Below are positions 1 to 64,000 of a stretch of 64,000 nucleotides of DNA, piece after piece. The stretch is taken from assembly GCA_026390695.1 (NCBI GenBank), contig JAPLFL010000048.1:339-64338 (forward strand), read 5' to 3'. Both the position numbers and the translations under genes were made by a program. The first letter of the stretch is position 1. Every line of letters starts with the position of its first letter. Under the pieces are notes generated by a model, which had not been told where the DNA came from, did not search any database, and worked only from the letters and a program-made list of their open reading frames with translations. Source of the stretch: Candidatus Kapaibacterium sp. GTDB lineage: Bacteria > Bacteroidota > Ignavibacteria > Kapaibacteriales > UBA2268.

Positions 1-2145
1 TTTTTGAATATAAATATTCTCTCCACCTGCATTGGTTGTAATAACAGTAAAAGTTCTGCCGTTAGCTAAATTTATCACAGCTTTCGGGATTTGCGGCGAA
101 CCAAAACAATAAACGCCATTCGCCGGATTCAAAGGATAAAATCCAATGCTGCTAAATAAATACCAAGCTGACATTTGACCGCAATCTTCATTGCCGGAAT
201 AACCTGATTGGTTATCATTATATTGTTCGTTCATAATTTTTGCACTGTAGAATTGCGCTTTCCATGGCTCACTTGTATAATCATACAAATAGACAATATG
301 ATGACTTGGCTCATTTCCATGTGCGTATTGCCCGATAAATCCGGAAGCATTCCCATTTACGTCTTCCGGCTTTGCATTCAAAGTAAAAAATGTGTCAAGT
401 TTCTTAACAAAATCCTTATCACCACCCATTAAATTGATAAACGAATTAACTTCATGCGGCACATACCAAAGATATTGCCAGGCATTCCCTTCGGTAAACG
501 GAAAGCCGCCGTTTCCGCCATAAGCAAGAGGATTAAAAGGATTAATCCATTTGCCTCTTGCATCTTTAGCCCTAAAGAAATTGATGCTATTATCAAAAAG
601 ATTTTTATAATTTCCAGCACGTTTAGAGAAAAATGTATAATCTTCCTTTTTATCCATTTTTTTTGCCATTTGAGCTACGCACCAATCATCATAAGCAATT
701 TCAAGTGTCAATGATACGGATTGAGTCTGCAATTCCTCTGGGAAATATCCGTATTTATCCAAAATATCAAACGGAGCGTTTTTATGAGAAGTGGTGGAAG
801 ATGCTTTTATTGCCAGATAAGCCAATTCATAATCCACACCCGCAATTCCTTTGCAATAAGCATCGACAATAACCGGAATAGCGTGATTTCCAATCATGCA
901 ATAAGTTTCTGTGCCCCACAAATGCCATATTGGCAAATAACCATAAGTTTGGTAATCGCGTAGCATAGAGTTAATAAAACTGGCAGTTCTCTTTTCTTGC
1001 ACAAGTGTATAAAGAGGATGAGCAGCGCGGTAAGTATCCCAAAGTGAAAATGTAGAATAATGCGTGTTATCTGTTGAATGCTTTTGGCTATCATCAGTGG
1101 CTAAATAATCGCCCGACGCATCTGCAATATTATTGGGTTGAATAAGCAAATGATAAAGTCCTGTATAGAAAATACGTTTCTGGAGGTCGGAGCCTTCAAT
1201 TTCAATACAAGATAGTTCCTTATTCCACTGTTTATTTGTTGCAATTGTTATATTGTCAAAATTAAAATCATTAATCTCGGCGGATAAGTTATTTTTTGCA
1301 CCATCGGCTGAAACCGAAGAAAGCCCAACTTTAACAAGAACTGGTTGATTATTATTTTTATCAAAATTGAGAACTATCTTCAAATCTGCATTATTGGCCA
1401 CCGGTACATTATTAAAAATATATTTACCGGCTTTAAAAACGTATGAATCAAAGGGACGAGAGAATTCCGCTATGAAATATACCTTTCGGAGTTTCGCCCA
1501 GCCTGAAATAATCCTGTATCCTTCAATGGTTTTATTATCGACAACCCGCACCTGAGCGGAAATAATTTTGCAATATCTATACGGACTTGTCCTTATAAGA
1601 GAGTGATCTAAGTCCACAATCAAATGATAAGGCTTTGCATCGGGGAAAGTATATCTTTGTATTCCGCAATGCTGAGTTGCTGTGAGTTCTGCTTTAATAT
1701 TATAATCATCCAACACAACGCTGTAATAACCAGGATAAGCCTTTTCATTTGAATGTTTATATTTTGAACGGAATCCTTTAGTTTTGCCATCATCCGAGCC
1801 GGCGCTCCATTTTAAATTACCACCATAAGGCATAAATAGAAAATCGTATAAATCTGGACAGCCTGTGCCGTTCAAATGAGTGTGGCTAAAGCCAAGAATA
1901 GTTGTGTCATTGTAATCATAGCCGCTGCATGGATCGTCGGGATATTCTCTCGTATCGGGACTGAGTTGCACCAAACCAAATGGGGCACATGCTCCGGGAA
2001 AATTAGAACCGGACAGAGATAATGTATCAAGAGCGCCTGTACCGATAAAAGGATTTACAAATTTTGTGAAATCTACATTTTGTGAAAGCAAATTAGTCCA
2101 AAATGCAAATATAGCAAGGAAAAGGGATGCGAGTTTTTTTTTCAT
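1..2145 (-). CDS. Glycoside hydrolase family 92 (putative alpha-1,2-mannosidase); C-terminus runs off the window at position 1
   Basis: Minus-strand frame is open from the ATG at 2143-2145 to position 1 (translated by hand). N-terminal signal peptide MKKKLASLFLAIFAFW; GH92-like motifs FSHTHLNGTGC and GNEPSHH. The short plus-strand ORFs in the track (208..432 and others) lie antisense inside it. Confidence 0.8.
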   Translation of the reverse strand, partial: MKKKLASLFLAIFAFWTNLLSQNVDFTKFVNPFIGTGALDTLSLSGSNFPGACAPFGLVQLSPDTREYPDDPCSGYDYNDTTILGFSHTHLNGTGCPDLYDFLFMPYGGNLKWSAGSDDGKTKGFRSKYKHSNEKAYPGYYSVVLDDYNIKAELTATQHCGIQRYTFPDAKPYHLIVDLDHSLIRTSPYRYCKIISAQVRVVDNKTIEGYRIISGWAKLRKVYFIAEFSRPFDSYVFKAGKYIFNNVPVANNADLKIVLNFDKNNNQPVLVKVGLSSVSADGAKNNLSAEINDFNFDNITIATNKQWNKELSCIEIEGSDLQKRIFYTGLYHLLIQPNNIADASGDYLATDDSQKHSTDNTHYSTFSLWDTYRAAHPLYTLVQEKRTASFINSMLRDYQTYGYLPIWHLWGTETYCMIGNHAIPVIVDAYCKGIAGVDYELAYLAIKASSTTSHKNAPFDILDKYGYFPEELQTQSVSLTLEIAYDDWCVAQMAKKMDKKEDYTFFSKRAGNYKNLFDNSINFFRAKDARGKWINPFNPLAYGGNGGFPFTEGNAWQYLWYVPHEVNSFINLMGGDKDFVKKLDTFFTLNAKPEDVNGNASGFIGQYAHGNEPSHHIVYLYDYTSEPWKAQFYSAKIMNEQYNDNQSGYSGNEDCGQMSAWYLFSSIGFYPLNPANGVYCFGSPQIPKAVINLANGRTFTVITTNAGGENIYIQK

Positions 2146-2533
2146 AATTTTATTTTTAGAATATGTCTATAAATACCACCTTTTTGCCCGTATCGGATTA
2201 ACGAACACCATGCAAATTACAGAAAAATTTGGAATCCTGAAAGAAAAAGTATTTTCTATGAAGAAGAAAACTCGACATAAATAGCTGGCATGAACTTTAT
2301 TCTCCAATTGGCAGATTGTATTCCAGTGAAACCCTGAAATTTTTGCAAAATCTCTTTGCGAGATAGCGGTAGTTTCTCGCTTTTGCTGTTGTTTAATCAA
2401 CAAGGACTAAAAGTTGTTTTGATTAAATTCACTAAATAAGGTTTGGGCTGTGGGTGGGGGCACTTTTCTACTAAGGTTGAAGAAAAATAGGAAAAGAAAG
2501 AGCTTGGTAAAGCATAATAAAACTAATCTCAAG

Positions 2534-2615
2534 CCACATAGAACCCTTAAAACTCTGGGGCTTTTTATTTGAGGGCGCAATGCCAAGCGTGATGGAAGGG
2601 AGGAAGAAGAAATGA
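2534..2615. repeat. Conserved ~80-bp intergenic repeat, copy A (CCACATAGAACCCTTAAAAC..TGGGGCTTTTTATT..GGG..CAATGCCAAGCG..purine-rich GAAGAAGAAATGA)
   Basis: Near-identical copies at 3247..3328 and 4106..4179; aligned by eye to about 85-90% identity over ~75 bp. Confidence 0.8.
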
Positions 2616-2661
2616 ATCACAGCCCTCCAGTCAGGAGTTTTTTCTGACTGGGAAGGAATTT

Positions 2662-2895
2662 TCAAAGGCTATTATCATAAAGACAATCAGGGCAAATATC
2701 CTGACCACCTGCCCATTCAATAGTATTTCCAGAAACACGGACAGAATAAAATTTCTCTAAATCCAACAATTCAGAAAACCAATCACCATTTAAATAAGGG
2801 TGGCAATCAAATTTCCGCTTTTCACCATTAGAAAATTCAATTTCAAGAAAATAATCTGATAATGGTTTTACGTTTTGTGGTTTTATTCTTGTCAT
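2662..2895 (-). CDS. DUF2442-family small protein (partner of DUF4160; putative toxin-antitoxin-like pair)
   Basis: 77-aa ORF, 2-bp gap to the upstream partner. Sequence FLEIEFSNGEKRKFD...YSVRVSGNTIEWAGGQDICPDCLY is typical of DUF2442. Confidence 0.6.
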   Translation of the reverse strand: MTRIKPQNVKPLSDYFLEIEFSNGEKRKFDCHPYLNGDWFSELLDLEKFYSVRVSGNTIEWAGGQDICPDCLYDNSL

Positions 2896-2897
2896 TG

Positions 2898-3164
2898 CTA
2901 TCTCAATGGGTCAATCTTAAAATATTCTTTACCTTCGGAAAGTAATTTCCAATTCGCTTGCAAGTCTTCATTATGAATTTCAATCCAGGCTATCACCAAT
3001 TTCATCTTTTTAGCCGGCAGGCTTCCACTTAAAACATCTCCATCCAAAGAAATAACTGCTTCATCGTCCTGATATTCAGCATGTATGTGAGGTAAATTAT
3101 GACGGCTGTTAATTTCCCTGTACATTTTTATTATTATTCCGAAAAAGACACTCAAAATTGGCAT
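2898..3164 (-). CDS. DUF4160-family small protein
   Basis: 88-aa ORF. Motif YREINSRHNLPHIHAEYQDDEAVISLDG matches DUF4160, which is usually paired with DUF2442. Confidence 0.6.
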   Translation of the reverse strand: MPILSVFFGIIIKMYREINSRHNLPHIHAEYQDDEAVISLDGDVLSGSLPAKKMKLVIAWIEIHNEDLQANWKLLSEGKEYFKIDPLR

Positions 3165-3246
3165 AAATACTCCATTTTTAACAAACCCATTGTATAAACG
3201 ATTATATTTTATCTTTATTTTATTCTTGATTACTTTCTAAAGAATA

Positions 3247-3328
3247 CCACATAGAACCCTTAAAACCATGGGGCTTTTTATTAGGGGACACAATGCCAAG
3301 CGAGAAAAAGGGAATGAAGAAGAAATGA
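3247..3328. repeat. Conserved ~80-bp intergenic repeat, copy B
   Basis: Same core as copies A and C. Lies in the divergent spacer between the DUF4160 gene and brnT. Confidence 0.8.
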
Positions 3329-3515
3329 GGGAGAAGGGTTGGTAGGAAGATGGAATTTGGCTCTGGATGGAGGAGAGGGAGAAATAAAAAAGCCAATTAG
3401 TTAGGAAAAGACTAAATATAAAAAAAATTAAATTTTAATAGAATCAATTAAAATAAAGAATATTGATCAATCGTCATTAGATTTTGGAAATAGTTTTTAA
3501 TTAATTTTATGGTTT

Positions 3516-3776
3516 ATGTTTGAATTTGACGATAATAAAAGTAGAGCTAATGCTGAAAAGCACGGTATCAATTTCATAGAAGCACAAAAAATGTGGGAAG
3601 ACCCCTATTTGCTTGAAATAGCTGCGAGAACAGAAGATGAACCGCGTAATCTGATAATTGGAAAAATCGGCAAAGTTTATTGGTCTGCAATTGTAACATA
3701 TCGAAATTCAAATATAAGAATAATTTCTGTTCGACATTCACGAAAAGAGGAGATAAATATTTATGAAAGCTACTGA
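3516..3776 (+). CDS. brnT: BrnT-family ribonuclease toxin (DUF497)
   Basis: 86 aa; NKSRANAEKHGINFIEAQKMWEDPYLLEIAARTEDEPRNLIIGKI is a BrnT signature. Overlaps the downstream antitoxin gene by 14 bp. Confidence 0.75.
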   Translation: MFEFDDNKSRANAEKHGINFIEAQKMWEDPYLLEIAARTEDEPRNLIIGKIGKVYWSAIVTYRNSNIRIISVRHSRKEEINIYESY

Positions 3777-3987
3777 ATTTGATAATAAATTTGATTCTGG
3801 TGAGGATATTACCGGATTGCTTGATTTAAGTAAAGCAAAAAGAATCAATTTAACTCCCAAACGTATTAATCTCAATATGCCTCAATGGATGATTGATGAA
3901 TTAAACAAAGAAGCATTGAAATTAGGAGTATCCCGTCAATCTGTAATTAATATTTGGTTAGCAGAAAGATTGCAAGCAACTGCTTGA
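3763..3987 (+). CDS. brnA: BrnA-family antitoxin (CopG/RHH-like)
   Basis: 74 aa; C-terminal NMPQWMIDELNKEALKLGVSRQSVINIWLAERL matches the BrnA RHH domain. Overlapping gene pair with brnT. Confidence 0.7.
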   Translation: MKATEFDNKFDSGEDITGLLDLSKAKRINLTPKRINLNMPQWMIDELNKEALKLGVSRQSVINIWLAERLQATA

Positions 3988-4105
3988 TTTAATGCAGAAT
4001 GATTACTGAATGCAGAATGTAAAATTAATAATGCAAAATGATTGGATATTTGCTTCCTTCAGTCAGAATTTCTTTCTGACTATTGGGAATAAAACTAATC
4101 TTTGA

Positions 4106-4179
4106 CCACATAGAACCCTTAAAACCCTGGGGCTTTTTATTAGGGGACGCAATGCCAAGCGTGAGAAAGAGAAGAAGAA
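4106..4179. repeat. Conserved ~80-bp intergenic repeat, copy C; abuts the stop codon of the restriction-modification gene
   Basis: Same core sequence. Shares an extra 5' AACTAATCT stretch with copy A. Confidence 0.8.
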
Positions 4180-4180
4180 T

Positions 4181-7100
4181 CTATTCTCCTTCAACAATCT
4201 TTATTTCTTCATCAGTTAAATCATAGAGTTTATAAACTAATCGGTCGATTTGCTTATCGAGGGAATCGCAAATATTCTGATAAAGTATTTTATCACTTTC
4301 ATTTTTAGAAGCATACAAATATTTTTGATTTTCGAGTATTTGTTCAACAAGTCCGACTAATTTATCGTGCATTTGCTTTTCAGTGCGAATGGAGAAGTCT
4401 ATCGGTATCACAGGAATTTGATGTAATTCATAACCTGAAATAGTAGGCGTTTTAAATTTTGCACTATACCAAAAATTAATCAATTTTGAATTAATCAAAG
4501 CTAAAAAATATTTCAAGGAATGACTTTTTAAATTAGTTTTATTTGAGAAATAGGCAGTATCCAAAACGAAATATTTATCATAATCAATATAGGCAATGAG
4601 GCGCCTTCCGCTCCTACCTTGCAAAATGATTTTGGCATCAACAAAAAATACATCTTTGGTATGAGGCAAGCACCCAACTTTTTCTTTCATTAAATCAGGT
4701 CTATACAATAACCATAAATTATCATATTCTATACAATACCTCTGAATATTCTTTCCTCTTAATAATTTATAGCAGTTATTGTTTTCTTTTTTACTAAGTA
4801 TAAACCTTGAATCATTTGAAGTTTTAACACCTCTTGAAAAATGGATATAATCTTCAATAGGCTTATTCATATCAAGTTTATTCAATAATTCAAATTCAAT
4901 AATATTTGAATCAACAAATATTCTATATTTCGAATCTTTTGTTATATTTTCAGTAAGAATATCATTACTTTTCACAAAGGAATCTTTTGAATATGAGTAT
5001 ATTTCTAAATTTTTTACAAGATACTTCTGATAAATAATTATCACAGTTTCAACTTGTGCATCCTTAAATGTGCCATTTGGCATTTTGCATAATTTAGAAA
5101 TTGAACCATTTTGGAAAATTATTTTTCGTAAAATTTGAAAACTATCAATTGCTAACCATGAATTTGAGACCAAAAATCCGAGAATACTGTTTTTATTCGT
5201 TAGTTTTTTTATAATTAATTCTAAAAAATAAGCATATAAATCGACTTTGTTTCTAGTAATTGTATATTTATTTTTCAAATATTCTCTTATATAATCTTGA
5301 AGATTAACAATATTTACATAAGGAGGATTTCCAATCACTATATCAAAGCCACCTGATTTCATTATTTCGGGAAAACCATCTTTTCCACTCCAATCAAATG
5401 TATTTATTTTACGCTTTTCCTTTATGTTGAAAGCATTTGTTTGTTTATCATCATAAAAATCACTCCCTATAAGAGAGTTGCCGCACTTAATATTATCCTT
5501 TAAACTTGGCAGAACTGGCAAATTAAATATAGTATTGTCTTCTTTTATCTCGTCGCGAGTTGAGTCCTCAAGTGCTTTAACCGATAAACTGAAATTTGTT
5601 ACTAAAACAGCCTGTGGGTCAATATCAACCCCAAAAATATTATTTATTAGAATTTCAGATTTTAATTTATGAGATAAATGAATCTGAAAATAATCTGAGT
5701 TTGCATCCTGCATTACTCTGATTCTTTTTTCAGTTTTATTTCTGAATTTTTCAACTTTTTCTTTTTTTGACCACTTCTGTAATTCATTAAAATAATACTT
5801 CTTGTACCAGTCCAACAGCTTCTGGTATGCAACAATCAGAAAACTTCCCGAACCGCAAGCAGGGTCAAGAACTTTAATCTTTGAAACGTCTTCGGGAACT
5901 TTACATTCTTCGAGCTTATTACCAAGTGTATTATCTACAATATATTCCACAATATATCGTGGAGTGTAATAAACTCCACCAGCTTTTTTATCATCATATT
6001 TCGGAATTATCGAGACTGAGCCAGCTTTTTTAACAATCTGCTCTGCAATAAATAATTCATAAACATTTCCTATTATTTCAACAGGCATTGCTGCCAAAGT
6101 ATAAATTGAATTTTCGGGTTTTAATGATTCGAATATGTTCTTTAGAACTTTATTATCAATTAGAGCATCATCTGCGTTAGAATCATAATTAAACATTGAG
6201 CCATTGTAAATATGGTCAAGTCTATTAAATATATCATGACACAATTCAAATAGTTTAATTTCTGTTTTCTTTGATTTATCGATTTGGCTTAAAATATTTG
6301 TTAAATAATCAGTTTCGATATTTCTATCAGCAAGCATTTTTACGAAAATGATTCGGTTTATATATAATAAAGTTCCTTTTGTAAGTTGATAATCATCTGA
6401 ATTTTTATCATTTCGGAACATACTTTTAGCAATTTCGAGCCGCCAATACCTTAAATCTTCAAGGAATTGTTTATCGGGAGTTATTCGATTATCGGCAAGC
6501 TGTTTGGCTGATAAATACCACTTCTCCAGCGAACCATTTACGACATTATTATATTCAAATAATTCCCATATTTCATCGAATTTTGTAATGTATTCTTTGA
6601 AGTTCCAATCTTTGATGACGTGTTTATTAAAGGCTTCTGCTCTGTGTTGAGTAAGCGGTGCAGCATCCTGACAATCGAAGAAACGAAATTCCTCAAAATC
6701 AGTTAAAACTGCCAATCGGACATGATTATTCGGATTATCACATGAACTTAACGTTGAAAAAGCATACTGATAGACCTGTCTGATATATTGTTCATTAGTT
6801 TTCAAATCATAAATCGGCTTTTTTGCTTCAATGAAGAAAACGGATTTCATTGCATTTGTATTTTGGTCAGGAATACGAACAAGATAATCAGGTCGTTTAT
6901 TGCTGTCCTGGCCAGTTTTACCAGTCGGTTGTAAAGTGAATACCTGTTTTTCAGGCTCTAATCCACGATTTGAAACATTCCAATTCAGAAACTGAAAGAG
7001 TGGGCGGATAAAATCATTCTCCACCTGCGCCTCTTTATAGTCCTTTCCTTTGAAATAAGAAATTCCTTTTTCAAAATCCTTGACTAAATCAGATATTTCT

Positions 7101-7201
7101 TTCTTAGCTTCTGCTTTGGTATATGTTTTCAGCAATTGAAATGGATAGAATAAAACTACAAAATTAACTAAATTCTCATAATAATCAAAATACATTATCA
7201 A
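4181..7201 (-). CDS. Type IIG/IIL single-chain restriction-modification enzyme (MmeI-like): N-terminal PD-(D/E)xK endonuclease, gamma-class N6-adenine methyltransferase, and target-recognition domain
   Basis: 1006 aa. N-terminal RPDYLV...FFIEAKKP gives a D...ExK nuclease motif; DPACGSGSFL is methyltransferase motif I; VIGNPPYV is motif IV (NPPY), placing motif I before motif IV. Confidence 0.7.
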   Translation of the reverse strand: MIMYFDYYENLVNFVVLFYPFQLLKTYTKAEAKKEISDLVKDFEKGISYFKGKDYKEAQVENDFIRPLFQFLNWNVSNRGLEPEKQVFTLQPTGKTGQDSNKRPDYLVRIPDQNTNAMKSVFFIEAKKPIYDLKTNEQYIRQVYQYAFSTLSSCDNPNNHVRLAVLTDFEEFRFFDCQDAAPLTQHRAEAFNKHVIKDWNFKEYITKFDEIWELFEYNNVVNGSLEKWYLSAKQLADNRITPDKQFLEDLRYWRLEIAKSMFRNDKNSDDYQLTKGTLLYINRIIFVKMLADRNIETDYLTNILSQIDKSKKTEIKLFELCHDIFNRLDHIYNGSMFNYDSNADDALIDNKVLKNIFESLKPENSIYTLAAMPVEIIGNVYELFIAEQIVKKAGSVSIIPKYDDKKAGGVYYTPRYIVEYIVDNTLGNKLEECKVPEDVSKIKVLDPACGSGSFLIVAYQKLLDWYKKYYFNELQKWSKKEKVEKFRNKTEKRIRVMQDANSDYFQIHLSHKLKSEILINNIFGVDIDPQAVLVTNFSLSVKALEDSTRDEIKEDNTIFNLPVLPSLKDNIKCGNSLIGSDFYDDKQTNAFNIKEKRKINTFDWSGKDGFPEIMKSGGFDIVIGNPPYVNIVNLQDYIREYLKNKYTITRNKVDLYAYFLELIIKKLTNKNSILGFLVSNSWLAIDSFQILRKIIFQNGSISKLCKMPNGTFKDAQVETVIIIYQKYLVKNLEIYSYSKDSFVKSNDILTENITKDSKYRIFVDSNIIEFELLNKLDMNKPIEDYIHFSRGVKTSNDSRFILSKKENNNCYKLLRGKNIQRYCIEYDNLWLLYRPDLMKEKVGCLPHTKDVFFVDAKIILQGRSGRRLIAYIDYDKYFVLDTAYFSNKTNLKSHSLKYFLALINSKLINFWYSAKFKTPTISGYELHQIPVIPIDFSIRTEKQMHDKLVGLVEQILENQKYLYASKNESDKILYQNICDSLDKQIDRLVYKLYDLTDEEIKIVEGE

Positions 7202-7279
7202 ATTCGGCTCCTACACCGTCCCCGCAGGACCCGCTCCCTCAGCATAAACTATAAATCGTTGCTGGGGGGACTTGTCATT

Positions 7280-7471
7280 TCATTGCGTTGCCGCTTGAAT
7301 AGCTTGTTCAATTTTGACATAATTACCATTTAAATACGAAATAACTTGCAAACCGGATTTCTTCTGCTTTTCTTTCAAGTCACAGTAAATAGCATCTATA
7401 TCGTAATTAAATTTAGCAGCGTGTTTTTCACGAACTTGTCGTATATCTTCAACAATAGCGTCTTCCCACAT
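7280..7471 (-). CDS. Small hypothetical protein (63 aa) immediately upstream of, and co-oriented with, the RM gene; candidate regulator or antitoxin-like protein
   Basis: Complete ORF: MWEDAIVEDIRQVREKHAAKFNYDIDAIYCDLKEK... No recognisable HTH. Position suggests it is the first gene of the RM operon. Confidence 0.4.
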   Translation of the reverse strand: MWEDAIVEDIRQVREKHAAKFNYDIDAIYCDLKEKQKKSGLQVISYLNGNYVKIEQAIQAATQ

Positions 7472-7847
7472 AATTTATTCCTTAATTAGTTCATGCGATT
7501 TATCTTTTGATGACCTGCAATAATCAGGTCTCTACTTGGTTTTGCAGTCAAATAGCTAATTACGCTTGTTTCAATATATTCTTTTTTCTTTTCCATTTTT
7601 CAAATTTAACTAAATTTTCATAAAAATCAAAACCTTGTTTTTTAGAAAAATGAACTAAGCCAACGCTTACTTTTATTTTTCAACCTTAAAATCCTCTATA
7701 TAATTCTCTCGGCTAATTAATCACTTATACAGATTTATTAATATTTATTTAATTTGCAAAGCCTTACTTAACAAATCTTCATCTCCGGTCAGATTTTCAA
7801 TCTTACTGATCTTTTATATAAAGTCCATCAATAAATTAAAATTTTGT

Positions 7848-7931
7848 CAGACGAGGACGTCTGACATACTATGCGGTAGAACAGACCTCCTCGTCTGACA
7901 TACTATGCGGTAGAACAGACGTCCTCGTCTG
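7848..7931. repeat. Array of three 16-bp hairpin palindromes (CAGACG-N4-CGTCTG) separated by two identical 18-bp spacers (ACATACTATGCGGTAGAA)
   Basis: Read directly: cagacgaggacgtctg / cagacctcctcgtctg / cagacgtcctcgtctg. The first and third are reverse complements of each other. Confidence 0.7.
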
Positions 7932-8210
7932 TTTAGTTATTATTATTTATAAAATATTATATAATAGTCATAAGCAACTCCAGACTATAAGAAAACTTTT
8001 GACCTCATATTTTCCAAACTATTTCGCACGTCGTTTTTGAAAAGTTTTGTTGACAGCAAGATTTTCTTCCCTTATTTTTGTAGGTTAGTTCATTGAAATA
8101 ATTGAAAATTGCTTGGTCTGAGCTTGTTTCTAAAGCTATCTTATTTTTAGGGATAGATTTAATTTCTGAATTTAGGTAAACAGCAGGAATAAATTATAAA
8201 ATATTAATAT

Positions 8211-8440
8211 TTATGCGTACTTGCATACAATTTTATGCAATTCCACTGGAACGCGGCTTCTGCTCTGTAAAAAGCACTTCATAACTTCACCAGAAATTAG
8301 TATGCAACTTTATCCAACGATATGCAAAGAAGCTGAGATACCGCTTCTGATCTATCTAAAACGTTGCATAATATTTATTCATACCTTATGCAGATTTATA
8401 CAATCAGATGCAAATATATGCAATAGACGATATTTTACTG
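8211..8440. promoter_or_regulatory. Cluster of about 10 TATGCA(A/G)/TTGCATA motifs within 230 bp (candidate iteron or operator array)
   Basis: Motif copies read directly, e.g. tatgcgtacttgcatacaattttatgcaa ... tatgcaa ... tatgcaa ... ttgcata ... tatgcag ... atgcaaatatatgcaat. Confidence 0.35.
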
Positions 8441-8470
8441 TTAAAGCCAAATATTTCATTAGGCAAGAGA

Positions 8471-8504
8471 AAATCCCCCTACCCCCTTTTTCAAAGGGGG
8501 ATTT
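8471..8504. other. Perfect 10-bp stem-loop (AAATCCCCCT ... AGGGGGATTT)
   Basis: Inverted repeat read from sequence. Flanks are not T-rich, so function is unclear; it could be a terminator or a structured RNA. Confidence 0.4.
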
Positions 8505-8514
8505 AACTAAATTG

Positions 8515-8643
8515 AGCCTGTCTTAAAAGCCACATATTTAACAAAAATGTCAATGCTGCGTATGCAGGAATCTCCTTCCAGTGCCACTTTAGGGGATTCC
8601 TGCATTCGCAGGAATGACAGAAATGAGGCTTTTTAGACAGCCT
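8515..8643. mobile_element. MITE-like palindromic element, family A, copy 1 (terminal inverted repeats GGCTGTCT(A/C)AAAAGCC; two internal REP-like hairpins with a GATTCCTGCATTCGCAGGAATGAC core)
   Basis: About 90% identical to the reverse complement of 47320..47447, compared by eye over the full length. Confidence 0.7.
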
Positions 8644-8801
8644 CCAGGGGAGATTTAAGAAAGCTCTTTATTAGCATATAATATTTCAATTACATTAAAT
8701 CTTAATGAAATATTTGTGTTAAACATCAAATGTTTGTAAAAAAAAGGTGAACCAAAGTCCACCTCTTATATGAAAAATCTTGATTTTTAGTTAGTAAATT
8801 A

Positions 8802-10115
8802 TCATGTTCCTGCATTATAATTATTCATATAATTGAGTTGCTCTTCGGAAAGTGCATCCATACTAACACCCATCATTTCAAGTTTAGTTTTGGCAACAAA
8901 CTCATCTTGTTCGATAGGAATGTCTATGACAGCTTTTGCAAGTGGAGTTCCTTTTTTATAATTTTCAAGAATATAAAGATGCGACAGGAACTGATTGGCA
9001 AAAGACATATCCATAACTTCAGAAGGATGACCTTCGGCAGCAGCCAAATTGATTAAGCGACCTTGAGCTAAAAGATAGATTCTGCGTCCATCTTTTAAAG
9101 TATATTCTTCGCAATTTGATCGGATAGTTCTTTTACTTACAGATAATTCTTCAAGTTCAGGAATATTGATTTCCACATCATAATGACCGGTATTGCTTAT
9201 AATCGCACCATCTTTCATAACTTCATAGTGAGGTTTGCGGATAATATCTTTCACGCCCGTTGCAGTAATGAAAATATCGCCTTCTTTAGCGGCTTCGTCC
9301 ATAGTCATTACGCGATGACCTTCGAGTGTGGCTTTGATTGCAGCCGTTGCTTTTACTTCTGTACAAATCGTGTTTGCACCCATGCCTTTTGCACGTTTAG
9401 CAACACCGCTACCGCAGTGACCATGTCCAGCAACAACAATATTTTTACCAGCAAGAAGTACAGAGGTAGCACGGATTACGCCATCAAGAGTTGACTGTCC
9501 TGTTCCATAGACATTATCAAAATCCCATTTTGTTTCAGTGTCATTAACTGCAACAACCGGATAAAGTAATTGTCCATCAGCAGAACGAGAACGAAGACGA
9601 TGAACGCCGGTTGTAGTTTCTTCTGTTCCGCCAATAACATGATTGACAGCCATATCACGATAATTTTCGTGAACGGTATTGATTAAATCGCAGCCATCAT
9701 CAAGCGTTAAATGCGGAGCATCATCAATTGTGCGATCTATGCACCAGTAGAAATCTTCGCCATTATCGTACCAAGCGTAGATAGAGACTCCATCGGCAGC
9801 AATAGCAGCAGCTACAGCATCATTGGTAGAAAGTGGATTACATCCGGACCATGAAACTTCAGCACCCGCATCAACGAAAGTACGGATTAACACTGCTGTT
9901 TCTTTAGTAACGTGCAAACAACCTGCGATTTTAAAACCGGCAAAAGGTTTTGTTTCGCTATATTTTTTTCTTAAACTCATCATAACAGGCATGTGTGCTT
10001 CAGCCCAGTCAACTAAAAGTCTTCCTTCCTCTGCCAGACCAATATCGCGAACACAATATTTGCCCGGTACTTCATCGAATTTACCCTGTGCTTTTTTAGG
10101 GGGTATTTGAGACAT
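8802..10115 (-). CDS. ahcY: Adenosylhomocysteinase (S-adenosyl-L-homocysteine hydrolase)
   Basis: 437 aa; NAD-binding GHGHCGSGVAKRAKGMGA, and CNPLSTNDAVAAAIAADG. Confidence 0.9.
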   Translation of the reverse strand: MSQIPPKKAQGKFDEVPGKYCVRDIGLAEEGRLLVDWAEAHMPVMMSLRKKYSETKPFAGFKIAGCLHVTKETAVLIRTFVDAGAEVSWSGCNPLSTNDAVAAAIAADGVSIYAWYDNGEDFYWCIDRTIDDAPHLTLDDGCDLINTVHENYRDMAVNHVIGGTEETTTGVHRLRSRSADGQLLYPVVAVNDTETKWDFDNVYGTGQSTLDGVIRATSVLLAGKNIVVAGHGHCGSGVAKRAKGMGANTICTEVKATAAIKATLEGHRVMTMDEAAKEGDIFITATGVKDIIRKPHYEVMKDGAIISNTGHYDVEINIPELEELSVSKRTIRSNCEEYTLKDGRRIYLLAQGRLINLAAAEGHPSEVMDMSFANQFLSHLYILENYKKGTPLAKAVIDIPIEQDEFVAKTKLEMMGVSMDALSEEQLNYMNNYNAGT

Positions 10116-10150
10116 TTTTTTTCTCCGAAAAATATATACGTAAAATTTAA

Positions 10151-11290
10151 TTAAATCTTTTTAAACAAATCAACTAACTCCAGAGCTTCCCAAGGAAATT
10201 CAGGACGTCCGAAATGGCCATAAGCAGAGGTAGCGCGGTAAATTGGGCTACGTAAATTGAAACGATCAATAATCCCTTTTGGAGTTAGATCTATATTTTT
10301 GCTAATATAATCGGAAATTGCAATTCCACTGATTTCCGAACTGCCATGAGTATTAACATATACTGAAACAGGCTGTGCTACTCCAATAGCATAAGAAAGC
10401 TGAATTGTACATTCTTTTGCAATACCGGCAGCCACAATATTTTTTGCAAGATGGCGTGCTGCATAAGCACCTGAGCGATCGACTTTAGATGGATCTTTAC
10501 CGGAGAAAGCGCCTCCACCGTGAGGAGCACGTCCGCCATAAGTATCGACGATAATTTTGCGACCTGTAAGTCCGGTATCACCATGCGGGCCACCAATTTC
10601 AAATCTTCCTGTAGGATTAATATGATAAATTGTTTTATCATCTAATAAATTTGCAGGCATAACTTTTTTGATAATGTGTTCGGTTACATCCTGATGAATT
10701 TTTTCCTGACTTACATCGGGATCGTGCTGAACAGACATTACGACCGTATGTGCACGAATGATTTCACCGTTATCTGCATATTCCAGTGTTACCTGAGATT
10801 TAGCATCCGGTCTGAGATAGGGCATTGCAGAGTTGACAGTTTTAAATACTTCTGTATGTTTAGCAACAAGTTTATGTGAAAACATAATAGGTGCAGGCAT
10901 AAGCTCTTCTGTTTCGGTAGAAGCATAACCGAACATCATTCCTTGATCTCCGGCTCCACCAACATCAACGCCCATGGCTATGTCAGGAGATTGTTGATTG
11001 ATAACATTGACAACTGCACAGGAATAAGAATCGAAGCGGTATCCGGCTTTTGTATATCCGATATCTTCGATAACTCCACGTACAAGTTTTTGTAAATCCA
11101 CATAAGTTGTTGTAGTAATTTCGCCACCGACAACGATTAATCCTGTTGATGCGAAACATTCGCAAGCTACTCGTGAAGACGGATCATCGCGGAGCATCGC
11201 ATCAAGAACAGTATCTGATACTTGATCGCATATTTTATCCGGATGACCTTCGGAAACAGATTCCGAAGTGAAAAGAAAGTTTTTGCTCAT
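10151..11290 (-). CDS. metK: S-adenosylmethionine synthetase
   Basis: 379 aa; N-terminus [22 protein letters not shown], and [19 protein letters not shown]. Confidence 0.92.
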
Positions 11291-11341
11291 GATTTATCCT
11301 AATTTATACTAATTAACAAAATATTTAAGGTTATTAAATTT

Positions 11342-12319
11342 TTATGCATATTTGATTTCGCTTGAATCACCTACATTCAATCGAAAGAATTGACCTTTAA
11401 CGACAGCATTATTCCCAATAATCGAACGATCAAGAAGTGATTGTTCTACTCTGGAATTTTCGCTGATAATTGAATCTTTTATAATACTATTGCGCACAAC
11501 GGCTCCTTCGGCAATGGATGCAAATGGTCCGATAACTGATGTTTCTACATGTGCTGTAGGAGCGATATAAACCGGTGGAATGATAATAGCATCCGAATAA
11601 ATATTATTGGTATTCATCTTTTCAAGTAAAATCCGATTTGTTGATAGCATTGTTTCAGGTTTACCGCAGTCATACCAGCCATCAACATTGAATGAAGTAA
11701 ATTTCTCGCCATTATTGAGCATAAGCTGAAGGGCATCGGTCAATTGATATTCATCACGGGTACGAATATCTTCATCAATTAATTTTTCGAGACAAGTTCT
11801 TAAAAGTGATGGATTGCTTATATAATAGATTCCGACTATTGCAAGGTTTGAAACCGGTGTCTCTGGTTTTTCGATCAGTTTATTAATAAAACCGTCATTT
11901 GAGTGAACAACAACTCCAAAACGTCTGGGGTCGCTAACTTCTTTAACTCCGATAGAGCAGTATTTACTTTCGGAAACTGATTTTAAATCAGCATCAAAAA
12001 TAGTATCCCCAAGAATAATCATCAGTGGCTCATCTTCAAATGTTTCGCGAGCAGTCCAAATAGCATGACCCAAACCATATTGCTCCGTTTGCTGACAATA
12101 GTCCACATGAAAATGATAATGTGTATTGACGTACTGCTCGACTAAATCACCCTTATAACCGGTAATAATCGTCACTTTGTCCACATTATTTTCTTGAAGT
12201 GCATCTAATATATGTCCTAAAATAGGTTTTCCGGCAACATTTAAGAGAACCTTAGGTAAAGAATAGGTAAACGGTCGTAATCTTGCACCAACTCCGGCTA
12301 CGGGTATAATAGCTCTCAT
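11342..12319 (-). CDS. Sugar-phosphate nucleotidyltransferase with a C-terminal left-handed beta-helix (G1P thymidylyl/uridylyl- or mannose-1-P guanylyltransferase-like)
   Basis: MRAIIPVAGVGARLRPFTYSLPKVLL nucleotidyltransferase signature, with C-terminal hexapeptide repeats. The track ORF extends to 12343; MRAII is the likelier start. Confidence 0.7.
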   Translation of the reverse strand: MRAIIPVAGVGARLRPFTYSLPKVLLNVAGKPILGHILDALQENNVDKVTIITGYKGDLVEQYVNTHYHFHVDYCQQTEQYGLGHAIWTARETFEDEPLMIILGDTIFDADLKSVSESKYCSIGVKEVSDPRRFGVVVHSNDGFINKLIEKPETPVSNLAIVGIYYISNPSLLRTCLEKLIDEDIRTRDEYQLTDALQLMLNNGEKFTSFNVDGWYDCGKPETMLSTNRILLEKMNTNNIYSDAIIIPPVYIAPTAHVETSVIGPFASIAEGAVVRNSIIKDSIISENSRVEQSLLDRSIIGNNAVVKGQFFRLNVGDSSEIKYA

Positions 12320-12486
12320 TATTATATTTAATTTAATTTTCAAAAAAAACCGATTACAAATTTACGACTTTTATTTCTAATAATAAAGAGTTTAATAACT
12401 ATATATAAAAGTATCAATTAATTTACAAAATATTAATTCTCTCTAATCGTTACAAGAAATCAATGTTTTATTAAAATGAAGCGACA

Positions 12487-13425
12487 ATGAAATCAATTAA
12501 TTCCGAATTTTTGCTGGTATTGCTTTTTCTCTCAATTAGCGCTTTAGCAATAGCTGCTCAGAATAAAAGCATATTGAAAAATCCGCCAACTGAAAAATCA
12601 ATTAATTTTATTGAAAACAAGGGACAATGGAATCCGGATGTTCTTTACCTGACAAAACTTAATGGTGTTAATGCATGGCTTACTAAATTCGGTGTTGCTT
12701 ATGATTATTTTCAGCTCTATCAAGATACAACTGAAGCTAAATCGGATAATTTTATTAAGCACAACCGCGATCCAAAGCCAAGTATGGCTCCCGATGAAAA
12801 TATGAAAGTGAAAGGGCATGTAATTTTTATGAAATTTGTTGGAGCTCAGGAATATAAAAAAATCGATACAAATAAACTTGATGAATTAAATGATAAAACT
12901 CGCTCTAAAAGTCAAGGTATAGATAAGCAAGAAACTTATTATAATTATTTTATCGGCAATGATTCTACCAAATGGGCATCTTATGTACCTCTTTACAAAG
13001 AAGCATATATTAGTGACATTTATCATGGAATTGATGTCCGGTATTATTTCGATACTGATTCAAACTTTCTATCACCGACTCAAAGACGTATGAAGGGTGT
13101 CCCTTATCTGAGATATGATTTTGTAATTCATCCCGGAGCTGATTTGAATCAAATTAAAATAATCTTCGAAGGAGCCGATTCAATCAATGTTAATGAACAT
13201 GGTGAGTTAGTTCTCAAGACTTCTCTTGGAGATATTCGCCATGGGAAATTATTTACTTATCAGATTGATGAATCAAAAGGACAAAGTCTGAATCAGGATT
13301 TGAAAAAGAAAAATGAAAAGCGCACACTTACTGAAATAGAATGTAAATACTTTAAAAATTCGGATGGCTCTGTTGGCTTTAAAGCTGGTTCTTATGATAA
13401 GAAAAAGACACTTATCATAGATTAA
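12487..13425 (+). CDS. Hypothetical secreted protein
   Basis: 312 aa with signal peptide MKSINSEFLLVLLFLSISALAIAAQ; no recognised motifs. Confidence 0.5.
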   Translation: MKSINSEFLLVLLFLSISALAIAAQNKSILKNPPTEKSINFIENKGQWNPDVLYLTKLNGVNAWLTKFGVAYDYFQLYQDTTEAKSDNFIKHNRDPKPSMAPDENMKVKGHVIFMKFVGAQEYKKIDTNKLDELNDKTRSKSQGIDKQETYYNYFIGNDSTKWASYVPLYKEAYISDIYHGIDVRYYFDTDSNFLSPTQRRMKGVPYLRYDFVIHPGADLNQIKIIFEGADSINVNEHGELVLKTSLGDIRHGKLFTYQIDESKGQSLNQDLKKKNEKRTLTEIECKYFKNSDGSVGFKAGSYDKKKTLIID

Positions 13426-13446
13426 TCAATCAGTTTGATTGAACAG

Positions 13447-14670
13447 TTAAAATTCATACAGTCGCAGCAGATCTTCTGCAGTTTCCCGACGGCGTATTAA
13501 TTCGACATTCTCATGATCAATAAGCAGCTCTGCAGGTCTAAAGCGATTATTATAGTTTGATGACATGACATAACCATAAGCCCCAGCATCATGGATTAAG
13601 ACCAAATCTCCAACTTCTAACACCGGTAATTCTATATGCGACGCTTGTATATCTGAATTTTCGCAAATTTGACCACAAACATTAACAAACTCAGTGATTG
13701 ATGAATTAACCAATGCTTCTATCCTATGTTTTGCTCCATATAGAGCTGGACGTATTAAAGTATTCATACCCGCATCCAGACCTATAAACTTCTTATAACT
13801 CTTTTTTATTCCTGTTACACGTGACAGAATATAACCGGAATTTGCTATCAAGTATCGCCCCGGTTCGAGGATCAGATCAGGCTTCCCAAGTTTATACTTA
13901 GCACAGCGTTCTTTAAAGATGTCACAAACTGATTTTGCGGTTAGTTCAATATTCAATTCCTCTTCATCATTGTTATAAGGGACTCCGAATCCTCCACCGA
14001 TGTCGATGTATTCAGGTTTAACGCCTAATTCTCCAAAAATTTCACCAGCGATGTTCATCAATCTTGCAACGATTTCTGCAAAGTAATATGGTTCCAGATT
14101 ATTGGAACCGGTCATCATGTGAATACCAAATTTTTTAAATCCGGCATCGCGAGCAGCCCTATAAGCATCAATAGCTTTTTCATAAGGAATTCCGAATTTA
14201 GCGTCGGAACCTGCCGTAACGATACCTTCAAACCCCCCTCTGCCGATTCCGGGATTTATACGAAAGGCAATTTGCTGCCTTTTTCCCACTTCAATTAATC
14301 TTTCCATGGAAGTTCTATCGTCAAGATTGAGTCTGAGATTCTTTTTATAAATTTGTGCTAAATCATCAAAACTCTCATAATTGCCGGTATAAACAATATT
14401 ATTTGTAGGAATACCGGCTCTCTCTGCTAATAATACCTCCATCGGAGATGAACAATCAGCTCCTGCCCCTAATGAATGAAATAATTTAAGAATATTAAGG
14501 TTACTATTCGATTTTACCGAAAAATGGATTTTTGTATTTTGATAATAAGTTTGGAATGAATCTATCAGTCTTAGGTAATTGGATTCAATCTTCTGTTTAT
14601 CATAGATATAAAGCGGCGTTCCGTATTTTTTGGCAAGATCACCGAATATTTTTTTGTCGAGTTTTAGCAT
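13447..14670 (-). CDS. lysA: PLP-dependent fold-III decarboxylase, most likely diaminopimelate decarboxylase
   Basis: 407 aa; HFSVKSNSNLNILK (PLP-lysine region), DIGGGFGVPY, and CGQICENSD substrate-loop motif. Exact substrate (DAP versus carboxynorspermidine or ornithine) not resolved. Confidence 0.6.
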   Translation of the reverse strand: MLKLDKKIFGDLAKKYGTPLYIYDKQKIESNYLRLIDSFQTYYQNTKIHFSVKSNSNLNILKLFHSLGAGADCSSPMEVLLAERAGIPTNNIVYTGNYESFDDLAQIYKKNLRLNLDDRTSMERLIEVGKRQQIAFRINPGIGRGGFEGIVTAGSDAKFGIPYEKAIDAYRAARDAGFKKFGIHMMTGSNNLEPYYFAEIVARLMNIAGEIFGELGVKPEYIDIGGGFGVPYNNDEEELNIELTAKSVCDIFKERCAKYKLGKPDLILEPGRYLIANSGYILSRVTGIKKSYKKFIGLDAGMNTLIRPALYGAKHRIEALVNSSITEFVNVCGQICENSDIQASHIELPVLEVGDLVLIHDAGAYGYVMSSNYNNRFRPAELLIDHENVELIRRRETAEDLLRLYEF

Positions 14671-14821
14671 GTTTACCAGAATAAAAAAATGTAAATTAAG
14701 TTTTTTTTATAACAGAGCTATAATAATCATATAAATTAATAATTGCAGCTTTTAAATTTGTAATTGTAACATATTAATCAATAATTGCAGCGCCTGTATT
14801 GAATCAAATCCGAACAATTTT

Positions 14822-15700
14822 ATGACAGTAAAACAACAACAGAATAAACAAACAATAATTTTAATTTTACCTTGGATTCTCACCTTTCTGGTTTTTTATC
14901 TTTACCCGTTAATTCACGCATTAGTCCTAAGTTTTTCGAAATATTCAACCTTAACAAATGAGATAAAGTTTATCGGAGTATCAAATTATAAATACGCTTT
15001 TACCGATAAAATATTCTGGAAAGCACTTTCAAATACTGCCTTCTTTACATTTGGAACTGTGCCACTGACAACAGCAATATCACTGGCACTGGCAGCCGTA
15101 TTAAATAGTAAATTTATTCAATATAAGAATTTCTTTCGTGCAGTTTATTTCTTGCCATCGGCAACCTCACTTGTTGTTATTTCTTTAATTTTTATAAATC
15201 TTTTTTCAAAAACCGGATATTTGAATTTCTTGGCATTGATTGTTGGATTACCGGTTTCTCAGCATGGCTGGCTGCTCGAACCGAATACATCGATGATTTC
15301 TATAATGGCTATGGATGTGTGGATGGCAGTTGGATATTATATGGTCTTGTTTTTATCGGGCATGCAATCAATTCCAAATGATTTATATGATAGTGCTCGT
15401 TTGTCCGGTGCAAGCCCGCTGCAGCAGTTATTTAGAATAACATTGCCATTGCTTAAACCAACTCTTCTTCTTGTTCTGCTCATCAATACTATTAAATCTT
15501 TCCAAGTGTTTATTGAAATTTTTGTTATGACGAAGGGCGGCCCGCTTAATTCCACCAATACCCTCGTTTACATGATATATGAAAATGCTTTTGAAAAAGC
15601 AGATATGATGGGATATGCGTCTGCTCTAGCTTTTATACTATTTGTAATACTTATGATTTTTTCGATTCTGCAGATAAAATTTTTAAGAACTGAAGATTAA
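14822..15700 (+). CDS. ABC transporter permease (carbohydrate MalF/UgpA-type)
   Basis: 292 aa, 6 predicted transmembrane helices; EAA-loop YDSARLSGASPLQQLFRITLPLLKP. Confidence 0.7.
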   Translation: MTVKQQQNKQTIILILPWILTFLVFYLYPLIHALVLSFSKYSTLTNEIKFIGVSNYKYAFTDKIFWKALSNTAFFTFGTVPLTTAISLALAAVLNSKFIQYKNFFRAVYFLPSATSLVVISLIFINLFSKTGYLNFLALIVGLPVSQHGWLLEPNTSMISIMAMDVWMAVGYYMVLFLSGMQSIPNDLYDSARLSGASPLQQLFRITLPLLKPTLLLVLLINTIKSFQVFIEIFVMTKGGPLNSTNTLVYMIYENAFEKADMMGYASALAFILFVILMIFSILQIKFLRTED

Positions 15701-15750
15701 TGACTCAAATTTATTTAAAAGTATATGTTTAGAAATTTAAAGGGTTTTGT

Positions 15751-16383
15751 ATGTTAATAACTAATATCGTATGCTCATTGATTGCATTCGCTCTTGGAGC
15801 CATTCCTTCAGCTTATATCATAGTTAAATATTTTTCTGGCAAAGACATTCGGAAGCTTGGTACAGGCAATGTAGGAGCCATGAACAGCTATGAAGTCACA
15901 AATAAAAAATGGATAGGTCTCGTAGTATTTTTAATGGATTTTATAAAAGGATTATTAGCAGTCTTTATTGCCCGATATTTAGGTGGAAATAACCTGCAAA
16001 CAGTCCTTCTGGCTGCTATCTTTGCAGTTTTGGGACATAACTATAATCCATTTCTCAAATTCAAAGGTGGCAGAGGATTGGCTGTTGCTTGCGGTGTTTT
16101 AATACCGATTAATCTTTTAATCATAATTTTCTGGGTACTAATGTGGCTGACCGGTTATTATGCAATAAAACGAGATGTTCATGTTGGAAATATAGTAGCT
16201 TCAATAGGAGCAGCTATTCTACTTTTTCGTGCTCCTGAAAAAATTATTCATATTTTCGCGACAATGAATATTTATGATATATCAACTTTCAGAAATGCCT
16301 CAATTTTCTTATGCTTTTTAATCCTGCTCAGACATTCCGATGTAATTTTAGAAATATTTAAAAAAAATAAAAATATGGATTGA
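15751..16383 (+). CDS. plsY: Glycerol-3-phosphate acyltransferase PlsY
   Basis: 210 aa; LGAIPSAYIIVKYFSGKDIRKLGTGNVGAMN. Confidence 0.85.
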   Translation: MLITNIVCSLIAFALGAIPSAYIIVKYFSGKDIRKLGTGNVGAMNSYEVTNKKWIGLVVFLMDFIKGLLAVFIARYLGGNNLQTVLLAAIFAVLGHNYNPFLKFKGGRGLAVACGVLIPINLLIIIFWVLMWLTGYYAIKRDVHVGNIVASIGAAILLFRAPEKIIHIFATMNIYDISTFRNASIFLCFLILLRHSDVILEIFKKNKNMD

Positions 16384-16388
16384 TTGGT

Positions 16389-17099
16389 TTATCCTTCAAC
16401 ATCTTTTTTAATAATTTCATAAACAGCCGCCATAAGCCTCTTTTCATCGACACTGCTACTGTTGGGATTCGGAGGAATTGGTTTATGGAGAATGATTTTC
16501 ACAGTCGTAGGATGAAAAATTTTATTTGGTTTATCAAACACACTAAATGTCCCTATCAAGGAAATAGGAACTATCGGCTTGGCAGCCCTTGCAGCAAGCA
16601 TAAAAGCTCCACGTTTGAAGGTTTGAGGTTTACCGTCTAATGAACGAGTACCTTCAGGAAAAACGATGATCGAATCACCTGTACTTATTGATTCGAGTGC
16701 TTTTTCAATCCCAGCCATGGCATTTCTCGGATCTTCACGAACAATGGAGATAAATGGTGATTTGCGTAGTCCCCATCCGAAAATAGGAATATTTTCAAGT
16801 TCCTTCTTATACATGATTCGTACTGAATCATTTAATCCTGCCAATAGTACCGGAATATCAAACAAACTCGAATGATTTGCCACATAAATATATTTTTCAT
16901 TCGGATTTAATAATTCAGCACCTATAATTTCAAGTTTAACTCCTGAAATTTTTAAAATGATACTTGACCATATTCTTGAATATCTGTGGAACAAGCTCTG
17001 ATTGCTGGAAAAAGCCATGTACAGTAAAATACGTATTGAATGAACTACTGTTACTAATACTATTGCAATTTGCTGGTAATAAAATTTTATAATGTGCAT
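16389..17099 (-). CDS. plsC: 1-acyl-sn-glycerol-3-phosphate acyltransferase
   Basis: 236 aa; HxxxxD motif VANHSSLFD and FPEGTRS. Confidence 0.85.
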   Translation of the reverse strand: MHIIKFYYQQIAIVLVTVVHSIRILLYMAFSSNQSLFHRYSRIWSSIILKISGVKLEIIGAELLNPNEKYIYVANHSSLFDIPVLLAGLNDSVRIMYKKELENIPIFGWGLRKSPFISIVREDPRNAMAGIEKALESISTGDSIIVFPEGTRSLDGKPQTFKRGAFMLAARAAKPIVPISLIGTFSVFDKPNKIFHPTTVKIILHKPIPPNPNSSSVDEKRLMAAVYEIIKKDVEG

Positions 17100-17175
17100 T
17101 TTTTTGATCTGTAATAATTTACATAATTAAATATAAGAATCTTATTCACATTAAATTTCAAGTTTATTGCTTTTA

Positions 17176-18450
17176 TTAAGTTTTAAGTTTCTTTTTCTTG
17201 GCAGCAGGGAAGAGGATATTATTAAGTATGAGCCTGTATCCTGGAGAATTTTTGTGTAAACTCAAATCTGTGGGAGGATCTCCGATATTATGACGATAAT
17301 CTTCAGGATCGTGGCCGCCATACCAAGTATAAGTACCACGTCCGACATTTCCGTTAATATATTTCACTTCATCGGAACCTTCTTTTATTCCAAGGATTGT
17401 GACGTTCTTTTTGATATATTCTTTATGGAAAGCAGTTGTTTGCCCCATAAATCCATGTACTATGTTCACATGGCATTGGGTCAGCATTGATGGCACTGGA
17501 TCGTATTTAGCAGAAAAATCAAATAAAGTGAAATAATCTAAATCAGGATTTGGAATTTTCAGTGGGTCTATATCTATTGAAGATATTTCATATTCATAAG
17601 GATCATAAACAATGCGAAAATTTTCAAAGGCATTTGTCTTTGAAAAATCAAGTTTGCTCTGAGCCTGCATATCCAGTGGATCTCCGTCAAAGGGTTCAGA
17701 ACAAATATCAACTCCTTCAGCCGCTAAAGCCACATCATAAGAATCAGTAGCACTGCACATAGCAAACATGAATCCGCCGTTAGCAATAAATTCCTGAATT
17801 TTCTTAACTACTGACAATTTCATTTGGGATACTTTTGCAAAGCCAAGTTTCTTTGCCATACCTTCATTCAAAGCCACTTGCTGAATATACCAAGGTACAT
17901 TATGGTATGCTGCCCAAAATTTTCCGAACTGACCAGTAAAATCCTCGTGATGTAGATGGATCCAATCATATTTTTCAAGTTTACCCATTACAACATCTTC
18001 ATCCCAAATAATATCATGCTCAACTTCTGCATATTCAAGAGCAAGTCTGACCGCATCATCCCATGGGCGTGCTCCGGGTGGTGCATAAACACATATTTTC
18101 GGAGCTTTTTCAAGCCGGACTACATCCATGTTATTGTTTTCGCTTTGGACTTCAGCATATATCTTTCCAGTAGATCCACCATCGAGGTTTTCAAAGAATA
18201 TTCCTCTTAATCGAAGCTCCGTTGCTATTTTATCACTATAATCAGTCATAAATGAACCGCCGCGATAATTCAGCAGCCAATCCACTTCTTGTCCTTGTTT
18301 AAGCACCCAGTATGTCAGCCCATAAGCCTTCAGATGGTTCGTTTGGGCTAAATCCATAGGAATAAATATTTTTTGTGCCTGTGAAGTTTCGAGCAAAATA
18401 AACAATGAACAAAGAAATATCAATATATATTTCATAAAAGAGTTTTGCAT
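17176..18450 (-). CDS. Hypothetical secreted protein (about 425 aa)
   Basis: Long ORF with signal peptide MKYILIFLCSLFILLETSQAQ; start moved to an internal Met to avoid overlapping divergent maf; no recognised catalytic motif. Confidence 0.5.
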   Translation of the reverse strand: MQNSFMKYILIFLCSLFILLETSQAQKIFIPMDLAQTNHLKAYGLTYWVLKQGQEVDWLLNYRGGSFMTDYSDKIATELRLRGIFFENLDGGSTGKIYAEVQSENNNMDVVRLEKAPKICVYAPPGARPWDDAVRLALEYAEVEHDIIWDEDVVMGKLEKYDWIHLHHEDFTGQFGKFWAAYHNVPWYIQQVALNEGMAKKLGFAKVSQMKLSVVKKIQEFIANGGFMFAMCSATDSYDVALAAEGVDICSEPFDGDPLDMQAQSKLDFSKTNAFENFRIVYDPYEYEISSIDIDPLKIPNPDLDYFTLFDFSAKYDPVPSMLTQCHVNIVHGFMGQTTAFHKEYIKKNVTILGIKEGSDEVKYINGNVGRGTYTWYGGHDPEDYRHNIGDPPTDLSLHKNSPGYRLILNNILFPAAKKKKLKT

Positions 18451-18536
18451 TTTATGGAAATTAAATTTTGTAATTTTAATTTCAAGTAAACGTCGGAAAG
18501 CCGGTTTTATTGCAATTTTCAACTTATAAAATCATT

Positions 18537-19130
18537 ATGACAAAAATTATCGAATTAAAAAGAAAACTTGTTTTAGCTTCGCAATCACCGCGGCGGCAGC
18601 ACCTTTTGGAATTGTTAGGTTTGAAATTCGATATTATTCCCGCTAATATTGATGAGGATATTGATTATCAATTAAAACCCAATGAAATTGCAGAAAAACT
18701 TGCAGTTGATAAAGCCCAATCGGTAGCACGGAACTATACTAAAAGAGCTTTTATTCTCGGAGGCGACACTATTGTCGTATATAAAGACCAGATTTTAAAT
18801 AAACCGAAATCAGCAGCAGACGCATGCAGCATGTTAAAACTACTTTCCGGCAAAACACATATTGTTTATACTGGATTTGCTTTTGTAATTTGTCCGGAAA
18901 TGGAGCTTGTCAGTTCTTGTGTAGCCACAGAAGTTAGTTTCAGGGATTTAGATGAAAATGAAATTGATGGTTATGTCGAAAGTGGATCACCACTTGATAA
19001 AGCTGGAGCTTATGGAATTCAGGATGATTTTGGTGCAGTTTTTGTCAGACATATAAAAGGTTGTTACTATAATATTGTCGGATTACCACTGGAAGCGGTT
19101 TATTCAACATTGAAATTAATTAATAAATAA
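18537..19130 (+). CDS. maf: Maf-like nucleoside triphosphate pyrophosphatase
   Basis: LVLASQSPRRQHLLELLGL...GGDTIVV...GKPKSAADA are Maf signatures. The track ORF starts at 18510; the MTKII start is preferred. Confidence 0.85.
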   Translation: MTKIIELKRKLVLASQSPRRQHLLELLGLKFDIIPANIDEDIDYQLKPNEIAEKLAVDKAQSVARNYTKRAFILGGDTIVVYKDQILNKPKSAADACSMLKLLSGKTHIVYTGFAFVICPEMELVSSCVATEVSFRDLDENEIDGYVESGSPLDKAGAYGIQDDFGAVFVRHIKGCYYNIVGLPLEAVYSTLKLINK

Positions 19131-19140
19131 AGAGGATCAG

Positions 19141-19743
19141 GTGTTTATATCATTTGAAGGCATTGATGGCTGCGGGAAAACAACCCAAATTGAGCAATTA
19201 TCAAATTATTTTGAAAAAAGAGGAGCAGAGCTAATAAAATTGCGTGAACCGGGAGGTACTGCGACATCTGAGCAAATTCGATCTATTCTGCTAAATCATA
19301 AAAACGACATTGACTCTGTAACGGAATTATTTCTTTTTGAGGCAGCAAGATCGTGCCTTGTCCAACAAATAATAAAACCAGCATTAGACGAAGGCAAAAT
19401 TGTTTTAAGCGATAGATTTTTTGATTCAACAATTGCTTATCAGGGCTATGGGAGAGGATTGAACATGGAAATGATAAATAAATTAAATGAATTTGCCACT
19501 CAAAATATTAAACCCGATATAACTTTTTACTTAAAGATATCACTCGATCTTTCCAATCAAAGAACAAAATATAAAAACCCGGACAGAATGGAACTATCCG
19601 GGCAGATTTTTTTTGAGCGAGTTATTAAAGGTTTCGATGAAATAGCTCTGAAAGAGCCGAATAGAGTGATTACAATTGATTCATCAGGGCAAGTACAGAA
19701 AACATTTTCATTGATTGAAAAAGCAATCAATGAAAGGTTTTGA
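19141..19743 (+). CDS. tmk: Thymidylate kinase
   Basis: 200 aa; P-loop FISFEGIDGCGKTTQ and DRFFDSTIAYQG. Confidence 0.9.
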   Translation: MFISFEGIDGCGKTTQIEQLSNYFEKRGAELIKLREPGGTATSEQIRSILLNHKNDIDSVTELFLFEAARSCLVQQIIKPALDEGKIVLSDRFFDSTIAYQGYGRGLNMEMINKLNEFATQNIKPDITFYLKISLDLSNQRTKYKNPDRMELSGQIFFERVIKGFDEIALKEPNRVITIDSSGQVQKTFSLIEKAINERF

Positions 19744-19747
19744 GCAA

Positions 19748-20059
19748 CTACCAGCGCATTAAATTGACTTCATCCACATAAATCGTTTGTTTATTTCTAA
19801 ATAATGCAATAATAATGGCAAGACCTACTGCAGATTCTGCTGCAGCAACGGACATGATAAAAAATACAAATATCTGACCGGTTGTATCTCCCAAAAATGA
19901 TGAAAACGAAACGAAGGCTAAATTCACCGAATTGAGCATCAGTTCTATTGACATAAATATAATGATAGCACTTCTGCGAGTCATAACTCCTATTGATCCG
20001 ATAATAAAAATAATTGCTGAAAGTCCTAAATAATATCCTAATGGAACGATTGGTAGCAT
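19748..20059 (-). CDS. nuoK: NADH-quinone oxidoreductase subunit K
   Basis: 103 aa, 3 transmembrane helices; ...[15 protein letters not shown]... typical of NuoK. Confidence 0.85.
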
Positions 20060-20085
20060 AATAACCTCTATTTTGATTTCTAAAT

Positions 20086-20598
20086 TTATTGATTGATTCT
20101 TCTTTTTGCCAGAATAACAGCTCCTATAATAGCAGCAAGAAGTAATAGACCTATAGCCTCGAACGGAACAAGATACGATGTGAAAAATGCTTTGCTGATT
20201 GCTTCAGCCGTCCCGTTTTGTAATGCGTTCGGACTTAAACTGTTTTGAGTAGGTTTATTAGTCAAAAATATTGTTACCAATTCAAGTGCAAATCCGATCG
20301 AAAAAAGAATAGCCATGGCTTTAACAGGAATTACTTTAATCGTATGATGCTCTTCCTTTGATAAATTAAGCAACATGATTACGAAAATTACAAGAACCAT
20401 AATGGCACCTGCATAAACGAGTATTTGCAGAACAGCTATAAATTGTGCCTGCAAAGTTAAATAAATACCAGCAAGCATGAAAAAGTGCAGTACAAGCGAC
20501 ATCGCAGAAACAATCGGATGACGGGTTGAAATAGTAACTAAAGCACTTGCTATTGCTAAAGTCCCTAATATTCCAAAGATAATAAAATCAATAATCAC
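20086..20598 (-). CDS. nuoJ: NADH-quinone oxidoreductase subunit J
   Basis: 170-aa membrane protein with NuoJ-like N-terminus; sits immediately upstream of nuoK. Confidence 0.75.
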
Positions 20599-20814
20599 AA
20601 TTTTCCTTTTTCAAATATATAATAGCATCAAATCAGGTGATTAACCCAATTATTACGAAATTACGAAATTCAAATGAAAAATCAGGGATTTTTTATAATC
20701 AATTGAAAAAAGTTTTGTTTGTGTTGGATGTTTATAACTTTTTTTCTATAATCCGAACATAAATTGCAAATTGCAATATAAATGCAAATTGTTTTAAAAT
20801 TTAAAGTGTATTAT

Positions 20815-21876
20815 ATGGCAAGCGAAAAAAAACAGGATATACATCCGGATAAAAATCAAGACAAGAATCAAGATAAAAATCTGAATAAGATACCGGAAGA
20901 AAAATGGAAAGCTATGAAGTTAGCTATGGATCAAATTGAAAAGGCCCATGGCAAAGGTTCTATTATGCTTTTAAGCGATTCTAAATTAGTTGATATTGAT
21001 GTTATTCCAACTGGCTGCATGTCTTTGGATGCTGCAATCGGAGTTGGCGGAGTCCCACGTGGAAGAATTATTGAAATTTATGGCCCGGAATCAAGCGGAA
21101 AAACAACAATTTGTCTTCATATTATTGCTGAGGCTCAAAAGCAGAATGGTATTGCCGCTTTCGTTGATACTGAGCATGCATTGGATGTAGCTTACGCAAA
21201 AAGATTGGGTGTAGATCTTAATAATTTATTACTCTCACAGCCCGAGTACGGTGAACAAGCTTTGGAGATAGTAGAAACACTTGTACGCAGCGGTGCTCTT
21301 GATGTGATTATTGTAGATTCGGTTGCCGCACTTACTCCTAAAGTTGAAATTGACGGAGAAATGGGTGATGCACAAATGGGCTCTCAGGCGAGACTTATGT
21401 CGCAGGCAATGAGAAAATTAAATGCAGCAATCGGAAAATCCAATACTACAGTCATGTTTACTAATCAGTTGAGAAGTAAAATCGGCGTTGTTTATGGTAA
21501 TCCAGAAACAACAACCGGTGGAAATGCGCTTAAATTCTATGCATCTGTAAGAATTGATATTCGCCGTAAAGAAGTTATTAAAGAAGGACAAGATATTATA
21601 GGTAACCGTGTCAGAGTAAAAATTGTGAAAAACAAGGTTGCTCCACCGTTTAAAGAGGTCGAGTTCGATATACTTTACAATGAAGGAATCTCGAAAATCG
21701 GTGATATGATAGATATTGGAACTGAATATGGTTTTATAACCAAAAGCGGTTCATGGTATTCTTACAAAACCGAAAGAGTTCAGGGACGTGATGGATTGAA
21801 AAAAATATTTAATGATTCCCCAACTCTCTTCTCAGCATTAGAAGCAGAGATCAGAACAGCTATAACAGGTGGTTAA
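20815..21876 (+). CDS. recA: Recombinase RecA (short N-terminal [12 protein letters not shown] repeat extension)
   Basis: Walker [10 protein letters not shown] and [13 protein letters not shown]. The track ORF starts at 20782; MASEKK is the preferred start. Confidence 0.95.
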
Positions 21877-22044
21877 AAATATATTTAACTTTGTTAACAA
21901 TTGAAGAATTCAAGTAGGCAGTCTCGTAAGTTACGTTTCTGTCATTGATGCCAGTGCAGGAATCGCCTAAAGCGTAACTGAAAGGGGATTCACGCTTGCG
22001 AGAGTGCGTGAAAACGAGGAAATTCCACTTGAATGTCATTCCCG

Positions 22045-22185
22045 CGCATGAGACTGTGTGAAAACACGAAATATTCACGTATCTGTCATTCCCGCGCATG
22101 CGGGAATCCCCTTCCATGGCGCAATTGGGGATTTCTGCATACGCAGGTATGACAAGAAATTGCAGTTTTCACACAAGCTCATGCG
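22045..22185. mobile_element. MITE-like element, family B (TIR CGCATGAG(A/C)(C/T)TGTGTGAAAAC); contains the REP palindromes GTCATTCCCGCGCATGCGGGAATCCCC and GGGGATTTCTGCATACGCAGGTATGAC. Related partial copies lie at 21935..22040
   Basis: Inverted repeat 22045-22065 versus 22165-22185 (19/21 match). Shares the REP core with family A. Confidence 0.6.
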
Positions 22186-22267
22186 CCGAAATGACATTTT
22201 TGGTAAAAATTCTAATTCTGAGAAATCCACTATTAATTTAGATTACAATTAATAATATTTTTAAATT

Positions 22268-22906
22268 ATGAATGAATATAAAATTATTTCAATTGTAAAA
22301 CAAAAATTTCCTTCAACTGATTTTTCCGTTAGCTTGGACAGCGGCGAATGCTTTGAACTATCATCGGATTTGGTTTTTAAAAATTCACTATCGAATGGAG
22401 TTTCAATAAACGAGGAAACACTGAAGCAAATTAAATTAGAAAATGAATCTATATCAGCCAAACAAACCGCTTACGGGTTCTGTTCATATAAACCGCGCTC
22501 AGAGCATCAACTCAGGCAGAAACTTAATGTAAAAGACTTCAGTGATGAAGCAAAGGAAATTGCAATTGATTATATGAAGCAAATTAAATATATTGATGAT
22601 ATGAAATTTGCTTTGGATTATGCAAAAGCGCTACAGTTGCGCAAGAACATGCCATTAAATAAAATAAAATCCGAACTCTATCAAAAGGGCATTTCAAAAT
22701 TTGACATAGAAGATACGCTCCATCAGTTTGCAGATGAGGATAATGAATTAAATAGTGCTTTGAGAGCTATTCATAAGAAATTAAAAAATAAAAAATTTGA
22801 AACAGACACTGAGTTAAAGTATTTTATTATTCAATTATTGATTAAATCTGGCTTTAGTAGCGATATAGCAAGATCAGCAACTGAAAAATATTTAAATAAT
22901 GAATAA
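22268..22906 (+). CDS. recX: Recombination regulator RecX
   Basis: 212 aa; RecX three-repeat architecture (SEHQLRQKLNVKDFSDEAKEIAIDYMKQIKYIDDMKFALDYAKA); downstream of recA. Confidence 0.8.
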   Translation: MNEYKIISIVKQKFPSTDFSVSLDSGECFELSSDLVFKNSLSNGVSINEETLKQIKLENESISAKQTAYGFCSYKPRSEHQLRQKLNVKDFSDEAKEIAIDYMKQIKYIDDMKFALDYAKALQLRKNMPLNKIKSELYQKGISKFDIEDTLHQFADEDNELNSALRAIHKKLKNKKFETDTELKYFIIQLLIKSGFSSDIARSATEKYLNNE

Positions 22907-22946
22907 AAAAAATCCCCTTTCTTTCAGAAAGGGGATTATATTAAAA
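22907..22946. terminator. Bidirectional rho-independent terminator (AATCCCCTTTC-loop-GAAAGGGGATT) shared by recX (+) and the M16 peptidase gene (-)
   Basis: 11-bp stem, preceded by an A-run and followed by a T-run when read on the minus strand. Confidence 0.7.
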
Positions 22947-22973
22947 TGGAACTAATTCATTTTTGAATAAGCA

Positions 22974-25796
22974 TTATTTCTCTGGTACTAAAATAAATTT
23001 TGCAAAGTTATTCATGTTCAGGAATTGATTAGCAGCATCTTTTATGTCCTGTGGCTTTAATTTATTTACCATATCGTTAAAATTAAGAATTGCATTAGGA
23101 TCTTCACTTATCCAGTAATAATTCTCCAACCATCCCAACCACTGCCGATTTTCTTTGCTATTTACTTCATATTCACGTTTAAAAGTTTCAGTGATTTTCT
23201 TCATATCTTTTTCGTCGGGTAGGCTGGTTTTAATTTTATCAACAACTTTGAGAAGATCGTCGATAAGTTCATTGGCTCTGGTCGGATCGCATCCGAACAT
23301 AATATTAAATGTGAATTTTTGTTTGGGATATTTCTGTAAAGAACCACTGGCTCTAATTCCATAAGTTCCGCTTTTCTCTTCACGAATTTCTTCACGTAAT
23401 TTATCGCTCAAATGTGCCGATAGAGCGCGCATCTTCAGACGGTTATCGGCATTATAATCGCAGTCACCATTTATTACAAGATTTACTGAGCCTTTTTTCT
23501 CAACACCTTTTTTAACGGTTTTTTCAATTTTTCCTTGTGGAGGATTGCTTCCTATATCCTTCCAGTTTTCTTTTCTGCGTTGTGTTGGAAGGGAAGCTAC
23601 ATATTTTTCGATTAATGGTTTAATTTTTTCCAAATTAACATTGCCAACAAAAAAGAAAGTGAAATCACCGACATCAGCGAACCTGTCTTTATAAAAATCA
23701 AAAGCTTTAATTGCATTAAAATCCTTAAGCATTTCCTCAGTCATCGGACGTTTGCGAAAATGATACTGAGTCATTATTGATCTTACTGAATCACGGAAAA
23801 TACCTTCTGGTGTACGTTGATTGGCAAGAATAGATTCCTTTGTTCTCTTAACAAGCGCTTGGTAAGCGTCCTCATCAATTCTTGGTTCTGTTATAATCAA
23901 ATTCAGAAGCTGGAAGAAAGTTTCATCGTCCTTAGGGGAATAGCTGCCCTCTAAGCCTTCGTTTAATTCATCAATGTATGAATTTAAACTAACTTCTTTC
24001 CCTGATAAAAGCTTCTGGAGCGCCGATTCATCAAATTGTGACACACCCGATTCATTAAGTAATTGAGAAGTAAAATTTGCGGAAATAAAATCTGCATCAT
24101 TTGCTATGGAAGTGCCTCCTGGGCTGAAGGCTTTGAATAATATTTCGTCATTTTTAAAATCAGTAGGTTTCAGAATAACTTTAGCTCCATTTGAAAGAAA
24201 CAATTCAGTTACACCGATTTTTTCAAGTTTATTTTCTTTTATTATTTTTCCCGAATTAACAGTTTTTGAAAAAAGAGGCTTCCCGATTTCTGCATCTTTG
24301 TATGGCTCAATCTTGGATTTCTCAATTTCCGAATATTTAGCAATTGCTTCTGCTTCAGTCGGTACAACAATTTCAGGTTTTTCGGGTGCAACCATTGTGA
24401 TGATGGAATTATTGCTGTGGATCAGTGTTTTAATATAAGTGTTAATTTCAGCAAGTGTAATTTCGGGTATAAATTTAGAATAAAGAGCGTATTCGTATTC
24501 CATACCGGGCATGCTTTCATTCTGTAAAAAATTGGAAACATATTCACGAGTGTAGTTTTTAGAATTTGTTTTATCTCGTTCATCATACATCTTTTGGACA
24601 GATCTTAGCATTTCTTTCTTAGCGCGATCAAGTTCTGTGGCTAAAAAACCGTGCTGCATGGCACGAAATCCTTCGGTAATTATTGATTCAAAGCCTTTCA
24701 TCAAACCATTACCGGCAACCATTGCCATCAAATCAAATGAACGAACATCAGAGAAAAATTTACCTTCATTTCCCCCGGCAAAGAGGAATGGTGCGTCTTT
24801 CTTGCGTCTCATATCATCAAATCTTCTATTAATCATTTCGCCTAATAGCTGATTAACTAAATTTTTTCGATATTCTGCATAATTTCCAATCAATTTTCCT
24901 TCGTGATGTTTAAAATGAATCGAAACAGTTGCTCTTGGCATTTCTTTGTCTGTTGCAATTGATACTAAGGTTTTATCATTGTCTGGCAGCGGAAATTCAG
25001 TTCTTGGCTTTTCATTTTCAGGATTTTTCAACTCAGCAAAATGCTCTTGAATCATTTTTTCCATTTCATCAACATTAAAATCTCCAACAGCTACTACAGC
25101 CATTAAGTCGGGACGATACCAATCTTTGTAAAAAGTTGTCAATCTTTCATAATTACAATGATACAAAACAGCAGTATCTCCGATTGGCAGCCTGTCTGCA
25201 TATCGTGAATTATAAAGTAAGACTGGCAGTTGTTTTTTCATAACTCTATCTTGAGCGCCTTTTCCAAGACGCCATTCCTCTACTACTACTCCGCGCTCTT
25301 TATCAATTTCGGCATTATCGAAACTTACATTGTGTCCCCAATCCTCAAGCACCTGAATACCTTTGTTGAGCAGCCCTTCTTTGTCTGTCGGAATTTCGAG
25401 CATATAAACAGTTTCATCAAAACTTGTATATGCATTCAAATCTGCACCAAATTTCACTCCGGTTGATTGTAGGAAATTGATAAGTTCATTCTTGGGAAAG
25501 TTCTTGGTTCCATTAAAGCACATGTGTTCAATAAGATGTGCTAATCCTCTTTGATTGTCATCTTCCATGACAGATCCGGTTTTAACAGCCAAACGTAATT
25601 CAGCGCGTTTTTCGGGTTTCAAATTCTTCCGAATGTAATATTTGAGACCGTTATTTAATTTTCCGATCTTAACATCTTTGTCAATCGGTAGTAAAGCATT
25701 CAGATCAGTAACATTGATTTGTGGCTGCGCTGAAAGATAGGCAATGGAAGTGATTAATACTAAAATAATCACTCGGATACTTTTAAAAGTCTTCAT
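22974..25796 (-). CDS. M16-family zinc metallopeptidase (pitrilysin/insulinase-like), secreted
   Basis: 940 aa; signal peptide; inverted zinc motif HLIEHMCFNGT (HxxEH). Confidence 0.85.
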   Translation of the reverse strand: MKTFKSIRVIILVLITSIAYLSAQPQINVTDLNALLPIDKDVKIGKLNNGLKYYIRKNLKPEKRAELRLAVKTGSVMEDDNQRGLAHLIEHMCFNGTKNFPKNELINFLQSTGVKFGADLNAYTSFDETVYMLEIPTDKEGLLNKGIQVLEDWGHNVSFDNAEIDKERGVVVEEWRLGKGAQDRVMKKQLPVLLYNSRYADRLPIGDTAVLYHCNYERLTTFYKDWYRPDLMAVVAVGDFNVDEMEKMIQEHFAELKNPENEKPRTEFPLPDNDKTLVSIATDKEMPRATVSIHFKHHEGKLIGNYAEYRKNLVNQLLGEMINRRFDDMRRKKDAPFLFAGGNEGKFFSDVRSFDLMAMVAGNGLMKGFESIITEGFRAMQHGFLATELDRAKKEMLRSVQKMYDERDKTNSKNYTREYVSNFLQNESMPGMEYEYALYSKFIPEITLAEINTYIKTLIHSNNSIITMVAPEKPEIVVPTEAEAIAKYSEIEKSKIEPYKDAEIGKPLFSKTVNSGKIIKENKLEKIGVTELFLSNGAKVILKPTDFKNDEILFKAFSPGGTSIANDADFISANFTSQLLNESGVSQFDESALQKLLSGKEVSLNSYIDELNEGLEGSYSPKDDETFFQLLNLIITEPRIDEDAYQALVKRTKESILANQRTPEGIFRDSVRSIMTQYHFRKRPMTEEMLKDFNAIKAFDFYKDRFADVGDFTFFFVGNVNLEKIKPLIEKYVASLPTQRRKENWKDIGSNPPQGKIEKTVKKGVEKKGSVNLVINGDCDYNADNRLKMRALSAHLSDKLREEIREEKSGTYGIRASGSLQKYPKQKFTFNIMFGCDPTRANELIDDLLKVVDKIKTSLPDEKDMKKITETFKREYEVNSKENRQWLGWLENYYWISEDPNAILNFNDMVNKLKPQDIKDAANQFLNMNNFAKFILVPEK

Positions 25797-26010
25797 TATA
25801 AACCTAAATAAAAAATAAAATGAATTAATTTCAATCGATAGATTTTAAACATGATCTATTTACATCATAAATAAATTTCTAATCATGCAATTTAATAAAT
25901 TAGCTATTTCTAATAATCATAATAAATGAACTTTAAACATTATTTGAATATGTTAAAAAATAATCATAAATTTGTTGCTTATATTTTTTGCAAAATAAGG
26001 ATAAAGACTA

Positions 26011-29000
26011 ATGTTTGAGCCTTTACCGGAGCAATTTAACTATCCGGATTTAGAACAGAATATTCTTGAATTTTGGGAACAGAATGAAATTTTCCAAAAA
26101 TCATTGAAATTACGCGATGGAAGCCCGGTTTATTCATTTTATGAAGGACCTCCCACCGTCAACGGAAAACCCGGAATTCATCATGTGATTGCTCGGACTA
26201 TCAAAGATACCGTATGCCGCTTTAAAACCATGACAGGACATTTTGTTCGCCGTCAGGCAGGCTGGGACACTCACGGACTGCCTGTCGAAATTGCAGTTGA
26301 AAAACAATTAGAACTGAAGGACAAGTCTGAAGTAGAAAAATTAGGCGTCGAGAATTTTAATCGTGCTTGTAAAGAATTTGTTTACAAAAATATTGAGATG
26401 GATGAGGGCTGGCGTACTTTAACAACCAGAATGGGATATTGGATTGATCTTGATTCAGCTTATATTACATGTACGAATAACTACATAGAGTCGCTATGGT
26501 GGGCACTTAAAACATATTTTGACAAAGGTCTTATTTATAATGGCTTCAAAGTTGTTCCACAATCACCTACAATTGAAACTCCTCTCAGTTCACATGAATT
26601 GTCGCAAGGCTACAAAGATGTTCGTGATCCTAATTGCTATTTAAAATTAAAAATCATAAATTCATCAATAAAGAATTTAATTGGAAATTATATTTTAGTT
26701 TGGACAACAACTCCATGGACATTGTTTTCTAATGTCGCTCTGGCAGTGGGTGATGAGATTGATTACGTATTAATAAAAAATATAAGAAAAACTAAAGAAA
26801 CCGATTTGGAAGAACTCCTGGTATTAGCTGAATCAAGGCTTTCAGTCATTGATGGAGAATACGAGATAATTAGTAAATTCAAAGGTTCGGAATTGATTGG
26901 TACCGAATATGAGCAAATACTTCAATACTGTATTATAGATAAAAAGAAACATCCTAATGCTTTGACAGTTCTTGCAGGCGATTTCGTCTCAACAGGCGAT
27001 GGTAGCGGAATAGTCCATCTTGCACCGGCTTTTGGTGAAGATGATTATCAGATGTCAAAATTATTTAATCTTCCTTTTCTGCAACCAGTGACACCCAATG
27101 GACACTTTACTGATGAGTTAGGCGAATTTGCCGGTCGGGCTGTTAAAACCTTCAAATATGAGGACAGAACTGAAGAAGGTGCAGATAAAGATATTATTTT
27201 CAAACTCAAAACATTAAATAAAATATATCGTTCAACCAATGACTATACCCACAGCTATCCGCACTGCTGGAGAACCGGAAACCCGATCATTTATTATGCT
27301 CGTGAGTCATGGTTTATAAAATCTCCAGAATACAAGGATGAAATGCTGAAATTGAATGCAACAATAAATTGGCAGCCTGAAGAAATTGGCATTGGTCGCT
27401 TTGGTAATTGGCTTGAAGAAGTTAAAGAATGGTCACTATCAAGAGATAGATTTTGGGGAACTCCGCTTCCTATTTGGGTTAGTGAAGATAAAAAAGATAT
27501 GTTTGCAATCGGCTCAATTCAAGAACTAAGTGAAGGAATTTATCAAAATCCGGACGGAACAAGTATTATATTAAAAGAATCCGACTTAGAGATAGACCTA
27601 CACCGCCCTTTTGTCGATAGAATAATTTTTAAACGCAACGGAAAAACTTATCGACGTGTTCATGAAGTTATCGATGTGTGGTTTGACAGCGGAGCTATGC
27701 CTTTTGCACAATTTCATTATCCATTTGAAAACAAAGAATTATTTGAACAAAGCTTCCCCGCGGATTTTATAGCTGAAGGTATTGATCAAACACGCGGCTG
27801 GTTCTATACATTGCACAATATAGCAACCGTTTTATTTGGGAAACCGGCATTTAAAAATATTGTTGTAAATGATTTGATTCTTGATAAATTAGGTAAAAAA
27901 ATGTCAAAAAAGGATGGAAATACAGTCGATCCTTTTATGATGATGAATAAATATGGTGCAGATGCAATAAGATGGTATTTCTTTGTAAATAATCCGCCAT
28001 GGAAGCCTACTTTATTTAATCCTGAAGATATTGAAAGAACAATACTCTCCGATTTTTTTAGATCTCTGACAAATTCTTTTGCTTTTTTTGCTTTGTATGC
28101 TAATATTGATGGATTCGACGGTACTGAAGCCATGATCGAATTTGCTAAAAAACCTGAAATTGACAAATGGCTTATTTCTCGGGTCAATTCAATAATCCAG
28201 CAATATCGTTTGATGATGGAAGAATATGAATTAACTAAAGCTCACAGAATAATTCAGGAATTTGTGATTTATGAATTATCAAACTGGTATATCAGACGCA
28301 ACAGGCGCAGATTCTGGAAGGGTGATAAGGACGCTGATAAAATTTCTGCCTACCAAACATTGCATTGGGCATTAATAAATATTTTAGCAATAATGGCTCC
28401 TGCAGCACCGTTCCTATCTGAAGACTTATATCAGCGGCTTCGTTTTAAACATTATCCGGAATCCATCCATCTTTTTGATATGCCAAGTGTTAATCATGAA
28501 ACAATTGATCAAAATCTTGAACGAAAAATGGAAATAGCACAGAAAATCGTTTTCTTAGCCCGTTCACTACGTGAGAAATCAAAATTACGTGTCCGACAGC
28601 CGCTATCGAGAATCCTAATTCCTGTAATCAACCCACAGGAACGCAGAGATATTCAATCTGTTGAAGAGATAATCAAAGAAGAGTTGAATATTAAAAAAAT
28701 TGAATATGTTAATGAAGATGAGATAGATATAGTAAATCGTAGAGCTAAAGGCAATTTCAAAGTTCTTGGAAAAAAATATGGCAAATCAACACAAACGATT
28801 GCAAATCTGATAAAAGAACTAACAAATGAGCAGATTAGAAAAATCGAGAAGAATCATTCTTTGATAATTATCAATCAAGATGAGGAATTTGAAATTTCAA
28901 TTGATGACATTGAGGTATTTAGCGAGGATATTGAAGGCTGGCTCGTCGCAACTGATAACAATATCACGGTAGCGCTCGATACTCAATTGACTCCTGATCT

Positions 29001-29253
29001 GGTTAATGAAGGAATGTCACGTGAATTTGTAAATCGTGTACAAAATCTGAGAAAGACACTTGGCTTTGATGTTGTCGATCATGTAAAAATCGAATTGTCT
29101 TCAACAAATGAAATAATTGCTGCAATTTTATCAATGGAATCATATATCAAAAATGAAACACTTGCCGATGAAATAATAATAAATGATCAACTCAAACTCA
29201 ATGAATCTGAGATAAATGGCTTTCCTTTATTTTTTTCAGTCGAAAAAAAGTAA
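26011..29253 (+). CDS. ileS: Isoleucyl-tRNA synthetase (type 2)
   Basis: 1080 aa; HIGH-region PGIHHVIAR and KMSKKDGN (KMSKS). Confidence 0.95.
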   Translation: MFEPLPEQFNYPDLEQNILEFWEQNEIFQKSLKLRDGSPVYSFYEGPPTVNGKPGIHHVIARTIKDTVCRFKTMTGHFVRRQAGWDTHGLPVEIAVEKQLELKDKSEVEKLGVENFNRACKEFVYKNIEMDEGWRTLTTRMGYWIDLDSAYITCTNNYIESLWWALKTYFDKGLIYNGFKVVPQSPTIETPLSSHELSQGYKDVRDPNCYLKLKIINSSIKNLIGNYILVWTTTPWTLFSNVALAVGDEIDYVLIKNIRKTKETDLEELLVLAESRLSVIDGEYEIISKFKGSELIGTEYEQILQYCIIDKKKHPNALTVLAGDFVSTGDGSGIVHLAPAFGEDDYQMSKLFNLPFLQPVTPNGHFTDELGEFAGRAVKTFKYEDRTEEGADKDIIFKLKTLNKIYRSTNDYTHSYPHCWRTGNPIIYYARESWFIKSPEYKDEMLKLNATINWQPEEIGIGRFGNWLEEVKEWSLSRDRFWGTPLPIWVSEDKKDMFAIGSIQELSEGIYQNPDGTSIILKESDLEIDLHRPFVDRIIFKRNGKTYRRVHEVIDVWFDSGAMPFAQFHYPFENKELFEQSFPADFIAEGIDQTRGWFYTLHNIATVLFGKPAFKNIVVNDLILDKLGKKMSKKDGNTVDPFMMMNKYGADAIRWYFFVNNPPWKPTLFNPEDIERTILSDFFRSLTNSFAFFALYANIDGFDGTEAMIEFAKKPEIDKWLISRVNSIIQQYRLMMEEYELTKAHRIIQEFVIYELSNWYIRRNRRRFWKGDKDADKISAYQTLHWALINILAIMAPAAPFLSEDLYQRLRFKHYPESIHLFDMPSVNHETIDQNLERKMEIAQKIVFLARSLREKSKLRVRQPLSRILIPVINPQERRDIQSVEEIIKEELNIKKIEYVNEDEIDIVNRRAKGNFKVLGKKYGKSTQTIANLIKELTNEQIRKIEKNHSLIIINQDEEFEISIDDIEVFSEDIEGWLVATDNNITVALDTQLTPDLVNEGMSREFVNRVQNLRKTLGFDVVDHVKIELSSTNEIIAAILSMESYIKNETLADEIIINDQLKLNESEINGFPLFFSVEKK

Positions 29254-29349
29254 TTGTATTTTGTTTTGTGCTTAATAGTATTAAATTTGTGGTTCAATAA
29301 TAAAAATTAAAAAAAATGATTTTAAAAATATTCAAAATTTAAATGGAGA

Positions 29350-31582
29350 ATGAATATGGCTAAGGCAAAACCTGAAACTTCAAAAAAAATAATCAATAAA
29401 AAATCTGAACCTAAGAATCAGCCATCAAAGCTTTCTCCTGCAATTAAAGCTAACCCAGTTAGTAATGCAAAAAAATCTTTAGATTCTAAAATACAGCCAA
29501 AATCAAAGATAATGGCTAATCCTGTAAAAGCAGCTCCTGGCAAGGCAGAAGTCAAACCCGCTCCTAAGAAAATTGAAGCACCAAAGCCAAAAGCTATAAC
29601 CAAAGCAGCACCAGCAAAACCTGCTCCTAAAAAAATTGAACTACCAAAAGCAAAAGTCGTTACCAAAGCAGCACCAGCAAAACCCGCACCTAAGAAAATA
29701 GAAGCACCAAAGCCAAAAGCCGTTACCAAAGCAGCACCCGCAAAACCTGCTCCTAAAAAAATAGAAGCACCAAAAGCAAAAGCTGTAATCAAAGCAGCAC
29801 CAGCAAAACCTGCTCCTAAGAAAATAGAAGCACTAAAAGCAAAAGCTGTAACCAAAGCCGCACCAGCAAAACCTGCTCCTAAAAAAATAGAAGCACCAAA
29901 GTCAAAAGCTGTAATCAAAGCAGTACCAGCAAAACCTGCTCCTAAAAAAATAGAAGCACCAAAGTCAAAAGCTGTAATCAAAGCCGCACCAGCAAAACCT
30001 GCTCCTAAAAAAATAGAAGCACCAAAGTCAAAAGCTGTAATCAAAGCCGCACCAGCAAAACCTGCTTCCTAAGAAAATTGAAGCACCAAAAGCAAAAGTC
30101 GTTACCAAAGCCGCACCAGCAAAACCTGCTCCTAAGAAAATTGAAGCACCAAAAGCAAAAGTCGTTACCAAAGCGGCTCCTGCAAAACCTGCACCTAAGA
30201 AAATTGAAGCACCAAAAGCAAAAGTCCTTACTAAAGCCGCACCAGCAAAACCTGCACCTAAGAAAATTGAAATCTCAACCGCGAAGTCAGCTCCTACACC
30301 CGCAAATGGGAAAACAGCTCCAGTGGCAAAAGATAAGCCATCTGAAAAAAATATTATCACCAATTCAAGCAGTAAAGCAGTTGCTAAACCCGTTGCGACA
30401 ACAACCGTCACAAAAAAAGTAGAAGCTACAAAACCGGTTTTAAAGAAAGAAGATCCTGTTAAATCAATTAAAAAAGAAGTTGAAGAAACTATTGTTAAAA
30501 GTAGTTCAAAGCAGGCATCATCAAAATTACCCATAGAAGAAAAGAAAAGTAACGCAAACTCGGTCGATAAAAAGAAAGATGTAATTGAAAATAATAAATC
30601 AAAAAGCAAAGAAAATTTAAAAGATAAATCTGTAAAAGCTGCTGCCATTGAGATGATAGCGGAAAGCCCCGCTGTTAATAACAATGAGATTATGGAAATT
30701 AAAGAAAAAAAATTGAATGTTGTTATTGAAGATTCAAAATTTGAAGAAAATTCTGATGATGGTTTTTATGAAGGGAAATCAAGAAATTATGCTAAAGGAC
30801 TTGCTAACTTGAATAAAGCAAAGTCATTTTTAACAAATTCAGAAGAGTTACCACATGATCTTGAAGCTGAAATTGATGTTGATGTAATTGATCATGATCT
30901 TCACCCCGGATTAAAAGAGGATAAAATTATCCCCGGAATGCCTGTACATGATGTTCTTGATGATTATATCGGAGATTATGATATTGACGAGGTTGAAGTA
31001 GTTAAGAAAAAAAGAGGCAGAAAGCCAAAGCAAACTGAACACCATAAACCGAGAGTAATTTTCCAAACTAAAGAAATTAAATCTCCAATTATTAAAAAAG
31101 AAGTTATCTCTGAAGAATCCAGTTTAAGTAAAAAAATGATTGCTCCTCCGGTTAGGCCAATTGTAAGTATCAGATATTCGGATAAAGAACTTGCAGAATT
31201 TAAAATTATTATCACCGAATCCCGTAAAGAGGCTCTTGATGAACTTAGAATGCTTAAGGAAAGACTCGAAGACTTAACGAATTTTGATTTTGCCGAAGAA
31301 AGCATGATTTATTCTATGCACATGGCAGAACAAGGTTCAGAAGCACTTGAACAAGAGAAAACTTATGCTCATATTCAAAGAATAAATGAGTATTTGAAAA
31401 AATTAGACGAAGCCTTGCAAAGAATAACGGAAAAAACTTATGGTATATGCCGCGTCTGTGGTTGTTTGATAGCTAAAGAAAGGCTTATAGCCGTTCCTAT
31501 CACTACATTATCGGCTTCTTATAAAATACATCAGAAATGCCCCGAAGATGGTATAGATATGATTGAACCTGTCAGCAGATAA
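29350..31582 (+). CDS. DksA/TraR-family C4-zinc-finger protein with a very long N-terminal extension of tandem histone-H1-like repeats (KAAPAKPAPKKIEAPKPKAVT, eleven or more 63-bp units) plus an AT-hook (KKKRGRKPK); interrupted by a single-base +1 frameshift at about 30066-30067
   Basis: Frame 1 (29350..30072) stops at TAA inside a repeat that reads cctgctTcctaag where every other unit reads cctgctcctaag. The repeats continue without a stop in the +1 frame into 30323..31582, whose C-terminus (coiled coil plus YGICRVCGCLIAKERLIAVPITT...C) resembles a DksA/TraR zinc finger. Confidence 0.55.
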
Positions 31583-31605
31583 GTTTATAAATTAAAATAA
31601 ATAAT

Positions 31606-32280
31606 ATGGAAATAGAGAAAAAGAATCATAAAGTTGCTATTTATTTTTGGATAGCATCACTTTTTATTATTTTGGATCAAGTGACAAAGTTATGGATCAA
31701 AGGATTTGTAATATTCGGATTTGAACATCATGGATTAAGATTTTCAGAACAGTTGCCAATTATCGGTGCTACATTGCAATTTATTCATGTAGAAAATGCC
31801 GGAGGGCCATTTGGAATCCAATTTGGTGTCGCAAAAATATTCTTGTCATTATTTTCAGTCTTTGCCAGTATAGCTCTTGCTTGGTATCTAATCAAGATCA
31901 AGGAATATTCTTTATGGATTAAAATAGGAGTAGCTTTGATTTTTGCAGGTGCAGTCGGAAATCTGATTGACCGTGTTTTTTACGGAGTATTTTTTAATGA
32001 AGGTGCATTATTTTATGGGAAAGTAGTGGATTTTATACAGGTTGATATCCCTGACGTAGAGCTATTCGGCATGAAGTATGAATCCTACCCGATTTTTAAT
32101 ATTGCGGACAGTCTTGTAACTATTGGTGTTGCATTACTAATAATTTTTAATAATAAAATCCCTTCTTTTGATTTATTACTTAAAAAACAAAAACCGGAGA
32201 TAGTTCCTTTTGAACCTGTACCAGCACAGAAAGATGAAATCAAAGAAAACACTATTAGTCCCACAGGAACTGTCAATTAA
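31606..32280 (+). CDS. lspA: Lipoprotein signal peptidase (signal peptidase II)
   Basis: 224 aa; FIILDQVTKLW, NAGGPFG and FNIADSLVTIG motifs. Confidence 0.85.
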   Translation: MEIEKKNHKVAIYFWIASLFIILDQVTKLWIKGFVIFGFEHHGLRFSEQLPIIGATLQFIHVENAGGPFGIQFGVAKIFLSLFSVFASIALAWYLIKIKEYSLWIKIGVALIFAGAVGNLIDRVFYGVFFNEGALFYGKVVDFIQVDIPDVELFGMKYESYPIFNIADSLVTIGVALLIIFNNKIPSFDLLLKKQKPEIVPFEPVPAQKDEIKENTISPTGTVN

Positions 32281-33358
32281 AACCCAAGATATTGATAAAA
32301 GTAATTATCCCGAATACATTGAAAAAATATTCGAATTCAAGATACCTGCAGGACAACAACCTGAGCGTATTGATAAATATCTGACGCGTTCAGTCGTAAA
32401 TGCAACCCGCAATCGGGTTCAAAAAGCCATAGATGAAGATCAAGTTACAATTAATGGTAAAGTCGCAAAGCCGAGTAAAAAAATTTTACCAAATGATCTT
32501 ATTATATGTAAGATCCTGAAATCTCCGCCCATAAGCCTTATTCCAGAAAATATTCCGCTTAATATAATTTATGAAGATGAATCCATCATTGTAATAAACA
32601 AACAAGCTGGCTTGGTAACGCATCCGGCTCCCGGGAACCGCTATGGCACTCTCGTAAATGCCGTTTTATATCATATTGGGCTGCGTGAGGCTATAAATCT
32701 TGAATTTGACGAAGATGACGAGCCTGACGAGAGCTTGATATTCTCATCAGATGAGATTAGGCCGGGAATCGTACACCGTCTTGATAAAGATACATCAGGA
32801 TTACTTGTTGTATCGAAAAATCCCGTAGCTCATGCAAAACTATCCAAACAGTTTGCAGACAGAACAGTAAAGAAAAAGTATTATGCCTTGGTTTGGGGCA
32901 ATCCAAAGCAAAGCAAAGGCAGGATAATTGCAGATATCGGTCGTTCCAGCAGAGACCGAAAGCTATTTACTGTTCTTAAAAAGGGAGGAAAATTTGCAGA
33001 TACAGAATATAAAGTCATCGAATCGTTTGAATACTTTTCTCTGTTAGAAATTTTGTTGCATACCGGAAGAACACATCAGATACGTGTCCATCTGAGCCAT
33101 GAATCAATGCCCATTGTTGGAGACACTTTTTACGGCGGGAATTCTTTGGTTTATGGCGGCAATAATCCCCAATTTCGAATAATCGGCGAAAAAGTTCTAA
33201 AGCTTGCTGCAAGGCAGATGCTACACGCCAAAACTTTAAGTTTGCATCATCCCGTAAGTGGTCAGGAACTTACTTTTGATTCAAATATTCCTGAAGATAT
33301 GCAGATAATTATCGATTATCTCAGGATCATATCATCGACCCAAAACTCAGACCTTTGA
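32234..33358 (+). CDS. rluD: RluA-family 23S rRNA pseudouridine synthase (RluD-like, with S4 domain)
   Basis: HRLDKDTSGLLVVSKN catalytic motif and N-terminal S4-like region. The track ORF starts at 32210; either start overlaps the end of lspA. Confidence 0.85.
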   Translation: MKSKKTLLVPQELSIKTQDIDKSNYPEYIEKIFEFKIPAGQQPERIDKYLTRSVVNATRNRVQKAIDEDQVTINGKVAKPSKKILPNDLIICKILKSPPISLIPENIPLNIIYEDESIIVINKQAGLVTHPAPGNRYGTLVNAVLYHIGLREAINLEFDEDDEPDESLIFSSDEIRPGIVHRLDKDTSGLLVVSKNPVAHAKLSKQFADRTVKKKYYALVWGNPKQSKGRIIADIGRSSRDRKLFTVLKKGGKFADTEYKVIESFEYFSLLEILLHTGRTHQIRVHLSHESMPIVGDTFYGGNSLVYGGNNPQFRIIGEKVLKLAARQMLHAKTLSLHHPVSGQELTFDSNIPEDMQIIIDYLRIISSTQNSDL

Positions 33359-33927
33359 TTATCAATAAAAGCAGAATCTTTATTCTGGCTGAGTAGCAGA
33401 AATATTCTGGCAGAATCGGCAATGGTCGAGTTTGAACTAATCGGAACAGAAATTTTTGTAAAATTATTAATCTGAATCGGGGCAAACCAAAGACCTGTGC
33501 CTACAGAATCGTTGCTCTGATATAAAGTGACTCTGATAATCATAGTATCATTTTGTAGTAATTTCCCCTTAACATAACAATCCAAATACTGTGGCAGAGA
33601 ATTAATCGGGAACTTAACAGTTGCATAAGTACCTTTGTTGCAATCGAAGGTAAATTTTGCGGAATATTTGCCATGATAAGCTATTGTATCTTGCTGAATA
33701 ATATAACATGCACACATTCTCATGCAAGGGGGACAGCTATTGGACTCCCACTTTTGAAGAAACATCAATTGATCCCATTCCTCGAAATCTCCATTTGGGA
33801 TATAAATTGATTGTGTAGCCGGATTATTAACTGTGTTTTTACAAGCCGTTGCAAAGGTAATAATTAAATAAGTCACTGCCACTGCGATTGATAAGAGTAG
33901 AGCGTATCTTAAATTTACAATTTTCAT
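33316..33927 (-). CDS. Hypothetical lipoprotein or secreted protein
   Basis: 203 aa; signal peptide with a lipobox-like FATAC; Cys-rich; no known motif. Confidence 0.45.
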   Translation of the reverse strand: MKIVNLRYALLLSIAVAVTYLIITFATACKNTVNNPATQSIYIPNGDFEEWDQLMFLQKWESNSCPPCMRMCACYIIQQDTIAYHGKYSAKFTFDCNKGTYATVKFPINSLPQYLDCYVKGKLLQNDTMIIRVTLYQSNDSVGTGLWFAPIQINNFTKISVPISSNSTIADSARIFLLLSQNKDSAFIDNQRSEFWVDDMILR

Positions 33928-34062
33928 TTTTATAAATTATATATTAATAAAGTTTTCTAAATAATTAACACATTAATCGAATAAGAGTTTCAATATCAAT
34001 TACAATTAAAAAAAAATGCCGTCTGAGTTACTTTCAAACGGCATTTATATGAATTTAATTAA

Positions 34063-34094
34063 ATTCAGGTCAGATTTTATGTCTGACCTGAAGA
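34063..34094. terminator. Strong stem-loop (TTCAGGTCAGA-TTTTATG-TCTGACCTGAA) at the 3' end of the 761-aa T9SS-cargo gene
   Basis: Perfect 11-bp inverted repeat read from sequence. Confidence 0.6.
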
Positions 34095-34109
34095 GATAAT
34101 AAGCATTAT

Positions 34110-36395
34110 TTATTTAATAACTGTGAATTTTGCGCTCTGAGACTTACCTGCAATGTTGATTCTGATAATAAATAAACCATTTGAAAGTGTACTTACATCA
34201 ATTGGTAAATAATTATTGCCAGAAATTGCATTGAAATTACCAGATAATACTGCTAATCCTAAAGCATCATAAATATTGAACTGAGCATCAGCATCTGTTC
34301 CTGTGAAATTAACATTAAGCGATGATGTTGCAGGTTGAGGATAGAAACTCATTCCAAGTGTATTTAAATTATTATCATTGACCGTTAATGTTTCGGATTT
34401 AAGGTTTACATTTAGGGATACGTTTGCTTTCATATCATAATCGGTCTCTATAGCTTGCGAAACAGCGTCATATCCGACTTTGTCGGTAATAAGAGTATAT
34501 TTCCCTGCCAGTAATTCTTCTATCGAAAAATTGCCGTTTGCATCAGAAAAATTATAATCTACTATTTCATTATTTTCGTTCATCAAATAAACTAATGCAC
34601 CTTGGACAGGAGTTATTCCCTGTGGAATATTACCCTTTTTCAGAGTAATTCCACTTTGTGTAGAAATATTTCCACCAACAAAAGCAACGCCCTTCCAGCT
34701 TTTACTCGTTCTGTGGGTTAAAGTATAAACGATCTGTGGCATTGCATCATTAACTGTAATTCTCGTAGCATCGCGCCACTTCTGGGTTACTAAGTCATTA
34801 GCTTTGTAATAACCGGGTACATATTGACGTTGTATCGGCAATGACATTACTACATAATCTCCATAAGGAAGATTTGCAAATCTGAAATTACCTTTATCAT
34901 CTGTTTGTATTGTTTGTACAAAGTTATATTTCACATTATTTGTGTTAGGAGCTGGTTTGACAAGGATTGCCATCAGTTTTGACTGGAGTGCAACACCGGA
35001 ATCGGAAATTACATTGCCGGTAAAACCGTTTGCAAGGGTATTTACAGCAGCTTTCAAGTAAAAATCTATTCCCTGAAGATCCATTTCGGGAACGATAAGA
35101 TCGGCTTCTAACGGAGATCCGACACCATCATAGTAGCATGGCTGAAGGTCAGTATTTGTTTTTTGTGCGGATGCAAATCCAACATAAATCAGATTATCCG
35201 GTAAGGCTATTGAATATTTACCTAATTGATCAGTTGCGCAGGTATAAGTCCGAACATTCGGATCTGTGGTTGATTTATTATTAATCATGTCATAAGGTGT
35301 GAACTGAACCATTGCTCCCATAACAGGTGAAGAATCCTTTGCTCGTGCGACAAGGCCGGAAACAGTATGAGTGGTAGGAGGAATAAGCGGTGTGAGTGTA
35401 GTTTTCAGCATCACTGTATCATTGCACTTAATAGTAATCTGTTTTGCAAGTTTAAAATCTCCGGTATTATCATAGTAAACTGCCTGAAAGTTGGGAGCTT
35501 CCAATTTCAGGATATATACACCTTCTAAGACCATTGCATCAAAAATACCGTTAATAATTTTTGCTTGTACAGGCTGACCGCTATTAAGCATTGGGACGAT
35601 TGATACAATCCCGCCATTGATAGGAGTATTCGGATCTTTCTGGTTATAAACATTACCATGAATCCATGCGCAAGGCATTCTCTGGTTACTGTTACCAACA
35701 ATGACTGGGATCTGAATATCATTACGGAGTGTAGAATCACAGCCTTTTAATGAAACCGAACCGTTTAACATGAACTTTCCGTTTTGTGAAGCAGACATAG
35801 TTACAACGCCTTTATTAGGATCGAAAGTCATTTTGCCTGGCATATCTGTTTTGAAATTATAAACTATCGGGCAATTGGTATTGCTTTCAGCCGGTAATTG
35901 AATAGTAAAAGTTTGACCAAGTGCTATATTGATTTCCGGGGGGAATTTTACAAAGCGAACATAATATTGAATAGGAGCCTCGTACTTTACTTCAATCGTA
36001 AAAAATTGTGAGGGATCACTCTCAATATATGGCTGGAAATTAAACCATGCAGCTGTCATGTAGAAAGAATAGACTCCTACTTTCAGATTTTGGAAACTAT
36101 AAGAATAATCAGTCTGACCGGGCATCATTTTTAACATTTGAGCCTGCTTGAAATTTTTAGGATCCCTTGTATCGCCATTTGCCATATAAATTATGAAAAC
36201 TGTTGATTTAGACGAATCCCATTGATAAGACCACTTATTGACAACAATATCCGTTGGTGGCATTGTTTTTTGAGTCACAACCGTTACGTTATATGGAGAC
36301 GGTGGTTGGGGCTTCTGAGCAAACATTGAGCTTGTGAACAAAACTAAAAGTATAGCTAATGACAAGACTTTCAGCGGATTTTTAAACGATTTCAT
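34110..36395 (-). CDS. Large secreted protein with a T9SS C-terminal sorting domain (carboxypeptidase-regulatory-like / Ig-like repeats)
   Basis: 761 aa; signal peptide MKSFKNPLKVLSLAILLVLFTSSMFAQ; C-terminal ...GLFIIRINIAGKSQSAKFTVIK is typical of a T9SS sorting domain. Confidence 0.7.
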   Translation of the reverse strand: MKSFKNPLKVLSLAILLVLFTSSMFAQKPQPPSPYNVTVVTQKTMPPTDIVVNKWSYQWDSSKSTVFIIYMANGDTRDPKNFKQAQMLKMMPGQTDYSYSFQNLKVGVYSFYMTAAWFNFQPYIESDPSQFFTIEVKYEAPIQYYVRFVKFPPEINIALGQTFTIQLPAESNTNCPIVYNFKTDMPGKMTFDPNKGVVTMSASQNGKFMLNGSVSLKGCDSTLRNDIQIPVIVGNSNQRMPCAWIHGNVYNQKDPNTPINGGIVSIVPMLNSGQPVQAKIINGIFDAMVLEGVYILKLEAPNFQAVYYDNTGDFKLAKQITIKCNDTVMLKTTLTPLIPPTTHTVSGLVARAKDSSPVMGAMVQFTPYDMINNKSTTDPNVRTYTCATDQLGKYSIALPDNLIYVGFASAQKTNTDLQPCYYDGVGSPLEADLIVPEMDLQGIDFYLKAAVNTLANGFTGNVISDSGVALQSKLMAILVKPAPNTNNVKYNFVQTIQTDDKGNFRFANLPYGDYVVMSLPIQRQYVPGYYKANDLVTQKWRDATRITVNDAMPQIVYTLTHRTSKSWKGVAFVGGNISTQSGITLKKGNIPQGITPVQGALVYLMNENNEIVDYNFSDANGNFSIEELLAGKYTLITDKVGYDAVSQAIETDYDMKANVSLNVNLKSETLTVNDNNLNTLGMSFYPQPATSSLNVNFTGTDADAQFNIYDALGLAVLSGNFNAISGNNYLPIDVSTLSNGLFIIRINIAGKSQSAKFTVIK

Positions 36396-36617
36396 AATTC
36401 ACCTTTATTTAAACAAAAACATATTTCTTATTTCTTATAAAAACACATCAATTGAAATTAAGTTTCAATTATTTTTGAACTTCTTGAAGTTTTTCCTATT
36501 TTTAGATTCATATTTAAATCAATTCCATGTTAATTTAATAAATTATATTTATCAAAGAATCAATAATCTTAAAATATTAAAAAATTATACAATTTCCTAA
36601 TTACAAGAAAAAAACTT

Positions 36618-38033
36618 ATGACAAAAGAAAGCAGTTCCAAAACAAAATTCCGCGATTTCCCTACCACATATTGGCTGATTATATTATTTGAATTCTTTGA
36701 GCGTGGCGCCTACTATGGCATGAACTCGATTATTTCAATTTGCATGATCAATGAATTAGGGTTTTCAAAAATTGAAACTGCTTCGATTCGAGGGACTGTT
36801 CAGCCTTTTCTTTATTTTTTACCACTATTGACCGGTGCTATTGCAGATAGGCTTGGCTACAGGAGAATGCTTTTTATTGCTTTTTCTTTCTTGGGAACAG
36901 GGTATTTTTTGATAAGCCAAACATCTAATTACTGGGCAGTTTTTGCTTCGATGATGATAATGGGTATAGGAGCGGGTATATTCAAACCGATAATTCCAGG
37001 AACAATTTCAAAAGTTGTTGACGAGAAACATTCTTCTCTTGGTTTTGGGACATATTACTGGGCAATTAATCTGGGAGCATTCATTTTTCCATTGATCATT
37101 GTTCCTTATCTTAAAAGTATGAATTGGAGATATGTATTAATAGCCTCTGCAATCAGCACCGGAGCCATGATTATTCCAACACTTTTATTTTTTAAAGAAC
37201 CGCAAAGGGAAAAAATTGAAAATGAATCATTAATAGAAACATTTTCTGGAATTTTTAAAAAAATCATTATGGTATTCCTCGATTGGCGATTTATGCTGTT
37301 CATTATAATTTATTCTTTGTTCTGGGTACTGTATTTCCAGCAGTCAGACAGTGTTTTATGGTATGTCAAGGATTTTGTGGATACCAGACCGATAGATAAT
37401 TTCATTAATGGGATTTTCGGGACTCAATGGCATTTTGATGTAGAGCATGTTACTGTAATAAATGCAGGTACTATTATAGCCCTTCAATTGATAATATCAG
37501 CAATGGTTAAAAATTTAAAAGCACTGCCCACGATGATTATCGGAGTAGCCACAGCAACAGTCGGAATGGCTATCTTGGCTTTATCATCAAATATTTGGAT
37601 ATTTATAGCAGGAATGTTTATTTTTTCAATCGGGGAAATGACTGCTCATCCCAAATACTTCGCATATCTCGGTATGATAGCTCCTGAAGATAAAAAGGCA
37701 ACTTATACCGGTTTCGGATTTTTATATGGTTTCTTTGGAGCATCAGTCGGTAGTTTTTTGGGTGCCAAGCTTTATGTTACATTTGTAGATAATCCAATGT
37801 ATAAATTTATCGGTACAAAATTAAGCCTAATCAATCCGGCAAGCTATCTTCCAAGTACCGCTACCATAGCTGAAGCTTTGAAAATAGCAGAGAAAGCCGG
37901 GATAAGCAGATCAGAAATTGCAGCGTCTGCCTCAACAAGGGAGTTATGGCTTATTTTCTCAGCAATTGGTTTAATTTCGGTAATCGGATTAGCTTTGTAC
38001 GGGAAATATATAGGGGAACATAAAAAAGGATAG
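36618..38033 (+). CDS. Proton-dependent oligopeptide transporter (POT/PTR2 family)
   Basis: 471 aa, multi-transmembrane; PTR2 signature FEFFERGAYYGMNSI. Confidence 0.75.
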   Translation: MTKESSSKTKFRDFPTTYWLIILFEFFERGAYYGMNSIISICMINELGFSKIETASIRGTVQPFLYFLPLLTGAIADRLGYRRMLFIAFSFLGTGYFLISQTSNYWAVFASMMIMGIGAGIFKPIIPGTISKVVDEKHSSLGFGTYYWAINLGAFIFPLIIVPYLKSMNWRYVLIASAISTGAMIIPTLLFFKEPQREKIENESLIETFSGIFKKIIMVFLDWRFMLFIIIYSLFWVLYFQQSDSVLWYVKDFVDTRPIDNFINGIFGTQWHFDVEHVTVINAGTIIALQLIISAMVKNLKALPTMIIGVATATVGMAILALSSNIWIFIAGMFIFSIGEMTAHPKYFAYLGMIAPEDKKATYTGFGFLYGFFGASVGSFLGAKLYVTFVDNPMYKFIGTKLSLINPASYLPSTATIAEALKIAEKAGISRSEIAASASTRELWLIFSAIGLISVIGLALYGKYIGEHKKG

Positions 38034-38039
38034 GTCGGA

Positions 38040-38636
38040 TTATAAACGTGAATTTGTTTTTAGACCACGCCCTTGCTTCGTTATTCGGCCTTGTTTTATT
38101 AGAATTTCTAAAATTGCATCAAGAACACCATTAATGAAGACACTACTTTTTTCCGTTGAATATTTCTTTGCAATGTCAATAGCCTCATTGATAGTTACTT
38201 TCGAAGGAATTTCGGGAAAATTTATAAATTCCGCTACAGACATCAAAATCAGGATATGGTCAACAGTGGCTATTCTCTCCAATTCCCAGTTTCTTACAGC
38301 TATATCAATACACTCATCAACTATTTTCTTTGATTCGAGAGCACAAACAATTAGTTTTTCAGCAAAATCAATTTCATCTTGTTTCCAAATTATCGGAAAG
38401 TCGGCTTCTACTTCAGTAACTTCAGCAGGAGTCAATATTCTGGTAGAAGTAGAGGCTTCTTCATCTTCTACATTAAAAACCCGGTAAAATATATGAGGGA
38501 ATAGTATTTCTGACGGTGTATCGGAAACAACGAGTGCGGTAAGGATTTGAAGGACTTTTTCCCTAACTAAGCGTCTATTGCCTTTAATAGATTTTTTTTG
38601 GCTTAGAGGGAATAAATCTGCGTTTAAATCAGTCAT
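38040..38636 (-). CDS. nusB: Transcription antitermination factor NusB
   Basis: 198 aa; NRRLVREKVLQILTAL...FINGVLDAI. Confidence 0.8.
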   Translation of the reverse strand: MTDLNADLFPLSQKKSIKGNRRLVREKVLQILTALVVSDTPSEILFPHIFYRVFNVEDEEASTSTRILTPAEVTEVEADFPIIWKQDEIDFAEKLIVCALESKKIVDECIDIAVRNWELERIATVDHILILMSVAEFINFPEIPSKVTINEAIDIAKKYSTEKSSVFINGVLDAILEILIKQGRITKQGRGLKTNSRL

Positions 38637-38699
38637 ATTGTAAAGAACTTATTGCGTAAAAAAAGCTGAGAAATACAATTTTGAAATAATAACTTTAAA

Positions 38700-39035
38700 T
38701 TAGTTTTCTTCCTCTTCAGAGGATTTTGGAAATTCAAAATGTAATTTATCATCATACATCTCTTTCATAGCAAGAAATGTAGGCTTTGGAATTTTATCAA
38801 ATTCTCGGCTTATTGAAATCTGATCATAGTTCACAGCTTCAGACTCATCAGTAGATAAGATTAAATCTCCAAGTCTGTCGTCAATTTCAGCTTTAATTTG
38901 ATCGTTAATTTGACGAGAGCGCATTCCCATTGCAACGATTGACTGATAAATACTCCCCCGTGCAGATTCTTGCATACGAACTTTGATAGGATTTACAATA
39001 TATTTTTCCATTAAAATTTCATTTTTGTTGAACAT
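38700..39035 (-). CDS. Putative Bacteroidota-type RNA polymerase omega subunit (Rpb6-like)
   Basis: 111 aa; ARGSIYQSIVAMGMRSRQIN plus KIPKPTFLAMKEMYDDKLHF resemble FCB-group omega proteins; lies upstream of nusB. Assigned from memory, not from a search. Confidence 0.45.
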   Translation of the reverse strand: MFNKNEILMEKYIVNPIKVRMQESARGSIYQSIVAMGMRSRQINDQIKAEIDDRLGDLILSTDESEAVNYDQISISREFDKIPKPTFLAMKEMYDDKLHFEFPKSSEEEEN

Positions 39036-39122
39036 AAGTTAGCAAATTTAAATAATTTTCTTTAATATTGCAAACTGGAATAGGACGTTTTTGTAAAAAG
39101 ATAAAAATATTTATTTTATTCT

Positions 39123-39536
39123 ATGAGGAAATTATATTATTCGATAAGTGAGATCAGCGATCTGGTGAGCGAAGAGCAGCATATTCTCAGATATTGGGAA
39201 AAGGAATTTTCTGTTTTATCTCCAAAAAAGAATCGCGCTGGAAATAGAATTTATTCTCCAAAGGATCTTTTCATAATTCAAACTATCAAAAAGTTTCTCC
39301 GTTCCGATATGCTTTCTTTGAAGGCTACTAAAGAGAGAATTGATAAGTTGGAATTAAATTTAATCGAAAATGATCGAAAAACGATTAATATCAAAGATAA
39401 CTTAAATGAGAATATAAGCAAAGAAATTAATGAGCCAATTAATCTTACAGAAACTCAAATTAAAATCTCTCACAGCGACCTAAGCGAACTTGCTCAGGTT
39501 CTGAAGGAAATTTATCATTCGTTAGAAGATTTGTAA
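39123..39536 (+). CDS. MerR-family transcriptional regulator
   Basis: N-terminal HTH YSISEISDLVSEEQHILRYWEKEF with a C-terminal coiled coil. Confidence 0.65.
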   Translation: MRKLYYSISEISDLVSEEQHILRYWEKEFSVLSPKKNRAGNRIYSPKDLFIIQTIKKFLRSDMLSLKATKERIDKLELNLIENDRKTINIKDNLNENISKEINEPINLTETQIKISHSDLSELAQVLKEIYHSLEDL

Positions 39537-39629
39537 ATTAAGCTATTTTATTATATTTTACACAAAAAATTACATATTTTCGTCATAAAAAGAAGTTTGT
39601 ATTATATTTAGTTAAAAACGGAGAATTCT

Positions 39630-40643
39630 ATGGATAATAAAAGAAGTAATACTTCGCTGATCAAAAAGTTTTTGGAAAAAAGCATGATAAGAATCGGACT
39701 ATTCGCAATGTTTATTTTTCTTCCCGCAGTATTATTAGCTCAAAGCTATAAATATACTATGCAGACCATTGGAAAACATGATGATGAAGTCTTAGGAGTT
39801 TTTGTCAATGAAGCAAACACCAAATTTGCTACTTGTAGCCTTGATGAAACTATAAAAATTTGGAGTTTACCAGAAGGGAAAGAACTTTTAACTCTCAAAG
39901 GACATCTCGGTGCTGTTAATAATATTTCATTCTCCGGCAATGACCTGTGGCTTGCAAGCGCATCTGCTGATAATACCGTAAGAATTTGGGATGTTAACGA
40001 TGGAAAAGAATTAAAAATTCTGAAAGGACATACCGATCAAGTAATCGGATGCTATTTTAGTCAGGATGACAGCTCCTTTTACGTTGCAAGTACAAGTTTT
40101 GATAAAACCGTTAAGTTATGGGATGTCCGTACCGGTATGGAAGTTAAAACGCTGCGTGGGCATACCGAATATACAAATAACGTTGCCTATAGCTATGATA
40201 AAAAATATATAGCTTCCTGCAGTGACGATAAAACTATTAAAGTTTGGTCAACCGATCAGACATCCAAAGAACCGATAATGACCTTGCTTGGGCATGAAGC
40301 TTCTGTTCTAACCTGCCTTTTCAGTTATGACTTTAAAACTCTTGCCTCATCGGATCAGGACGGCAATATATTAATTTGGGCAATTCCGAGCGGAAAGTTA
40401 GTCAGAACAATAAAAGCACACAAAGACATTGTCCAAGATGTTTCTTTTTCAGAAGATTCTAAAATTCTTCTAAGCGGTAGTCTTGATAAAACTGTTAAAC
40501 TTTGGAACGTTGCTACTGGAGCAAATATTATGACTTTCGATGTCGGTGCTGAAGTTTGGAGTGTTGATCTCAATAGCGATGTATCAATCATCGTTGTAGC
40601 ATGCGTAGATGGTACTGTCAGAATGTTAAAAAGAGTTAAATAA
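39630..40643 (+). CDS. WD40-repeat beta-propeller protein with an N-terminal signal peptide or anchor
   Basis: 337 aa; seven WD repeats (GH...WD/WS...IK(V)W units). Confidence 0.75.
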   Translation: MDNKRSNTSLIKKFLEKSMIRIGLFAMFIFLPAVLLAQSYKYTMQTIGKHDDEVLGVFVNEANTKFATCSLDETIKIWSLPEGKELLTLKGHLGAVNNISFSGNDLWLASASADNTVRIWDVNDGKELKILKGHTDQVIGCYFSQDDSSFYVASTSFDKTVKLWDVRTGMEVKTLRGHTEYTNNVAYSYDKKYIASCSDDKTIKVWSTDQTSKEPIMTLLGHEASVLTCLFSYDFKTLASSDQDGNILIWAIPSGKLVRTIKAHKDIVQDVSFSEDSKILLSGSLDKTVKLWNVATGANIMTFDVGAEVWSVDLNSDVSIIVVACVDGTVRMLKRVK

Positions 40644-40660
40644 TTATTAAGGAGAATCAA

Positions 40661-41425
40661 ATGAATTTAAAAAAGATATTAAATTTTACCGGAAAGTGTG
40701 CTCTTATTGCCATTTCAGCAGCAATTATTTTTTTATTAAATATTAATCAAAGCAGAGCACAGGAAGGCTCATTGCTAAGTACCGTAATTTCTTTAACTGG
40801 TAACGCAATTAATGAAATAACCGGTGATCCCGTAACTGCTTTTATCACAATTTTTGATACCGATGGTAAAAAAGTCAACGGTGGGCGCAGTGATGCCACT
40901 AATGGCGGTTATTATTTTATTACCGGATTAAAACCTGGTAAAACTTATACTGTTGAAGTTAAACAAAAAAATTATTTTATAGAAAAATTCGTATTAGCCA
41001 TTTCAAAAGATGAAAGAACACCTGAAGTATCACATGATATATTAATGAAACCGCTCTCAGTCGGTACTGCCATTAAATTACGTGTTCCTCCATTTGAACT
41101 CAATAAGTCCAAACTTCGCGTTGGTAGCGAAATATTTCTTGAAAATATCAAGAGTGCTTTAATGACCAATCCAACTGTGAAAATTGAAATTTCATGTTAC
41201 CCTGATAATGCTTCAAATCTCAAAATTAACAAAGAATTAACGGAAGAACGTGCCAAGGCTCTTATGGCATACTTTACCTCTGCCGGGATTACAGCTGACA
41301 GAATTATGTCAAGTCACGGAAATGAGAAAATTGATCCTAATCCCAAGAACTCACCTCCTACAGGTAAATCCGCAAAAGGTAAAAGATATATCGGAACATC
41401 ATACATTATCGTTCGATTAGTCTAA
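40661..41425 (+). CDS. OmpA-family protein (N-terminal carboxypeptidase-regulatory-like domain plus C-terminal OmpA/MotB peptidoglycan-binding domain)
   Basis: 254 aa; signal peptide; C-terminal FELNKSKLRVGSEIFLENIKSAL...LTEERAKALMAYF. Confidence 0.7.
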   Translation: MNLKKILNFTGKCALIAISAAIIFLLNINQSRAQEGSLLSTVISLTGNAINEITGDPVTAFITIFDTDGKKVNGGRSDATNGGYYFITGLKPGKTYTVEVKQKNYFIEKFVLAISKDERTPEVSHDILMKPLSVGTAIKLRVPPFELNKSKLRVGSEIFLENIKSALMTNPTVKIEISCYPDNASNLKINKELTEERAKALMAYFTSAGITADRIMSSHGNEKIDPNPKNSPPTGKSAKGKRYIGTSYIIVRLV

Positions 41426-41443
41426 CTCAACTTATCAAAAAGA

Positions 41444-41478
41444 AATTCAAACCCTTCCTAAACCGAAGGGTTTTTTTT
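41444..41478 (+). terminator. Rho-independent terminator (AAACCCTT-loop-AAGGGTTT followed by T9)
   Basis: Hairpin plus a poly-T tract immediately after the OmpA-family gene. Confidence 0.75.
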
Positions 41479-41527
41479 TCTTGCTATTCCTGTGTCTATG
41501 CTATCATTTTTTTAAGCTATTTTACAT

Positions 41528-44104
41528 TTGAATGTAAGAATAATTAGAACTTTAAGATTGAACTTGATTTTATCAATTATTTCCAAAGCGAAAGAATTTA
41601 TTAATAGATTGGCCCAACTTATTTTCAGTCAGTTTATCATCCCATTCCTCCAAAAACTGAACCATTTTATTCTAAAGTCGCTTCCAAAGCCTTATATCAA
41701 TCGTTTCATTTCCACAAAAATTAGACTTTTACAACACTTTACCAAGAAATCTAAACCTATCATTGCTTGGCTTTCACATTACTATAAGCCTATTAATTTA
41801 TTTTTAGATAAGTATAAAAAGATAAAAAAATTATTACTAATCTTTCTTTACGGATTACTAATTTTTCTTTTCTTAGATTTAATATTCCCTGTAAATTCAG
41901 ATATAAAGTACTCTCAGACTCTTCTTTCAAGTGATGGGCAGGTTCTTGCAAGCTTCCTTAGTACAGATGGAATGTGGCGTTTTAAATCAGAATTAAATGA
42001 AATCTCTCCAAAACTGATCACAACAATAATTTTTAAAGAAGACCGATTTTTCCGCTACCATCCTGGCTTTAACCCATATTCAATTGTTCGGGCACTAATT
42101 TCAAATATTATAACGGGTAAACGTTCTTTTGGCGCTTCTACTATAACTATGCAGTTAGCCAGGATGCTCAAACCCAAAAAACGCAGCTATTTCAATAAAT
42201 TAATTGAAATATTCAGGGCTGTTCAACTTGAACTGCATTTTTCAAAGAGTGATATTTTAGAAATGTACCTTAATCATCTCCCCTATAGCGGTAATATTGA
42301 AGGTTGCAAAGCAGCATCAGTAATTTACTTCGGGACTTTACCCGATAAATTAAGTCTGGCTCAAGCAACAGCTATGGCCGTAATTCCTCAAAATCCAAAC
42401 AAATATAGGCCAGGGATTGAAAATGATCTTATTAAACTATTAAGAAATAAATTACTAAATAAACTTTTACTCAAAAATATTTTCAGCAGCGATGAAATTA
42501 AAACTGCATCCACTGAACCAGTAATAGCATCTCGGCACGAAATTCCACGATTAGCTCCACATCTGGCAGTAAGATTAAATCAGAGCTATCCCTTTAAACC
42601 CGTTATCAGAACAAAAATCAATTACCGGATTCAGTCCATAGCAAGCGATCTTACTCAAAATCATCTTATTAATCAACGAGAAAAAGGTATTTTTAATGCT
42701 GCTGCTATTGTGATTGATAATAATACACGCAATGTTATCGCTTATATCGGTTCCAATGATTTTTTTGATATGGTTCACTGCGGACAAGTTGATGGAATCA
42801 AAGCCATTCGCTCACCCGGAAGCGCACTTAAACCTCTTGCTTTCGGAATGGGATTTGAATTTGGTTTAATAACTCCAAAGTCACGATTATTCGATATTCC
42901 AATTCTAAATAGTGAGTTCAGCCCTGAGAATTTTACTGGTACTTTTAAAGGAGAAGTTGCTGCAGAACTATCCCTTATTAAATCGCTCAATGTGCCAGCT
43001 GTTCGACTTGTTCAAATGTTTAAATATCAAACATTCGTCGATCGGCTGATTAAGGCTCGGTTTAAAACTATTTCGAAACAAAGGAACAAACTGGGAATTT
43101 CAATAATCCTTGGTGGCTGCGGAGTTACGCTTGAAGAGCTTGCAAATATGTATTGTAGCTTTGCAAATGCCGGTAATATCAGCAACCTGAAATATTCAAT
43201 TTATGATACCGAATCTGCCTCAGAGCAAATTCTCAGCCCGGAAGCTTCATTTATGATTGCTGAAATATTGGCTAAATCCCCTCGTCCAGACTTGCTCTAT
43301 GGTTATCAGTCTCTTCAGGATATTCCTTTGATTGCCTGGAAAACCGGTACTTCTTATGGTAGGCGCGATGCATGGAGCATTGGCTTTAATCCTGAATACA
43401 CTGTAGCCGTTTGGTCGGGCAATTTTACCGGCGCACCTTGCGTAGAGCTCACGGGTGCTGAAGTTTCTACACCACTTATGTTTGAGATATTTCGTTATAT
43501 CAACAGAAATAATAAAACATGGTTTCATAAACCTGAAAATGTACTTTCAAGACTTGTTGATGAGCAAACAGGGCTGTTACCGGGAGAATTTACAAAAAAT
43601 ACAGTTGAAGATTATTACATACCGATGGTATCCACGATGGAAGTTTCGAATAATTTAGTAAAAGTTTTCGTTTCACTCGATGAACAGATTGCATATTGCG
43701 AAAAGTGTCTGCCAAACGGTAATTACAAACCGATGCTCTATCCAAAAATTCATCCCGACCTGATGTCATATTATGAAAAATATTCTATTCCATATCAAAA
43801 GATACCAGCACACAACCCTAATTGTAATCATTTATCTGAAGGTAATGCACCAGTCATATCTTTTCCGCTGAACGGACAGGAATATTTGTTAGAAAAAAAT
43901 AGTCAGCAAAAAATCCTACTCCAATGCTATTCACAGAACGATGTGCACGAAGTCTTCTGGTTTATAAATAATAAATTTTTCGCAAAAGCCTCAGCAAATG
44001 ACAAACTCTTTTTCGCTCCTGAAACAGCGGGTAAATATAAAATCTCATGCTCGGACAATCAGGGTAGAAACAGAGATGTGAATATTGTAGTAAAATTTTA
44101 TTAG
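41528..44104 (+). CDS. pbpC: Penicillin-binding protein 1C-like bifunctional transglycosylase/transpeptidase
   Basis: 858 aa; GT51 motifs (EDRFFRYHPGFNP, GASTITMQLAR) and transpeptidase SxxK (SPGSALKP). The start codon is uncertain. Confidence 0.8.
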   Translation: MNVRIIRTLRLNLILSIISKAKEFINRLAQLIFSQFIIPFLQKLNHFILKSLPKPYINRFISTKIRLLQHFTKKSKPIIAWLSHYYKPINLFLDKYKKIKKLLLIFLYGLLIFLFLDLIFPVNSDIKYSQTLLSSDGQVLASFLSTDGMWRFKSELNEISPKLITTIIFKEDRFFRYHPGFNPYSIVRALISNIITGKRSFGASTITMQLARMLKPKKRSYFNKLIEIFRAVQLELHFSKSDILEMYLNHLPYSGNIEGCKAASVIYFGTLPDKLSLAQATAMAVIPQNPNKYRPGIENDLIKLLRNKLLNKLLLKNIFSSDEIKTASTEPVIASRHEIPRLAPHLAVRLNQSYPFKPVIRTKINYRIQSIASDLTQNHLINQREKGIFNAAAIVIDNNTRNVIAYIGSNDFFDMVHCGQVDGIKAIRSPGSALKPLAFGMGFEFGLITPKSRLFDIPILNSEFSPENFTGTFKGEVAAELSLIKSLNVPAVRLVQMFKYQTFVDRLIKARFKTISKQRNKLGISIILGGCGVTLEELANMYCSFANAGNISNLKYSIYDTESASEQILSPEASFMIAEILAKSPRPDLLYGYQSLQDIPLIAWKTGTSYGRRDAWSIGFNPEYTVAVWSGNFTGAPCVELTGAEVSTPLMFEIFRYINRNNKTWFHKPENVLSRLVDEQTGLLPGEFTKNTVEDYYIPMVSTMEVSNNLVKVFVSLDEQIAYCEKCLPNGNYKPMLYPKIHPDLMSYYEKYSIPYQKIPAHNPNCNHLSEGNAPVISFPLNGQEYLLEKNSQQKILLQCYSQNDVHEVFWFINNKFFAKASANDKLFFAPETAGKYKISCSDNQGRNRDVNIVVKFY

Positions 44105-44115
44105 ACAGTCAACCA

Positions 44116-45099
44116 TTATTTATTCTTATACCAAGCCACACTCCGACGGATTGCTTCCTCAAGTCCCACTGCAGGTTTCCAACCAAGCATACGTTTTGCC
44201 TTATCAATAGAAAACCAATAATTGCTCCCACCGTTTGATATACGGTAACGAGTCAATAGTGGCGGAGTTTTTACAGCAAATAGTAAGTAAATCATCTCCC
44301 AGACGAATGCAATCGCATATCCAACCGGAAATGGAATAGACATTTTCGGTTTTTTAAATCCTAATTCATCACAAAGTAATTCGGTAAATGTCTTCCAATC
44401 AATATCCAAGCCGTCTGTAATAAGGAAATCTTCTCCTGCAGCGTCCGGATGGAAGCATGCAAGAACTATGGCATCAGCAAGATTTTCTACATAAACAGGA
44501 CAAGTTTTAGTTAAACCACCCGAAACATAGCCACCTTTGCCATCTCTAAGAGCATCAAAATATTTTTCAATAAATGTATGATCTCTTGTCCCAAAAACAT
44601 TTCCAGGGCAAATTGATGTAAATTCCATAGGGCAAGTTTTTTCAAATTCATTAAGCCAAAGTGCAGACAAGCGCTTAGTTTCAACATAATGAAAGATAGA
44701 TTTTTTATAAGAGCTCAATTCGTTCAGTGGCTCAGGATCACCGAATCCATAAATTGCACTTGTACAAATATCGACAAATCTATGAACACCAGCTTCTGCT
44801 GCTGACTTTGCCACATTCTGAACACCTGCGACGTTTGCATTATAAAATGTGCTAAAATGCCCCCAATCGGACGCAAGAGCAGCATTATGAACTACCACAT
44901 CGACACCGGTCATAGCTCTTTTAACAGATTCAATATCGGTAATATCGCCATAATAAAGTTCAATATCGAAATCTATAATAAATTTCAAATCCGATGTTTT
45001 ACGGATTAATCCACGAACTGTGTGTCCGGCTGCGAGCAGTTTTTCAGCTATATGACTTCCGATAAAGCCATTAACACCTGTTATTAAGACCAGTGCCAT
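44116..45099 (-). CDS. NAD-dependent epimerase/dehydratase (SDR family)
   Basis: 327 aa; N-terminal Rossmann motif ITGVNGFIGSHIAEKLL. Confidence 0.75.
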   Translation of the reverse strand: MALVLITGVNGFIGSHIAEKLLAAGHTVRGLIRKTSDLKFIIDFDIELYYGDITDIESVKRAMTGVDVVVHNAALASDWGHFSTFYNANVAGVQNVAKSAAEAGVHRFVDICTSAIYGFGDPEPLNELSSYKKSIFHYVETKRLSALWLNEFEKTCPMEFTSICPGNVFGTRDHTFIEKYFDALRDGKGGYVSGGLTKTCPVYVENLADAIVLACFHPDAAGEDFLITDGLDIDWKTFTELLCDELGFKKPKMSIPFPVGYAIAFVWEMIYLLFAVKTPPLLTRYRISNGGSNYWFSIDKAKRMLGWKPAVGLEEAIRRSVAWYKNK

Positions 45100-45222
45100 A
45101 AATATAATCTTTGTATGTTTTACTTAAATCCAAAAATAACAAAAAAATATGGTATATTATTAATTTATACTTAAAATAAATTAACTACGTCATTATATCT
45201 TTTTTTACTCGGAAAATAGCTG

Positions 45223-46215
45223 ATGCAACAAAATTATAGAGTGGGAAATTTCGGTGGATTCTCAATGTTTCCACCTGTGATAAAGTTTTTATTAGTATCA
45301 AATGTAATAGTTTTCTTTTTTCAAGAAGTATTTCTTGGCATTTTAGGTGAATTTTTTCATGTTGGCAACCTACCACTTGAATATTTTTACATGAAATTTT
45401 TAGCTTTACAACCTGTTGCACCAAGTGGACATGAATTTAGTTCGAATTTCTATTTCTGGCAATTATTAACATATCAGTTCATGCATGGCAGCTTTTGGCA
45501 CTTATTTTTTAATATGCTTGCCTTATGGATGTTTGGTGCTGAACTGGAAACTTTGTGGGGTAGCAGGAAGTTTATCATTTACTATCTGCTTTGCGGAATA
45601 GGAGCCGGTCTTACTCAATTATACATTAGCCCTATATTTTCTTTTCCTGCACCAACAATAGGTGCTTCAGGAGCAATTTATGGGATATTAGCAGCATTCG
45701 GAATGAATTTTCCTAACAGAAAAATCATGATGTTTCCGATATTTATCCCAATTCCAGCAAAAATATTTGTAATAATCTTCGGAGCAATGGAATTGATCAA
45801 CGGATTGGGCAGTAGCGACGGTGTTGCACACTTTGCCCATCTTGGTGGCGCTGCTATTGGAGTTTTATTAGTTCTTTTCGGCGATAAGTGGGGAATATAT
45901 TCATTTTTTGATAAAATATTTTCAGCTAAGAAAGAACAAAAAATCGGTGGAAGTTCATTTGGTAATTTCGGTAGTGGACAGTACACTGGTCAGCAGCAGC
46001 AAAGTCAGCCAAAAGTAATTAAAACAAACTGGTTTAAAAAAGCCGATGATCCGCTACCAGTACCGCGTCCAAGCCAGACATTTACTAATAACGGCGAAGA
46101 AATTGATCAGCGAAGAATTGACGAGATATTGGATAAAATCTCTGCTCGTGGCTATCAGAGCCTGAATGACAGAGAGAAAGATATTTTAAATGAATTAAGT
46201 AAGAAGCTTAAATAA
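45223..46215 (+). CDS. Rhomboid-family intramembrane serine protease
   Basis: 330 aa; GASGAIYGIL (catalytic Ser) and AHLGGAAIGVLL (catalytic His). Confidence 0.8.
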   Translation: MQQNYRVGNFGGFSMFPPVIKFLLVSNVIVFFFQEVFLGILGEFFHVGNLPLEYFYMKFLALQPVAPSGHEFSSNFYFWQLLTYQFMHGSFWHLFFNMLALWMFGAELETLWGSRKFIIYYLLCGIGAGLTQLYISPIFSFPAPTIGASGAIYGILAAFGMNFPNRKIMMFPIFIPIPAKIFVIIFGAMELINGLGSSDGVAHFAHLGGAAIGVLLVLFGDKWGIYSFFDKIFSAKKEQKIGGSSFGNFGSGQYTGQQQQSQPKVIKTNWFKKADDPLPVPRPSQTFTNNGEEIDQRRIDEILDKISARGYQSLNDREKDILNELSKKLK

Positions 46216-47298
46216 ATGAATAATACAACACTAAATATACAGGCGAAGATAACTCGCCGTCCTACACGCAAGGTATTTGTCGGGAATATTCCGATTGGCG
46301 ATGGGTCTCCAATATCAGTGCAGACAATGACCAAAACTAAAACAGCCGACGCTGTGGCAACCATTGAACAAATAAAACGTTGCCACGAAGCCGGAGTTGA
46401 TATAGTCCGTGTAACAGTTAATGATAAAGATGCTGCTGAAGCTATGTCAGCAATTGTTGCCGGAAGCCCAGTTCCAATCGTAGCGGATATCCATTTCAAC
46501 CATATTTTTGCTCTAAAAGCCATAGAAGCCGGTGTAGCAAAAGTTCGTATCAATCCGGGCAATATAGGTTCACGTGAAAGGATAGGACAAGTTCTTGCCA
46601 AAGCAAAGGAAAGAAATATACCTATTCGTATTGGAGTTAATTCCGGATCACTCGAACATGATATTCTTGAAAAGCATGGTTATCCTACTGCAGAGGCTCT
46701 TTTTGAAAGTGCAATGCGGCATGTTGAGATTGCTCAGGATTTTGATTTTGATAATCTGATTATTTCAGTAAAATCAACTAATGTTTCATTAATGATTGAA
46801 GCATATCGACTCCTGGCTTTGAGAACCGATTATCCGTTGCATCTCGGTGTAACGGAGGCTGGTTCTATTCGAGTTGGGACTATTAAATCCGCAGTAGGTA
46901 TAGGGGCACTTCTATCTGAAGGAATCGGTGATACAATACGAGTTTCTTTGACAGACGAACCCGAACGAGAGGTTGAAGTTGGCAAAGAGCTATTGCGCTG
47001 TTTGGGATTGACTCAACGTAGTGTTGAAATTATTTCATGTCCAACCTGCGGACGTTTGGAAGTAAATTTATTCAAAATTATTGAAAATCTTGAAAAAGCA
47101 ATTGTTAATATCAGAAAACCTGTTAAAATTGCTATTCTCGGATGTGCTGTAAATGGGCCAGGTGAAGCAAAGGAAGCAGATATAGGTCTTGCATGCGGCA
47201 AAGGTAGCGCCTTGATGTATAAGAAGGGTGAACTACTCAGGAAAATCAAAGAAGAAGATATAGTTTCCGAAGTATTAAAAGAGATTGAAGCTTTTTGA
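46216..47298 (+). CDS. ispG: 4-hydroxy-3-methylbut-2-en-1-yl diphosphate synthase (IspG/GcpE)
   Basis: 360 aa; VGNIPIGDGSPISVQTMTKT..., and C-terminal [4Fe-4S] CPTCGR...GCAVNGPGE. Confidence 0.92.
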   Translation: MNNTTLNIQAKITRRPTRKVFVGNIPIGDGSPISVQTMTKTKTADAVATIEQIKRCHEAGVDIVRVTVNDKDAAEAMSAIVAGSPVPIVADIHFNHIFALKAIEAGVAKVRINPGNIGSRERIGQVLAKAKERNIPIRIGVNSGSLEHDILEKHGYPTAEALFESAMRHVEIAQDFDFDNLIISVKSTNVSLMIEAYRLLALRTDYPLHLGVTEAGSIRVGTIKSAVGIGALLSEGIGDTIRVSLTDEPEREVEVGKELLRCLGLTQRSVEIISCPTCGRLEVNLFKIIENLEKAIVNIRKPVKIAILGCAVNGPGEAKEADIGLACGKGSALMYKKGELLRKIKEEDIVSEVLKEIEAF

Positions 47299-47319
47299 GT
47301 TTGTAAAGTTTCAAACTAG

Positions 47320-47447
47320 AGGCTGTCTCAAAAGCCTCATTTCTGTCATTCCTGCGAATGCAGGAATCCCCTAAAGTGGCACTGGAAGGAGATTCCTGCA
47401 TAAGCAGGAATGACATTTTTGTTAAATATGTGGCTTTTGAGACAGTT
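47320..47447. mobile_element. MITE-like palindromic element, family A, copy 2 (inverted relative to 8515..8643)
   Basis: TIRs aggctgtctcaaaagcc / ggcttttgagacag; internal hairpins tcattcctgcgaatgcaggaat and gattcctgcataagcaggaatgac. Confidence 0.7.
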
Positions 47448-47530
47448 TCAAGTTTTTCCCTCCGGTATTGGCTCTAGTAGAACATCTTCGGTTGGTTTCG
47501 TTTAATAAATATAAAAAGGTAAATTTAAAT

Positions 47531-47568
47531 AATAAAAAAGGCGCAACCAATATATGATTGCGCCTTTT
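47531..47568. terminator. Bidirectional terminator (AGGCGCAA-loop-TTGCGCCT flanked by A and T runs) between ispG and tRNA-Gln
   Basis: 8-bp stem with a T-rich tail on both strands. Confidence 0.6.
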
Positions 47569-47575
47569 ATTTAAG

Positions 47576-47648
47576 CTGCCCCGAGAGGGCTCGAACCTCT
47601 ACTCTTCTGATCCAGAGTCAGACGTGTTGCCAGTTACACCACAGGGCA
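47576..47648 (-). tRNA. tRNA-Gln (anticodon CUG)
   Basis: Hand-folded cloverleaf: acceptor U1-A72 with G73 discriminator (Gln-type), D-stem GTGT/ACAC, anticodon loop CU-CUG-GA, T-loop TTCGAGC. Confidence 0.8.
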
Positions 47649-47654
47649 GGTTTG

Positions 47655-47695
47655 AGAAAGTAGAAGGTAGAAAAGTAGAAAAGTAGAAAAAGAGA
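47655..47695. repeat. Tandem heptamer repeat (A/G)GTAGAA(A) x5
   Basis: gagaaagtagaaggtagaaaagtagaaaagtagaaaaagag. Similar arrays occur at 52432..52474 and, in reverse orientation, at 63251..63286. Confidence 0.6.
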
Positions 47696-47864
47696 AGAAA
47701 GAAAATAGAAAATTGTAGAGCGCGCTTTTGCTTTACATAAAATTTTAACTTCAAAAGAACTTTACTATTATAGAATTATTTTTTTGAAGGGTGCTAAATA
47801 ACAATTAGCCTTATTCTCAACTTTTTATTTTTCTACCTTCAAACTTTTGCCTTCTATAACCTCG

Positions 47865-47937
47865 TGGACCCGATGAGGGTCGAACTCACGACCTCTAGAG
47901 TGCGATTCTAGCGCTCTACCAACTGAGCTACGGGCCC
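47865..47937 (-). tRNA. tRNA-Ala (anticodon CGC)
   Basis: Hand-folded: acceptor GGGCCCG with the G3-U70 wobble (Ala identity element), D-loop AGTTGGTA, anticodon loop AT-CGC-AC, T-loop TTCGACC, discriminator A. Confidence 0.8.
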
Positions 47938-47986
47938 GCCTCTCAAAAGGAATTCAAAATTACCACTTTTTTTTTATTTGACCAAA

Positions 47987-49762
47987 CTATTTATCACTTT
48001 TTACAACTCTGATTCCCAATTCTTCTAATTGCGCATCATCTACAGATGACGGTGAACCATCCATTAGTGATAATCCGCTCGTAGTCTTGGGGAATGCAAT
48101 AACGTCACGTATATTATCAGTTCCGCCTAATGTCATTATAATTCTGTCAAGACCAAGAGCTATTCCACCGTGCGGTGGAGCACCATACTTTAAAGCATTA
48201 AGTAAATATCCGAATTTTAAATCGGCTTCTTCTGAACTTAGTCCGATAAGATTAAACATTTTGCTCTGAACATCACTTGTATGTATTCTTATACTGCCAC
48301 CGCCAAGCTCAGAGCCATTAACCACTAAATCATAAGCTTTTGCACGAGCTTTTTCAGGTGCTGTATCCAATAATGGAATATCCTCATCCATAGGTGCTGT
48401 AAAGGGATGATGCATTGCAATATATCGCCCTGACTCCTGATCAAATTCCAAGAGTGGAAAATCAATAACCCAATGGAATGAGAAATTGTTTTTTATCGTA
48501 TCATAAATTCCGGTTTGTCTGGCAATCTCCAGACGTAGAGCGCCAAGTACTGTATATGCGCGAGTCCATGTGTCGGATACAATTAATAATAAATCTCCGT
48601 TTTCGGCACCTGCTGCTATTTTTATATTCTCAATTTCTTCTTGAGTTAAAAACTTAGCAATAGGTGAATTTACAGTATTTTCTGTGAATTTTATCCAGGC
48701 AAGCCCTTTAGCTCCATATTTCTTAGCATAATCTGCTAATTCATCTAACTGTTTGCGGGAATAATTGGAACAACCTTTTGCATTAATTAGCCCGATCGTC
48801 CCAGCAGTTGCGATATTATCAGCGAATACTTTAAAAGTTGAATTTTTAACAATATCTGTAATTGTTGAAATCTCCAATGAGAAACGTAAATCAGGCTTGT
48901 CGCTTCCAAAGCGGGTCATTGCTTCATCATAACTCATTTTAAGAAAGGGCGATTGTATGTCTATATTTAATATTTCTTTCCATAACCTCTCTATCAGACC
49001 TTCTGTTACAGCCATTATATCATCTCGGTCTATGAAGGACATTTCAACATCAATTTGAGAAAACTCTGGCTGGCGGTCACTCCGCAAGTCTTCATCACGG
49101 AAACATTTTACAATTTGCATATATCTGTCAAAACCGGAAATCATCAGTATTTGTTTGAATATCTGCGGTGATTGCGGCAGTGCATAGAATCTACCTTTGT
49201 TGATTCTGCTCGGTACAAGAAAATCACGGGCTCCTTCGGGAGTGGACTTCATTAACACAGGGGTTTCTACCTCAAGAAAACCATTTTCCGCATAGTACTG
49301 GTGCACTATTTGATATGCTTGATTACGTGTAATAAAGAATTTCTGTAAAACAGGACGCCTCAAATCCAAATATCTGTATCTCAGCCTTAGTTCTTCGTTT
49401 GTTGTAATCGAATCTGAAATTTCGAAAGGTGGTAATTCAGCCTGATTTATTATTTCAAATTCATCTATTAATATCTCAATTAAACCAGTCGGAATGTTAG
49501 GATTCGGATTTTCGCGCAATCTAACCTCACCGGATGCCCAGATTACGAATTCTTGTTTGAGCTGTGCTGACTTGGCTGCAAGTTCTGCCTGGAATTCCGG
49601 TAAAATCACCAATTGAGTGATCCCATAACGATCACGCAGGTCAATAAAAATTAATCCTCCTAAGTCGCGTACTACAGCAACCCATCCATTAAGAACAACT
49701 TTTTCACCATTATTTTCAGGTCTTAATTGTCCACAGTTATTTGTTCTTTTCTTAAATGTCAT
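47987..49762 (-). CDS. aspS: Aspartyl-tRNA synthetase
   Basis: 591 aa; class II motifs (FRDEDLRSDRQPEFSQID; GGGSIRIH; GLDRIIM). Confidence 0.93.
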   Translation of the reverse strand: MTFKKRTNNCGQLRPENNGEKVVLNGWVAVVRDLGGLIFIDLRDRYGITQLVILPEFQAELAAKSAQLKQEFVIWASGEVRLRENPNPNIPTGLIEILIDEFEIINQAELPPFEISDSITTNEELRLRYRYLDLRRPVLQKFFITRNQAYQIVHQYYAENGFLEVETPVLMKSTPEGARDFLVPSRINKGRFYALPQSPQIFKQILMISGFDRYMQIVKCFRDEDLRSDRQPEFSQIDVEMSFIDRDDIMAVTEGLIERLWKEILNIDIQSPFLKMSYDEAMTRFGSDKPDLRFSLEISTITDIVKNSTFKVFADNIATAGTIGLINAKGCSNYSRKQLDELADYAKKYGAKGLAWIKFTENTVNSPIAKFLTQEEIENIKIAAGAENGDLLLIVSDTWTRAYTVLGALRLEIARQTGIYDTIKNNFSFHWVIDFPLLEFDQESGRYIAMHHPFTAPMDEDIPLLDTAPEKARAKAYDLVVNGSELGGGSIRIHTSDVQSKMFNLIGLSSEEADLKFGYLLNALKYGAPPHGGIALGLDRIIMTLGGTDNIRDVIAFPKTTSGLSLMDGSPSSVDDAQLEELGIRVVKSDK

Positions 49763-49899
49763 TTTAATCTTATATCTAAATGAGTATAACCTACAAAAAT
49801 ACGAAATATTCTTTTCTTTAGGAAATTAAGGTATTATGTAAAATATTTTATCGGTTTATACTTCAATAATTAGCTTTATAAATACATAGAACAAAGAAT

Positions 49900-52398
49900 A
49901 TGTCAATACAAGACGAAGTAATTTCAACAATTGAAAAAGCCGAAAAGAAGAGCTCTGGTATTCCCAAAAAGTTAAGTGTTTTACCACTGAGGGATATAGT
50001 AATTTATCCCAACATGATTTTTCCTGTACTTATCGGAAGGGCGAATTCGCTCAAAGCTGTGGCTGAATCAGTGGAGCGTGACAAATTTATTTTTGTTTCA
50101 GCCCAGACTGATTCCTCGGTCGATGAACCCGGTTTAGATGATATTTATTCTAATGGATCAATTGCAAAAATCATTCAAATATTGCGTTTGCCAAATAATT
50201 TACTAAAGGTCTTAGTTGAAGGAGTAATGCAGGGGCGAATTAAAAAGAAATTGAAAACAGTTGATTTCCTTGAAGCAGAAATTGAAAAAGTAAATATTAA
50301 ATATGATGCAGAAGATATAGAACTAAAGGCGCTAATTAGAAAATCGGGCGATTTATTCTCAAATTATGTAAAATCAAATCATCACCTTCCACCTGATATT
50401 ATCGGAGCTTATGATAATATTGATAATCCTCTCCGAAAATTGTATTATGCAGCATCCAATATTCATGCAAAGGTAATGCAGAAGCAGATAATCCTTGATC
50501 AAACAGATTTAAAAACTCAATATTTTGAATTATCCGGATTGATAGCCTCTGAACTGAATTTGCTTCAATTGGAAGAAGAAATAGGATCAAAGGTTCACGA
50601 TTCTATACAGAAAACACAGAAAAAATATTTTATTCAGGAGCAAATACGAGCTCTGCAGAAAGAATTGGGAGATGAAGAAGATGATTCTCCTGAATTATCA
50701 GCAATCAGAGCAGCTATTCAAAAAGCAGATATGCCTGAACATGCACTGGCAAAAGCAATGGAAGAATTTGACAGATTGAAAAAGACACCTACAATGTCTC
50801 CAGAGTTTTCTGTTAATCGTACTTTCCTTGAAATTTTGAGTTCTTTGCCCTGGCATCAGAAATCACAGGATATTCTTGATATTCGAAACGTTAAAAGGAT
50901 TTTGGATGAGGATCATTATAATCTTGAAAAGCCTAAAGAACGTATTCTTGAATTTATTGCAGTCATAAACCTCAGTGGGGCTCTCAGAAAGCAGATCCTT
51001 TGTTTTGTCGGACCTCCGGGAGTTGGTAAAACTTCACTTGCTAAATCAATTGCTCGTGCATTAGGACGCAAGTTTGTTAGGTTTTCGCTTGGTGGTGTTA
51101 GAGACGAAGCTGAAATTCGTGGCCACAGGCGCACTTATATTGGAGCAATGCCGGGAAAAATAATTCAATCAATGAAAAAAGCGGGCACTGTTAATCCTGT
51201 AATTTTATTAGATGAAATAGATAAAATGTCAATGGATTTTCGAGGAGATCCATCATCAGCACTGCTTGAAGTGCTTGATCCTGAGCAGAACATCGCCTTC
51301 AATGATCATTATCTGGAAGTGGATTATGATTTATCAAATGTTATGTTTATTACAACTGCAAATGTTCGTTATGATATTCCGCTGCCATTGCAGGATAGAA
51401 TGGAAATTATTGAACTTTCAAGCTATCTTGATCCTGATAAATTAGAAATTGCAAAACGTCATATTCTGCCAAGAATTAAGACTGACCTTGGATTAGATGA
51501 TTTGAACATTCAAATCGAAGATAGTGCAATTTTAAAAATCATTCGTGAATATACACGTGAAGCCGGTGTCAGGAATATGGAACGTGAGATGAGTTCGGTT
51601 TTAAGAAAATTAGCCAAAGAAATTGTTGATGAAGCCTATTCAAAAGAAGCTCTGAATGAGGATTATCAGGAACAAGATCACCACGTACAGGATAATATCA
51701 AGAAATTATTTAAGAAAAAGAATATTGTTATTGACGAATCAAAAATTGAACAATATCTGAAGGCGCCAAGATTTAAAAATAAGAAAGAAGACCTCGATGC
51801 GAAAGTAGGAGTGGCTACAGGATTGGCTTGGACGAGCGTCGGTGGTGATATATTACCGATTGAAGTTACCTTTATGCCCGGTGCTGAAAAATTAACATTG
51901 ACTGGAAAACTCGGTGATGTAATGAAAGAATCTGCTTCAGCAGGGCTTTCTTATATTCGGTCGAATTATGCAGAGCTTAATATTGAAGAAAATTTCAACA
52001 AAAAGAAAGAAATTCATATACATATTCCCGAAGGCGCTATACCTAAGGACGGACCTTCAGCAGGTATAACAATGGCTATAGCTCTGATATCTGCAGCAGT
52101 AAATAAACCAATCAGAGGCGATCTGGCTATGACCGGAGAAATAACACTTCGCGGAAACATACTCCCAATCGGAGGATTGAAGGAAAAATTATTAGCAGCC
52201 AAGCGTCATGGTATTAAAACCGTTATAATCCCTCATGATAATGTTCGTGATATTGAAGATTTCAAAGATGAGATAAAATCAGGACTTGAAATTATTTCTG
52301 TTTCTCATATTAAGGAAGCTATACCTCATGTATTTCTGAAAAGTGATGATAGTCCTGCAATTAAATCAAAAACAGCAAAGAGAACCAGACCGAAATAA
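49900..52398 (+). CDS. lon: ATP-dependent Lon protease
   Basis: 832 aa; Lon N-terminal domain, Walker [10 protein letters not shown], and C-terminal protease [17 protein letters not shown] (catalytic Ser). Confidence 0.93.
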
Positions 52399-52431
52399 CA
52401 TTAATCAGGGGTTTAATTCTGATGATCGTTA

Positions 52432-52474
52432 TAGAAAGTAGAAAAGTAGGAAGTAGAAAAGTAGAAGGTAGGAG
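52432..52474. repeat. Tandem heptamer repeat GTAGAA(A/G) x5
   Basis: aagtagaaaagtaggaagtagaaaagtagaaggtagg, immediately downstream of lon. Confidence 0.6.
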
Positions 52475-52791
52475 CGGGGTTAATTTTTATTGGAATTAGT
52501 CATTTTTACGCCATTAAAAGCGGATCTTGCTGTCAGTAACTCAAATTGACCGAACCTTATTTTATTAAGATAATGGTAAAAATTCCTGATTATTTTTTCA
52601 AACTCGTTTTATTTTTTAACTTTTTATTCTCAACAAAATATCAAATAAGCCTCAAATAAATTTTGATTATTTCATATTTATTCTTTATTTTGCAAAACTG
52701 TAACATTAACCTATTTTTTTTGTTAATATATAGTTATAGTGTTCGATTTTTGAAATTTGAAATTATAGTAGTAAAATATAAAGGTAAAAAA

Positions 52792-55700
52792 ATGAAATAT
52801 TTCAACAACATTGGAAAAGTGGCTTTAGTAGCGCTTATAATAGGGATTATACAAACGTTCTCAGTTTGCTTTGCCGGAAGTTTTTCTGTCACCGGAGTTG
52901 ATGCGACAAAATTTCCAGTTATGCACGCAAGTTTTGTTGCTCTGGATGATAACGGAAAATCTTTCCCTAATATCTCTGCTTCTGATTTTACAATAAAAGA
53001 TTTCGGATCGGTAATTTCTCCGGCTTCAGTCAGTATTTCATGTATTGATACTCTTATTAATCCTGAGTTGAGTGTAATTCTTGTAAATGATCAGAGTACA
53101 TCAATGACAGATAAATTACCACCAGATAACGATACTCGTTGGGATTGGGTAAGATATGCCGATTCTACTTTTGTTTATACATTGAAATTTCAGGGAGATA
53201 CTAAGGTAGCGGTAACAACCTTTAGCTTTTGGTCTTGGATAAGATGTAAATTTTCAAATAATCCGAGAGAAATTCTTGATACAATTATAAATGTGAAGGT
53301 TTATGGCGGTACAGACTATAATCCTGCTTTTTTCACTGCTCCACAAACAGGATTTGGCTGTATTGATTATATGAAAACCAGAGACCCTAAAATCAGGAGA
53401 GTTGTCATCTTCTTGACCGATGGAGTGCCTTTGAAACCTGTGAATGCTGATTCTATAATTTTTGAATGTAATAATGCAAATATTCAGGTTTATGGTATTT
53501 GTGTGAATGCTACGGCAGTCCAGCCGGATATTGCAAAAATTTGTGAAAAAACCGGAGGCAAATCATTTGCTGTTGCTACCAAAAAGGCTCTGGCAGATAT
53601 TTATGCGATGATTGCAGTTGAAGCACAATCCAGAAAAATGTGTGATATATCGTGGATCTCTCCTTACGGATGTGACGATCAGAGCAGGTTTAGCAGGACT
53701 GTTGATCTTACTTTTAAGCCATTAAATGAAATTGAACACCGACCTTATACGGCTCCTATAGGGAGTGTGGCAGGTTTTGATCTGTCAACACAGATACTTG
53801 CTTTCGGCGATCCTAACCCACTGACATCATCGGATGTGACTTTGGTAATAAAACCAAAAGGGACTAAAGCTTTAATTACAGGAGGGCAATTTAAGCCAAT
53901 AAATACTTTCTTTTCAATTGTTGATTGGGGTGGGACTGCTCCACCTTTTACTCTTGATACAAATCAATCAAGAACAATAACTTTGCGATTTACACAAGAT
54001 ATCAATAGAAATTTCCAAAGGGCAATTTTCGAGTTAACAGGAACTCCATGTATGCCTGCTATGCCGGCTGTTGGCGGATTATCGCAGGTTCTTATTGTTA
54101 ATCCTGCCGGTGGTGAAATAAAATCAAGTTGTGATACGGTAAGGATAATTTGGGCCGGAATCGGCGCAGCTACTCCGATTAATCTATATTATTCCACTGA
54201 TAACGGGCTTACATTCCCTAATCTTATTGTATCGAACGTTACAGGTTTTGTTTATAATTGGTTCCCCGTACCAAGTGGTAATATCAAAATAAAAGCAGTA
54301 GTGGCTCCTATTTCCAAATATATGTGGGCAAACTCTTTTGGCTGTATCCCTGATGAACATGTAACCGGATTGGCAATTTCACAAGATAATTCATACTTAT
54401 ATATGTGCGGATCATTCACGGATTCGATTTGTATTGGTTCAACTACACTGAGAGCCATTAAAGGAACTGACGGGTTTATTGCAAAATTTGACATTTTCGG
54501 CAATTTCCTATGGGCTAATTCATTCGGAAGCACCGGTCTGGATTCTGCTGCTGCAATATGTGTGGATGCTGCCGGTTATGCTTATATAACCGGGACAGTA
54601 CAGAATGGATATACTTTTGGAGGAAGTCCGGATAATTCATGGATAAACGGACGAAGATATATGTTTGTTGCAAGATATGGACCTAATGGAGGTATGCCAA
54701 TATACAACGTAACCGGAGCAACAGGTATTTATACATTAGCTGACGTATGGGGCACGGATATTTATATTGATGCCAAGGGATATTTACAAGCTGAAGGAAA
54801 ATATACCGGAGGAGCATTCATTGCATTTACTAAAACTACCTTAGCCGCTCCTACTCCTATTACCAATACTAAAAAATTCCAAACTGAATTCACTGCCGTA
54901 AATTTATCAGCAATAGTATCAAACCCAACTGGATTTACCAAGCCATATAACTCGAATACTGCTCTTGATGCGAACGGAAATCGTTTTGATGCTTTTTCAT
55001 ATACAGGAACGACTTCTTTCGGAGGTACTTTTAATTTCACATCGAAGGGACTAAGTGATATTATTCTGCGTAAGTACGGCGGTCAACCCGGCTCAGCAGA
55101 TACTTTGAAAAATGCAGTATCTGTTCAGTCGCCTCAGCTCTCATTCACAGTTCCTTCTGTTGACCTCGGAACTCAAACAATGGGATATCCAAATGGAATA
55201 AGCCGAACAGGTATTTTAAAGAATATCGGAAATTTAACTTTGCAGATAAGTTCAAGTACTTTTTCAGGAATAAATGCTAACGAATTTTCTCTTGCTTCAA
55301 GTTTAAATGGTGTAGTTCTGGCTCCCAACGAAACACATGATGTTGAATTTATATTTACTCCTGGGGATATCGGCATACGGTCAGCAGTTTTTCAGGTTAA
55401 TTCAATTTGCGGAAGCCCTGTTTTTCTGAATGTTAGCGGAACCGGTATTTGTTCAGGGGATCCTATGGATTCGTATAATTTCGGTGATTGTAATGCCGGA
55501 ATCGAACAGAAGCGAACTCTGTTCTGTGCCTTGCATAATACCAATAATATGGCGATTACTATCAAACCGACATTGGATGGTGCCCAGGCAGTTGATTTCA
55601 GACTTTATCAAGCTGATTGTACAACTCCATTGACACAGCTTACACTTCTTCCGGATAGTTGCGCATTGATTTGTGTCGGGTTTACACCTGCCGCCTCGAA

Positions 55701-57492
55701 TGCTGAGTCGGCAACTATTAATTATCATTTACCAAGCGGTTGCACTAATCAATATACTAATCTTTATGGTAAAGGTGTTGTAACGGATTTAGCTATTTCA
55801 CCAATTGATTGGAAAGGTCGCAGAATTAATTGTTCTTTCGATTCTGTATTAATTGTTCAGAATAATGGAAAAGGAGCCGCAGATATAACTATAACAGCAA
55901 TTGATTTTGAAAATGGCGCAATACCTGAATTTGCTATGACAGTACCAAGCTTACCCGTAATTGTTGCCGCAAATGGTGGTCAACTGTCCCTTCCGGTCAA
56001 GTTTATTCCAAGTGCTGAAACAAATTTCAAAAAGAATATTACTTTTAAAATAAAAGAAGACCCATCAAAAATTTATACAGCTACTCTTAGCGGTTTTGGA
56101 ATTATCCCGAAAATCACATCTTATTTTGATTGTCCAAAACCTGTTTTGCCCGGAGATACATCTACAGCCTGGCTGACAATTAAAGATACAAGTGCAAGCG
56201 AAGACCTGACAATTTATACTGTCGATTTCAAAGGTTTGAATCTTGACTTTAAATGGCCCGGCGGAGCTGTTCCAAGCAATATTACTGTGAAAAAATTAGA
56301 TAGTATTAAAATTCCTATTATCTTTGCTCCTCCGCTTCCAAACGGATTCGGACAACGTGGAACAAAAATAATGATCATTCATGATGCTATTAGTTGCGAT
56401 TCAAAAGGAATGAGAAAAGATACCGTTTCTTATGATATTATTTGCGATGGATTGACTCTTCAGGCAGACTCAGTTACTTTTGGGTCTGTTTATCAATGTG
56501 ATAATTTATCTAAAAACCTGAGCCTTCATAATCAGAGCTTCCAAACTAAAGTATTTATAAACCCTCCTGTATTAACTGGCTCGGATGCTTCGGCTTTTAA
56601 AGTTAATATTCCCGCAGGTTATTCTATAGACGGTGGTAATAGCAGTAAAAATAATGATTTAACTGTTATATTTACTCCATCTGAACCAAGGAAGTATCAT
56701 GCAACTTTACAAATTTCTAATTCATTTAATCAGAAAGTATCAAGTGAACTTAATGGATCAGGAGAAATCTTTAAACTATCGACTCCTGTTCCTAAAAGAA
56801 TCATCCAGCAAAAACCCGGATATAAATTTAACTTGCCTGTTTTCGGGGATGTTTCATCCTTAACAAAGGGTGCTGTTACTGATTTTACAATGAATTTAAC
56901 TTATAATCCGAATGTGCTTACTTATGTTGATGGATCTATAAAATCTGCTGTTTCTCTTCCATCAGTAACATGGACGACAAAAAAAATAACTAACGGGCTT
57001 ACCGTGACAGGGAACGGAAGTATTCCAGCACCATATAATTCCAATAATTACACAATGGCTAACGAATTGTTCGATCTTGATTTCCTTGTATATCTATCGG
57101 ATGAAACCACAACACAGGTACATTTTGCTCCTGTGTTGAAAAATTGTACAAGTTATGATACATTGGCAAGTATAGTTAGTGTAATCGGAGTATGCAACGC
57201 AAAGGGAAGATTGGTTGAGATCAGCACAACCGAATATTATTTTAATGAAATATCACCAAGTCCTTCAAATGACAAAATTTCTCTTGCTTATGGGATTGGA
57301 TTGGATGCTGCAACATATATCTCAATTTATAACTCAATAGGCGAAGAAGTAAAAGTTTTGGTAAATTCTGAGATGAAAACCGGTGAATACTCTCAAAATG
57401 TGAATCTCAATGAATTGGCGGCAGGAATTTATTTCATAAGATTGCAATCAGGGCCGTTTACCGAAACTAAGAGATTGATAGTGAATAAATAA
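52792..57492 (+). CDS. Very large secreted protein (about 1566 aa): N-terminal von Willebrand factor A domain, beta-propeller (SBBP-like) repeats, multiple Ig-like/choice-of-anchor domains, and a T9SS C-terminal sorting domain
   Basis: Signal peptide MKYFNNIGKVALVALIIGI; vWA MIDAS motif VNDQSTSMTD...GGTDY...IFLTDG; C-terminal ...AAGIYFIRLQSGPFTETKRLIVNK. The track ORF starts at 52663; Met at 52792 is preferred. Confidence 0.75.
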   Translation: MKYFNNIGKVALVALIIGIIQTFSVCFAGSFSVTGVDATKFPVMHASFVALDDNGKSFPNISASDFTIKDFGSVISPASVSISCIDTLINPELSVILVNDQSTSMTDKLPPDNDTRWDWVRYADSTFVYTLKFQGDTKVAVTTFSFWSWIRCKFSNNPREILDTIINVKVYGGTDYNPAFFTAPQTGFGCIDYMKTRDPKIRRVVIFLTDGVPLKPVNADSIIFECNNANIQVYGICVNATAVQPDIAKICEKTGGKSFAVATKKALADIYAMIAVEAQSRKMCDISWISPYGCDDQSRFSRTVDLTFKPLNEIEHRPYTAPIGSVAGFDLSTQILAFGDPNPLTSSDVTLVIKPKGTKALITGGQFKPINTFFSIVDWGGTAPPFTLDTNQSRTITLRFTQDINRNFQRAIFELTGTPCMPAMPAVGGLSQVLIVNPAGGEIKSSCDTVRIIWAGIGAATPINLYYSTDNGLTFPNLIVSNVTGFVYNWFPVPSGNIKIKAVVAPISKYMWANSFGCIPDEHVTGLAISQDNSYLYMCGSFTDSICIGSTTLRAIKGTDGFIAKFDIFGNFLWANSFGSTGLDSAAAICVDAAGYAYITGTVQNGYTFGGSPDNSWINGRRYMFVARYGPNGGMPIYNVTGATGIYTLADVWGTDIYIDAKGYLQAEGKYTGGAFIAFTKTTLAAPTPITNTKKFQTEFTAVNLSAIVSNPTGFTKPYNSNTALDANGNRFDAFSYTGTTSFGGTFNFTSKGLSDIILRKYGGQPGSADTLKNAVSVQSPQLSFTVPSVDLGTQTMGYPNGISRTGILKNIGNLTLQISSSTFSGINANEFSLASSLNGVVLAPNETHDVEFIFTPGDIGIRSAVFQVNSICGSPVFLNVSGTGICSGDPMDSYNFGDCNAGIEQKRTLFCALHNTNNMAITIKPTLDGAQAVDFRLYQADCTTPLTQLTLLPDSCALICVGFTPAASNAESATINYHLPSGCTNQYTNLYGKGVVTDLAISPIDWKGRRINCSFDSVLIVQNNGKGAADITITAIDFENGAIPEFAMTVPSLPVIVAANGGQLSLPVKFIPSAETNFKKNITFKIKEDPSKIYTATLSGFGIIPKITSYFDCPKPVLPGDTSTAWLTIKDTSASEDLTIYTVDFKGLNLDFKWPGGAVPSNITVKKLDSIKIPIIFAPPLPNGFGQRGTKIMIIHDAISCDSKGMRKDTVSYDIICDGLTLQADSVTFGSVYQCDNLSKNLSLHNQSFQTKVFINPPVLTGSDASAFKVNIPAGYSIDGGNSSKNNDLTVIFTPSEPRKYHATLQISNSFNQKVSSELNGSGEIFKLSTPVPKRIIQQKPGYKFNLPVFGDVSSLTKGAVTDFTMNLTYNPNVLTYVDGSIKSAVSLPSVTWTTKKITNGLTVTGNGSIPAPYNSNNYTMANELFDLDFLVYLSDETTTQVHFAPVLKNCTSYDTLASIVSVIGVCNAKGRLVEISTTEYYFNEISPSPSNDKISLAYGIGLDAATYISIYNSIGEEVKVLVNSEMKTGEYSQNVNLNELAAGIYFIRLQSGPFTETKRLIVNK

Positions 57493-57517
57493 ATCGAAAA
57501 ATAATTTAAGAAACGAA

Positions 57518-58027
57518 ATGAGCGAATCGACTGAACTATTAGGGAAAGTACAAACACAAGGAACATTTTCAAGTGATCTCCTTCAACTTGTTAGTTTTAA
57601 TCTTGGCGATGAAGAATTTGGGATTGATATTCTCAGAGTACAGGAGATAATCAGAATGGTGGACATTACCCGTGTACCCAATGCACCATCCTTTGTTATT
57701 GGAGTGATCAATTTAAGGGGGAAAGTAATTCCGGTAATTGACCTGAATCTGCGAATGGCACTAAACACATCCGAACTGAGCAACAACAGCCGCATTATAG
57801 TAATTGAATTTGAAGGCAAGGTTGTCGGCTTTTTAGTTGATAAAGTAAATGAAGTCCTCAGGATTGATAAAAGCATTACCGAGCCGCCACCACAGATGGT
57901 TGGATCGGTTAACTCCGATTTTATTACTGGAATCGGGAAATTAGAGAACAGATTACTTATTTTGTTAGATTTGGAGAAATTATTGAATAAAGTCACCGAT
58001 CCGGAGATAACCGGATCGGTGGAATGA
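57518..58027 (+). CDS. cheW: CheW-like chemotaxis coupling protein (stand-alone)
   Basis: 169 aa; near-canonical CheW: FNLGDEEFGIDILRVQEIIRMVDITRVPNAPSFVIGVINLRGKVIPVIDL...RLLILLDLEKLL. Confidence 0.85.
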   Translation: MSESTELLGKVQTQGTFSSDLLQLVSFNLGDEEFGIDILRVQEIIRMVDITRVPNAPSFVIGVINLRGKVIPVIDLNLRMALNTSELSNNSRIIVIEFEGKVVGFLVDKVNEVLRIDKSITEPPPQMVGSVNSDFITGIGKLENRLLILLDLEKLLNKVTDPEITGSVE

Positions 58028-59652
58028 AAAGCATAATGAATAATCTTTATTTTGAAGATTGTTTGGATGTTCTAAAGAAATTACACAGTGAATTTCCAAA
58101 GGGATTTATTGATTTAATATATATTGATCCTCCTTTTAATTCAAAAAGGAACTATAATATTTTATTTGAGAGTATTGATTTAAAAAATACTAAAGCTCAG
58201 AAAGAAGCCTTCAGTGACACTTGGAGTAATGTTTCTTATCAAGATACAATAAGTGAAATACGCGAAATTGATCTAAATTTATATAAATATTTGTCAGTTT
58301 TAGATGATATTAAAATATCTATATCTGCCATAAGCTATTTATCAACTATGGCAATTAGAATCTGGTATATGCACAAGGTTTTAAAAGATACCGGTAGCTT
58401 TTATTTACATTGTGATCCTAATATGAGCCATTATTTAAAAATTATATGTGATTTAATTTTTGGATCTGATAATTTCAAATCGGAAATTACATGGCAAAGA
58501 ACCAATGCACATAATGATTCCAGAAATTATGCGCACGTAAACGATATAATTTTATATTATACAAAAGCAAAAAAAAGTTTTTTTTCAACTCAATTTATTG
58601 AATATTCCGAAAACTACATTAACAAATATTATAAGCATGTTGAAAACAGTAGAAAATTTCTCGACCGCGACCTTACAGCAGATGGACTAACTGGCGGTGG
58701 TTATAAATATGAATGGAAGGGTGTTACAAAACTTTGGAGATGTCCTGTTTCAACTATGGAGAGATACGAAAAGGAAAACAGAATCTATTATACAAACAAA
58801 AGAACTCCAAGATTAAAGCAATTTTTAGATGATATGCCCGGTGTGCCTGTCACAAATAATTGGACAGATATCCCTCCAATTAATTCTCAAGCGCAGGAAC
58901 GATTAGGTTATCCAACACAAAAGCCGCTTGAACTTTTAGAGAGAATAATACAAGCGTCATCTAATGAAGGAGATTTGGTTGCAGATTTTTTCTGTGGCTG
59001 TGGCACTACTTTAGCTGCTGCACAAAAATTAAAAAGAAATTGGCTTGGAGTCGATATTTCACATCTTGCAATTCAATTGATACTTAAAAGATTGACTGAT
59101 CCTTACCCGGAAGAGAAACGAAAAGATATTCTTAAAAATATTGATATTTCCGGGCTTCCGAAGGATATTGCTTCTGCTCACGAATTGGCACAAAACACAG
59201 ATAACCGTAGAGTTAAATTTCAAGATTGGGTTATAGAAGTTTTAATAGGTGGAGTAGCAAGTCCAAAAAAGAGTGCCGATGGTGGTTGTGACGGTTATTT
59301 TACTTTTCCGAAAACAATAAATGGCAAGCAAAAAGGAACTGGGATCATTGAAGTCAAGAGCGGAAATATCACAATTAACATGGTACGTTCGTTTATGTCT
59401 TCGGTTGATGCTTTTAAAGCTGATATTGGTGTATTTGTATGCTTTGAGGACAATATTACAGATGGGATGAGAAGAGAAGCGAAAGCAAAAGGACAAATTG
59501 AAAATTCAAAAGTTTATAAAATACAAATATTAAGTATTGACGAACTTTTGGATGGTATAAAGCCCAAAACACCTTTGATGGCAGAGTTAAATAATTTTGA
59601 ACATTCGACTGATAAATTAAAAACCGAGCAAAAGAACCAGGAAATGCTTTAG
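58024..59652 (+). CDS. Beta-class (N6A/N4C) DNA methyltransferase fused to a C-terminal Mrr-like PD-(D/E)xK restriction-endonuclease domain
   Basis: Motif IV IDLIYIDPPFNS lies N-terminal to motif I DLVADFFCGCGTTLAAAQ (beta-class order). C-terminal ~170 aa ADGGCDGYFTF...IIEVKSG...VRSFMSSVDAFKADIGVFVCFEDNITD resemble the Mrr catalytic domain. An ATGA start/stop overlap with cheW is possible; an alternative start at 58036 gives the canonical MNNLYFEDCLDVL N-terminus. Confidence 0.7.
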   Translation: MKSIMNNLYFEDCLDVLKKLHSEFPKGFIDLIYIDPPFNSKRNYNILFESIDLKNTKAQKEAFSDTWSNVSYQDTISEIREIDLNLYKYLSVLDDIKISISAISYLSTMAIRIWYMHKVLKDTGSFYLHCDPNMSHYLKIICDLIFGSDNFKSEITWQRTNAHNDSRNYAHVNDIILYYTKAKKSFFSTQFIEYSENYINKYYKHVENSRKFLDRDLTADGLTGGGYKYEWKGVTKLWRCPVSTMERYEKENRIYYTNKRTPRLKQFLDDMPGVPVTNNWTDIPPINSQAQERLGYPTQKPLELLERIIQASSNEGDLVADFFCGCGTTLAAAQKLKRNWLGVDISHLAIQLILKRLTDPYPEEKRKDILKNIDISGLPKDIASAHELAQNTDNRRVKFQDWVIEVLIGGVASPKKSADGGCDGYFTFPKTINGKQKGTGIIEVKSGNITINMVRSFMSSVDAFKADIGVFVCFEDNITDGMRREAKAKGQIENSKVYKIQILSIDELLDGIKPKTPLMAELNNFEHSTDKLKTEQKNQEML

Positions 59653-59699
59653 AGAAAACAAGTTATCGCTAAACAGTACTTCTCTAATGAGGATAGTCT

Positions 59700-61694
59700 T
59701 CACTCCAGCTTCAAAACCTGCTTCTCGCAACTTCCATTGCCAGTTTTCACTGTCAAGGTATAAACTCCAGCACTAAGCTGCCCAGGCAGACTAATTTTTA
59801 TATTATTCTCTCCAGATTCTAAATAATAATAATCTGAAAATACAATTTCACCCATTATAGAATATATACGAAAAGTCGCTGCTGTACTTGTTGTTGAATT
59901 AATTTTTGCCGTAAAAGTATCTTCAAATGGTGTGGGACTTATTGATTCGATTGTTAGAGATTTAATCATATCTTGATCATCGACGGAATTAATATTCATT
60001 TTAATAAAATTTTTCTCAATCTTCTGGACACAGGAATCCGGGAAAAATACTTTTACTGTTAATTTCCCTGCTCCTGTACTATCCCAGTGAACTCTCACTC
60101 TGCTATTGGAGATATAGAGATTAATTTTACCACCGCTCAAATTCCACTCGGTTAACCTATTTGATGGATTTTTAATTTCATAATATTGCTCCCAGCCCAT
60201 GCAAGCGGTATCGGAGCCACTTATGGATGGTTCAACGAAATATGGTGAAAATTGCTGCTGAATAGTTGTTGAATCAGAACAGGAATTATTACCCGATTTA
60301 ACAATTAATTTCAAGGTGGCATTGTTTCGATCTGTCCATATTACTTTTATAATTTGCGAGGAATCCGAACCTATTATTGTTCCGTTTTCGGCAATCCAAT
60401 TCTGATAACTGAAATTCACAGCATTAGAATACGATTTCACTGTATCCATATAGCATGAGTAGCTATTTCCGGTGATTATCGGCTTGATGCCGGTATTAAA
60501 CATTTTAACATCAAAATTTGATGAATATCTGCAATTGGTCGAATCGGGATCAATTAATAAAGATAAATTTCCTGTTTTTCCTGCTTCCCAAATTACCTGA
60601 ACATCCCTGTCAGTGCTGCTACCTGTGATATTTCCGTTGCTTGCAGTCCATTTGAATACTTTGCTATAAGTGCCCTGATATGTATAATTAATCTGTTCGC
60701 TGCCACAGTAAACCCGCGCCCCGCTTATTATTGAATCAGTGAAGCCGAGAGGCTGACTAATGTATTGAAAGTTTTGAGTCAAAGAATGTTTCTTCCAGCT
60801 AAGGCTGACATCACCGCCCGTACAATCACTCAACCATGAGAAAGTACAATAATTGCCGCTATTAGGTGCTAATGAATCCAAAATGGTTTCGCACTGCATT
60901 GAGTCAGGGGTTTCATAATATTTTCCTCCGGTTTTTTGTGCCATATCTTTCAATTCCTGAGTTGCAGGTATTCCTATTGCTATTGTATTAATAATACCAT
61001 TCAGATTAAGGCAATCAAATATAACTTTATTAGGATCGAAAATACCTCCTTCGTCAGGAAATCCATCTGTCATAAAGAATATTATTGGCTTGTATTTTGC
61101 CCGGTTTGCAACATTTAAAGCACCTGTAGCTCTTCCCCATTTATCTTTACTCAATGGAGGGACGCCGTAAAAAGCTTCATGATATTTTGTAGAACCATCG
61201 CCTTTTAAATAGTAGATGGAATCTAAAACCACTCTGACACTATCATACTTTTTTGGCCCACTAATATTTATAAAATCACATTTTAAAGATGCAATAGAAG
61301 AAAAAGTAATTATACAAATTTCTGAATTTTCCGGAACTCGCCCTACAATAATATTCAACATTTTTTTCATATACATTAACCGAGATATTCCGTTTGTAAT
61401 TAAACTGCCTTGCATGGAAGTAGAAACATCACAAACAAAAATAAAAGAATTATAACTGGTGTAGCAATCAATATTCTGAATGCTTCGATTAAGTCCACCG
61501 TCTGTCAGCAGAAATTCATTTGTATCTGATAATGAAAACTGATGATTTACTAAATCTTTAATATTCAGATAAGCCGATATAATCGGAGATTTACTCGCAT
61601 CGGTACCAATTACTTTTAATGCTTGAGCTTGCAAAATGTTTGAAAAAACGAGTCCTGAAGCTATTATACAAACTGCAACAATAATATTTTTCAT
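59700..61694 (-). CDS. Secreted von Willebrand factor A domain protein with a T9SS C-terminal sorting domain
   Basis: Signal peptide MKNIIVAVCIIASGLVFSNILQAQA; MIDAS CDVSTSMQG; C-terminal ...SAGVYTLTVKTGNGSCEKQVLKLE. The track ORF starts at 61718. Confidence 0.75.
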   Translation of the reverse strand: MKNIIVAVCIIASGLVFSNILQAQALKVIGTDASKSPIISAYLNIKDLVNHQFSLSDTNEFLLTDGGLNRSIQNIDCYTSYNSFIFVCDVSTSMQGSLITNGISRLMYMKKMLNIIVGRVPENSEICIITFSSIASLKCDFINISGPKKYDSVRVVLDSIYYLKGDGSTKYHEAFYGVPPLSKDKWGRATGALNVANRAKYKPIIFFMTDGFPDEGGIFDPNKVIFDCLNLNGIINTIAIGIPATQELKDMAQKTGGKYYETPDSMQCETILDSLAPNSGNYCTFSWLSDCTGGDVSLSWKKHSLTQNFQYISQPLGFTDSIISGARVYCGSEQINYTYQGTYSKVFKWTASNGNITGSSTDRDVQVIWEAGKTGNLSLLIDPDSTNCRYSSNFDVKMFNTGIKPIITGNSYSCYMDTVKSYSNAVNFSYQNWIAENGTIIGSDSSQIIKVIWTDRNNATLKLIVKSGNNSCSDSTTIQQQFSPYFVEPSISGSDTACMGWEQYYEIKNPSNRLTEWNLSGGKINLYISNSRVRVHWDSTGAGKLTVKVFFPDSCVQKIEKNFIKMNINSVDDQDMIKSLTIESISPTPFEDTFTAKINSTTSTAATFRIYSIMGEIVFSDYYYLESGENNIKISLPGQLSAGVYTLTVKTGNGSCEKQVLKLE

Positions 61695-61947
61695 TTTAAC
61701 TCTGTATATGATAAACAATTTTATTCAAATTTAGTCTCTTCTCTTTTTGGGGGAAGGTTAAATCAATAATCAAATATAATAAAAATTTTCAGTGATTGCA
61801 AACTTTTATTAACAAACAATAAAAATAACCTATTCTCAGAAAAAATCAATTTAAATTAATCTCAATTTTCTTTCGTCTTTAGGCACTTATTCTTGTAAAA
61901 ATTCATTAATTTTATGAGATTTGTTTATTTGTAATTTGGAGTCTTTA

Positions 61948-63174
61948 ATGAAATATGTTTTAATAATTTTAGCAATAGCAATCTTTGCTTCCAATGCGTC
62001 TTTTGCTCAGGATAAACCCAAAGACAAAGCTGCCTTTGAAGTTCATAAAAGTGAATTTTGGGATACAATAAAAAAATCAAATGATGATTTTATCAAAAAG
62101 CAAGAAAAACCGGAGAAAAAATCTTTTAAAGTTGATCTCTCGGGATATAAATTTCCTAAAAAGATTGATGAATTTGAACGCTGCTGGTACAATGCTCCCG
62201 TTTCACAGGGTAATACAGGGACTTGCTGGTGCTACAGCGGAACATCATTCCTTGAATCGGAAATTTACAGAATCACAAAGCAAGAAATTAAAATCTCCGA
62301 AATGTTTACCGTCTATTGGGAATATGTGGAAAAAGCCCGTCGTTTCGTTCGGGAGCGTGGAAATTCAGTTTTTAGCGAAGGCTCGCAGCAAGGCGGAGTT
62401 TTACGCCAGTGGAAAGAATATGGCTGTGTCCCTTATTCTGATTATACAGGTCTAAAATCAGGCCAAACCTTCAATGACCATACAAAAATGGTTGGCGAAA
62501 TGACAAATTATCTTCAAACTGTAAAAACTCAGAACTCTTGGAATGAAGAGACAATACTCGCTACTATTAAATCAATTTTAAATTTCTATCTCGGTGTCCC
62601 ACCATCAGAAATTACTTTTAATAGTAAGAAGATGACACCAAAAGAGTTTTGCACAAACGTTGCGAAAATAAATACTGATGATTATGTTGATATTTATTCA
62701 ATGATGGAAAAACCTTATTGGGAAAAATGTGAGTATGAAGTGCCAGATAATTGGTGGAAGAGTGCAAATTATTATAATGTACCGCTTGATGATTTCATGG
62801 ATGCTTTGAAATCAGCAATCAAAGCAAATTATACGATTACAATCGGCGGAGATGTCTCTGAAGCGGGTTATGACTCTCATGCTAAAGTCGGTATGATTCC
62901 AACATTCGATATTCCATCAGAATATATAGATGAAAATGCCCGTCAGTTCCGTTTTTCAAACCAAACCACGACCGATGATCATGGCATTCATATTGTCGGA
63001 TATAAGGTTATTGATGGGAAATACTGGTTCTTGATTAAGGATTCGGGAAGTGGTTCAAAAAATGTTGAGCCCAAGGGATATTATTTTTATCACGAAGATT
63101 ATGTAAAATTAAAAATGACAACATATTTGGTTCACAAAGATGCTGTAAGTTCTTTGATTAAAAAGTTTAAATAG
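61948..63174 (+). CDS. Papain-family (C1B) cysteine peptidase, aminopeptidase C / bleomycin-hydrolase-like, with signal peptide
   Basis: Active-site region NAPVSQGNTGTCWCYSGTSFLESE (QG..GTCW). The track ORF starts at 61921; MKYVLIIL is preferred. Confidence 0.75.
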   Translation: MKYVLIILAIAIFASNASFAQDKPKDKAAFEVHKSEFWDTIKKSNDDFIKKQEKPEKKSFKVDLSGYKFPKKIDEFERCWYNAPVSQGNTGTCWCYSGTSFLESEIYRITKQEIKISEMFTVYWEYVEKARRFVRERGNSVFSEGSQQGGVLRQWKEYGCVPYSDYTGLKSGQTFNDHTKMVGEMTNYLQTVKTQNSWNEETILATIKSILNFYLGVPPSEITFNSKKMTPKEFCTNVAKINTDDYVDIYSMMEKPYWEKCEYEVPDNWWKSANYYNVPLDDFMDALKSAIKANYTITIGGDVSEAGYDSHAKVGMIPTFDIPSEYIDENARQFRFSNQTTTDDHGIHIVGYKVIDGKYWFLIKDSGSGSKNVEPKGYYFYHEDYVKLKMTTYLVHKDAVSSLIKKFK

Positions 63175-63187
63175 TGGTTTATAAACA

Positions 63188-63222
63188 CACCCCCTAACCC
63201 CCTCTTATTAGAGGGGGAACTG
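63188..63222 (+). terminator. Stem-loop terminator (CCCCCTC-TTATTA-GAGGGGG) followed by a T-run at 63231..63240
   Basis: Hairpin read from sequence, immediately after the peptidase stop codon. Confidence 0.55.
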
Positions 63223-63250
63223 GAAAGTTGTTTTTTTATTCTATAATATA

Positions 63251-63286
63251 TTCTACTTTCTACTTTTCTACCTTCTACTTTCTATA
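63251..63286. repeat. Tandem heptamer repeat TTCTAC(T)T x5 (reverse orientation of the GTAGAAA family)
   Basis: ttctactttctacttttctaccttctactttctat. Confidence 0.6.
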
Positions 63287-63372
63287 ACCGGGGTAAGATG
63301 GGTGTGTAATGATTTTATAGGTGCTCTTACGAATAAGAGAAATTTTGATTTAAGATTTATTTTGAGGAAAAT

Positions 63373-64000
63373 ATGTTCAAAAAAATAATTGCATTACTGA
63401 TTATCAGTTTTACTTGTTATTCATTTTCATTAGCAGAAGCAGAGAAACATCTTCAGATGCAAGCAAAACCATCGAAGATGAAAGTAGCTGCGGGAGAAAA
63501 GTTTGACGTTAAATTAACAATCGCTATTGCGAAATATTGGTACACTTATGCCCTTATCGAACAGCTAAACAGCGATTCGATCGGCCCTACAAAAACAGAA
63601 ATTTCTTTTGCTCCGGTCAAAACTCTTTCTTTGACTGATTCTATCGTTCCGCCAACACCTTTAAAGCATCTGGACGAAGGATTTAATATTGAAATTAAAT
63701 ATTATAAAGGGAAAATTGAATTTGATCTGAAAGCTAAAGCTGAACGAGATTTGGATTTCACAAAAGATTCAGCATATATTGCAGTTTTCATGCAGCTTTG
63801 CGATACAACAAGTTGTCTGCCTCCGGAAGAAGTCCGCGTACTTATTGGTAAAAATAATCCCGATATTGGAATGGCAACAGGAGAAACCGAGAAAATAGAG
63901 CAAACTAAAACCGATGCCGAAAATGAAATAGACCAGCATATTCAAAAAGGTGTATTCTCATTTATTTGGTTTGCAATGCTTCAGGGCGCATTAGCTCTTT
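63373..64000 (+). CDS. dsbD: Thiol:disulfide interchange protein DsbD-like (N-terminal periplasmic domain followed by the start of the CcdA-type transmembrane domain); 3'-truncated by the window edge
   Basis: Signal peptide MFKKIIALLIISFTCYSFSLA; periplasmic Cys pair LCDTTSC; a hydrophobic segment begins at FSFIWFAMLQGALAL. Open to the window end, so absent from the ORF track. Confidence 0.5.
   Translation, partial: MFKKIIALLIISFTCYSFSLAEAEKHLQMQAKPSKMKVAAGEKFDVKLTIAIAKYWYTYALIEQLNSDSIGPTKTEISFAPVKTLSLTDSIVPPTPLKHLDEGFNIEIKYYKGKIEFDLKAKAERDLDFTKDSAYIAVFMQLCDTTSCLPPEEVRVLIGKNNPDIGMATGETEKIEQTKTDAENEIDQHIQKGVFSFIWFAMLQGALAL

What the first reader, a model, noticed from the sequence alone, without database searches (positions are those of the whole stretch)
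2400..7480. Defense islet of three small cassettes punctuated by three copies of a conserved ~80-bp repeat
Between a GH92 gene and the ahcY/metK operon lie a DUF4160/DUF2442 pair, a BrnT/BrnA toxin-antitoxin pair and an MmeI-like Type IIG restriction-modification gene. Each junction carries the same ~80-bp element (2534-2615, 3247-3328, 4106-4179), and I found no other copy in the remaining ~59 kb. Conservation (about 85-90%) is far higher than expected for neutral intergenic DNA in three different contexts. Two copies sit at the 3' end of minus-strand cassettes, and the third lies in a divergent spacer. The element ends in a purine-rich GGAGG-like stretch followed by ATGA, and contains a GGGGCUUUUUAUU terminator-like tail. 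This cassette-plus-repeat layout resembles an integron-like or shufflon-like array, or a family of 3'-UTR or sRNA modules tied to mobile defense genes, but it has no canonical attC core sites. That combination makes it a candidate undescribed cassette-punctuating element.
Basis: partly seen in the sequence, partly recalled or inferred. Interest (0 to 1): 0.75.

Follow-up and report, generated by a model that had tools for sequence, protein, structure and literature searches.

The report
Reiterated gene-end fragments between defence cassettes
The ~80-bp repeat is three decayed copies of the last 25-35 codons of a membrane-transporter gene (AI-2E/PerM family), most likely scars left where small toxin-antitoxin and restriction cassettes were inserted one after another, not a new RNA or an integron-like site.

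Summary
Three direct copies (2513-2615, 3246-3328, 4089-4179; 85-87% identical) separate a DUF4160/DUF2442 pair, a BrnT/BrnA pair and a type IIG restriction-modification (RM) gene, and the window has no other copy.

The interpretation needs revising. Read in one + frame, each copy encodes the conserved C-terminus of an AI-2E family transporter (PerM, "...IKLIFDHIEPLKPWGFLLGDTMPS..KKK*"). Copies 1 and 2 still carry its stop codon. In 90 of 92 assessable public loci the same DNA is the 3' end of a full-length ~370-aa PF01594 gene. The "GGGGCUUUUUAUU" tail encodes W-G-F-L-L, and the purine-rich end encodes a Lys/Arg tail plus TGA.

The copies show no significant fold, no Rfam match, no attC cores and no terminal inverted repeats. 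The 64 kb holds no integrase or transposase and no intact perM.

Four other toxin-antitoxin islets fetched here have the same layout around a different gene end (tyrS, a type IIG RM gene, an RND adaptor, an RHS core).

The best reading is serial insertion of selfish cassettes at a gene's 3' end, each event duplicating or re-supplying that end. This is akin to "insertion with long target duplication". The mechanism is inferred. Interest is moderate to low.

The parts
2513..2615 (+). Copy 1 (C1): a decayed 3'-terminal fragment of an AI-2E/PerM gene. It reads SIIKLISSHIEPLKLWGFLFEGAMPSVMEGRKKK* with the stop codon TGA at 2613-2615, and it is the most degenerate copy.
   Evidence: nhmmer with a profile of 87 perM 3' ends gives E=1.4e-12 for 2513-2588. 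tblastn gives E=2e-4 to 6e-4. The frame and stop codon were read from the sequence.
2623..2654 (+). H1: a hairpin-forming short repeat (CCTCCAGTCAGGAGTTTTTTCTGACTGGGAA). It lies 7 nt after the stop codon of copy 1 and 7 nt before the DUF2442 stop codon.
   Evidence: Local alignment to 4055-4088 scores 33 against a shuffle mean of 13+-2.3, with 0 of 2000 shuffles as high. It is family D7. The 60 nt after copy 1 fold at -19.1 kcal/mol, against a median of -5.5 downstream of perM in 104 loci.
2662..3164 (-). DUF4160 (2898-3164) / DUF2442 (2662-2895) two-gene cassette, a DhiT/DhiA-like putative toxin-antitoxin pair.
   Evidence: Pfam E=7e-23 and 4e-13. NCBIfam DhiT scores 63 bits, below its cut-off. 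DNA homology to the same cassette in L132 and L135 covers only 2669-3227, which is exactly the gap between H1 and copy 2.
3246..3328 (+). Copy 2 (C2): a perM 3'-terminal fragment, (Y)HIEPLKPWGFLLGDTMPSEKKGMKKK* with the stop codon TGA at 3326-3328. It lies in the divergent spacer between the DUF4160 and BrnT operons.
   Evidence: nhmmer perM profile E=1.9e-15. tblastn E=5e-7.
3516..3987 (+). BrnT (3516-3776) / CopG-type BrnA antitoxin (3763-3987) cassette.
   Evidence: Pfam PF04365 E=2.8e-23 and PF12441 E=5.5e-8.
4055..4088 (+). H3: the second copy of the hairpin repeat, directly abutting copy 3 on its left. Its right half resembles perM codons about -45 to -37 only weakly.
   Evidence: The best match to perM upstream codons is reached by 5 of 200 shuffles.
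4089..4179 (+). Copy 3 (C3): a perM 3'-terminal fragment, (G)IKLIFDHIEPLKPWGFLLGDAMPSVRKRRR.. A small deletion has removed the original stop codon. The fragment ends 1 nt from the stop codon of the convergent RM gene.
   Evidence: nhmmer perM profile E=3.6e-21. tblastn E=1.4e-8.
4181..7201 (-). Type IIG (Eco57I/MmeI-like) fused restriction-methyltransferase gene.
   Evidence: Pfam hits to Eco57I, MmeI_Mtase, N6_Mtase, TaqI_C and HSDR_N. It is 100% identical to an NCBI protein named 'MAG: N-6 DNA methylase [Candidatus Kapabacteria bacterium]'.
7159..7190 (-). Left copy of a 32-nt direct repeat (91% identical) at the 5' end or promoter of the RM gene. With 7601-7632 it brackets a small two-ORF unit.
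   Evidence: Family D14 and D5; E=5.5e-6 in self-BLAST. It fits the Bacteroidetes-type promoter pattern TTTG-N19-TAnnTTTG (own knowledge, not tested).
7280..7596 (-). Two small ORFs (63 aa at 7280-7471, 36 aa at 7486-7596) with no family match. They may form a fourth small cassette.
   Evidence: ORFs listed. No Pfam or NCBIfam hit.
7601..7632 (-). Right copy of the 32-nt direct repeat, immediately upstream of the 36-aa ORF.
2167..2403 (-). A weak ORF whose first ~36 residues look like a truncated HTH/XRE-type antitoxin. It lies between the GH92 promoter and copy 1 and may be a remnant at the left edge of the islet.
   Evidence: ORF listed. It gives only sub-threshold NCBIfam hits to HipB/PuuR-type HTH models (E~0.1) and no Pfam hit, so the assignment is tentative.

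Best explanation
The repeat is not an element in its own right. It is three decayed, directly repeated copies of the 3'-terminal ~80-100 nt (the last ~25-35 codons, with the stop codon in copies 1 and 2) of an AI-2E family transporter (PerM) gene. They are best read as junction scars. Small selfish cassettes (DUF4160/DUF2442, BrnT/BrnA, a type IIG RM gene) entered one after another at the 3' end of that gene. Each entry either duplicated the gene end or brought a surrogate copy of it, so a displaced gene-end fragment was left beside every cassette. No dedicated recombinase is encoded nearby. The process resembles the 'insertion with long target duplication' described for RM units, or a Campbell-type single crossover between a short homologous gene-end segment on incoming circular DNA and the resident gene end. 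The body of perM has since been lost from this locus, or the array was imported as a block. What is shown: the identity of the repeat, the absence of RNA or attC features, the absence of mobility genes, and the recurrence of the layout elsewhere. What is inferred: the order of events and the recombination mechanism.
For: Identity of the repeat. A whole-collection scan with the repeat core hit Bacteroidota genomes in which it is the end of a 366-368 aa gene. That gene is PF01594 AI-2E_transport, E=5e-53 and 1e-62. In the metagenome scan, 90 of 92 assessable loci carry the core as the 3' end of a full-length gene. A DNA profile of 87 such gene ends hits only the three copies in the window, with E=3.6e-21, 1.9e-15 and 1.4e-12. 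tblastn gives E=1e-8 to 6e-4. Copies 1 and 2 end at an in-frame TGA 72 nt after the GAA of the IEPLKPW motif.

Absence of mobility genes. No integrase or transposase appears among the window ORFs of at least 150 aa scanned (the 20-64 kb ORFs and two near 17-19 kb), the islet genes, or the pre-annotated genes at 8.8-20 kb. The islet has lower GC (26-35%) than its flanks (36-42%).

Recurrence with other anchor genes. In L127, the last 47-63 nt of tyrS are repeated twice (100% and 94% identical) between a 264-aa ORF and a Gp49/HigB-like pair. In L128, the C-terminal ~70-96 nt of a type IIG RM gene are repeated twice between DUF6883/DUF4926 and Zeta-toxin cassettes. In L135, 115 nt of an RND adaptor gene's 3' region are repeated inside a Phd/YoeB + DUF4160/DUF2442 islet. 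In L132, an RHS core-end fragment is repeated between DUF4160/DUF2442, Phd/YoeB and HicAB cassettes. In L127, L128 and L135 the intact gene sits at the upstream end of the array, as the model predicts.

Within the window, a 32-nt direct repeat also brackets the two-ORF unit upstream of the RM gene. The published precedent is RM units flanked by 46-423 bp target duplications without mobility genes, some overlapping gene 3' ends (PMC2853133).
Against: There is no intact perM upstream of copy 1 or anywhere else in the 64 kb, so the predicted target gene is missing here. No empty-site genome could be found for comparison: the only other copies of this region are two short contigs from the same sample. 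Downstream of intact perM in about 55 other loci lie GH130, glycosyltransferase, MlaE and similar genes, never TA, RM or integrase genes, so the perM end is not a general hotspot. The order C1-H1-cassette-C2-cassette-H3-C3 needs at least one extra event. In L127 each displaced fragment has its own different tail and stop codon. That fits incoming DNA supplying a surrogate gene end better than a plain duplication, so the two sub-mechanisms are not resolved. The recurrence rests on five independent comparison islets reached through homologues of this window's own genes (four with the layout, one without), not on an unbiased survey. Direct repeats of 40-250 nt also occur in 14 of 110 unrelated control loci. 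Only one of these was inspected; it looked like ordinary intergenic repeats.
Confidence: 0.6

Rival explanations
1. The copies are attachment sites (attL/attI/attR) of non-autonomous integrative cassettes. A tyrosine or serine recombinase encoded elsewhere in the genome moves them in trans, targets the perM 3' end and carries a surrogate gene end in attP. This would be accretion as in cis-mobilizable elements beside ICEs, SGI1 tandem arrays or tycheposon islands.
For: The direct repeats cover a gene's 3' end through the stop codon, which is the classic footprint of integrases that target gene ends. In L127 there are 47 nt of perfect identity followed by a different tail and stop codon in each displaced fragment, which looks like crossover in a common core with element-supplied ends. 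The two displaced L127 copies share the same left boundary. The Logan contig from the same sample starts inside copy 2, which hints at structural heterogeneity at that joint.
Against: There is no recombinase in 64 kb or in the fetched flanks of L127, L128, L132 and L135. Five different anchor genes in five islets would need five different specificities. The cassettes are only 0.6-3 kb. perM ends in about 55 other genomes have no integrase beside them. The perM C-terminal peptide is not found in 50,697 phage records, and its only hits in 72,556 plasmid records are ordinary transporter genes.
Confidence: 0.2
2. This is passive gene decay. The locus once held perM paralogues or a locally duplicated perM pseudogene, and deletions left only the 3' ends. 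The cassettes arrived independently and the repeats played no part in their arrival.
For: Tandem perM paralogues exist (L034/L056). Orphan perM C-terminal fragments occur elsewhere without any cassettes (L121; probably L130, not checked). All three copies share an unusual short Lys-rich tail. Two of them (copies 1 and 3) have the same hairpin repeat nearby. This suggests that the copies derive from one another within this lineage.
Against: Three independent deletions would all have to stop within about 20-45 codons of the stop codon. The same punctuated layout recurs with unrelated anchor genes, including a single-copy housekeeping gene (tyrS) whose displaced copies are 94-100% identical to the gene. 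The DUF cassette fills the H1-to-C2 gap exactly.
Confidence: 0.13
3. One reading: a functional non-coding module that punctuates cassettes. It would be an integron-like attC or shufflon site, or a shared 3'-UTR, sRNA or terminator module tied to defence genes.
For: The repeat sits at cassette junctions. A strong hairpin (H1) lies just after copy 1, between two convergent genes.
Against: The repeat is coding sequence of a conserved transporter. Its fold energy is no better than shuffles on either strand, with z from -0.8 to +0.6. The alignment fold shows no compensatory change. There is no Rfam match up to E=10. There is no RYYYAAC...GTTRRRY pair. The copies' orientation relative to the cassettes is inconsistent. 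No terminator-like site was called within copies 1 or 2; one overlaps the 3' end of copy 3 at the RM stop codon, on the minus strand.
Confidence: 0.04

Closest known systems
Insertion with long target duplication of restriction-modification units (Nobusato et al. 2000 as cited in, and extended by, Furuta, Abe & Kobayashi 2010, PMC2853133)
   Same: Small selfish gene units are bracketed by long direct repeats of the target (46-423 bp in that paper), with no transposase or integrase. Some of those repeats overlap the 3' end of a neighbouring gene. The authors propose a life cycle of invasion, amplification through the repeats, and release.
   Different: Those cases were defined by comparison with an empty-site genome, which I could not do. 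They concern single RM insertions. Here the units are mostly toxin-antitoxin pairs stacked in series around one reiterated gene end, and the target gene itself is absent from the locus.
Accretion arrays of integrative elements at a gene's 3' end (cis-mobilizable elements beside streptococcal ICEs at fda, SGI1 at trmE, tycheposon islands with partial tRNA repeats). This rests on own knowledge; SGI1 tandem integration appears only as a listed title and abstract.
   Same: Both have cargo modules lacking recombinases, separated by direct repeats that reproduce the 3' end of the target gene. In both, the element supplies a surrogate gene end.
   Different: No integrase was found in cis or anywhere in 64 kb. 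The modules are far smaller (0.6-3 kb). The anchor gene differs in every islet examined.
Orphan toxin/immunity arrays downstream of rhs genes, each preceded by a fragment of the conserved core end (own knowledge; an instance is seen in L132)
   Same: A reiterated fragment of the 3' end of a conserved coding region punctuates small two-gene cassettes, and homologous recombination at the fragment is thought to swap the modules.
   Different: In rhs arrays the fragment is fused in frame to a toxin tip and has a functional rationale. Here the fragment is a dead end of a transporter gene and the cassettes are self-contained operons in either orientation.
Integron cassette arrays and CALINs
   Same: Both have sub-kilobase to 3-kb promoter-poor or self-contained cassettes, rich in toxin-antitoxin genes, each separated by a ~60-140 bp repeat.
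   Different: There is no hairpin-forming imperfect palindrome, no R/L core sites, no IntI, and the cassettes have mixed orientation.

Membership tests
AI-2E family transporter (PF01594 / PerM) gene, 3'-terminal fragment | In-frame sequence homology to the conserved C-terminal segment of family members, ending at a stop codon | tested here: met
   tblastn E=1e-8 to 6e-4. nhmmer profile of 87 gene ends E=3.6e-21 to 1.4e-12. The full-length homologues score PF01594 E=5e-53 and 1e-62. TGA is in frame in copies 1 and 2.
AI-2E family transporter (PF01594 / PerM) gene, intact gene | A ~330-residue transmembrane domain upstream of the C-terminal motif | tested here: not met
   Stop codons and unrelated DNA lie upstream of each copy. 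There is no other perM-like hit in the 64 kb at E<0.1. The copies are therefore fragments, not genes.
Integron attC site / CALIN | Imperfect inverted repeat (R''-L''/L'-R') that folds into a stable hairpin as a single strand | tested here: not met
   DNA folding of both strands of all three copies gave MFE -4 to -8 kcal/mol, with z-scores from -0.82 to +0.62 against shuffles.
Integron attC site / CALIN | Core sites RYYYAAC and GTTRRRY at the two ends, 50-160 nt apart | tested here: not met
   No such pair occurs on either strand of 2400-4300.
Integron attC site / CALIN | IntI integrase nearby (absent in CALINs) and cassettes in one orientation with attC at the 3' end | tested here: not met
   No recombinase in the window. 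The cassettes lie on both strands.
MITE / IS end | Terminal inverted repeats, short target-site duplication, multiple dispersed copies | tested here: not met
   No inverted-repeat arms lie within or flank the copies. The only copies are the three in the islet. Collection scans return gene ends, not dispersed elements.
Described structured RNA family (Rfam 15) | A match to a covariance model, or a conserved structure with covariation | tested here: not met
   No hit overlaps the copies even at E<=10. The consensus fold has 13 pairs and 0 compensatory changes.
Insertion with long target duplication (criteria of PMC2853133) | Direct repeats longer than 30 bp bracket an insert shorter than 20 kb that carries selfish genes, with no mobility genes | tested here: met
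   Repeats of 76-93 nt bracket inserts of about 0.6-0.8 kb, with a >3 kb RM unit following the last copy. No mobility genes were found. The criteria were read. That paper's criteria also require both R and M gene homologues within the insert; the two bracketed inserts here are TA pairs, so that element is not met.
Insertion with long target duplication (criteria of PMC2853133) | The repeats align to one single-copy sequence at the same locus in a related genome lacking the insert | not testable with these tools
   No related genome with this locus was retrievable.
Site-specific integrative element array (att accretion) | Intact target gene at one end of the array, and a cognate recombinase | tested here: not met
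   There is no intact perM and no recombinase in the window. The intact anchor gene is present in the analogous arrays L127, L128 and L135, but no recombinase was called there either.
Type II toxin-antitoxin cassettes | Adjacent small genes matching toxin and antitoxin families | tested here: met
   BrnT_toxin plus CopG_antitoxin, and DUF4160 plus DUF2442. DhiT and DhiA give sub-threshold matches. Toxicity was not tested.

The most novel reading that the evidence does not exclude
Reiterated gene-end fragments are the working parts of an integrase-independent cassette system. A short copy of a conserved gene's 3' end travels with each toxin-antitoxin or defence cassette. General recombination between neighbouring copies excises a cassette-plus-fragment circle. 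A single crossover with any matching gene end re-inserts the circle while keeping the host gene intact. This would be an integron-like economy run on homology tags rather than attC/IntI, and it would explain how defence islets grow at the ends of housekeeping genes in Ignavibacteria/Kapabacteria-like bacteria.
Probability: 0.2. Interest if true: 0.7.

Novelty: new member of a known kind. Interest (0 to 1): 0.4.

Why it matters
As a sequence feature the repeat is ordinary. It is a pseudogene fragment, and recognising it removes a false lead for a new RNA or recombination site. The architecture is more useful. Five TA/defence islets (this one and four fetched for comparison) show small selfish cassettes separated by copies of the 3' end of whichever gene lies upstream. 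Three of those gene ends belong to ordinary cellular genes: perM, tyrS and an RND adaptor. That extends the poorly understood 'insertion with long target duplication' pattern from single RM units to serial arrays of toxin-antitoxin cassettes. It also offers a simple, searchable signature (reiterated gene-end fragments) for finding where, and in what order, defence islets accrete without recognisable mobility genes.

Tried and rejected
- **Rfam.** An E<=10 scan of 1-12000 found nothing on the copies.
- **tRNA/tmRNA origin of the repeat.** There are only two tRNAs, both near 47.6-47.9 kb.
- **Folding.** Single-strand folding and alignment folding showed no signal.
- **Viral contig scan with the core.** No hits.
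- **Phage and plasmid tblastn with the perM C-terminal peptide**, looking for an attP. No phage hit, and only two weak plasmid hits (one annotated as an AI-2E transporter gene, one unannotated).
- **Source genome or relatives through exact-protein look-ups.** Only two short Logan contigs from one sample were found.
- **Synteny test.** Window proteins searched against 110 perM loci gave no hits.
- **Contexts of short perM-like ORFs on long contigs.** One was a genuine orphan fragment without cassettes (L121) and one looked like one (L130, remnant check not run). Two were frameshifted genes (L125, L131). L080, from the metagenome scan, was also a frameshifted gene.
- **RM homologue contexts for perM fragments.** None were found.
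- **Census of genes downstream of intact perM.** No TA, RM or integrase genes.
- **Literature searches for perM/AI-2E as an integration site.** Nothing specific.
- **Whether H is perM coding sequence.** Only weak support, with 5 of 200 shuffles as good. H-like sequence beside perM in other loci was not found.
- **Possible 22-nt inverted repeat at the islet edges** (2472-2493 / 7667-7688). Judged to be chance in AT-rich DNA and not pursued.
- **A control locus with many repeats (L076).** It looked like ordinary intergenic repeats.

Full report
**Observation.** The region contains three direct copies of an ~80-100 nt sequence at 2513-2615, 3246-3328 and 4089-4179. They are 85-87% identical pairwise. 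A profile built from the three finds nothing else in the 64 kb.
- DUF2442 and DUF4160 on the minus strand;
- BrnT and a CopG-type antitoxin on the plus strand;
- a 1006-aa Eco57I/MmeI-type fused restriction-methyltransferase on the minus strand;
- a GH92-like ORF running off the left edge (family not scanned here);
- ahcY and metK to the right.

**What the repeat is.** A scan of one genome per species with the 19 specified bases of the core returned eight loci. Five were chance matches. In three Bacteroidota genomes the match continued on both sides with a third-base wobble pattern. There it is the 3' end of a 366-368 aa gene that scores as PF01594, AI-2E family transporter (PerM), at E=5e-53 and 1e-62.

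A metagenome scan with a wobble-tolerant core returned 110 loci. In 90 of the 92 that could be assessed, the match is the end of a full-length gene whose C-terminus reads ...AIVKLIFDHIEPLKPWGFLLGDTMP... followed by a variable Lys/Arg-rich tail. Read in the same frame, the window copies encode:
- copy 1: SIIKLISSHIEPLKLWGFLFEGAMPSVMEGRKKK*
- copy 2: (Y)HIEPLKPWGFLLGDTMPSEKKGMKKK*
- copy 3: (G)IKLIFDHIEPLKPWGFLLGDAMPSVRKRRR...

Copies 1 and 2 end at an in-frame TGA, and copy 3 has lost it through a small deletion. tblastn of two full-length PerM proteins against the window gives E=1e-8 to 6e-4 for the three copies and nothing else below 0.1. A DNA profile of the last ~340 nt of 87 perM genes hits only the three copies, at E=3.6e-21, 1.9e-15 and 1.4e-12.

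GGGGCTTTTTATT encodes W-G-F-L-L. The purine-rich stretch plus ATGA is the Gly/Lys/Arg tail and the stop codon. The high conservation reflects a strongly constrained coding segment: the 53-nt core is 92% identical to perM genes of unrelated organisms.

**What it is not.**
- The copies overlap no Rfam family, even at E<=10.
- Neither strand of any copy folds better than shuffled sequence, with z from -0.8 to +0.6. The alignment fold has no compensatory pair.
- There is no RYYYAAC...GTTRRRY pair and no terminal inverted repeats.
- The copies are neither tRNA nor tmRNA fragments.
- No integrase, transposase or other recombinase appears among the scanned ORFs of at least 150 aa or the pre-annotated genes. 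Beyond the islet the window is housekeeping: RecA, IleRS, AspRS, Lon, a PBP and so on.
- There is also no intact perM.

**Source and context.** The RM protein is 100% identical to an NCBI entry from a Candidatus Kapabacteria MAG. The only other copies of this DNA that I could retrieve are two short contigs assembled from a single sequencing run, so no empty-site comparison was possible. The islet has lower GC (26-35%) than its flanks (36-42%). In about 55 other genomes the genes downstream of intact perM are GH130, glycosyltransferases, MlaE, shikimate kinase and the like, never TA, RM or integrase genes. The perM end is therefore not a general insertion hotspot. Orphan perM ends do occur elsewhere as plain gene remnants (L121, probably L130).

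**Fine structure.** A second short, hairpin-forming repeat, H, lies 7 nt to the right of copy 1 (2623-2654) and directly to the left of copy 3 (4055-4088). Its alignment score is 33 against 13+-2.3 in shuffles, with 0 of 2000 as high. The order is therefore C1-H1-[DUF4160/DUF2442]-C2-[BrnT/BrnA]-H3-C3-[RM].

DNA homology between the window's DUF cassette and the same cassette in two other genomes covers 2669-3227 only, which is exactly the gap between H1 and C2. Whether H is perM coding sequence just upstream of the copy (weak support) or a hairpin just downstream of the perM stop codon (it folds at -19 kcal/mol) is unresolved. Either way, at least one event beyond simple serial insertion is needed.

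A separate 32-nt direct repeat (91% identical; 7159-7190 and 7601-7632) brackets a unit of two small unassigned ORFs upstream of the RM gene.

**Recurrence elsewhere.** To see whether the cassettes travel with perM fragments, I fetched contexts of homologues of the RM and DUF4160 proteins. None carries perM fragments. Four of the five independent islets nonetheless show the same layout around a different gene:
- **L127.** The last 47-63 nt of tyrS recur twice downstream (100% and 94% identical), separating a 264-aa ORF and a Gp49/HigB-like pair.
- **L128.** The C-terminal ~70-96 nt of a type IIG RM gene (...VYELYGLTEEEIRIVEG*) recur twice, separating DUF6883/DUF4926 and Zeta-toxin cassettes.
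- **L135.** A 115-nt piece of the 3' region of an RND adaptor gene recurs inside an islet with Phd/YoeB and DUF4160/DUF2442.
- **L132.** An RHS core-end fragment recurs six or more times between DUF4160/DUF2442, Phd/YoeB and HicAB cassettes.

In L127, L128 and L135 the intact gene sits at the upstream end of the array. L126 shows no such repeat. This is a small and non-random sample. Direct repeats of similar size also occur in 14 of 110 control loci. Only one of these was inspected; it looked like ordinary intergenic repeats.

**Mechanism.** The most economical reading is that small selfish cassettes enter at the 3' end of a gene in a way that keeps the gene whole and leaves a displaced copy of its end beside the insert. 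Repetition then builds an array punctuated by gene-end fragments.

This matches the published pattern 'insertion with long target duplication'. There, RM units are flanked by 46-423 bp direct repeats of the target, without mobility genes, and sometimes overlap a gene's 3' end. The authors propose a cycle of invasion, amplification through the repeats, and release (PMC2853133).

In L127 each displaced tyrS fragment carries its own different tail and stop codon after 47 nt of perfect identity. That looks more like a single crossover within a shared core, with the incoming DNA supplying a surrogate gene end. This could be a Campbell-type homologous event or an att-type site-specific event. The data do not separate these sub-mechanisms.

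A dedicated recombinase acting in trans cannot be excluded. It is made less likely by its absence from every locus examined and by the five different anchor genes. Passive decay of perM paralogues is possible for this window alone, but it does not explain the recurrence.

In the window the body of perM must have been deleted later, or the array was imported as a block. A weak truncated HTH-like ORF between the GH92 promoter and copy 1 hints at a deletion at the left edge.

**Comparison, novelty and verdict.** The repeat itself is a known kind of thing, a gene remnant. The layout is a further instance of a described but mechanistically unexplained mode of RM-gene insertion, here involving toxin-antitoxin pairs stacked in series. 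It is not an integron, CALIN, MITE, shufflon or RNA module. I rate it a new member of a known kind, with moderate to low interest (0.4).

The most novel reading still open is that gene-end fragments act as portable homology tags for an integrase-free cassette exchange. I give that about 0.2 probability. It would be worth testing by read-level analysis of the source sample, an empty-site comparison, and a systematic survey.

Noticed in passing
window 8509-8647 and 47316-47454 (also 21916-22112): A 139-nt repeat occurs in inverted orientation (94% identical), with diverged relatives near 22 kb. It contains GTCATTCCTGCGAATGCAGGAATCCCCT-type hairpins. One copy lies between the islet and ahcY, and another lies ~120 nt from tRNA-Gln. 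It looks like a MITE/REP-like dispersed element. A Logan contig of the same sample ends about 140 nt past ahcY, near this element (window ~8660).
   Followed up: partly
window 29419-30427: A tandem array of ~16 copies of a 63-nt unit (60-89% identical) lies inside overlapping ORFs 29350-30072 and 30323-31582. This may be a 21-residue-repeat protein with no Pfam match in its first part.
   Followed up: no
window 7845-7934: Two tandem 34-nt units (97% identical) are flanked by terminator-like hairpins (TGTCAGACGAGGACGTCTGACA) in the non-coding stretch between the islet and ahcY.
   Followed up: no
window 7203-7270: A GC-rich segment (GGCTCCTACACCGTCCCCGCAGGACCCGCTCCC...) sits in an otherwise AT-rich islet. 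The Logan contig of the same sample ends at 7285, just beyond it.
   Followed up: no
window 3990-4045 and 8200-8430: There are clusters of ATGCA-containing motifs: AATGCAGAATG twice plus AATGCAAAATG after BrnA, and many ATGCAA/TTGCAT motifs upstream of ahcY. They may be regulator-binding sites.
   Followed up: no
window 7159-7190 / 7601-7632: The 32-nt duplicated segment fits the Bacteroidetes-type promoter pattern TTTG-N19-TAnnTTTG (own knowledge). Alignment to a homologue starts at residue 27 of the annotated RM ORF, so the annotated RM start codon may lie too far upstream.
   Followed up: partly
L126 4622-8392 (Ignavibacteria MAG GCA_016844745.1): A type IIG RM gene carries an inserted Y1_Tnp (REP-associated tyrosine transposase-like) domain. 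Two 79-nt direct repeats, each holding the palindrome AACAATGGAGCATGCTCCATTGTT, lie at 5990-6068 and 6641-6719 inside the gene.
   Followed up: no
L127 3600-5175: A REP-like palindrome, GGGCAATTCATGAATTGCCC, is repeated five times between small TA cassettes (DUF433/DUF5615).
   Followed up: no
L132 5100-10700: An RHS/YD-repeat core-end fragment (..YNYCNNSPMMFRDPSGM) is reiterated between ordinary TA pairs (DUF4160/DUF2442, Phd/YoeB, HicAB) rather than only before toxin tips. TA cassettes appear to occupy orphan slots of an rhs array.
   Followed up: partly
window 58024-59652: An N6_N4 DNA methylase gene sits immediately after cheW. No partner endonuclease was identified among the scanned neighbouring ORFs.
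   Followed up: no
window 47649-47681 and 63257-63289: A 33-nt inverted repeat (94% complementary; GGTTTGAGAAAGTAGAAGGTAGAAAAGTAGAAA) has arms 15.6 kb apart. One arm is adjacent to tRNA-Gln.
   Followed up: no

What the first reader, a model, noticed from the sequence alone, without database searches (positions are those of the whole stretch)
29350..31582. DksA/TraR-family gene between ileS and lspA carries a ~600-aa histone-H1-like tandem-repeat extension and a +1 frameshift
In the FCB group the small (~125 aa) TraR/DksA zinc-finger gene sits between ileS and lspA. Here that slot holds a ~744-aa reading frame. Its C-terminal ~110 aa resemble DksA (coiled coil plus a CxxC...C finger). Its N-terminus consists of eleven or more near-perfect 63-bp repeats encoding KAAPAKPAPKKIEAPKPKAVT, followed by a Lys/Glu-rich linker and an AT-hook (RGRKPK). 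Those are hallmarks of nucleoid-associated or H1/AlgP-like DNA binding fused to an RNAP secondary-channel factor. The frame is broken by one extra T (cctgctTcctaag versus cctgctcctaag in all other units) at about 30066. This is a sequencing or assembly error in a difficult repeat, a genuine pseudogene, or a slippage-prone contingency site.
Basis: seen in the sequence. Interest (0 to 1): 0.65.

Follow-up and report, generated by a model that had tools for sequence, protein, structure and literature searches.

The report
Histone-like tail fused to DksA-like factor
Between ileS and lspA this Kapabacteria genome carries a 743-residue gene that joins a very long lysine-rich, histone-H1-like repeat tail to a DksA-type RNA-polymerase-binding domain; the design is known from Streptomyces DdbA and common in this phylum, and a single extra T that breaks it is most likely an assembly error or a recent mutation.

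Summary
Window 29350-31582 holds two ORFs of 240 and 419 aa. One extra T at 30066/30067 separates them, and deleting it gives a single 743-aa frame. That frame has four parts:
- 11 full units (TRF 11.4 copies) of a 63-nt repeat encoding KPAPKKIEAPKAKAVTKAAPA (net charge +57);
- an acidic segment;
- an AT-hook-like RGRKPK;
- a 136-aa C-terminal core with a DksA fold (TM 0.70 to DksA and DksA2).

The gene order ileS - this gene - lspA - rluD is conserved.

The architecture is not unique:
- All 120 best homologues carry lysine-rich extensions of 94-334 aa.
- 232 species in the genome scan encode the core, almost all of the 80 loci returned being Ignavibacteriota/Kapabacteria MAGs.
- More distant FCB relatives carry similar extensions.
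- Streptomyces DdbA is a characterised H1-like plus DksA-like protein.

The window's 607-aa extension is the longest I saw.

The frameshift lies at no slippery sequence. It sits exactly at the end of a 142-nt perfect repeat, and related assemblies often have scaffold gaps in this region. I therefore favour an artefact or a recent indel over programmed recoding.

Separately, a sister subclade has a conserved A10 tract at the junction between the two modules. This is a strong candidate for a transcriptional-slippage site.

The parts
26011..29253 (+). ileS, the upstream neighbour (class I aminoacyl-tRNA synthetase, IleRS type with DUF5915)
   Evidence: Pfam tRNA-synt_1, Anticodon_1 and DUF5915. 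tblastn finds the same gene upstream of the homologue in most related loci.
29344..29358 (+). Likely ribosome-binding site and true start: GGAGA, then ATGAAT, then ATG at 29356 (MAKAK...)
   Evidence: Read directly from the sequence. Homologues start MAKKK, MAKTK or MAKAK. Inferred, not tested.
29350..30072 (+). Upstream reading frame (240 aa): basic leader plus the first 8 repeat units, ended by the TAA that the extra T creates
   Evidence: Not annotated as a protein in NCBI.
29554..30271 (+). Tandem array of 63-nt units: 11 full units and the first part of a degenerate 12th unit that runs on beyond 30271 (TRF counts 11.4 copies). Each unit encodes KPAPKKIEAPKAKAVTKAAPA. Net charge +57, pI 10.6.
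   Evidence: TRF score 1007; unit table; charge.
29925..30066 (+). Longest perfect period-63 block (142 nt; units 7 and 8 are identical). It ends exactly at the extra T.
30066..30067 (+). TT where every other unit has one T. This is the one-base insertion that shifts the frame by +1. The resulting stop is at 30070-30072.
30041..30322 (+). Frame-2 stretch with no start codon that carries the array on from its ninth unit and then the start of the linker
30323..31582 (+). Downstream reading frame (419 aa, GTG start as annotated). Identical to MCX6153617.1, locus tag NT007_05610, Candidatus Kapabacteria bacterium.
30791..31015 (+). Acidic segment (net charge -10, pI 4.5) immediately before the hook
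31013..31030 (+). AT-hook-like motif RGRKPK, within KKKRGRKPK
   Evidence: There is no Pfam AT_hook hit. Canonical RGRPRK occurs in homologues.
31160..31582 (+). DksA-fold core. The coiled coil is roughly 31181-31429. The tip reads D-F-A-E-E-S. The invariant Cys codons are at 31448-31450, 31457-31459 and 31538-31540.
   Evidence: Pfam PF01258; AlphaFold model, pLDDT 77.9; Foldseek TM 0.70 to 4ijj and 1tjl; invariant columns.
31606..32280 (+). lspA (signal peptidase II), the conserved downstream neighbour
   Evidence: Pfam Peptidase_A8, E 3e-32; synteny.
32210..33358 (+). RluD-like pseudouridine synthase, the next conserved neighbour
   Evidence: Pfam S4 plus PseudoU_synth_2; synteny.

Best explanation
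This is one gene, the positional counterpart of B. subtilis ylyA and of chlamydial dksA. It encodes a 743-aa DdbA-like, multi-module protein.

Proposed mechanism:
- The N-terminal 300-odd residues are an intrinsically basic, H1-C-terminal-domain-like K/A/P repeat tail that would bind DNA non-specifically.
- An acidic segment followed by one AT-hook-like motif (the HMGA order) would add minor-groove contacts.
- The C-terminal 136 aa fold like DksA, with a coiled coil and a Cys-containing globular domain, and would dock on RNA polymerase (RNAP).
- The protein would therefore tether an RNAP-binding factor to the nucleoid, or RNAP to DNA.

Shown: the anatomy, the fold, the synteny, and that the architecture is general in the clade. 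Inferred: DNA binding, RNAP binding and the physiological role.

The single extra T is a plain, non-programmed one-base insertion. It arose either while a repeat longer than the assembler's k-mers was being assembled, or as a very recent or minority mutation. About 60:35 in favour of the artefact.
For: Architecture:
- A continuous 743-aa frame appears once one T is removed.
- The repeat peptide continues in the shifted frame for three more full units and part of a degenerate fourth, with no start codon.
- All 120 best homologues are single ORFs with a 94-334-aa K-rich extension and the same 136-aa core.
- 232 species in the genome scan encode a relative of the core; in most of the 80 loci returned ileS lies just upstream, and lspA and rluD follow where the contig extends far enough.
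- 35 of 74 related loci have their own in-frame tandem repeats in the extension.

Fold and family:
- Pfam zf-dskA_traR passes its cutoff.
- A profile against PDB sequences gives Chlamydia DksA (6ptg) at E 8e-11.
- The AlphaFold model with Foldseek gives TM 0.70 to DksA2 (4ijj) and E. coli DksA (1tjl), and it also hits DksA bound to RNAP (5vsw).

Precedents:
- In Streptomyces DdbA the H1-like N-terminal domain binds and condenses DNA in EMSA, and the C-terminal domain is DksA-like (PMC3643593).
- Myxococcus CarD joins an RNAP-binding domain to an acidic segment plus AT-hooks (PMC4374960).

Frameshift:
- No slippery run lies in 30041-30069.
- The extra T sits at the first base after a 142-nt perfect repeat and at the switch between two repeat subfamilies.
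- Six of about 74 related loci have 100-N scaffold gaps within 2.4 kb upstream of the core. In the four inspected the gap lies inside the K-rich repeats.
- The rest of the window has long intact ORFs and no other broken gene.
Against: - No read data were available, so the extra T could be genuine.
- NCBI's annotation treats the 419-aa part as a gene on its own.
- The tail gets no Pfam or NCBIfam hit, so 'H1-like' rests on composition.
- The core is below the curated cutoffs for DksA and for YteA, has no DxxDxA tip and has no C4 finger.
- The closest solved relative, chlamydial DksA, does not complement E. coli dksA (PMC9126822). B. subtilis yteA, yocK and ylyA knock-outs did not affect rrn P1 (PMC3113569). 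DksA-like action on RNAP is therefore not assured.
- Only one AT-hook-like motif is present, and it is non-canonical.
Confidence: 0.62

Rival explanations
1. The insertion is real in this population, so the locus is now a split gene or a young pseudogene. It would make a free 240-aa H1-like protein from the normal start. It might also make an acidic/AT-hook/DksA-fold protein of 419 aa or less from GTG 30323 or a later internal start.
For: - The sequence as deposited has the stop.
- NCBI annotates the 419-aa ORF.
- A sister subclade naturally encodes the K-rich module as a separate 71-103-aa ORF ahead of the DksA-like ORF, so free H1-like and DksA-like parts are viable products.
- Tandem repeats are mutation hot spots.
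Against: - The break cuts the repeat array in two. About 94 codons of repeat and linker are left with no start codon, which is unlike a designed gene boundary.
- No decay is visible downstream.
- The position coincides with the end of a 142-nt perfect repeat, where short-read graphs branch.
- No other homologue has an indel frameshift inside its repeats.
Confidence: 0.3
2. The shift is programmed or a contingency site. This could be +1 ribosomal frameshifting at UCC-UAA, where a stop codon in the A site slows decoding, or phase variation by repeat slippage. Either would let the cell tune how much full-length protein it makes.
For: - The 0-frame stop follows immediately after the shift point.
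- The family does contain a lineage with a conserved A10 tract at the module junction.
Against: - There is no homopolymer, no X_XXY_YYZ or CUU_UGA-type motif, and no upstream SD-like element in 30041-30069.
- P-site tRNA re-pairing from UCC to CCU or from GCU to CUU would be poor (inference).
- Slippage of a 63-nt unit preserves the frame, so it cannot switch the gene on and off.
- The site is unique to this contig, so nothing shows conservation.
Confidence: 0.04
3. The K/A/P tail is not primarily a DNA-binding module. It could bind another polyanion, such as polyphosphate granules (as AlgP does) or RNA and ribosomes. It could also act as a disordered spacer or condensate-forming region for the DksA-like domain.
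For: - The H1-like protein AlgP localises to polyphosphate granules (PMC9239181, title and abstract).
- The tail has no detectable fold or family.
- Repeat period and sequence differ from lineage to lineage, so only composition is conserved.
Against: - Tails of the same composition bind DNA in DdbA (PMC3643593).
- AT-hooks, which are DNA minor-groove motifs, recur in 13 of 120 homologues.
Confidence: 0.2

Closest known systems
Streptomyces coelicolor DdbA (SCO2075), an H1-like plus DksA-like nucleoid-associated protein (PMC3643593)
   Same: [quoted passage not shown]
- The tail alone binds DNA in EMSA.
- The gene lies in the conserved core near the cell-division cluster. From my own recollection it sits next to ileS and lsp; I did not test this.
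   Different: - The DdbA tail is 93 aa with five (S/T)(A/T)AKK pentapeptides. The tail here is 607 aa, with 11 full 21-aa units plus an acidic segment and an AT-hook-like motif.
- DdbA keeps the C4 finger and both tip aspartates. The core here has a D-F-A-E-E-S tip and CxxC(x)C...HxxC.
- The phylum differs. The paper states that orthologues were found only in streptomycetes.
Bacillus subtilis YlyA, YteA and YocK (DksA/TraR paralogues; TIGR02890 yteA family)
   Same: - TIGR02890 is the best-scoring NCBIfam family: 73.5 bits over model positions 2-117.
- ylyA lies directly next to ileS (PMC5282499), the same slot as here.
- A distant relative shows divIVA-...-ileS-X-lspA-rluD, as in Bacillus.
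   Different: - The score is below the family cutoff of 134.4.
- The Bacillus proteins are small and have no basic tail. This is my own knowledge, since no Bacillus sequences were examined here.
Chlamydia trachomatis DksA (PDB 6PTG; PMC9126822)
   Same: - It is the closest solved structure by sequence (E 8e-11).
- It shares the YS.H.A(D/E)QG segment.
- The gene lies directly upstream of lspA.
- Its Cys pattern is non-canonical.
   Different: - It has 132 aa and no tail.
- It has one Cys and no zinc.
- It does not complement E. coli dksA.
E. coli DksA and P. aeruginosa DksA2 (RNAP secondary-channel factors)
   Same: Same fold: TM 0.70, rmsd 2.1-2.5 A over about 118 residues. The model also matches DksA in the RNAP complex 5vsw.
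   Different: - 21-25% identity.
- Below the TIGR02420 and NF033459 cutoffs.
- No DxxDxA motif and no CxxC-x17-CxxC finger.
Myxococcus xanthus CarD (RNAP-beta-binding domain plus an HMGA-like domain; H1-like in some myxobacteria) (PMC4374960, which cites Garcia-Heras 2009)
   Same: - An RNAP-interacting module is fused to an intrinsically disordered DNA-binding region made of an acidic segment followed by AT-hook(s).
- H1-like K/A/P regions are reported there as functionally equivalent to the AT-hook region.
   Different: - The RNAP-binding domain is unrelated (CarD_CdnL_TRCF, not DksA).
- The domain order is reversed.
- CarD has four canonical RGRP hooks, against one RGRKP here.
H1-like bacterial K/A/P repeat proteins (Pseudomonas AlgP, Chlamydia Hc2)
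   Same: Tandem lysine/alanine/proline repeats with high positive charge. Some homologues have a precomputed Pfam HC2 (PF07382) hit.
   Different: The window's tail has no PF07382 hit. Those proteins are not fused to an RNAP-binding fold.

Membership tests
DksA/TraR superfamily | Pfam PF01258 zf-dskA_traR at or above the gathering score | tested here: met
   27.0 bits against a cutoff of 24.9, at residues 372-397 of the 419-aa ORF.
DksA/TraR superfamily | DksA fold: a long antiparallel coiled coil plus a small globular domain | tested here: met
   In the AlphaFold model the helices span core residues 8-45 and 51-90, with pLDDT 77.9. Foldseek gives TM 0.70 to 4ijj and 1tjl, and E 6.5e-5.
DksA proper (NCBIfam equivalogs TIGR02420, NF033459, NF008045) | Score at or above the curated cutoff | tested here: not met
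   42.6 against 115.5, 43.8 against 105 and 23.1 against 289.
DksA proper | DxxDxA motif at the coiled-coil tip (D71 and D74 in E. coli) | tested here: not met
   The tip region reads L-T-N-F-D-F-A-E-E-S. E47 is invariant and A45, E46 and S48 are nearly invariant, so the tip is acidic but not DxxDxA.
DksA proper | C4 zinc finger CxxC-x17-CxxC (or the C2/C1 variants) | tested here: not met
   The pattern is C-R-V-C-G-C ... K-I-H-Q-K-C. Three Cys are invariant in A1 (C97, C100, C127). The third Cys of CxC and the His vary among homologues.
DksA proper | Binds the RNAP secondary channel and modulates initiation with ppGpp | not testable with these tools
   Only fold similarity to RNAP-bound DksA (5vsw_M) is available.
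YteA family (TIGR02890) | Score at or above the curated cutoff | tested here: not met
   73.5 bits against 134.4. It is nevertheless the best-scoring family and covers model positions 2-117 of 159.
ylyA-type positional orthologue | The gene lies directly downstream of ileS and upstream of lspA and rluD | tested here: met
   Window gene order. Most of the related loci scanned have ileS just upstream, and lspA and rluD follow where the contig extends far enough. ileS-ylyA adjacency in B. subtilis is from PMC5282499. dksA-lspA adjacency in Chlamydia is from PMC9126822.
DdbA-like bifunctional protein | [quoted passage not shown] | tested here: met
   This holds after removing the extra T. The tail runs from residue 1 to 307, has net charge +69 and pI above 10, and the core occupies residues 604-743. 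Homologues are single ORFs.
DdbA-like bifunctional protein | The tail binds and condenses DNA | not testable with these tools
   Shown only for DdbA (PMC3643593).
DdbA-like bifunctional protein | Sequence orthology to SCO2075 | not tested
Histone H1-like / Hc2 (Pfam PF07382) | Profile match | tested here: not met
   The 240-aa ORF has no Pfam family at E up to 1. A few homologues have a precomputed PF07382 hit. The resemblance is compositional: K 22%, A 16%, P 12%.
AT-hook | R-G-R-P core flanked by basic residues | tested here: inconclusive
   The window has KKKRGRKPK, that is RGRKP. There is no Pfam AT_hook hit. Canonical K(R/K)RGRPRK occurs in a similar position in homologues P0007, P0008, P0012, P0024 and P0051. 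In all, 13 of 120 homologues have an RGRP, RGRK or GRP(K/R) motif in the extension.
Programmed frameshift or contingency locus | A slippery motif or homopolymer at the shift site, conserved in relatives | tested here: not met
   30041-30069 reads TCAAAGCCGCACCAGCAAAACCTGCTTCC and has no run longer than A4. No relative shares the site.

The most novel reading that the evidence does not exclude
In this protein family the junction between the histone-like tail and the DksA-like domain is a regulated decoupling point. The A10 subclade would use transcriptional slippage to make both a free H1-like protein and the RNAP-tethered fusion. The window's lineage would have reached the same two-product state by a real +1 insertion, with occasional +1 shifting at UCC-UAA restoring some full-length protein. 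The break would then be a functional state and not an error.
Probability: 0.1. Interest if true: 0.7.

Novelty: new variant of a known kind. Interest (0 to 1): 0.45.

Why it matters
DksA-type factors are normally free, diffusible regulators of RNA polymerase. A version welded to a long histone-like, AT-hook-bearing tail would instead place that regulator on the nucleoid, or pin polymerase to DNA.

Only one such protein, Streptomyces DdbA, has been studied, and it was reported as restricted to streptomycetes. This window and its relatives show that the same design is the default form of the ileS-lspA-linked DksA-like gene across Ignavibacteriota/Kapabacteria, and that it recurs in other FCB lineages. 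The tails turn over rapidly by tandem-repeat expansion.

That makes the design a general, testable solution for coupling chromosome structure to transcription, and no longer a Streptomyces curiosity.

Practically, it also marks a locus where short-read assemblies often break or gap, so annotations of it should be read with care.

Tried and rejected
- Exact look-ups of the 419-aa and 240-aa products in the assembly index found nothing. No independent contig of the same population could be compared. The 240-aa ORF is not in the protein collection at all.
- Pfam and NCBIfam on the repeat ORF gave no family.
- The promoter/terminator scan was uninformative. The 'terminators' on the minus strand inside the array are the repeat unit itself hit four times.
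- Rfam and ARAGORN found only two tRNAs, far from the locus.
- I checked whether the contig is generally error-prone. It is not. Long ORFs are intact, and the ORF-poor first 4 kb holds small toxin-antitoxin-type genes, not broken genes.
- A first attempt to flag split genes in related loci by K-rich ORFs in other frames was too noisy, because A-rich DNA gives K-rich peptides in every frame. I replaced it by inspecting the gaps between ileS and the core ORF.
- A search for a conserved RNA structure downstream of the A10 tract in the sister subclade found no base pairs. I therefore rejected a hairpin-stimulated -1 ribosomal frameshift as the preferred mechanism there.
- The apparent conserved AGGAA before a conserved GTG in that subclade may be codon-driven (K-E-V or R-N-V). 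I left it unresolved.
- I rejected a secreted, TonB/TolA-like reading of the tail, because the N-terminus is hydrophilic and has no signal or membrane segment (sequence).
Full report
**What is in the window**

Between an IleRS-type synthetase gene (26011-29253) and lspA (31606-32280), with an RluD-like gene after that, lie two same-strand ORFs:
- 29350-30072, 240 aa, frame 1;
- 30323-31582, 419 aa, frame 2.

A 63-nt tandem array spans the boundary at 29554-30271, with 11.4 copies, 90% matches and TRF score 1007. Copy spacing is 63 nt throughout except for one interval of 64 nt. That interval contains CCTGCTTCCTAAG, where the other units read CCTGCTCCTAA(G/A). The extra T at 30066/30067 creates the stop at 30070-30072.

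Frame 2 is open from 30041 and has no start codon before 30323. Even so, it encodes three more full repeat units and a degenerate one. Deleting the T gives a single 743-aa frame. The likely true start is the second ATG, at 29356 (MAKAK...). It is preceded by GGAGA and matches the N-termini of homologues.

**Anatomy of the conceptual protein**

| Residues | Segment | Charge |
|---|---|---|
| 1-68 | basic leader | net +12 |
| 69-307 | 11 full 21-aa units (KPAPKKIEAPKAKAVTKAAPA) and the start of a degenerate 12th | net +57, pI 10.6 |
| 308-480 | mixed S/T/K/E linker | net +8 |
| 481-555 | acidic segment | net -10, pI 4.5 |
| from 556 | KKKRGRKPK (nt 31013-31030) and a short linker | net +7 |
| 604-743 | conserved core | net -6 |

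**The core**

- It passes Pfam zf-dskA_traR.
- As a profile it finds chlamydial DksA (6ptg, E 8e-11), Agrobacterium and E. coli DksA, and DksA2 among PDB sequences.
- An AlphaFold model (pLDDT 77.9) has two long helices forming a coiled coil plus a small globular part.
- Foldseek places the model on DksA2 (4ijj) and E. coli DksA (1tjl) at TM 0.70. It also matches DksA inside the RNAP complex 5vsw.
- It is not a canonical DksA. NCBIfam dksA models score 42-44 bits against cutoffs of 105-115. The best family is yteA (TIGR02890) at 73.5 bits, itself below its cutoff of 134.4.
- The tip reads D-F-A-E-E-S and not DxxDxA. The metal site is CxxC(x)C...HxxC with three invariant Cys.

**Relatives**

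The 419-aa ORF is identical to MCX6153617.1 (NT007_05610) from a Candidatus Kapabacteria MAG.
- All 120 best homologues share only the 136-aa core (65-83% identity). They carry lysine-rich N-terminal extensions of 94-334 aa.
- The genome scan found 232 species with the core. Almost all of the 80 loci returned are Ignavibacteriota/Kapabacteria MAGs. In most of them ileS lies just upstream of the gene, and lspA and rluD follow where the contig extends far enough.
- 35 of 74 loci have their own in-frame tandem repeats in the extension. Periods run from 15 to 207 nt and differ from lineage to lineage. The tails therefore evolve by independent, rapid repeat expansion.
- AT-hook-type motifs (RGRP, RGRK or GRP(K/R)), several of them canonical RGRPRK, occur in 13 of 120 homologues.
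- A full HMMER scan of 1.84 billion cluster representatives found 767 hits at E up to 1e-10. Pooled with the 120 homologues, 253 sequences were scored against the core profile. In the high-scoring tier, 151 of 154 have extensions of at least 90 aa. Among 99 more distant relatives, 36 have extensions of at least 90 aa, 34 of them strongly basic, and 37 are the small form of about 127-140 aa.
- One distant basic-tailed member sits in divIVA-...-ileS-X-lspA-rluD. Another, with gliding-motility (SprB, PorP/SprF) genes among its neighbours, which suggests Bacteroidota, sits elsewhere.
- The window's 607-aa extension is the longest I saw. The next longest is about 370 aa, in L001.

**What is known**

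[quoted passage not shown] EMSA shows that the tail binds DNA. The authors found orthologues only in streptomycetes (PMC3643593).
- B. subtilis yteA, yocK and ylyA are the closest DksA homologues there (PMC3113569), and ylyA is adjacent to ileS (PMC5282499).
- Chlamydial dksA lies directly upstream of lspA and does not complement E. coli dksA (PMC9126822).
- Myxococcus CarD couples an RNAP-binding domain to an acidic segment followed by AT-hooks, and an H1-like region is reported as functionally equivalent (PMC4374960).
- No paper in the library combines DksA with Ignavibacteria.

The window's gene is therefore a new, extreme variant of a known kind, on a different DksA subfamily and in a different phylum.

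**The frameshift**

Three readings were weighed.

1. Programmed recoding or a contingency site is very unlikely.
   - A productive shift must occur within 30041-30069, which has no homopolymer or slippery motif.
   - Slippage of 63-nt units keeps the frame.
   - No relative shares the site.
2. An artefact is favoured.
   - The extra T is the first base after the longest perfect period-63 block (29925-30066, 142 nt; units 7 and 8 are identical) and lies at the switch between two repeat subfamilies. Short-read assembly graphs branch at exactly such a point.
   - Six of about 74 related loci have 100-N scaffold gaps within 2.4 kb upstream of the core. In the four I inspected (L026, L029, L034, L064) the gap lies inside the K-rich repeats.
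   - The rest of this contig shows no broken genes.
3. A real, recent or minority mutation cannot be excluded without reads.

My estimate is about 60% artefact, 35% real and under 5% programmed.

**Mechanism proposed (inferred)**

The basic tail and the hook would hold the protein on DNA, as the DdbA tail does. The DksA-fold core, with its conserved acidic tip, would engage RNAP. The result would couple nucleoid state to transcription. Alternatives are that the tail binds polyphosphate or RNA (compare AlgP, PMC9239181), or that it acts as a disordered spacer.

**A side finding in a sister subclade**

A subclade with GC 0.48-0.59 was sampled as L070, L071, L074 and L075 (genome scan) and L081-L102 (metagenome scan).
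- The K/A-rich module is a separate ORF of 71-103 aa. It ends one to three codons after an invariant A10 tract, most often as GCA AAA AAA AAA GCC AGC TAA.
- The DksA-like ORF follows in the -1 frame and reads KKKS... through the same tract. This holds at 20 junctions with A10.
- One species shows A11 in one assembly (L101) and A10 in another (L090).
- The tract is the only A or T run of 10 or more in each 1.4-12.4-kb locus, and it is the only run of 8 or more in every locus apart from a T8 in three related loci.
- Lysine codons elsewhere in these ORFs are mostly AAG.
- Between the tract and the next conserved GTG (131-167 nt downstream), the -1 frame has 0 stops. The other two frames have 28 and 50, over 693 codons in 14 loci.
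- Indels in that stretch are multiples of three.
- No conserved RNA structure follows the tract.
- No in-frame genomic version was seen, whereas sister lineages are single fused ORFs.
- Runs of more than 7 A are known sites of programmed transcriptional realignment. Examples are Thermus dnaX (A9) and Chlorobi dnaX (A7-A10) (PMC3711429, PMC1088944).

This is a strong candidate for programmed slippage that yields both a free H1-like protein and the fusion. The window's shift does not share this mechanism.

Noticed in passing
Related loci L070:5695-5704, L071:974-983, L074:5698-5707, L075:5710-5719, and L081-L102 (for example L081:2992-3001): A sister subclade has a conserved A10 tract exactly at the junction between a separate K/A-rich ORF (71-103 aa) and the DksA-like ORF in the -1 frame. 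The linker has 0 stops in the -1 frame against 28 and 50 in the other two frames (693 codons, 14 loci). AAG is the usual Lys codon elsewhere in these ORFs. No in-frame genomic version was seen. It is a candidate programmed transcriptional-slippage site (or -1 frameshift) that would make a free H1-like protein and the fusion.
   Followed up: yes
L090:1379-1388 versus L101:2956-2966: Near-identical loci from two metagenomes differ in tract length (A10 against A11). The two ORFs therefore stand in different frame relations. This is either homopolymer length polymorphism or a sequencing difference.
   Followed up: partly
L070, L074, L075, L081-L102, 131-167 nt downstream of the A10 tract: A Val codon in the motif (E/N)V(T/A)KKS is GTG in 14 of 14 loci and is preceded by AGGAA. 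It could be an independent start for the DksA-like ORF, or it could simply reflect codon conservation.
   Followed up: partly
L026, L028, L029, L034, L054, L064 (region upstream of the core): Runs of 100 N (scaffold gaps) lie within 2.4 kb upstream of the core, and in L026, L029, L034 and L064 they fall inside the lysine-rich repeat region. Short-read assemblies often fail at this locus.
   Followed up: partly
L001:4930-6420: This homologue has an extension of about 370 aa with 207-nt repeats. No ATG, GTG or TTG stands where the conserved MAKAK start should be, and the codon there is ATT. This may be a rare ATT start or a point change.
   Followed up: partly
window 1-4200: This stretch has no long ORFs. 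It holds small toxin-antitoxin-type genes: DUF4160 (2898-3164) and DUF2442 (2662-2895) on the minus strand, and BrnT toxin (3516-3776). A 77-nt element is repeated three times, at 2516, 3229 and 4088 (74-90% identity).
   Followed up: partly
window 7858-7931: A 34-nt unit is repeated 2.2 times at 97% identity inside a gene-poor, roughly 1-kb stretch (7201-8221; only ORFs shorter than 65 aa). Its function is unknown.
   Followed up: no
window 47575-47937, minus strand: tRNA-Gln(CTG) and tRNA-Ala(CGC) lie in a 688-nt intergenic gap.
   Followed up: no
Titles of many related loci (for example L002, L004, L005, L008): Many MAG records that carry this Kapabacteria/Ignavibacteria-type locus are titled 'uncultured Hyphomicrobiales bacterium'. 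The taxonomic label looks wrong.
   Followed up: no
L112:1749-4947: In a distant relative's locus ileS is called as two adjacent genes (273 and 795 aa). This suggests a frameshift or assembly error in that contig. The same locus shows DivIVA-PNP-ileS-X-lspA-rluD, resembling the Bacillus gene order.
   Followed up: no

Follow-up and report, generated by a model that had tools for sequence, protein, structure and literature searches.

A solitary cheW gene beside a stand-alone DNA methyltransferase with a predicted nuclease-like domain: an adjacency that is probably accidental

In a stretch of 64,000 nucleotides of Candidatus Kapaibacterium sp. DNA, here called the window, a gene for the coupling protein CheW is followed directly by a gene for a DNA methyltransferase that carries a nuclease-like domain, and the question raised by this locus is whether the two genes form a functional pair or are neighbors by chance. 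An earlier note on this DNA had left open chance insertion and functional pairing alike; the evidence assembled here supports chance juxtaposition and does not support the pairing. The features on which the argument rests are the following.

52663 to 57492, plus strand: vWA/Ig-like-repeat surface protein of 1609 aa with a T9SS C-terminal sorting domain (Pfam VWA, HYDIN/Cep192-type Ig, Por_Secre_tail)
57518 to 58027, plus strand: cheW, solitary, encoding a single-domain CheW coupling protein of 169 aa (Pfam, NCBIfam, nearest homologues)
57993 to 58022, no strand: GC-rich inverted repeat, perfect over 11 bp plus one G-U pair, with a 6-nt loop
58036 to 59652, plus strand: stand-alone DNA methyltransferase, 538 aa from the family-consistent start (longest ORF, from 58024, 542 aa)
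58036 to 59130, plus strand: beta-class methyltransferase module, with motif IV DPPF near the N-terminus, a putative target-recognition domain and then motif I DFFCGCGTT
59131 to 59652, plus strand: C-terminal PD-(D/E)xK (restriction-endonuclease-fold) domain, with conserved E401, D419 and E439-x-K441 (538-aa numbering)
59700 to 61718, minus strand: vWA and T9SS-tail protein of 672 aa, convergent (ORF list, Pfam)

The two flanking genes, of 1609 and 672 aa, are convergent and encode vWA/T9SS surface proteins, just as they had been described. The larger is read in the same direction as cheW, and 25 nt separate its stop codon from the cheW start; the stop codon of the smaller lies 47 nt from that of the methyltransferase gene, with no significant structure in this 47-nt spacer. 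BLASTP aligns the two proteins across the vWA region at 26% identity (E 3e-15); they are distant paralogues.

The identification of a canonical 169-aa CheW holds: the CheW domain (PF01584, E 1.2e-42) occupies residues 23–158 and profile positions 1–136 of 138, so that it spans nearly the whole protein, with no second domain detected by Pfam. The product also matches the NCBIfam model CheW PRK10612 (E 2.7e-37), and its nearest homologues are annotated CheW proteins of Kapabacteria. Its isolation, claimed for 5 kb on either side, extends across the whole 64-kb window, where Pfam searches of all large ORFs found no cheA, cheY, cheR/cheB or MCP gene and tblastn with the MCP signalling domain, CheY and CheW gave no further match. 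Nor do che or MCP genes adjoin cheW at the closest orthologous loci, where the orthologues (65–71% identity) are likewise solitary, with no che genes within 8–10 kb; as a positive control, an MCP or second CheW domain was found at 34 of 70 more distant loci. Judged from these sequences, the orphan state of cheW is ancestral. The CheW protein would most likely have its usual role, linking CheA with chemoreceptors whose genes lie elsewhere in the genome.

The surroundings of cheW vary. Its upstream context is different in every genome examined, while a gene for a 408-aa FtsX/MacB-type (FtsX/MacB_PCD) permease lies tightly 3′ of it in five different Kapabacteria-type genomes. There cheW and the LolC/E-like permease form a translationally coupled gene pair whose flanks are otherwise completely different, and in the present genome the slot that the permease takes after cheW is held by the methyltransferase. 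We know of no description of this cheW-permease pair. A proposed synteny of Lon with cheW was set aside: Lon lies near a cheW match in two Deferribacteres loci, and because the 'cheW' match at the one examined (L036) sits inside a 623-aa ORF, the proximity is taken as coincidence.

How closely the two genes are joined depends on where the methyltransferase starts. The stop/start overlap reported previously does exist in the letters: gtggaATGAaaagc is present, with an ATG at 58024–58026 and the cheW TGA at 58025–58027. However, nearly all of the 60 homologues among the matches listed begin M-x-x-L-Y/F-F-G-D-C-L, and the counterpart of this family N-terminus is MNNLYFEDCL, encoded from the ATG at 58036, 8 nt past the cheW stop. 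The match places the start probably at 58036 and leaves the overlap probably unused; going by these N-termini, 58024 is probably not a real start, and the ATGA overlap probably arises because the longest ORF was chosen.

The assignment of the N-terminal module is strong (Pfam N6_N4_Mtase, PF01555, E 4.3e-44, 151.5 bits against a cutoff of 26.7). The motifs occur in circularly permuted order, with DPPF at residues 31–34 ahead of DFFCGCGTT at 317–325 (538-aa numbering), and both are fully or almost fully conserved in an alignment of 101 sequences, whose invariant columns include D31, P32, F34, N35 and S36 and the run D317, F318, F319, C320, G321, C322, G323 and T324. Conservation is low between motifs IV and I, at about residues 180–270, a stretch taken as the putative target-recognition domain. 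The protein matches the PADLOC models MTase_II and MTase_III, and among PDB entries it is closest in sequence to Type III Mod subunits, MboIIA and RsrI (E 3.7e-16 to 3e-12); the AF2 model of the protein has a pLDDT of 82.9. A DPPF motif in place of SPPY/F presumably points to an N6-adenine target, so that this specificity is most likely here.

The C-terminal domain calls for a more guarded name. What had been described as a 542-aa fusion of a DNA methyltransferase and an Mrr nuclease is indeed a combination of an N6_N4_Mtase module with a PD-(D/E)xK fold, but Mrr is too specific: Mrr_cat (PF04471, 20.1 bits against a cutoff of 21) and NA-iREase1 (25.1 against 27) both fall below the Pfam gathering threshold, and Pfam finds no Mrr N-terminal (Mrr_N, winged-helix) domain, the N-terminal 365 residues being methyltransferase. 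The predicted catalytic residues are well kept: E401 and D419 are invariant and E439 and K441 at least 90% conserved among the 101 sequences, and none of the four varies in an alignment of the domain from 27 sequences. The AF2 domain model (pLDDT 82.9) has an alpha-beta-beta-alpha-beta core topology, and the leading Foldseek matches in the PDB, all weak (best E 2.8e-3), are mostly PD-(D/E)xK folds, among them the Rpb5 N-terminal domain, MspJI, Can2, EcoT38I and BamHI. By sequence and model, then, the domain is predicted to be restriction-endonuclease-like, with E...D...ExK residues, and is not demonstrably Mrr.

Stand-alone beta-class enzymes related to this methyltransferase number in the thousands and make up a very large family that is patchily distributed and also borne by phages and plasmids. 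Full-length homologues (95–99% coverage, 36–39% identity) occur in Streptomyces phages, Marinitoga phage MPV1 and plasmids, and ORF clustering over 31 methyltransferase loci revealed no shared neighbor. Three unrelated contexts, none of them with cheW, surround the homologues from Kapabacteria (56% identity), Ignavibacteria (61%) and a 4.49-Mb chromosome, on which cheW maps near 0.43 Mb and the methyltransferase near 1.26 Mb. The fusion of this methyltransferase type with a PD-(D/E)xK domain is very abundant and apparently uncharacterised, and a literature search for a fusion of N6_N4_Mtase with Mrr returned nothing relevant by title.

Against this background the pairing of the two genes can be examined from both sides. 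Conservation of the gene neighborhood, which a functional pair would lead one to look for, is absent: tblastn finds a methyltransferase homologue in 0 of 83 cheW-bearing loci, taken with flanks of up to 10 kb, and CheW in 0 of 31 methyltransferase-bearing loci. Since the pair occurs together in no related sequence examined, the two genes appear to have become neighbors by accident. Traces of how it arose are sparse. No meaningful direct or inverted repeats surround the methyltransferase gene and no integrase or transposase was found; no tRNA lies near the pair, the window's only two being at 47.6–47.9 kb. An empty site was sought in a close relative via cheW, Lon and the flanking proteins and none was found; the nearest Lon is 69–70% identical and the region downstream of it is not syntenic. 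With no close relative in the databases, neither an empty site nor a datable insertion is demonstrable.

Base composition separates the two genes in an unexpected direction. A foreign origin of the methyltransferase on compositional grounds was considered and dropped, since the gene as a whole is no outlier (GC3 0.234, typical codon use, whole-gene composition P about 0.08–0.10); unusual AT-richness is confined to its first 200 codons (GC 0.253, P 0.005). The outlier is instead cheW, whose GC3 is 0.385 against 0.273 ± 0.043 in length-matched segments (P 0.003), whose synonymous-codon score falls below all 5000 sampled segments, and which has the most deviant codon usage among 39 ORFs in the window. 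As its orthologues are not codon-usage outliers within their own loci, this suggests that the copy in this genome may itself have arrived relatively recently.

Taken together, these observations make it very probable that genome rearrangement happened to bring together two unrelated genes, an orphan cheW of the kind usual in this lineage and a mobile methyltransferase that stands alone. The earlier note had named as marks of coincidence the occurrence of each gene without the other and compositional signs of a recent methyltransferase insertion; the former is found and the latter, in GC and codon usage, is not, and because most of what it named is thus present the reading of chance juxtaposition is supported. 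The motility and chemotaxis genes of Kapabacteria are dispersed and a solitary cheW is typical of the lineage; members of the methyltransferase family land at differing chromosomal sites in different genomes. In the present genome the convergent surface-protein genes enclose cheW and the methyltransferase, the latter placed directly after the former. Independently of chemotaxis, the methyltransferase would methylate chromosomal DNA, either as an orphan enzyme or as a restriction-modification enzyme of the single-chain kind. The genes lie 8 nt apart on the same strand, and a lineage-specific co-option is formally conceivable.

An accidental adjacency could nonetheless have consequences for expression. 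Same-strand genes 8 nt apart are likely to be co-transcribed, and as there is no promoter-sized gap before the methyltransferase its expression probably comes from transcripts that read through from cheW or the 1609-aa gene. The methyltransferase may thus have come to depend on transcription of the cheW operon, its expression tracking the regulation of motility and chemotaxis, with the 12-bp hairpin formed by the inverted repeat acting as an attenuator or RNA-stability element; we regard this as a real possibility that falls somewhat short of an even chance. In its favor, the 8-nt gap is too small for a separate promoter, no terminator-like site is found on the plus strand between the 1609-aa gene, cheW and the methyltransferase, and the hairpin is strong and immediately upstream of the methyltransferase start. 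It lies within the last 11 codons of cheW, past the region encoding the CheW domain, and ends 14 nt before 58036; the RNA fold of 57970–58070 has an energy of –33.4 kcal/mol (z –6.1), and the inverted repeat is unique in the window, with 0 expected by chance. Possibly the hairpin would modulate read-through into the methyltransferase. On the other side, the dependence is one that we infer, and a promoter within the cheW coding sequence is possible; the terminator scan flags the hairpin on the minus strand only, the plus strand having no downstream U-tract. The hairpin corresponds to no known RNA element, a scan of the window at Rfam gathering thresholds returning the two tRNAs only.

A different proposal shifts attention from the adjacency to the separate genes: either this cheW clade functions in connection with the membrane permease, or the methyltransferase family is an uncharacterised class of single-chain restriction-modification enzymes in which a beta-class, Type III-Mod-like methyltransferase is joined to a catalytically intact C-terminal PD-(D/E)xK nuclease. 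We consider this unlikely as matters stand, and neither version would make the adjacency of cheW and the methyltransferase functional. Much less probable is the arrival of both genes as a single mobile unit between the convergent surface-protein genes, for which one can cite the status of cheW as the strongest codon-usage outlier among 39 ORFs, with orthologues unremarkable in their own loci, and the variation of its upstream context across every genome examined. Yet the deviations in GC3 are opposite (cheW 0.385, methyltransferase 0.234), which argues for separate origins, the pair is together nowhere else among the loci searched, and integrase, transposase, tRNA and flanking direct repeats are all absent nearby. 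Least probable of all, and barely to be entertained, is a translationally coupled operon in which CheW scaffolds or regulates the methyltransferase-nuclease, for example to connect chemosensory signalling to DNA modification or restriction: the shared strand, the 8-nt gap (a 4-nt overlap if the ATG at 58024 were used) and the lack of a recognisable promoter or plus-strand terminator between the genes speak for it, and against it stand the counts of 0/83 and 0/31, a methyltransferase family without any conserved neighbor that also works in phage genomes, a recurrent downstream partner of the cheW clade that is a permease and not a methyltransferase, the strong difference between the two genes in GC3 and codon use, and the absence of any relevant title on a link between CheW and a methyltransferase or restriction-modification system among the top 10 of 29 full-text literature matches.

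The chance reading removes a tempting but false lead from chemosensory signalling to DNA modification, and serves as a reminder that, in a compact genome, a functional pair is not to be inferred just from close spacing and a seeming overlap of stop and start. Two by-products are perhaps worth a separate look, namely the conserved cheW-permease pair of Kapabacteria and the family, borne by phages among others, that combines a methyltransferase with a PD-(D/E)xK domain.

Comparison with known enzymes places the methyltransferase close to several systems. With Type III Mod subunits (EcoP15I Mod, 4zcf; H. pylori Mod, 6k0w) and the Type II enzymes M.RsrI and M.MboIIA it shares the succession of motif IV (DPPF), a variable region and motif I (FxGxG), whereas those enzymes lack the C-terminal PD-(D/E)xK domain that it carries. 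Unlike in Type II and Type III restriction-modification systems, no Res or cognate endonuclease gene adjoins the methyltransferase here or in the 31 homologous loci, its immediate neighbors in the window being cheW and the gene for the vWA protein. The single-chain Type IIG/IIC enzymes BpuSI, MmeI and Eco57I resemble it in having a PD-(D/E)xK fold and a methyltransferase on one polypeptide encoded by a stand-alone gene, the nuclease being a predicted one in our protein. In Type IIG enzymes the nuclease is N-terminal and the methyltransferase gamma-class (PMC3185434); here the order is reversed, with the nuclease-like domain C-terminal and a beta-class methyltransferase. A genuine Eco57I/MmeI-like enzyme is encoded elsewhere in the same window, at 4181–7201.

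The nuclease-like domain taken by itself resembles Mrr/MspJI-type (Type IV) nuclease domains and NA-iREase1 in its fold and its E...D...ExK pattern, and differs in that it has no winged-helix or SRA-like domain and is fused to a methyltransferase instead of a modification reader. The same two-domain architecture is found in phage orphan methyltransferases (Streptomyces phages, Marinitoga phage MPV1), annotated simply as 'DNA methyltransferase', although the copy described here is chromosomal and has no phage genes around it. For cheW, the closest parallel lies in the solitary genes of genomes with dispersed chemotaxis functions (Kapabacteria/Ignavibacteriota, for example 'Ca. Thermonerobacter thiotrophicus'), which likewise encode a single-domain CheW of ~160–170 aa away from the cheA, cheY and MCP genes; in five related genomes the gene that tightly follows encodes the 408-aa permease, whereas here it encodes the methyltransferase.

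The two genes lie on the plus strand between two convergent genes for vWA/T9SS proteins, as the earlier note described; these approach to within 25 and 47 nt.

The cheW and methyltransferase genes with their flanks
52663-57492, plus strand: vWA/Ig-repeat/T9SS-tail protein, 1609 aa; stop 25 nt 5' of cheW
57518-58027, plus strand: cheW ORF, 169 aa; Pfam CheW at residues 23-158, E 1.2e-42; NCBIfam CheW
58024-59652, plus strand: DNA methyltransferase, longest ORF 542 aa; N6_N4_Mtase, E 4.3e-44
59700-61718, minus strand: vWA/T9SS-tail protein, 672 aa; convergent, stop 47 nt from the methyltransferase stop

The Pfam CheW domain is covered end to end, in keeping with the original CheW call, and the last ~150 residues of the methyltransferase match NA-iREase1 and Mrr_cat, both slightly below the Pfam threshold. 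Records identical to both products come from a Candidatus Kapabacteria MAG (MCX6153635.1, CheW; MCX6153636.1, DNA methyltransferase), and both are ordinary members of families already known. The flanking vWA proteins are distant paralogues (26% identity across the vWA region); T9SS-tail (Por_Secre_tail) surface proteins number three in the window, the third at 34110-36395 on the minus strand. The absence of che genes, first claimed for 5 kb on either side, extends over the entire 64 kb: Pfam scans of the large ORFs revealed no che, MCP or flagellar genes, and tblastn with MCP signalling domain, CheY and CheW queries matched only this one cheW.

Chance juxtaposition, which the earlier note had offered as its alternative, is very probably the best explanation for the adjacency, given that the pairing is unconserved and the methyltransferase family stand-alone and mobile. 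A CheW scan of the genome collection gave 80 loci with flanks up to 10 kb, a methyltransferase scan of metagenomes gave 28, and context look-ups added more of the former and three of the latter; by tblastn, 83 loci have cheW, 31 have the methyltransferase, and none has both. The 4.49-Mb chromosome OW818654.1 has homologues of both, ~0.8 Mb apart. Clustering of all ORFs at the 31 methyltransferase loci yielded no common neighbour, the sole multi-locus clusters being antisense shadow ORFs within the methyltransferase gene itself. The functional CheW-methyltransferase pairing that the close spacing had suggested is thus not supported by the neighbourhood comparison proposed to check it, and nothing was found to support an interaction between the two proteins. 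A very recent, lineage-specific co-option may have occurred, but no evidence points to it; the searched collections contain no close relative of this organism (70% identity at most for Lon) and the nearest relative has no synteny downstream of Lon, so no empty site is shown and the juxtaposition is undated.

The cheW orthologues have a different recurrent partner. In five distinct Kapabacteria-type genomes cheW is followed by a gene for a 408-aa MacB_PCD/FtsX (LolC/E-like) permease.

The cheW-permease pairs, by locus
L115 (L115/116): 10001-11730
L119 (L119/120): 10001-11727
L008/L117/L118: 10001-11731
L123: 8001-9732
L009: 10001-11687

At the annotated loci the two genes overlap by up to 4 nt or lie up to 4 nt apart, the permeases share 69-78% mutual identity, and the flanking genes differ in every annotated context. 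To our knowledge the conserved pair has not been described as a unit, and the window has no permease orthologue. Downstream of other cheW orthologues lie kaiC-kaiB, clpP-clpX, toxin-antitoxin genes or series of small unknown ORFs. At one locus (L005, 10612-14585) kaiC-kaiB and a PAS histidine kinase follow, then clpP-clpX, with a 1531-aa ORF lacking a Pfam match on the 5' side; at another (L006, 1420-3293) clpP-clpX follows directly and a TamB-domain ORF lies 5'. At L121 four consecutive ORFs of 101-106 aa without Pfam match lie 3' of cheW (8692-9986), and a phage-type integrase lies ~6 kb upstream; the small-ORF run possibly represents an insertion into this slot behind cheW. In the annotated contexts of seven of the nearest homologues (65-71% identity), no cheA, cheY, cheR, cheB or MCP gene occurs within 8-10 kb, while the same detection found such genes (MCP or a second CheW domain) at 34 of 70 more distant cheW loci. 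Published Kapabacteria-group MAGs have flagellar and che genes, the flagellar genes not being gathered in one cluster (PMC7509429, PMC6338057), so that a cheW on its own is usual in the lineage. The CheW studied here would act in chemoreceptor arrays whose genes lie elsewhere in the genome.

The string ATGA at 58024-58027, which includes the cheW stop and a candidate ATG, is present as reported, but the overlapping ATG is disfavoured as the start: nearly all of 60 listed homologue N-termini read M-(N/K)-x-L-Y/F-F-G-D-C-L-D-V-L-K, a pattern corresponding to the second ATG at 58036 (MNNLYFEDCL). On this match the methyltransferase is most likely a 538-aa protein beginning 8 nt past the cheW stop, and the 4-nt overlap probably reflects nothing more than the choice of the longest ORF. 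Expression would be through read-through, because an 8-nt gap is too small for a promoter. Between the CheW-domain coding region and this ATG, inside the final 11 cheW codons, lies a perfect 11-bp GC-rich inverted repeat with a 6-nt loop (57993-58022; 12 pairs including one G-U). It encodes CheW's non-conserved tail VTDPEITGSVE, occurs once in the window and is much stabler than shuffled sequence (z -6.1). There is no U-tract 3' of it on the plus strand, and a terminator scan flagged it on the minus strand only. Orthologous cheW genes without a tightly coupled downstream gene (L003, L005, L121) have terminator-like hairpins after the stop. The hairpin may be a relic (bidirectional) terminator, an attenuator, or an insertion or recombination boundary.

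Composition does not mark the methyltransferase as a recent insertion, a sign the earlier note had looked to. The gene as a whole is not compositionally foreign (GC 0.321, GC3 0.234, typical synonymous-codon score; P ~0.08-0.10 in comparison with segments of matching length from the other window genes). An unusual AT-richness is seen in the first 200 codons (GC 0.253, P 0.005). The strongest codon-usage outlier among 39 window ORFs is cheW, with GC3 0.385 versus 0.273 +/- 0.043 (P 0.003) and a synonymous-codon score below all 5000 sampled length-matched segments; within their own loci its orthologues do not stand out. One possibility is that cheW was recently replaced or relocated here. The opposite directions of deviation argue against a shared origin and do not account for the local copy's own past.

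The surrounding window is a housekeeping chromosomal region by Pfam scans of all large ORFs (GH92, SAM synthetase, AdoHcy hydrolase, RecA, RecX, IleRS, LspA, NusB, PBP1, IspG, AspRS, Lon), with a small accessory/defence islet at 2.6-7.2 kb (2665-7201).

The accessory islet
2665-3164, minus strand: DUF4160/DUF2442 pair
3516-3987, plus strand: BrnT toxin and CopG antitoxin
4181-7201, minus strand: single-chain Type IIG restriction-modification enzyme, 1006 aa; Eco57I/MmeI-like methyltransferase, TaqI_C specificity domain, HSDR_N-like N-terminus

The Type IIG gene has low GC (0.298) and is a second restriction-modification gene of the window, independent of the one adjoining cheW. A 1.6-kb stretch without ORFs of at least 120 aa separates it from the AdoHcy hydrolase gene and contains a 34-nt tandem repeat (7858-7931; 2.2 copies, 97% identity). 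A 240-aa ORF at 29350-30072 (plus strand) has no Pfam match and extreme GC3 (0.162, z -3.1) although its GC is 0.397; long antisense ORFs overlap it on the minus strand (29418-30044, 30028-30684). Two further minus-strand ORFs, 17176-18522 (448 aa) and 33316-33927 (203 aa), lack any Pfam match with E of 0.01 or below.

The methyltransferase family is very large, with at least 8000 candidates; almost all of the best 120 matches extend over the full length, with 50-63% identity, and the named sources include Kapabacteria, Ignavibacteria, Bacteroidota, Chitinophagaceae and Spirochaetia. Homologues of full length were also found in phages (28 records, Streptomyces phages and Marinitoga phage MPV1) and on plasmids (eight records), which fits a self-contained mobile gene. 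The phage homologues H1-H12 (e.g. MZ648039.1 34411-35949; OZ018341.1 39510-40967) are 36-39% identical across 95-99% of their length and keep both the beta-class methyltransferase and the C-terminal, nuclease-like PD-(D/E)xK domain. In a 101-member alignment an invariant DPPFNS (motif IV) close to the N-terminus precedes DFFCGCGT (motif I, residues 317-324), and the poorly conserved interval is taken to be a putative target-recognition region; this order is the beta-class arrangement. In the PDB the closest sequences are Type III Mod subunits (6k0w, EcoP15I Mod), M.MboIIA and M.RsrI. The DPPF motif favours N6-adenine specificity, which is predicted here. In the C-terminal ~170 residues E401 and D419 are invariant and the E439-x-K441 pair is at least 90% conserved, all four being invariant in a 27-sequence domain alignment. 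AlphaFold models are confident (mean pLDDT 82.9, whether for the complete protein or for the domain alone) and give an alpha-beta-beta-alpha-beta core, and the top Foldseek hits to PDB structures, all weak (best E 2.8e-3), are mostly PD-(D/E)xK folds, among them the Rpb5 N-terminal domain, MspJI, Can2, EcoT38I and BamHI. Together these residues, core and matches argue for a restriction-endonuclease-like domain with an intact-looking active site, and the protein could serve as an orphan methyltransferase or a single-chain restriction-modification enzyme. The proposed methyltransferase-Mrr fusion therefore stands as a methyltransferase with a nuclease-like fold but loses the Mrr label, since the domain falls below the Mrr_cat threshold and the Mrr N-terminal domain is missing.
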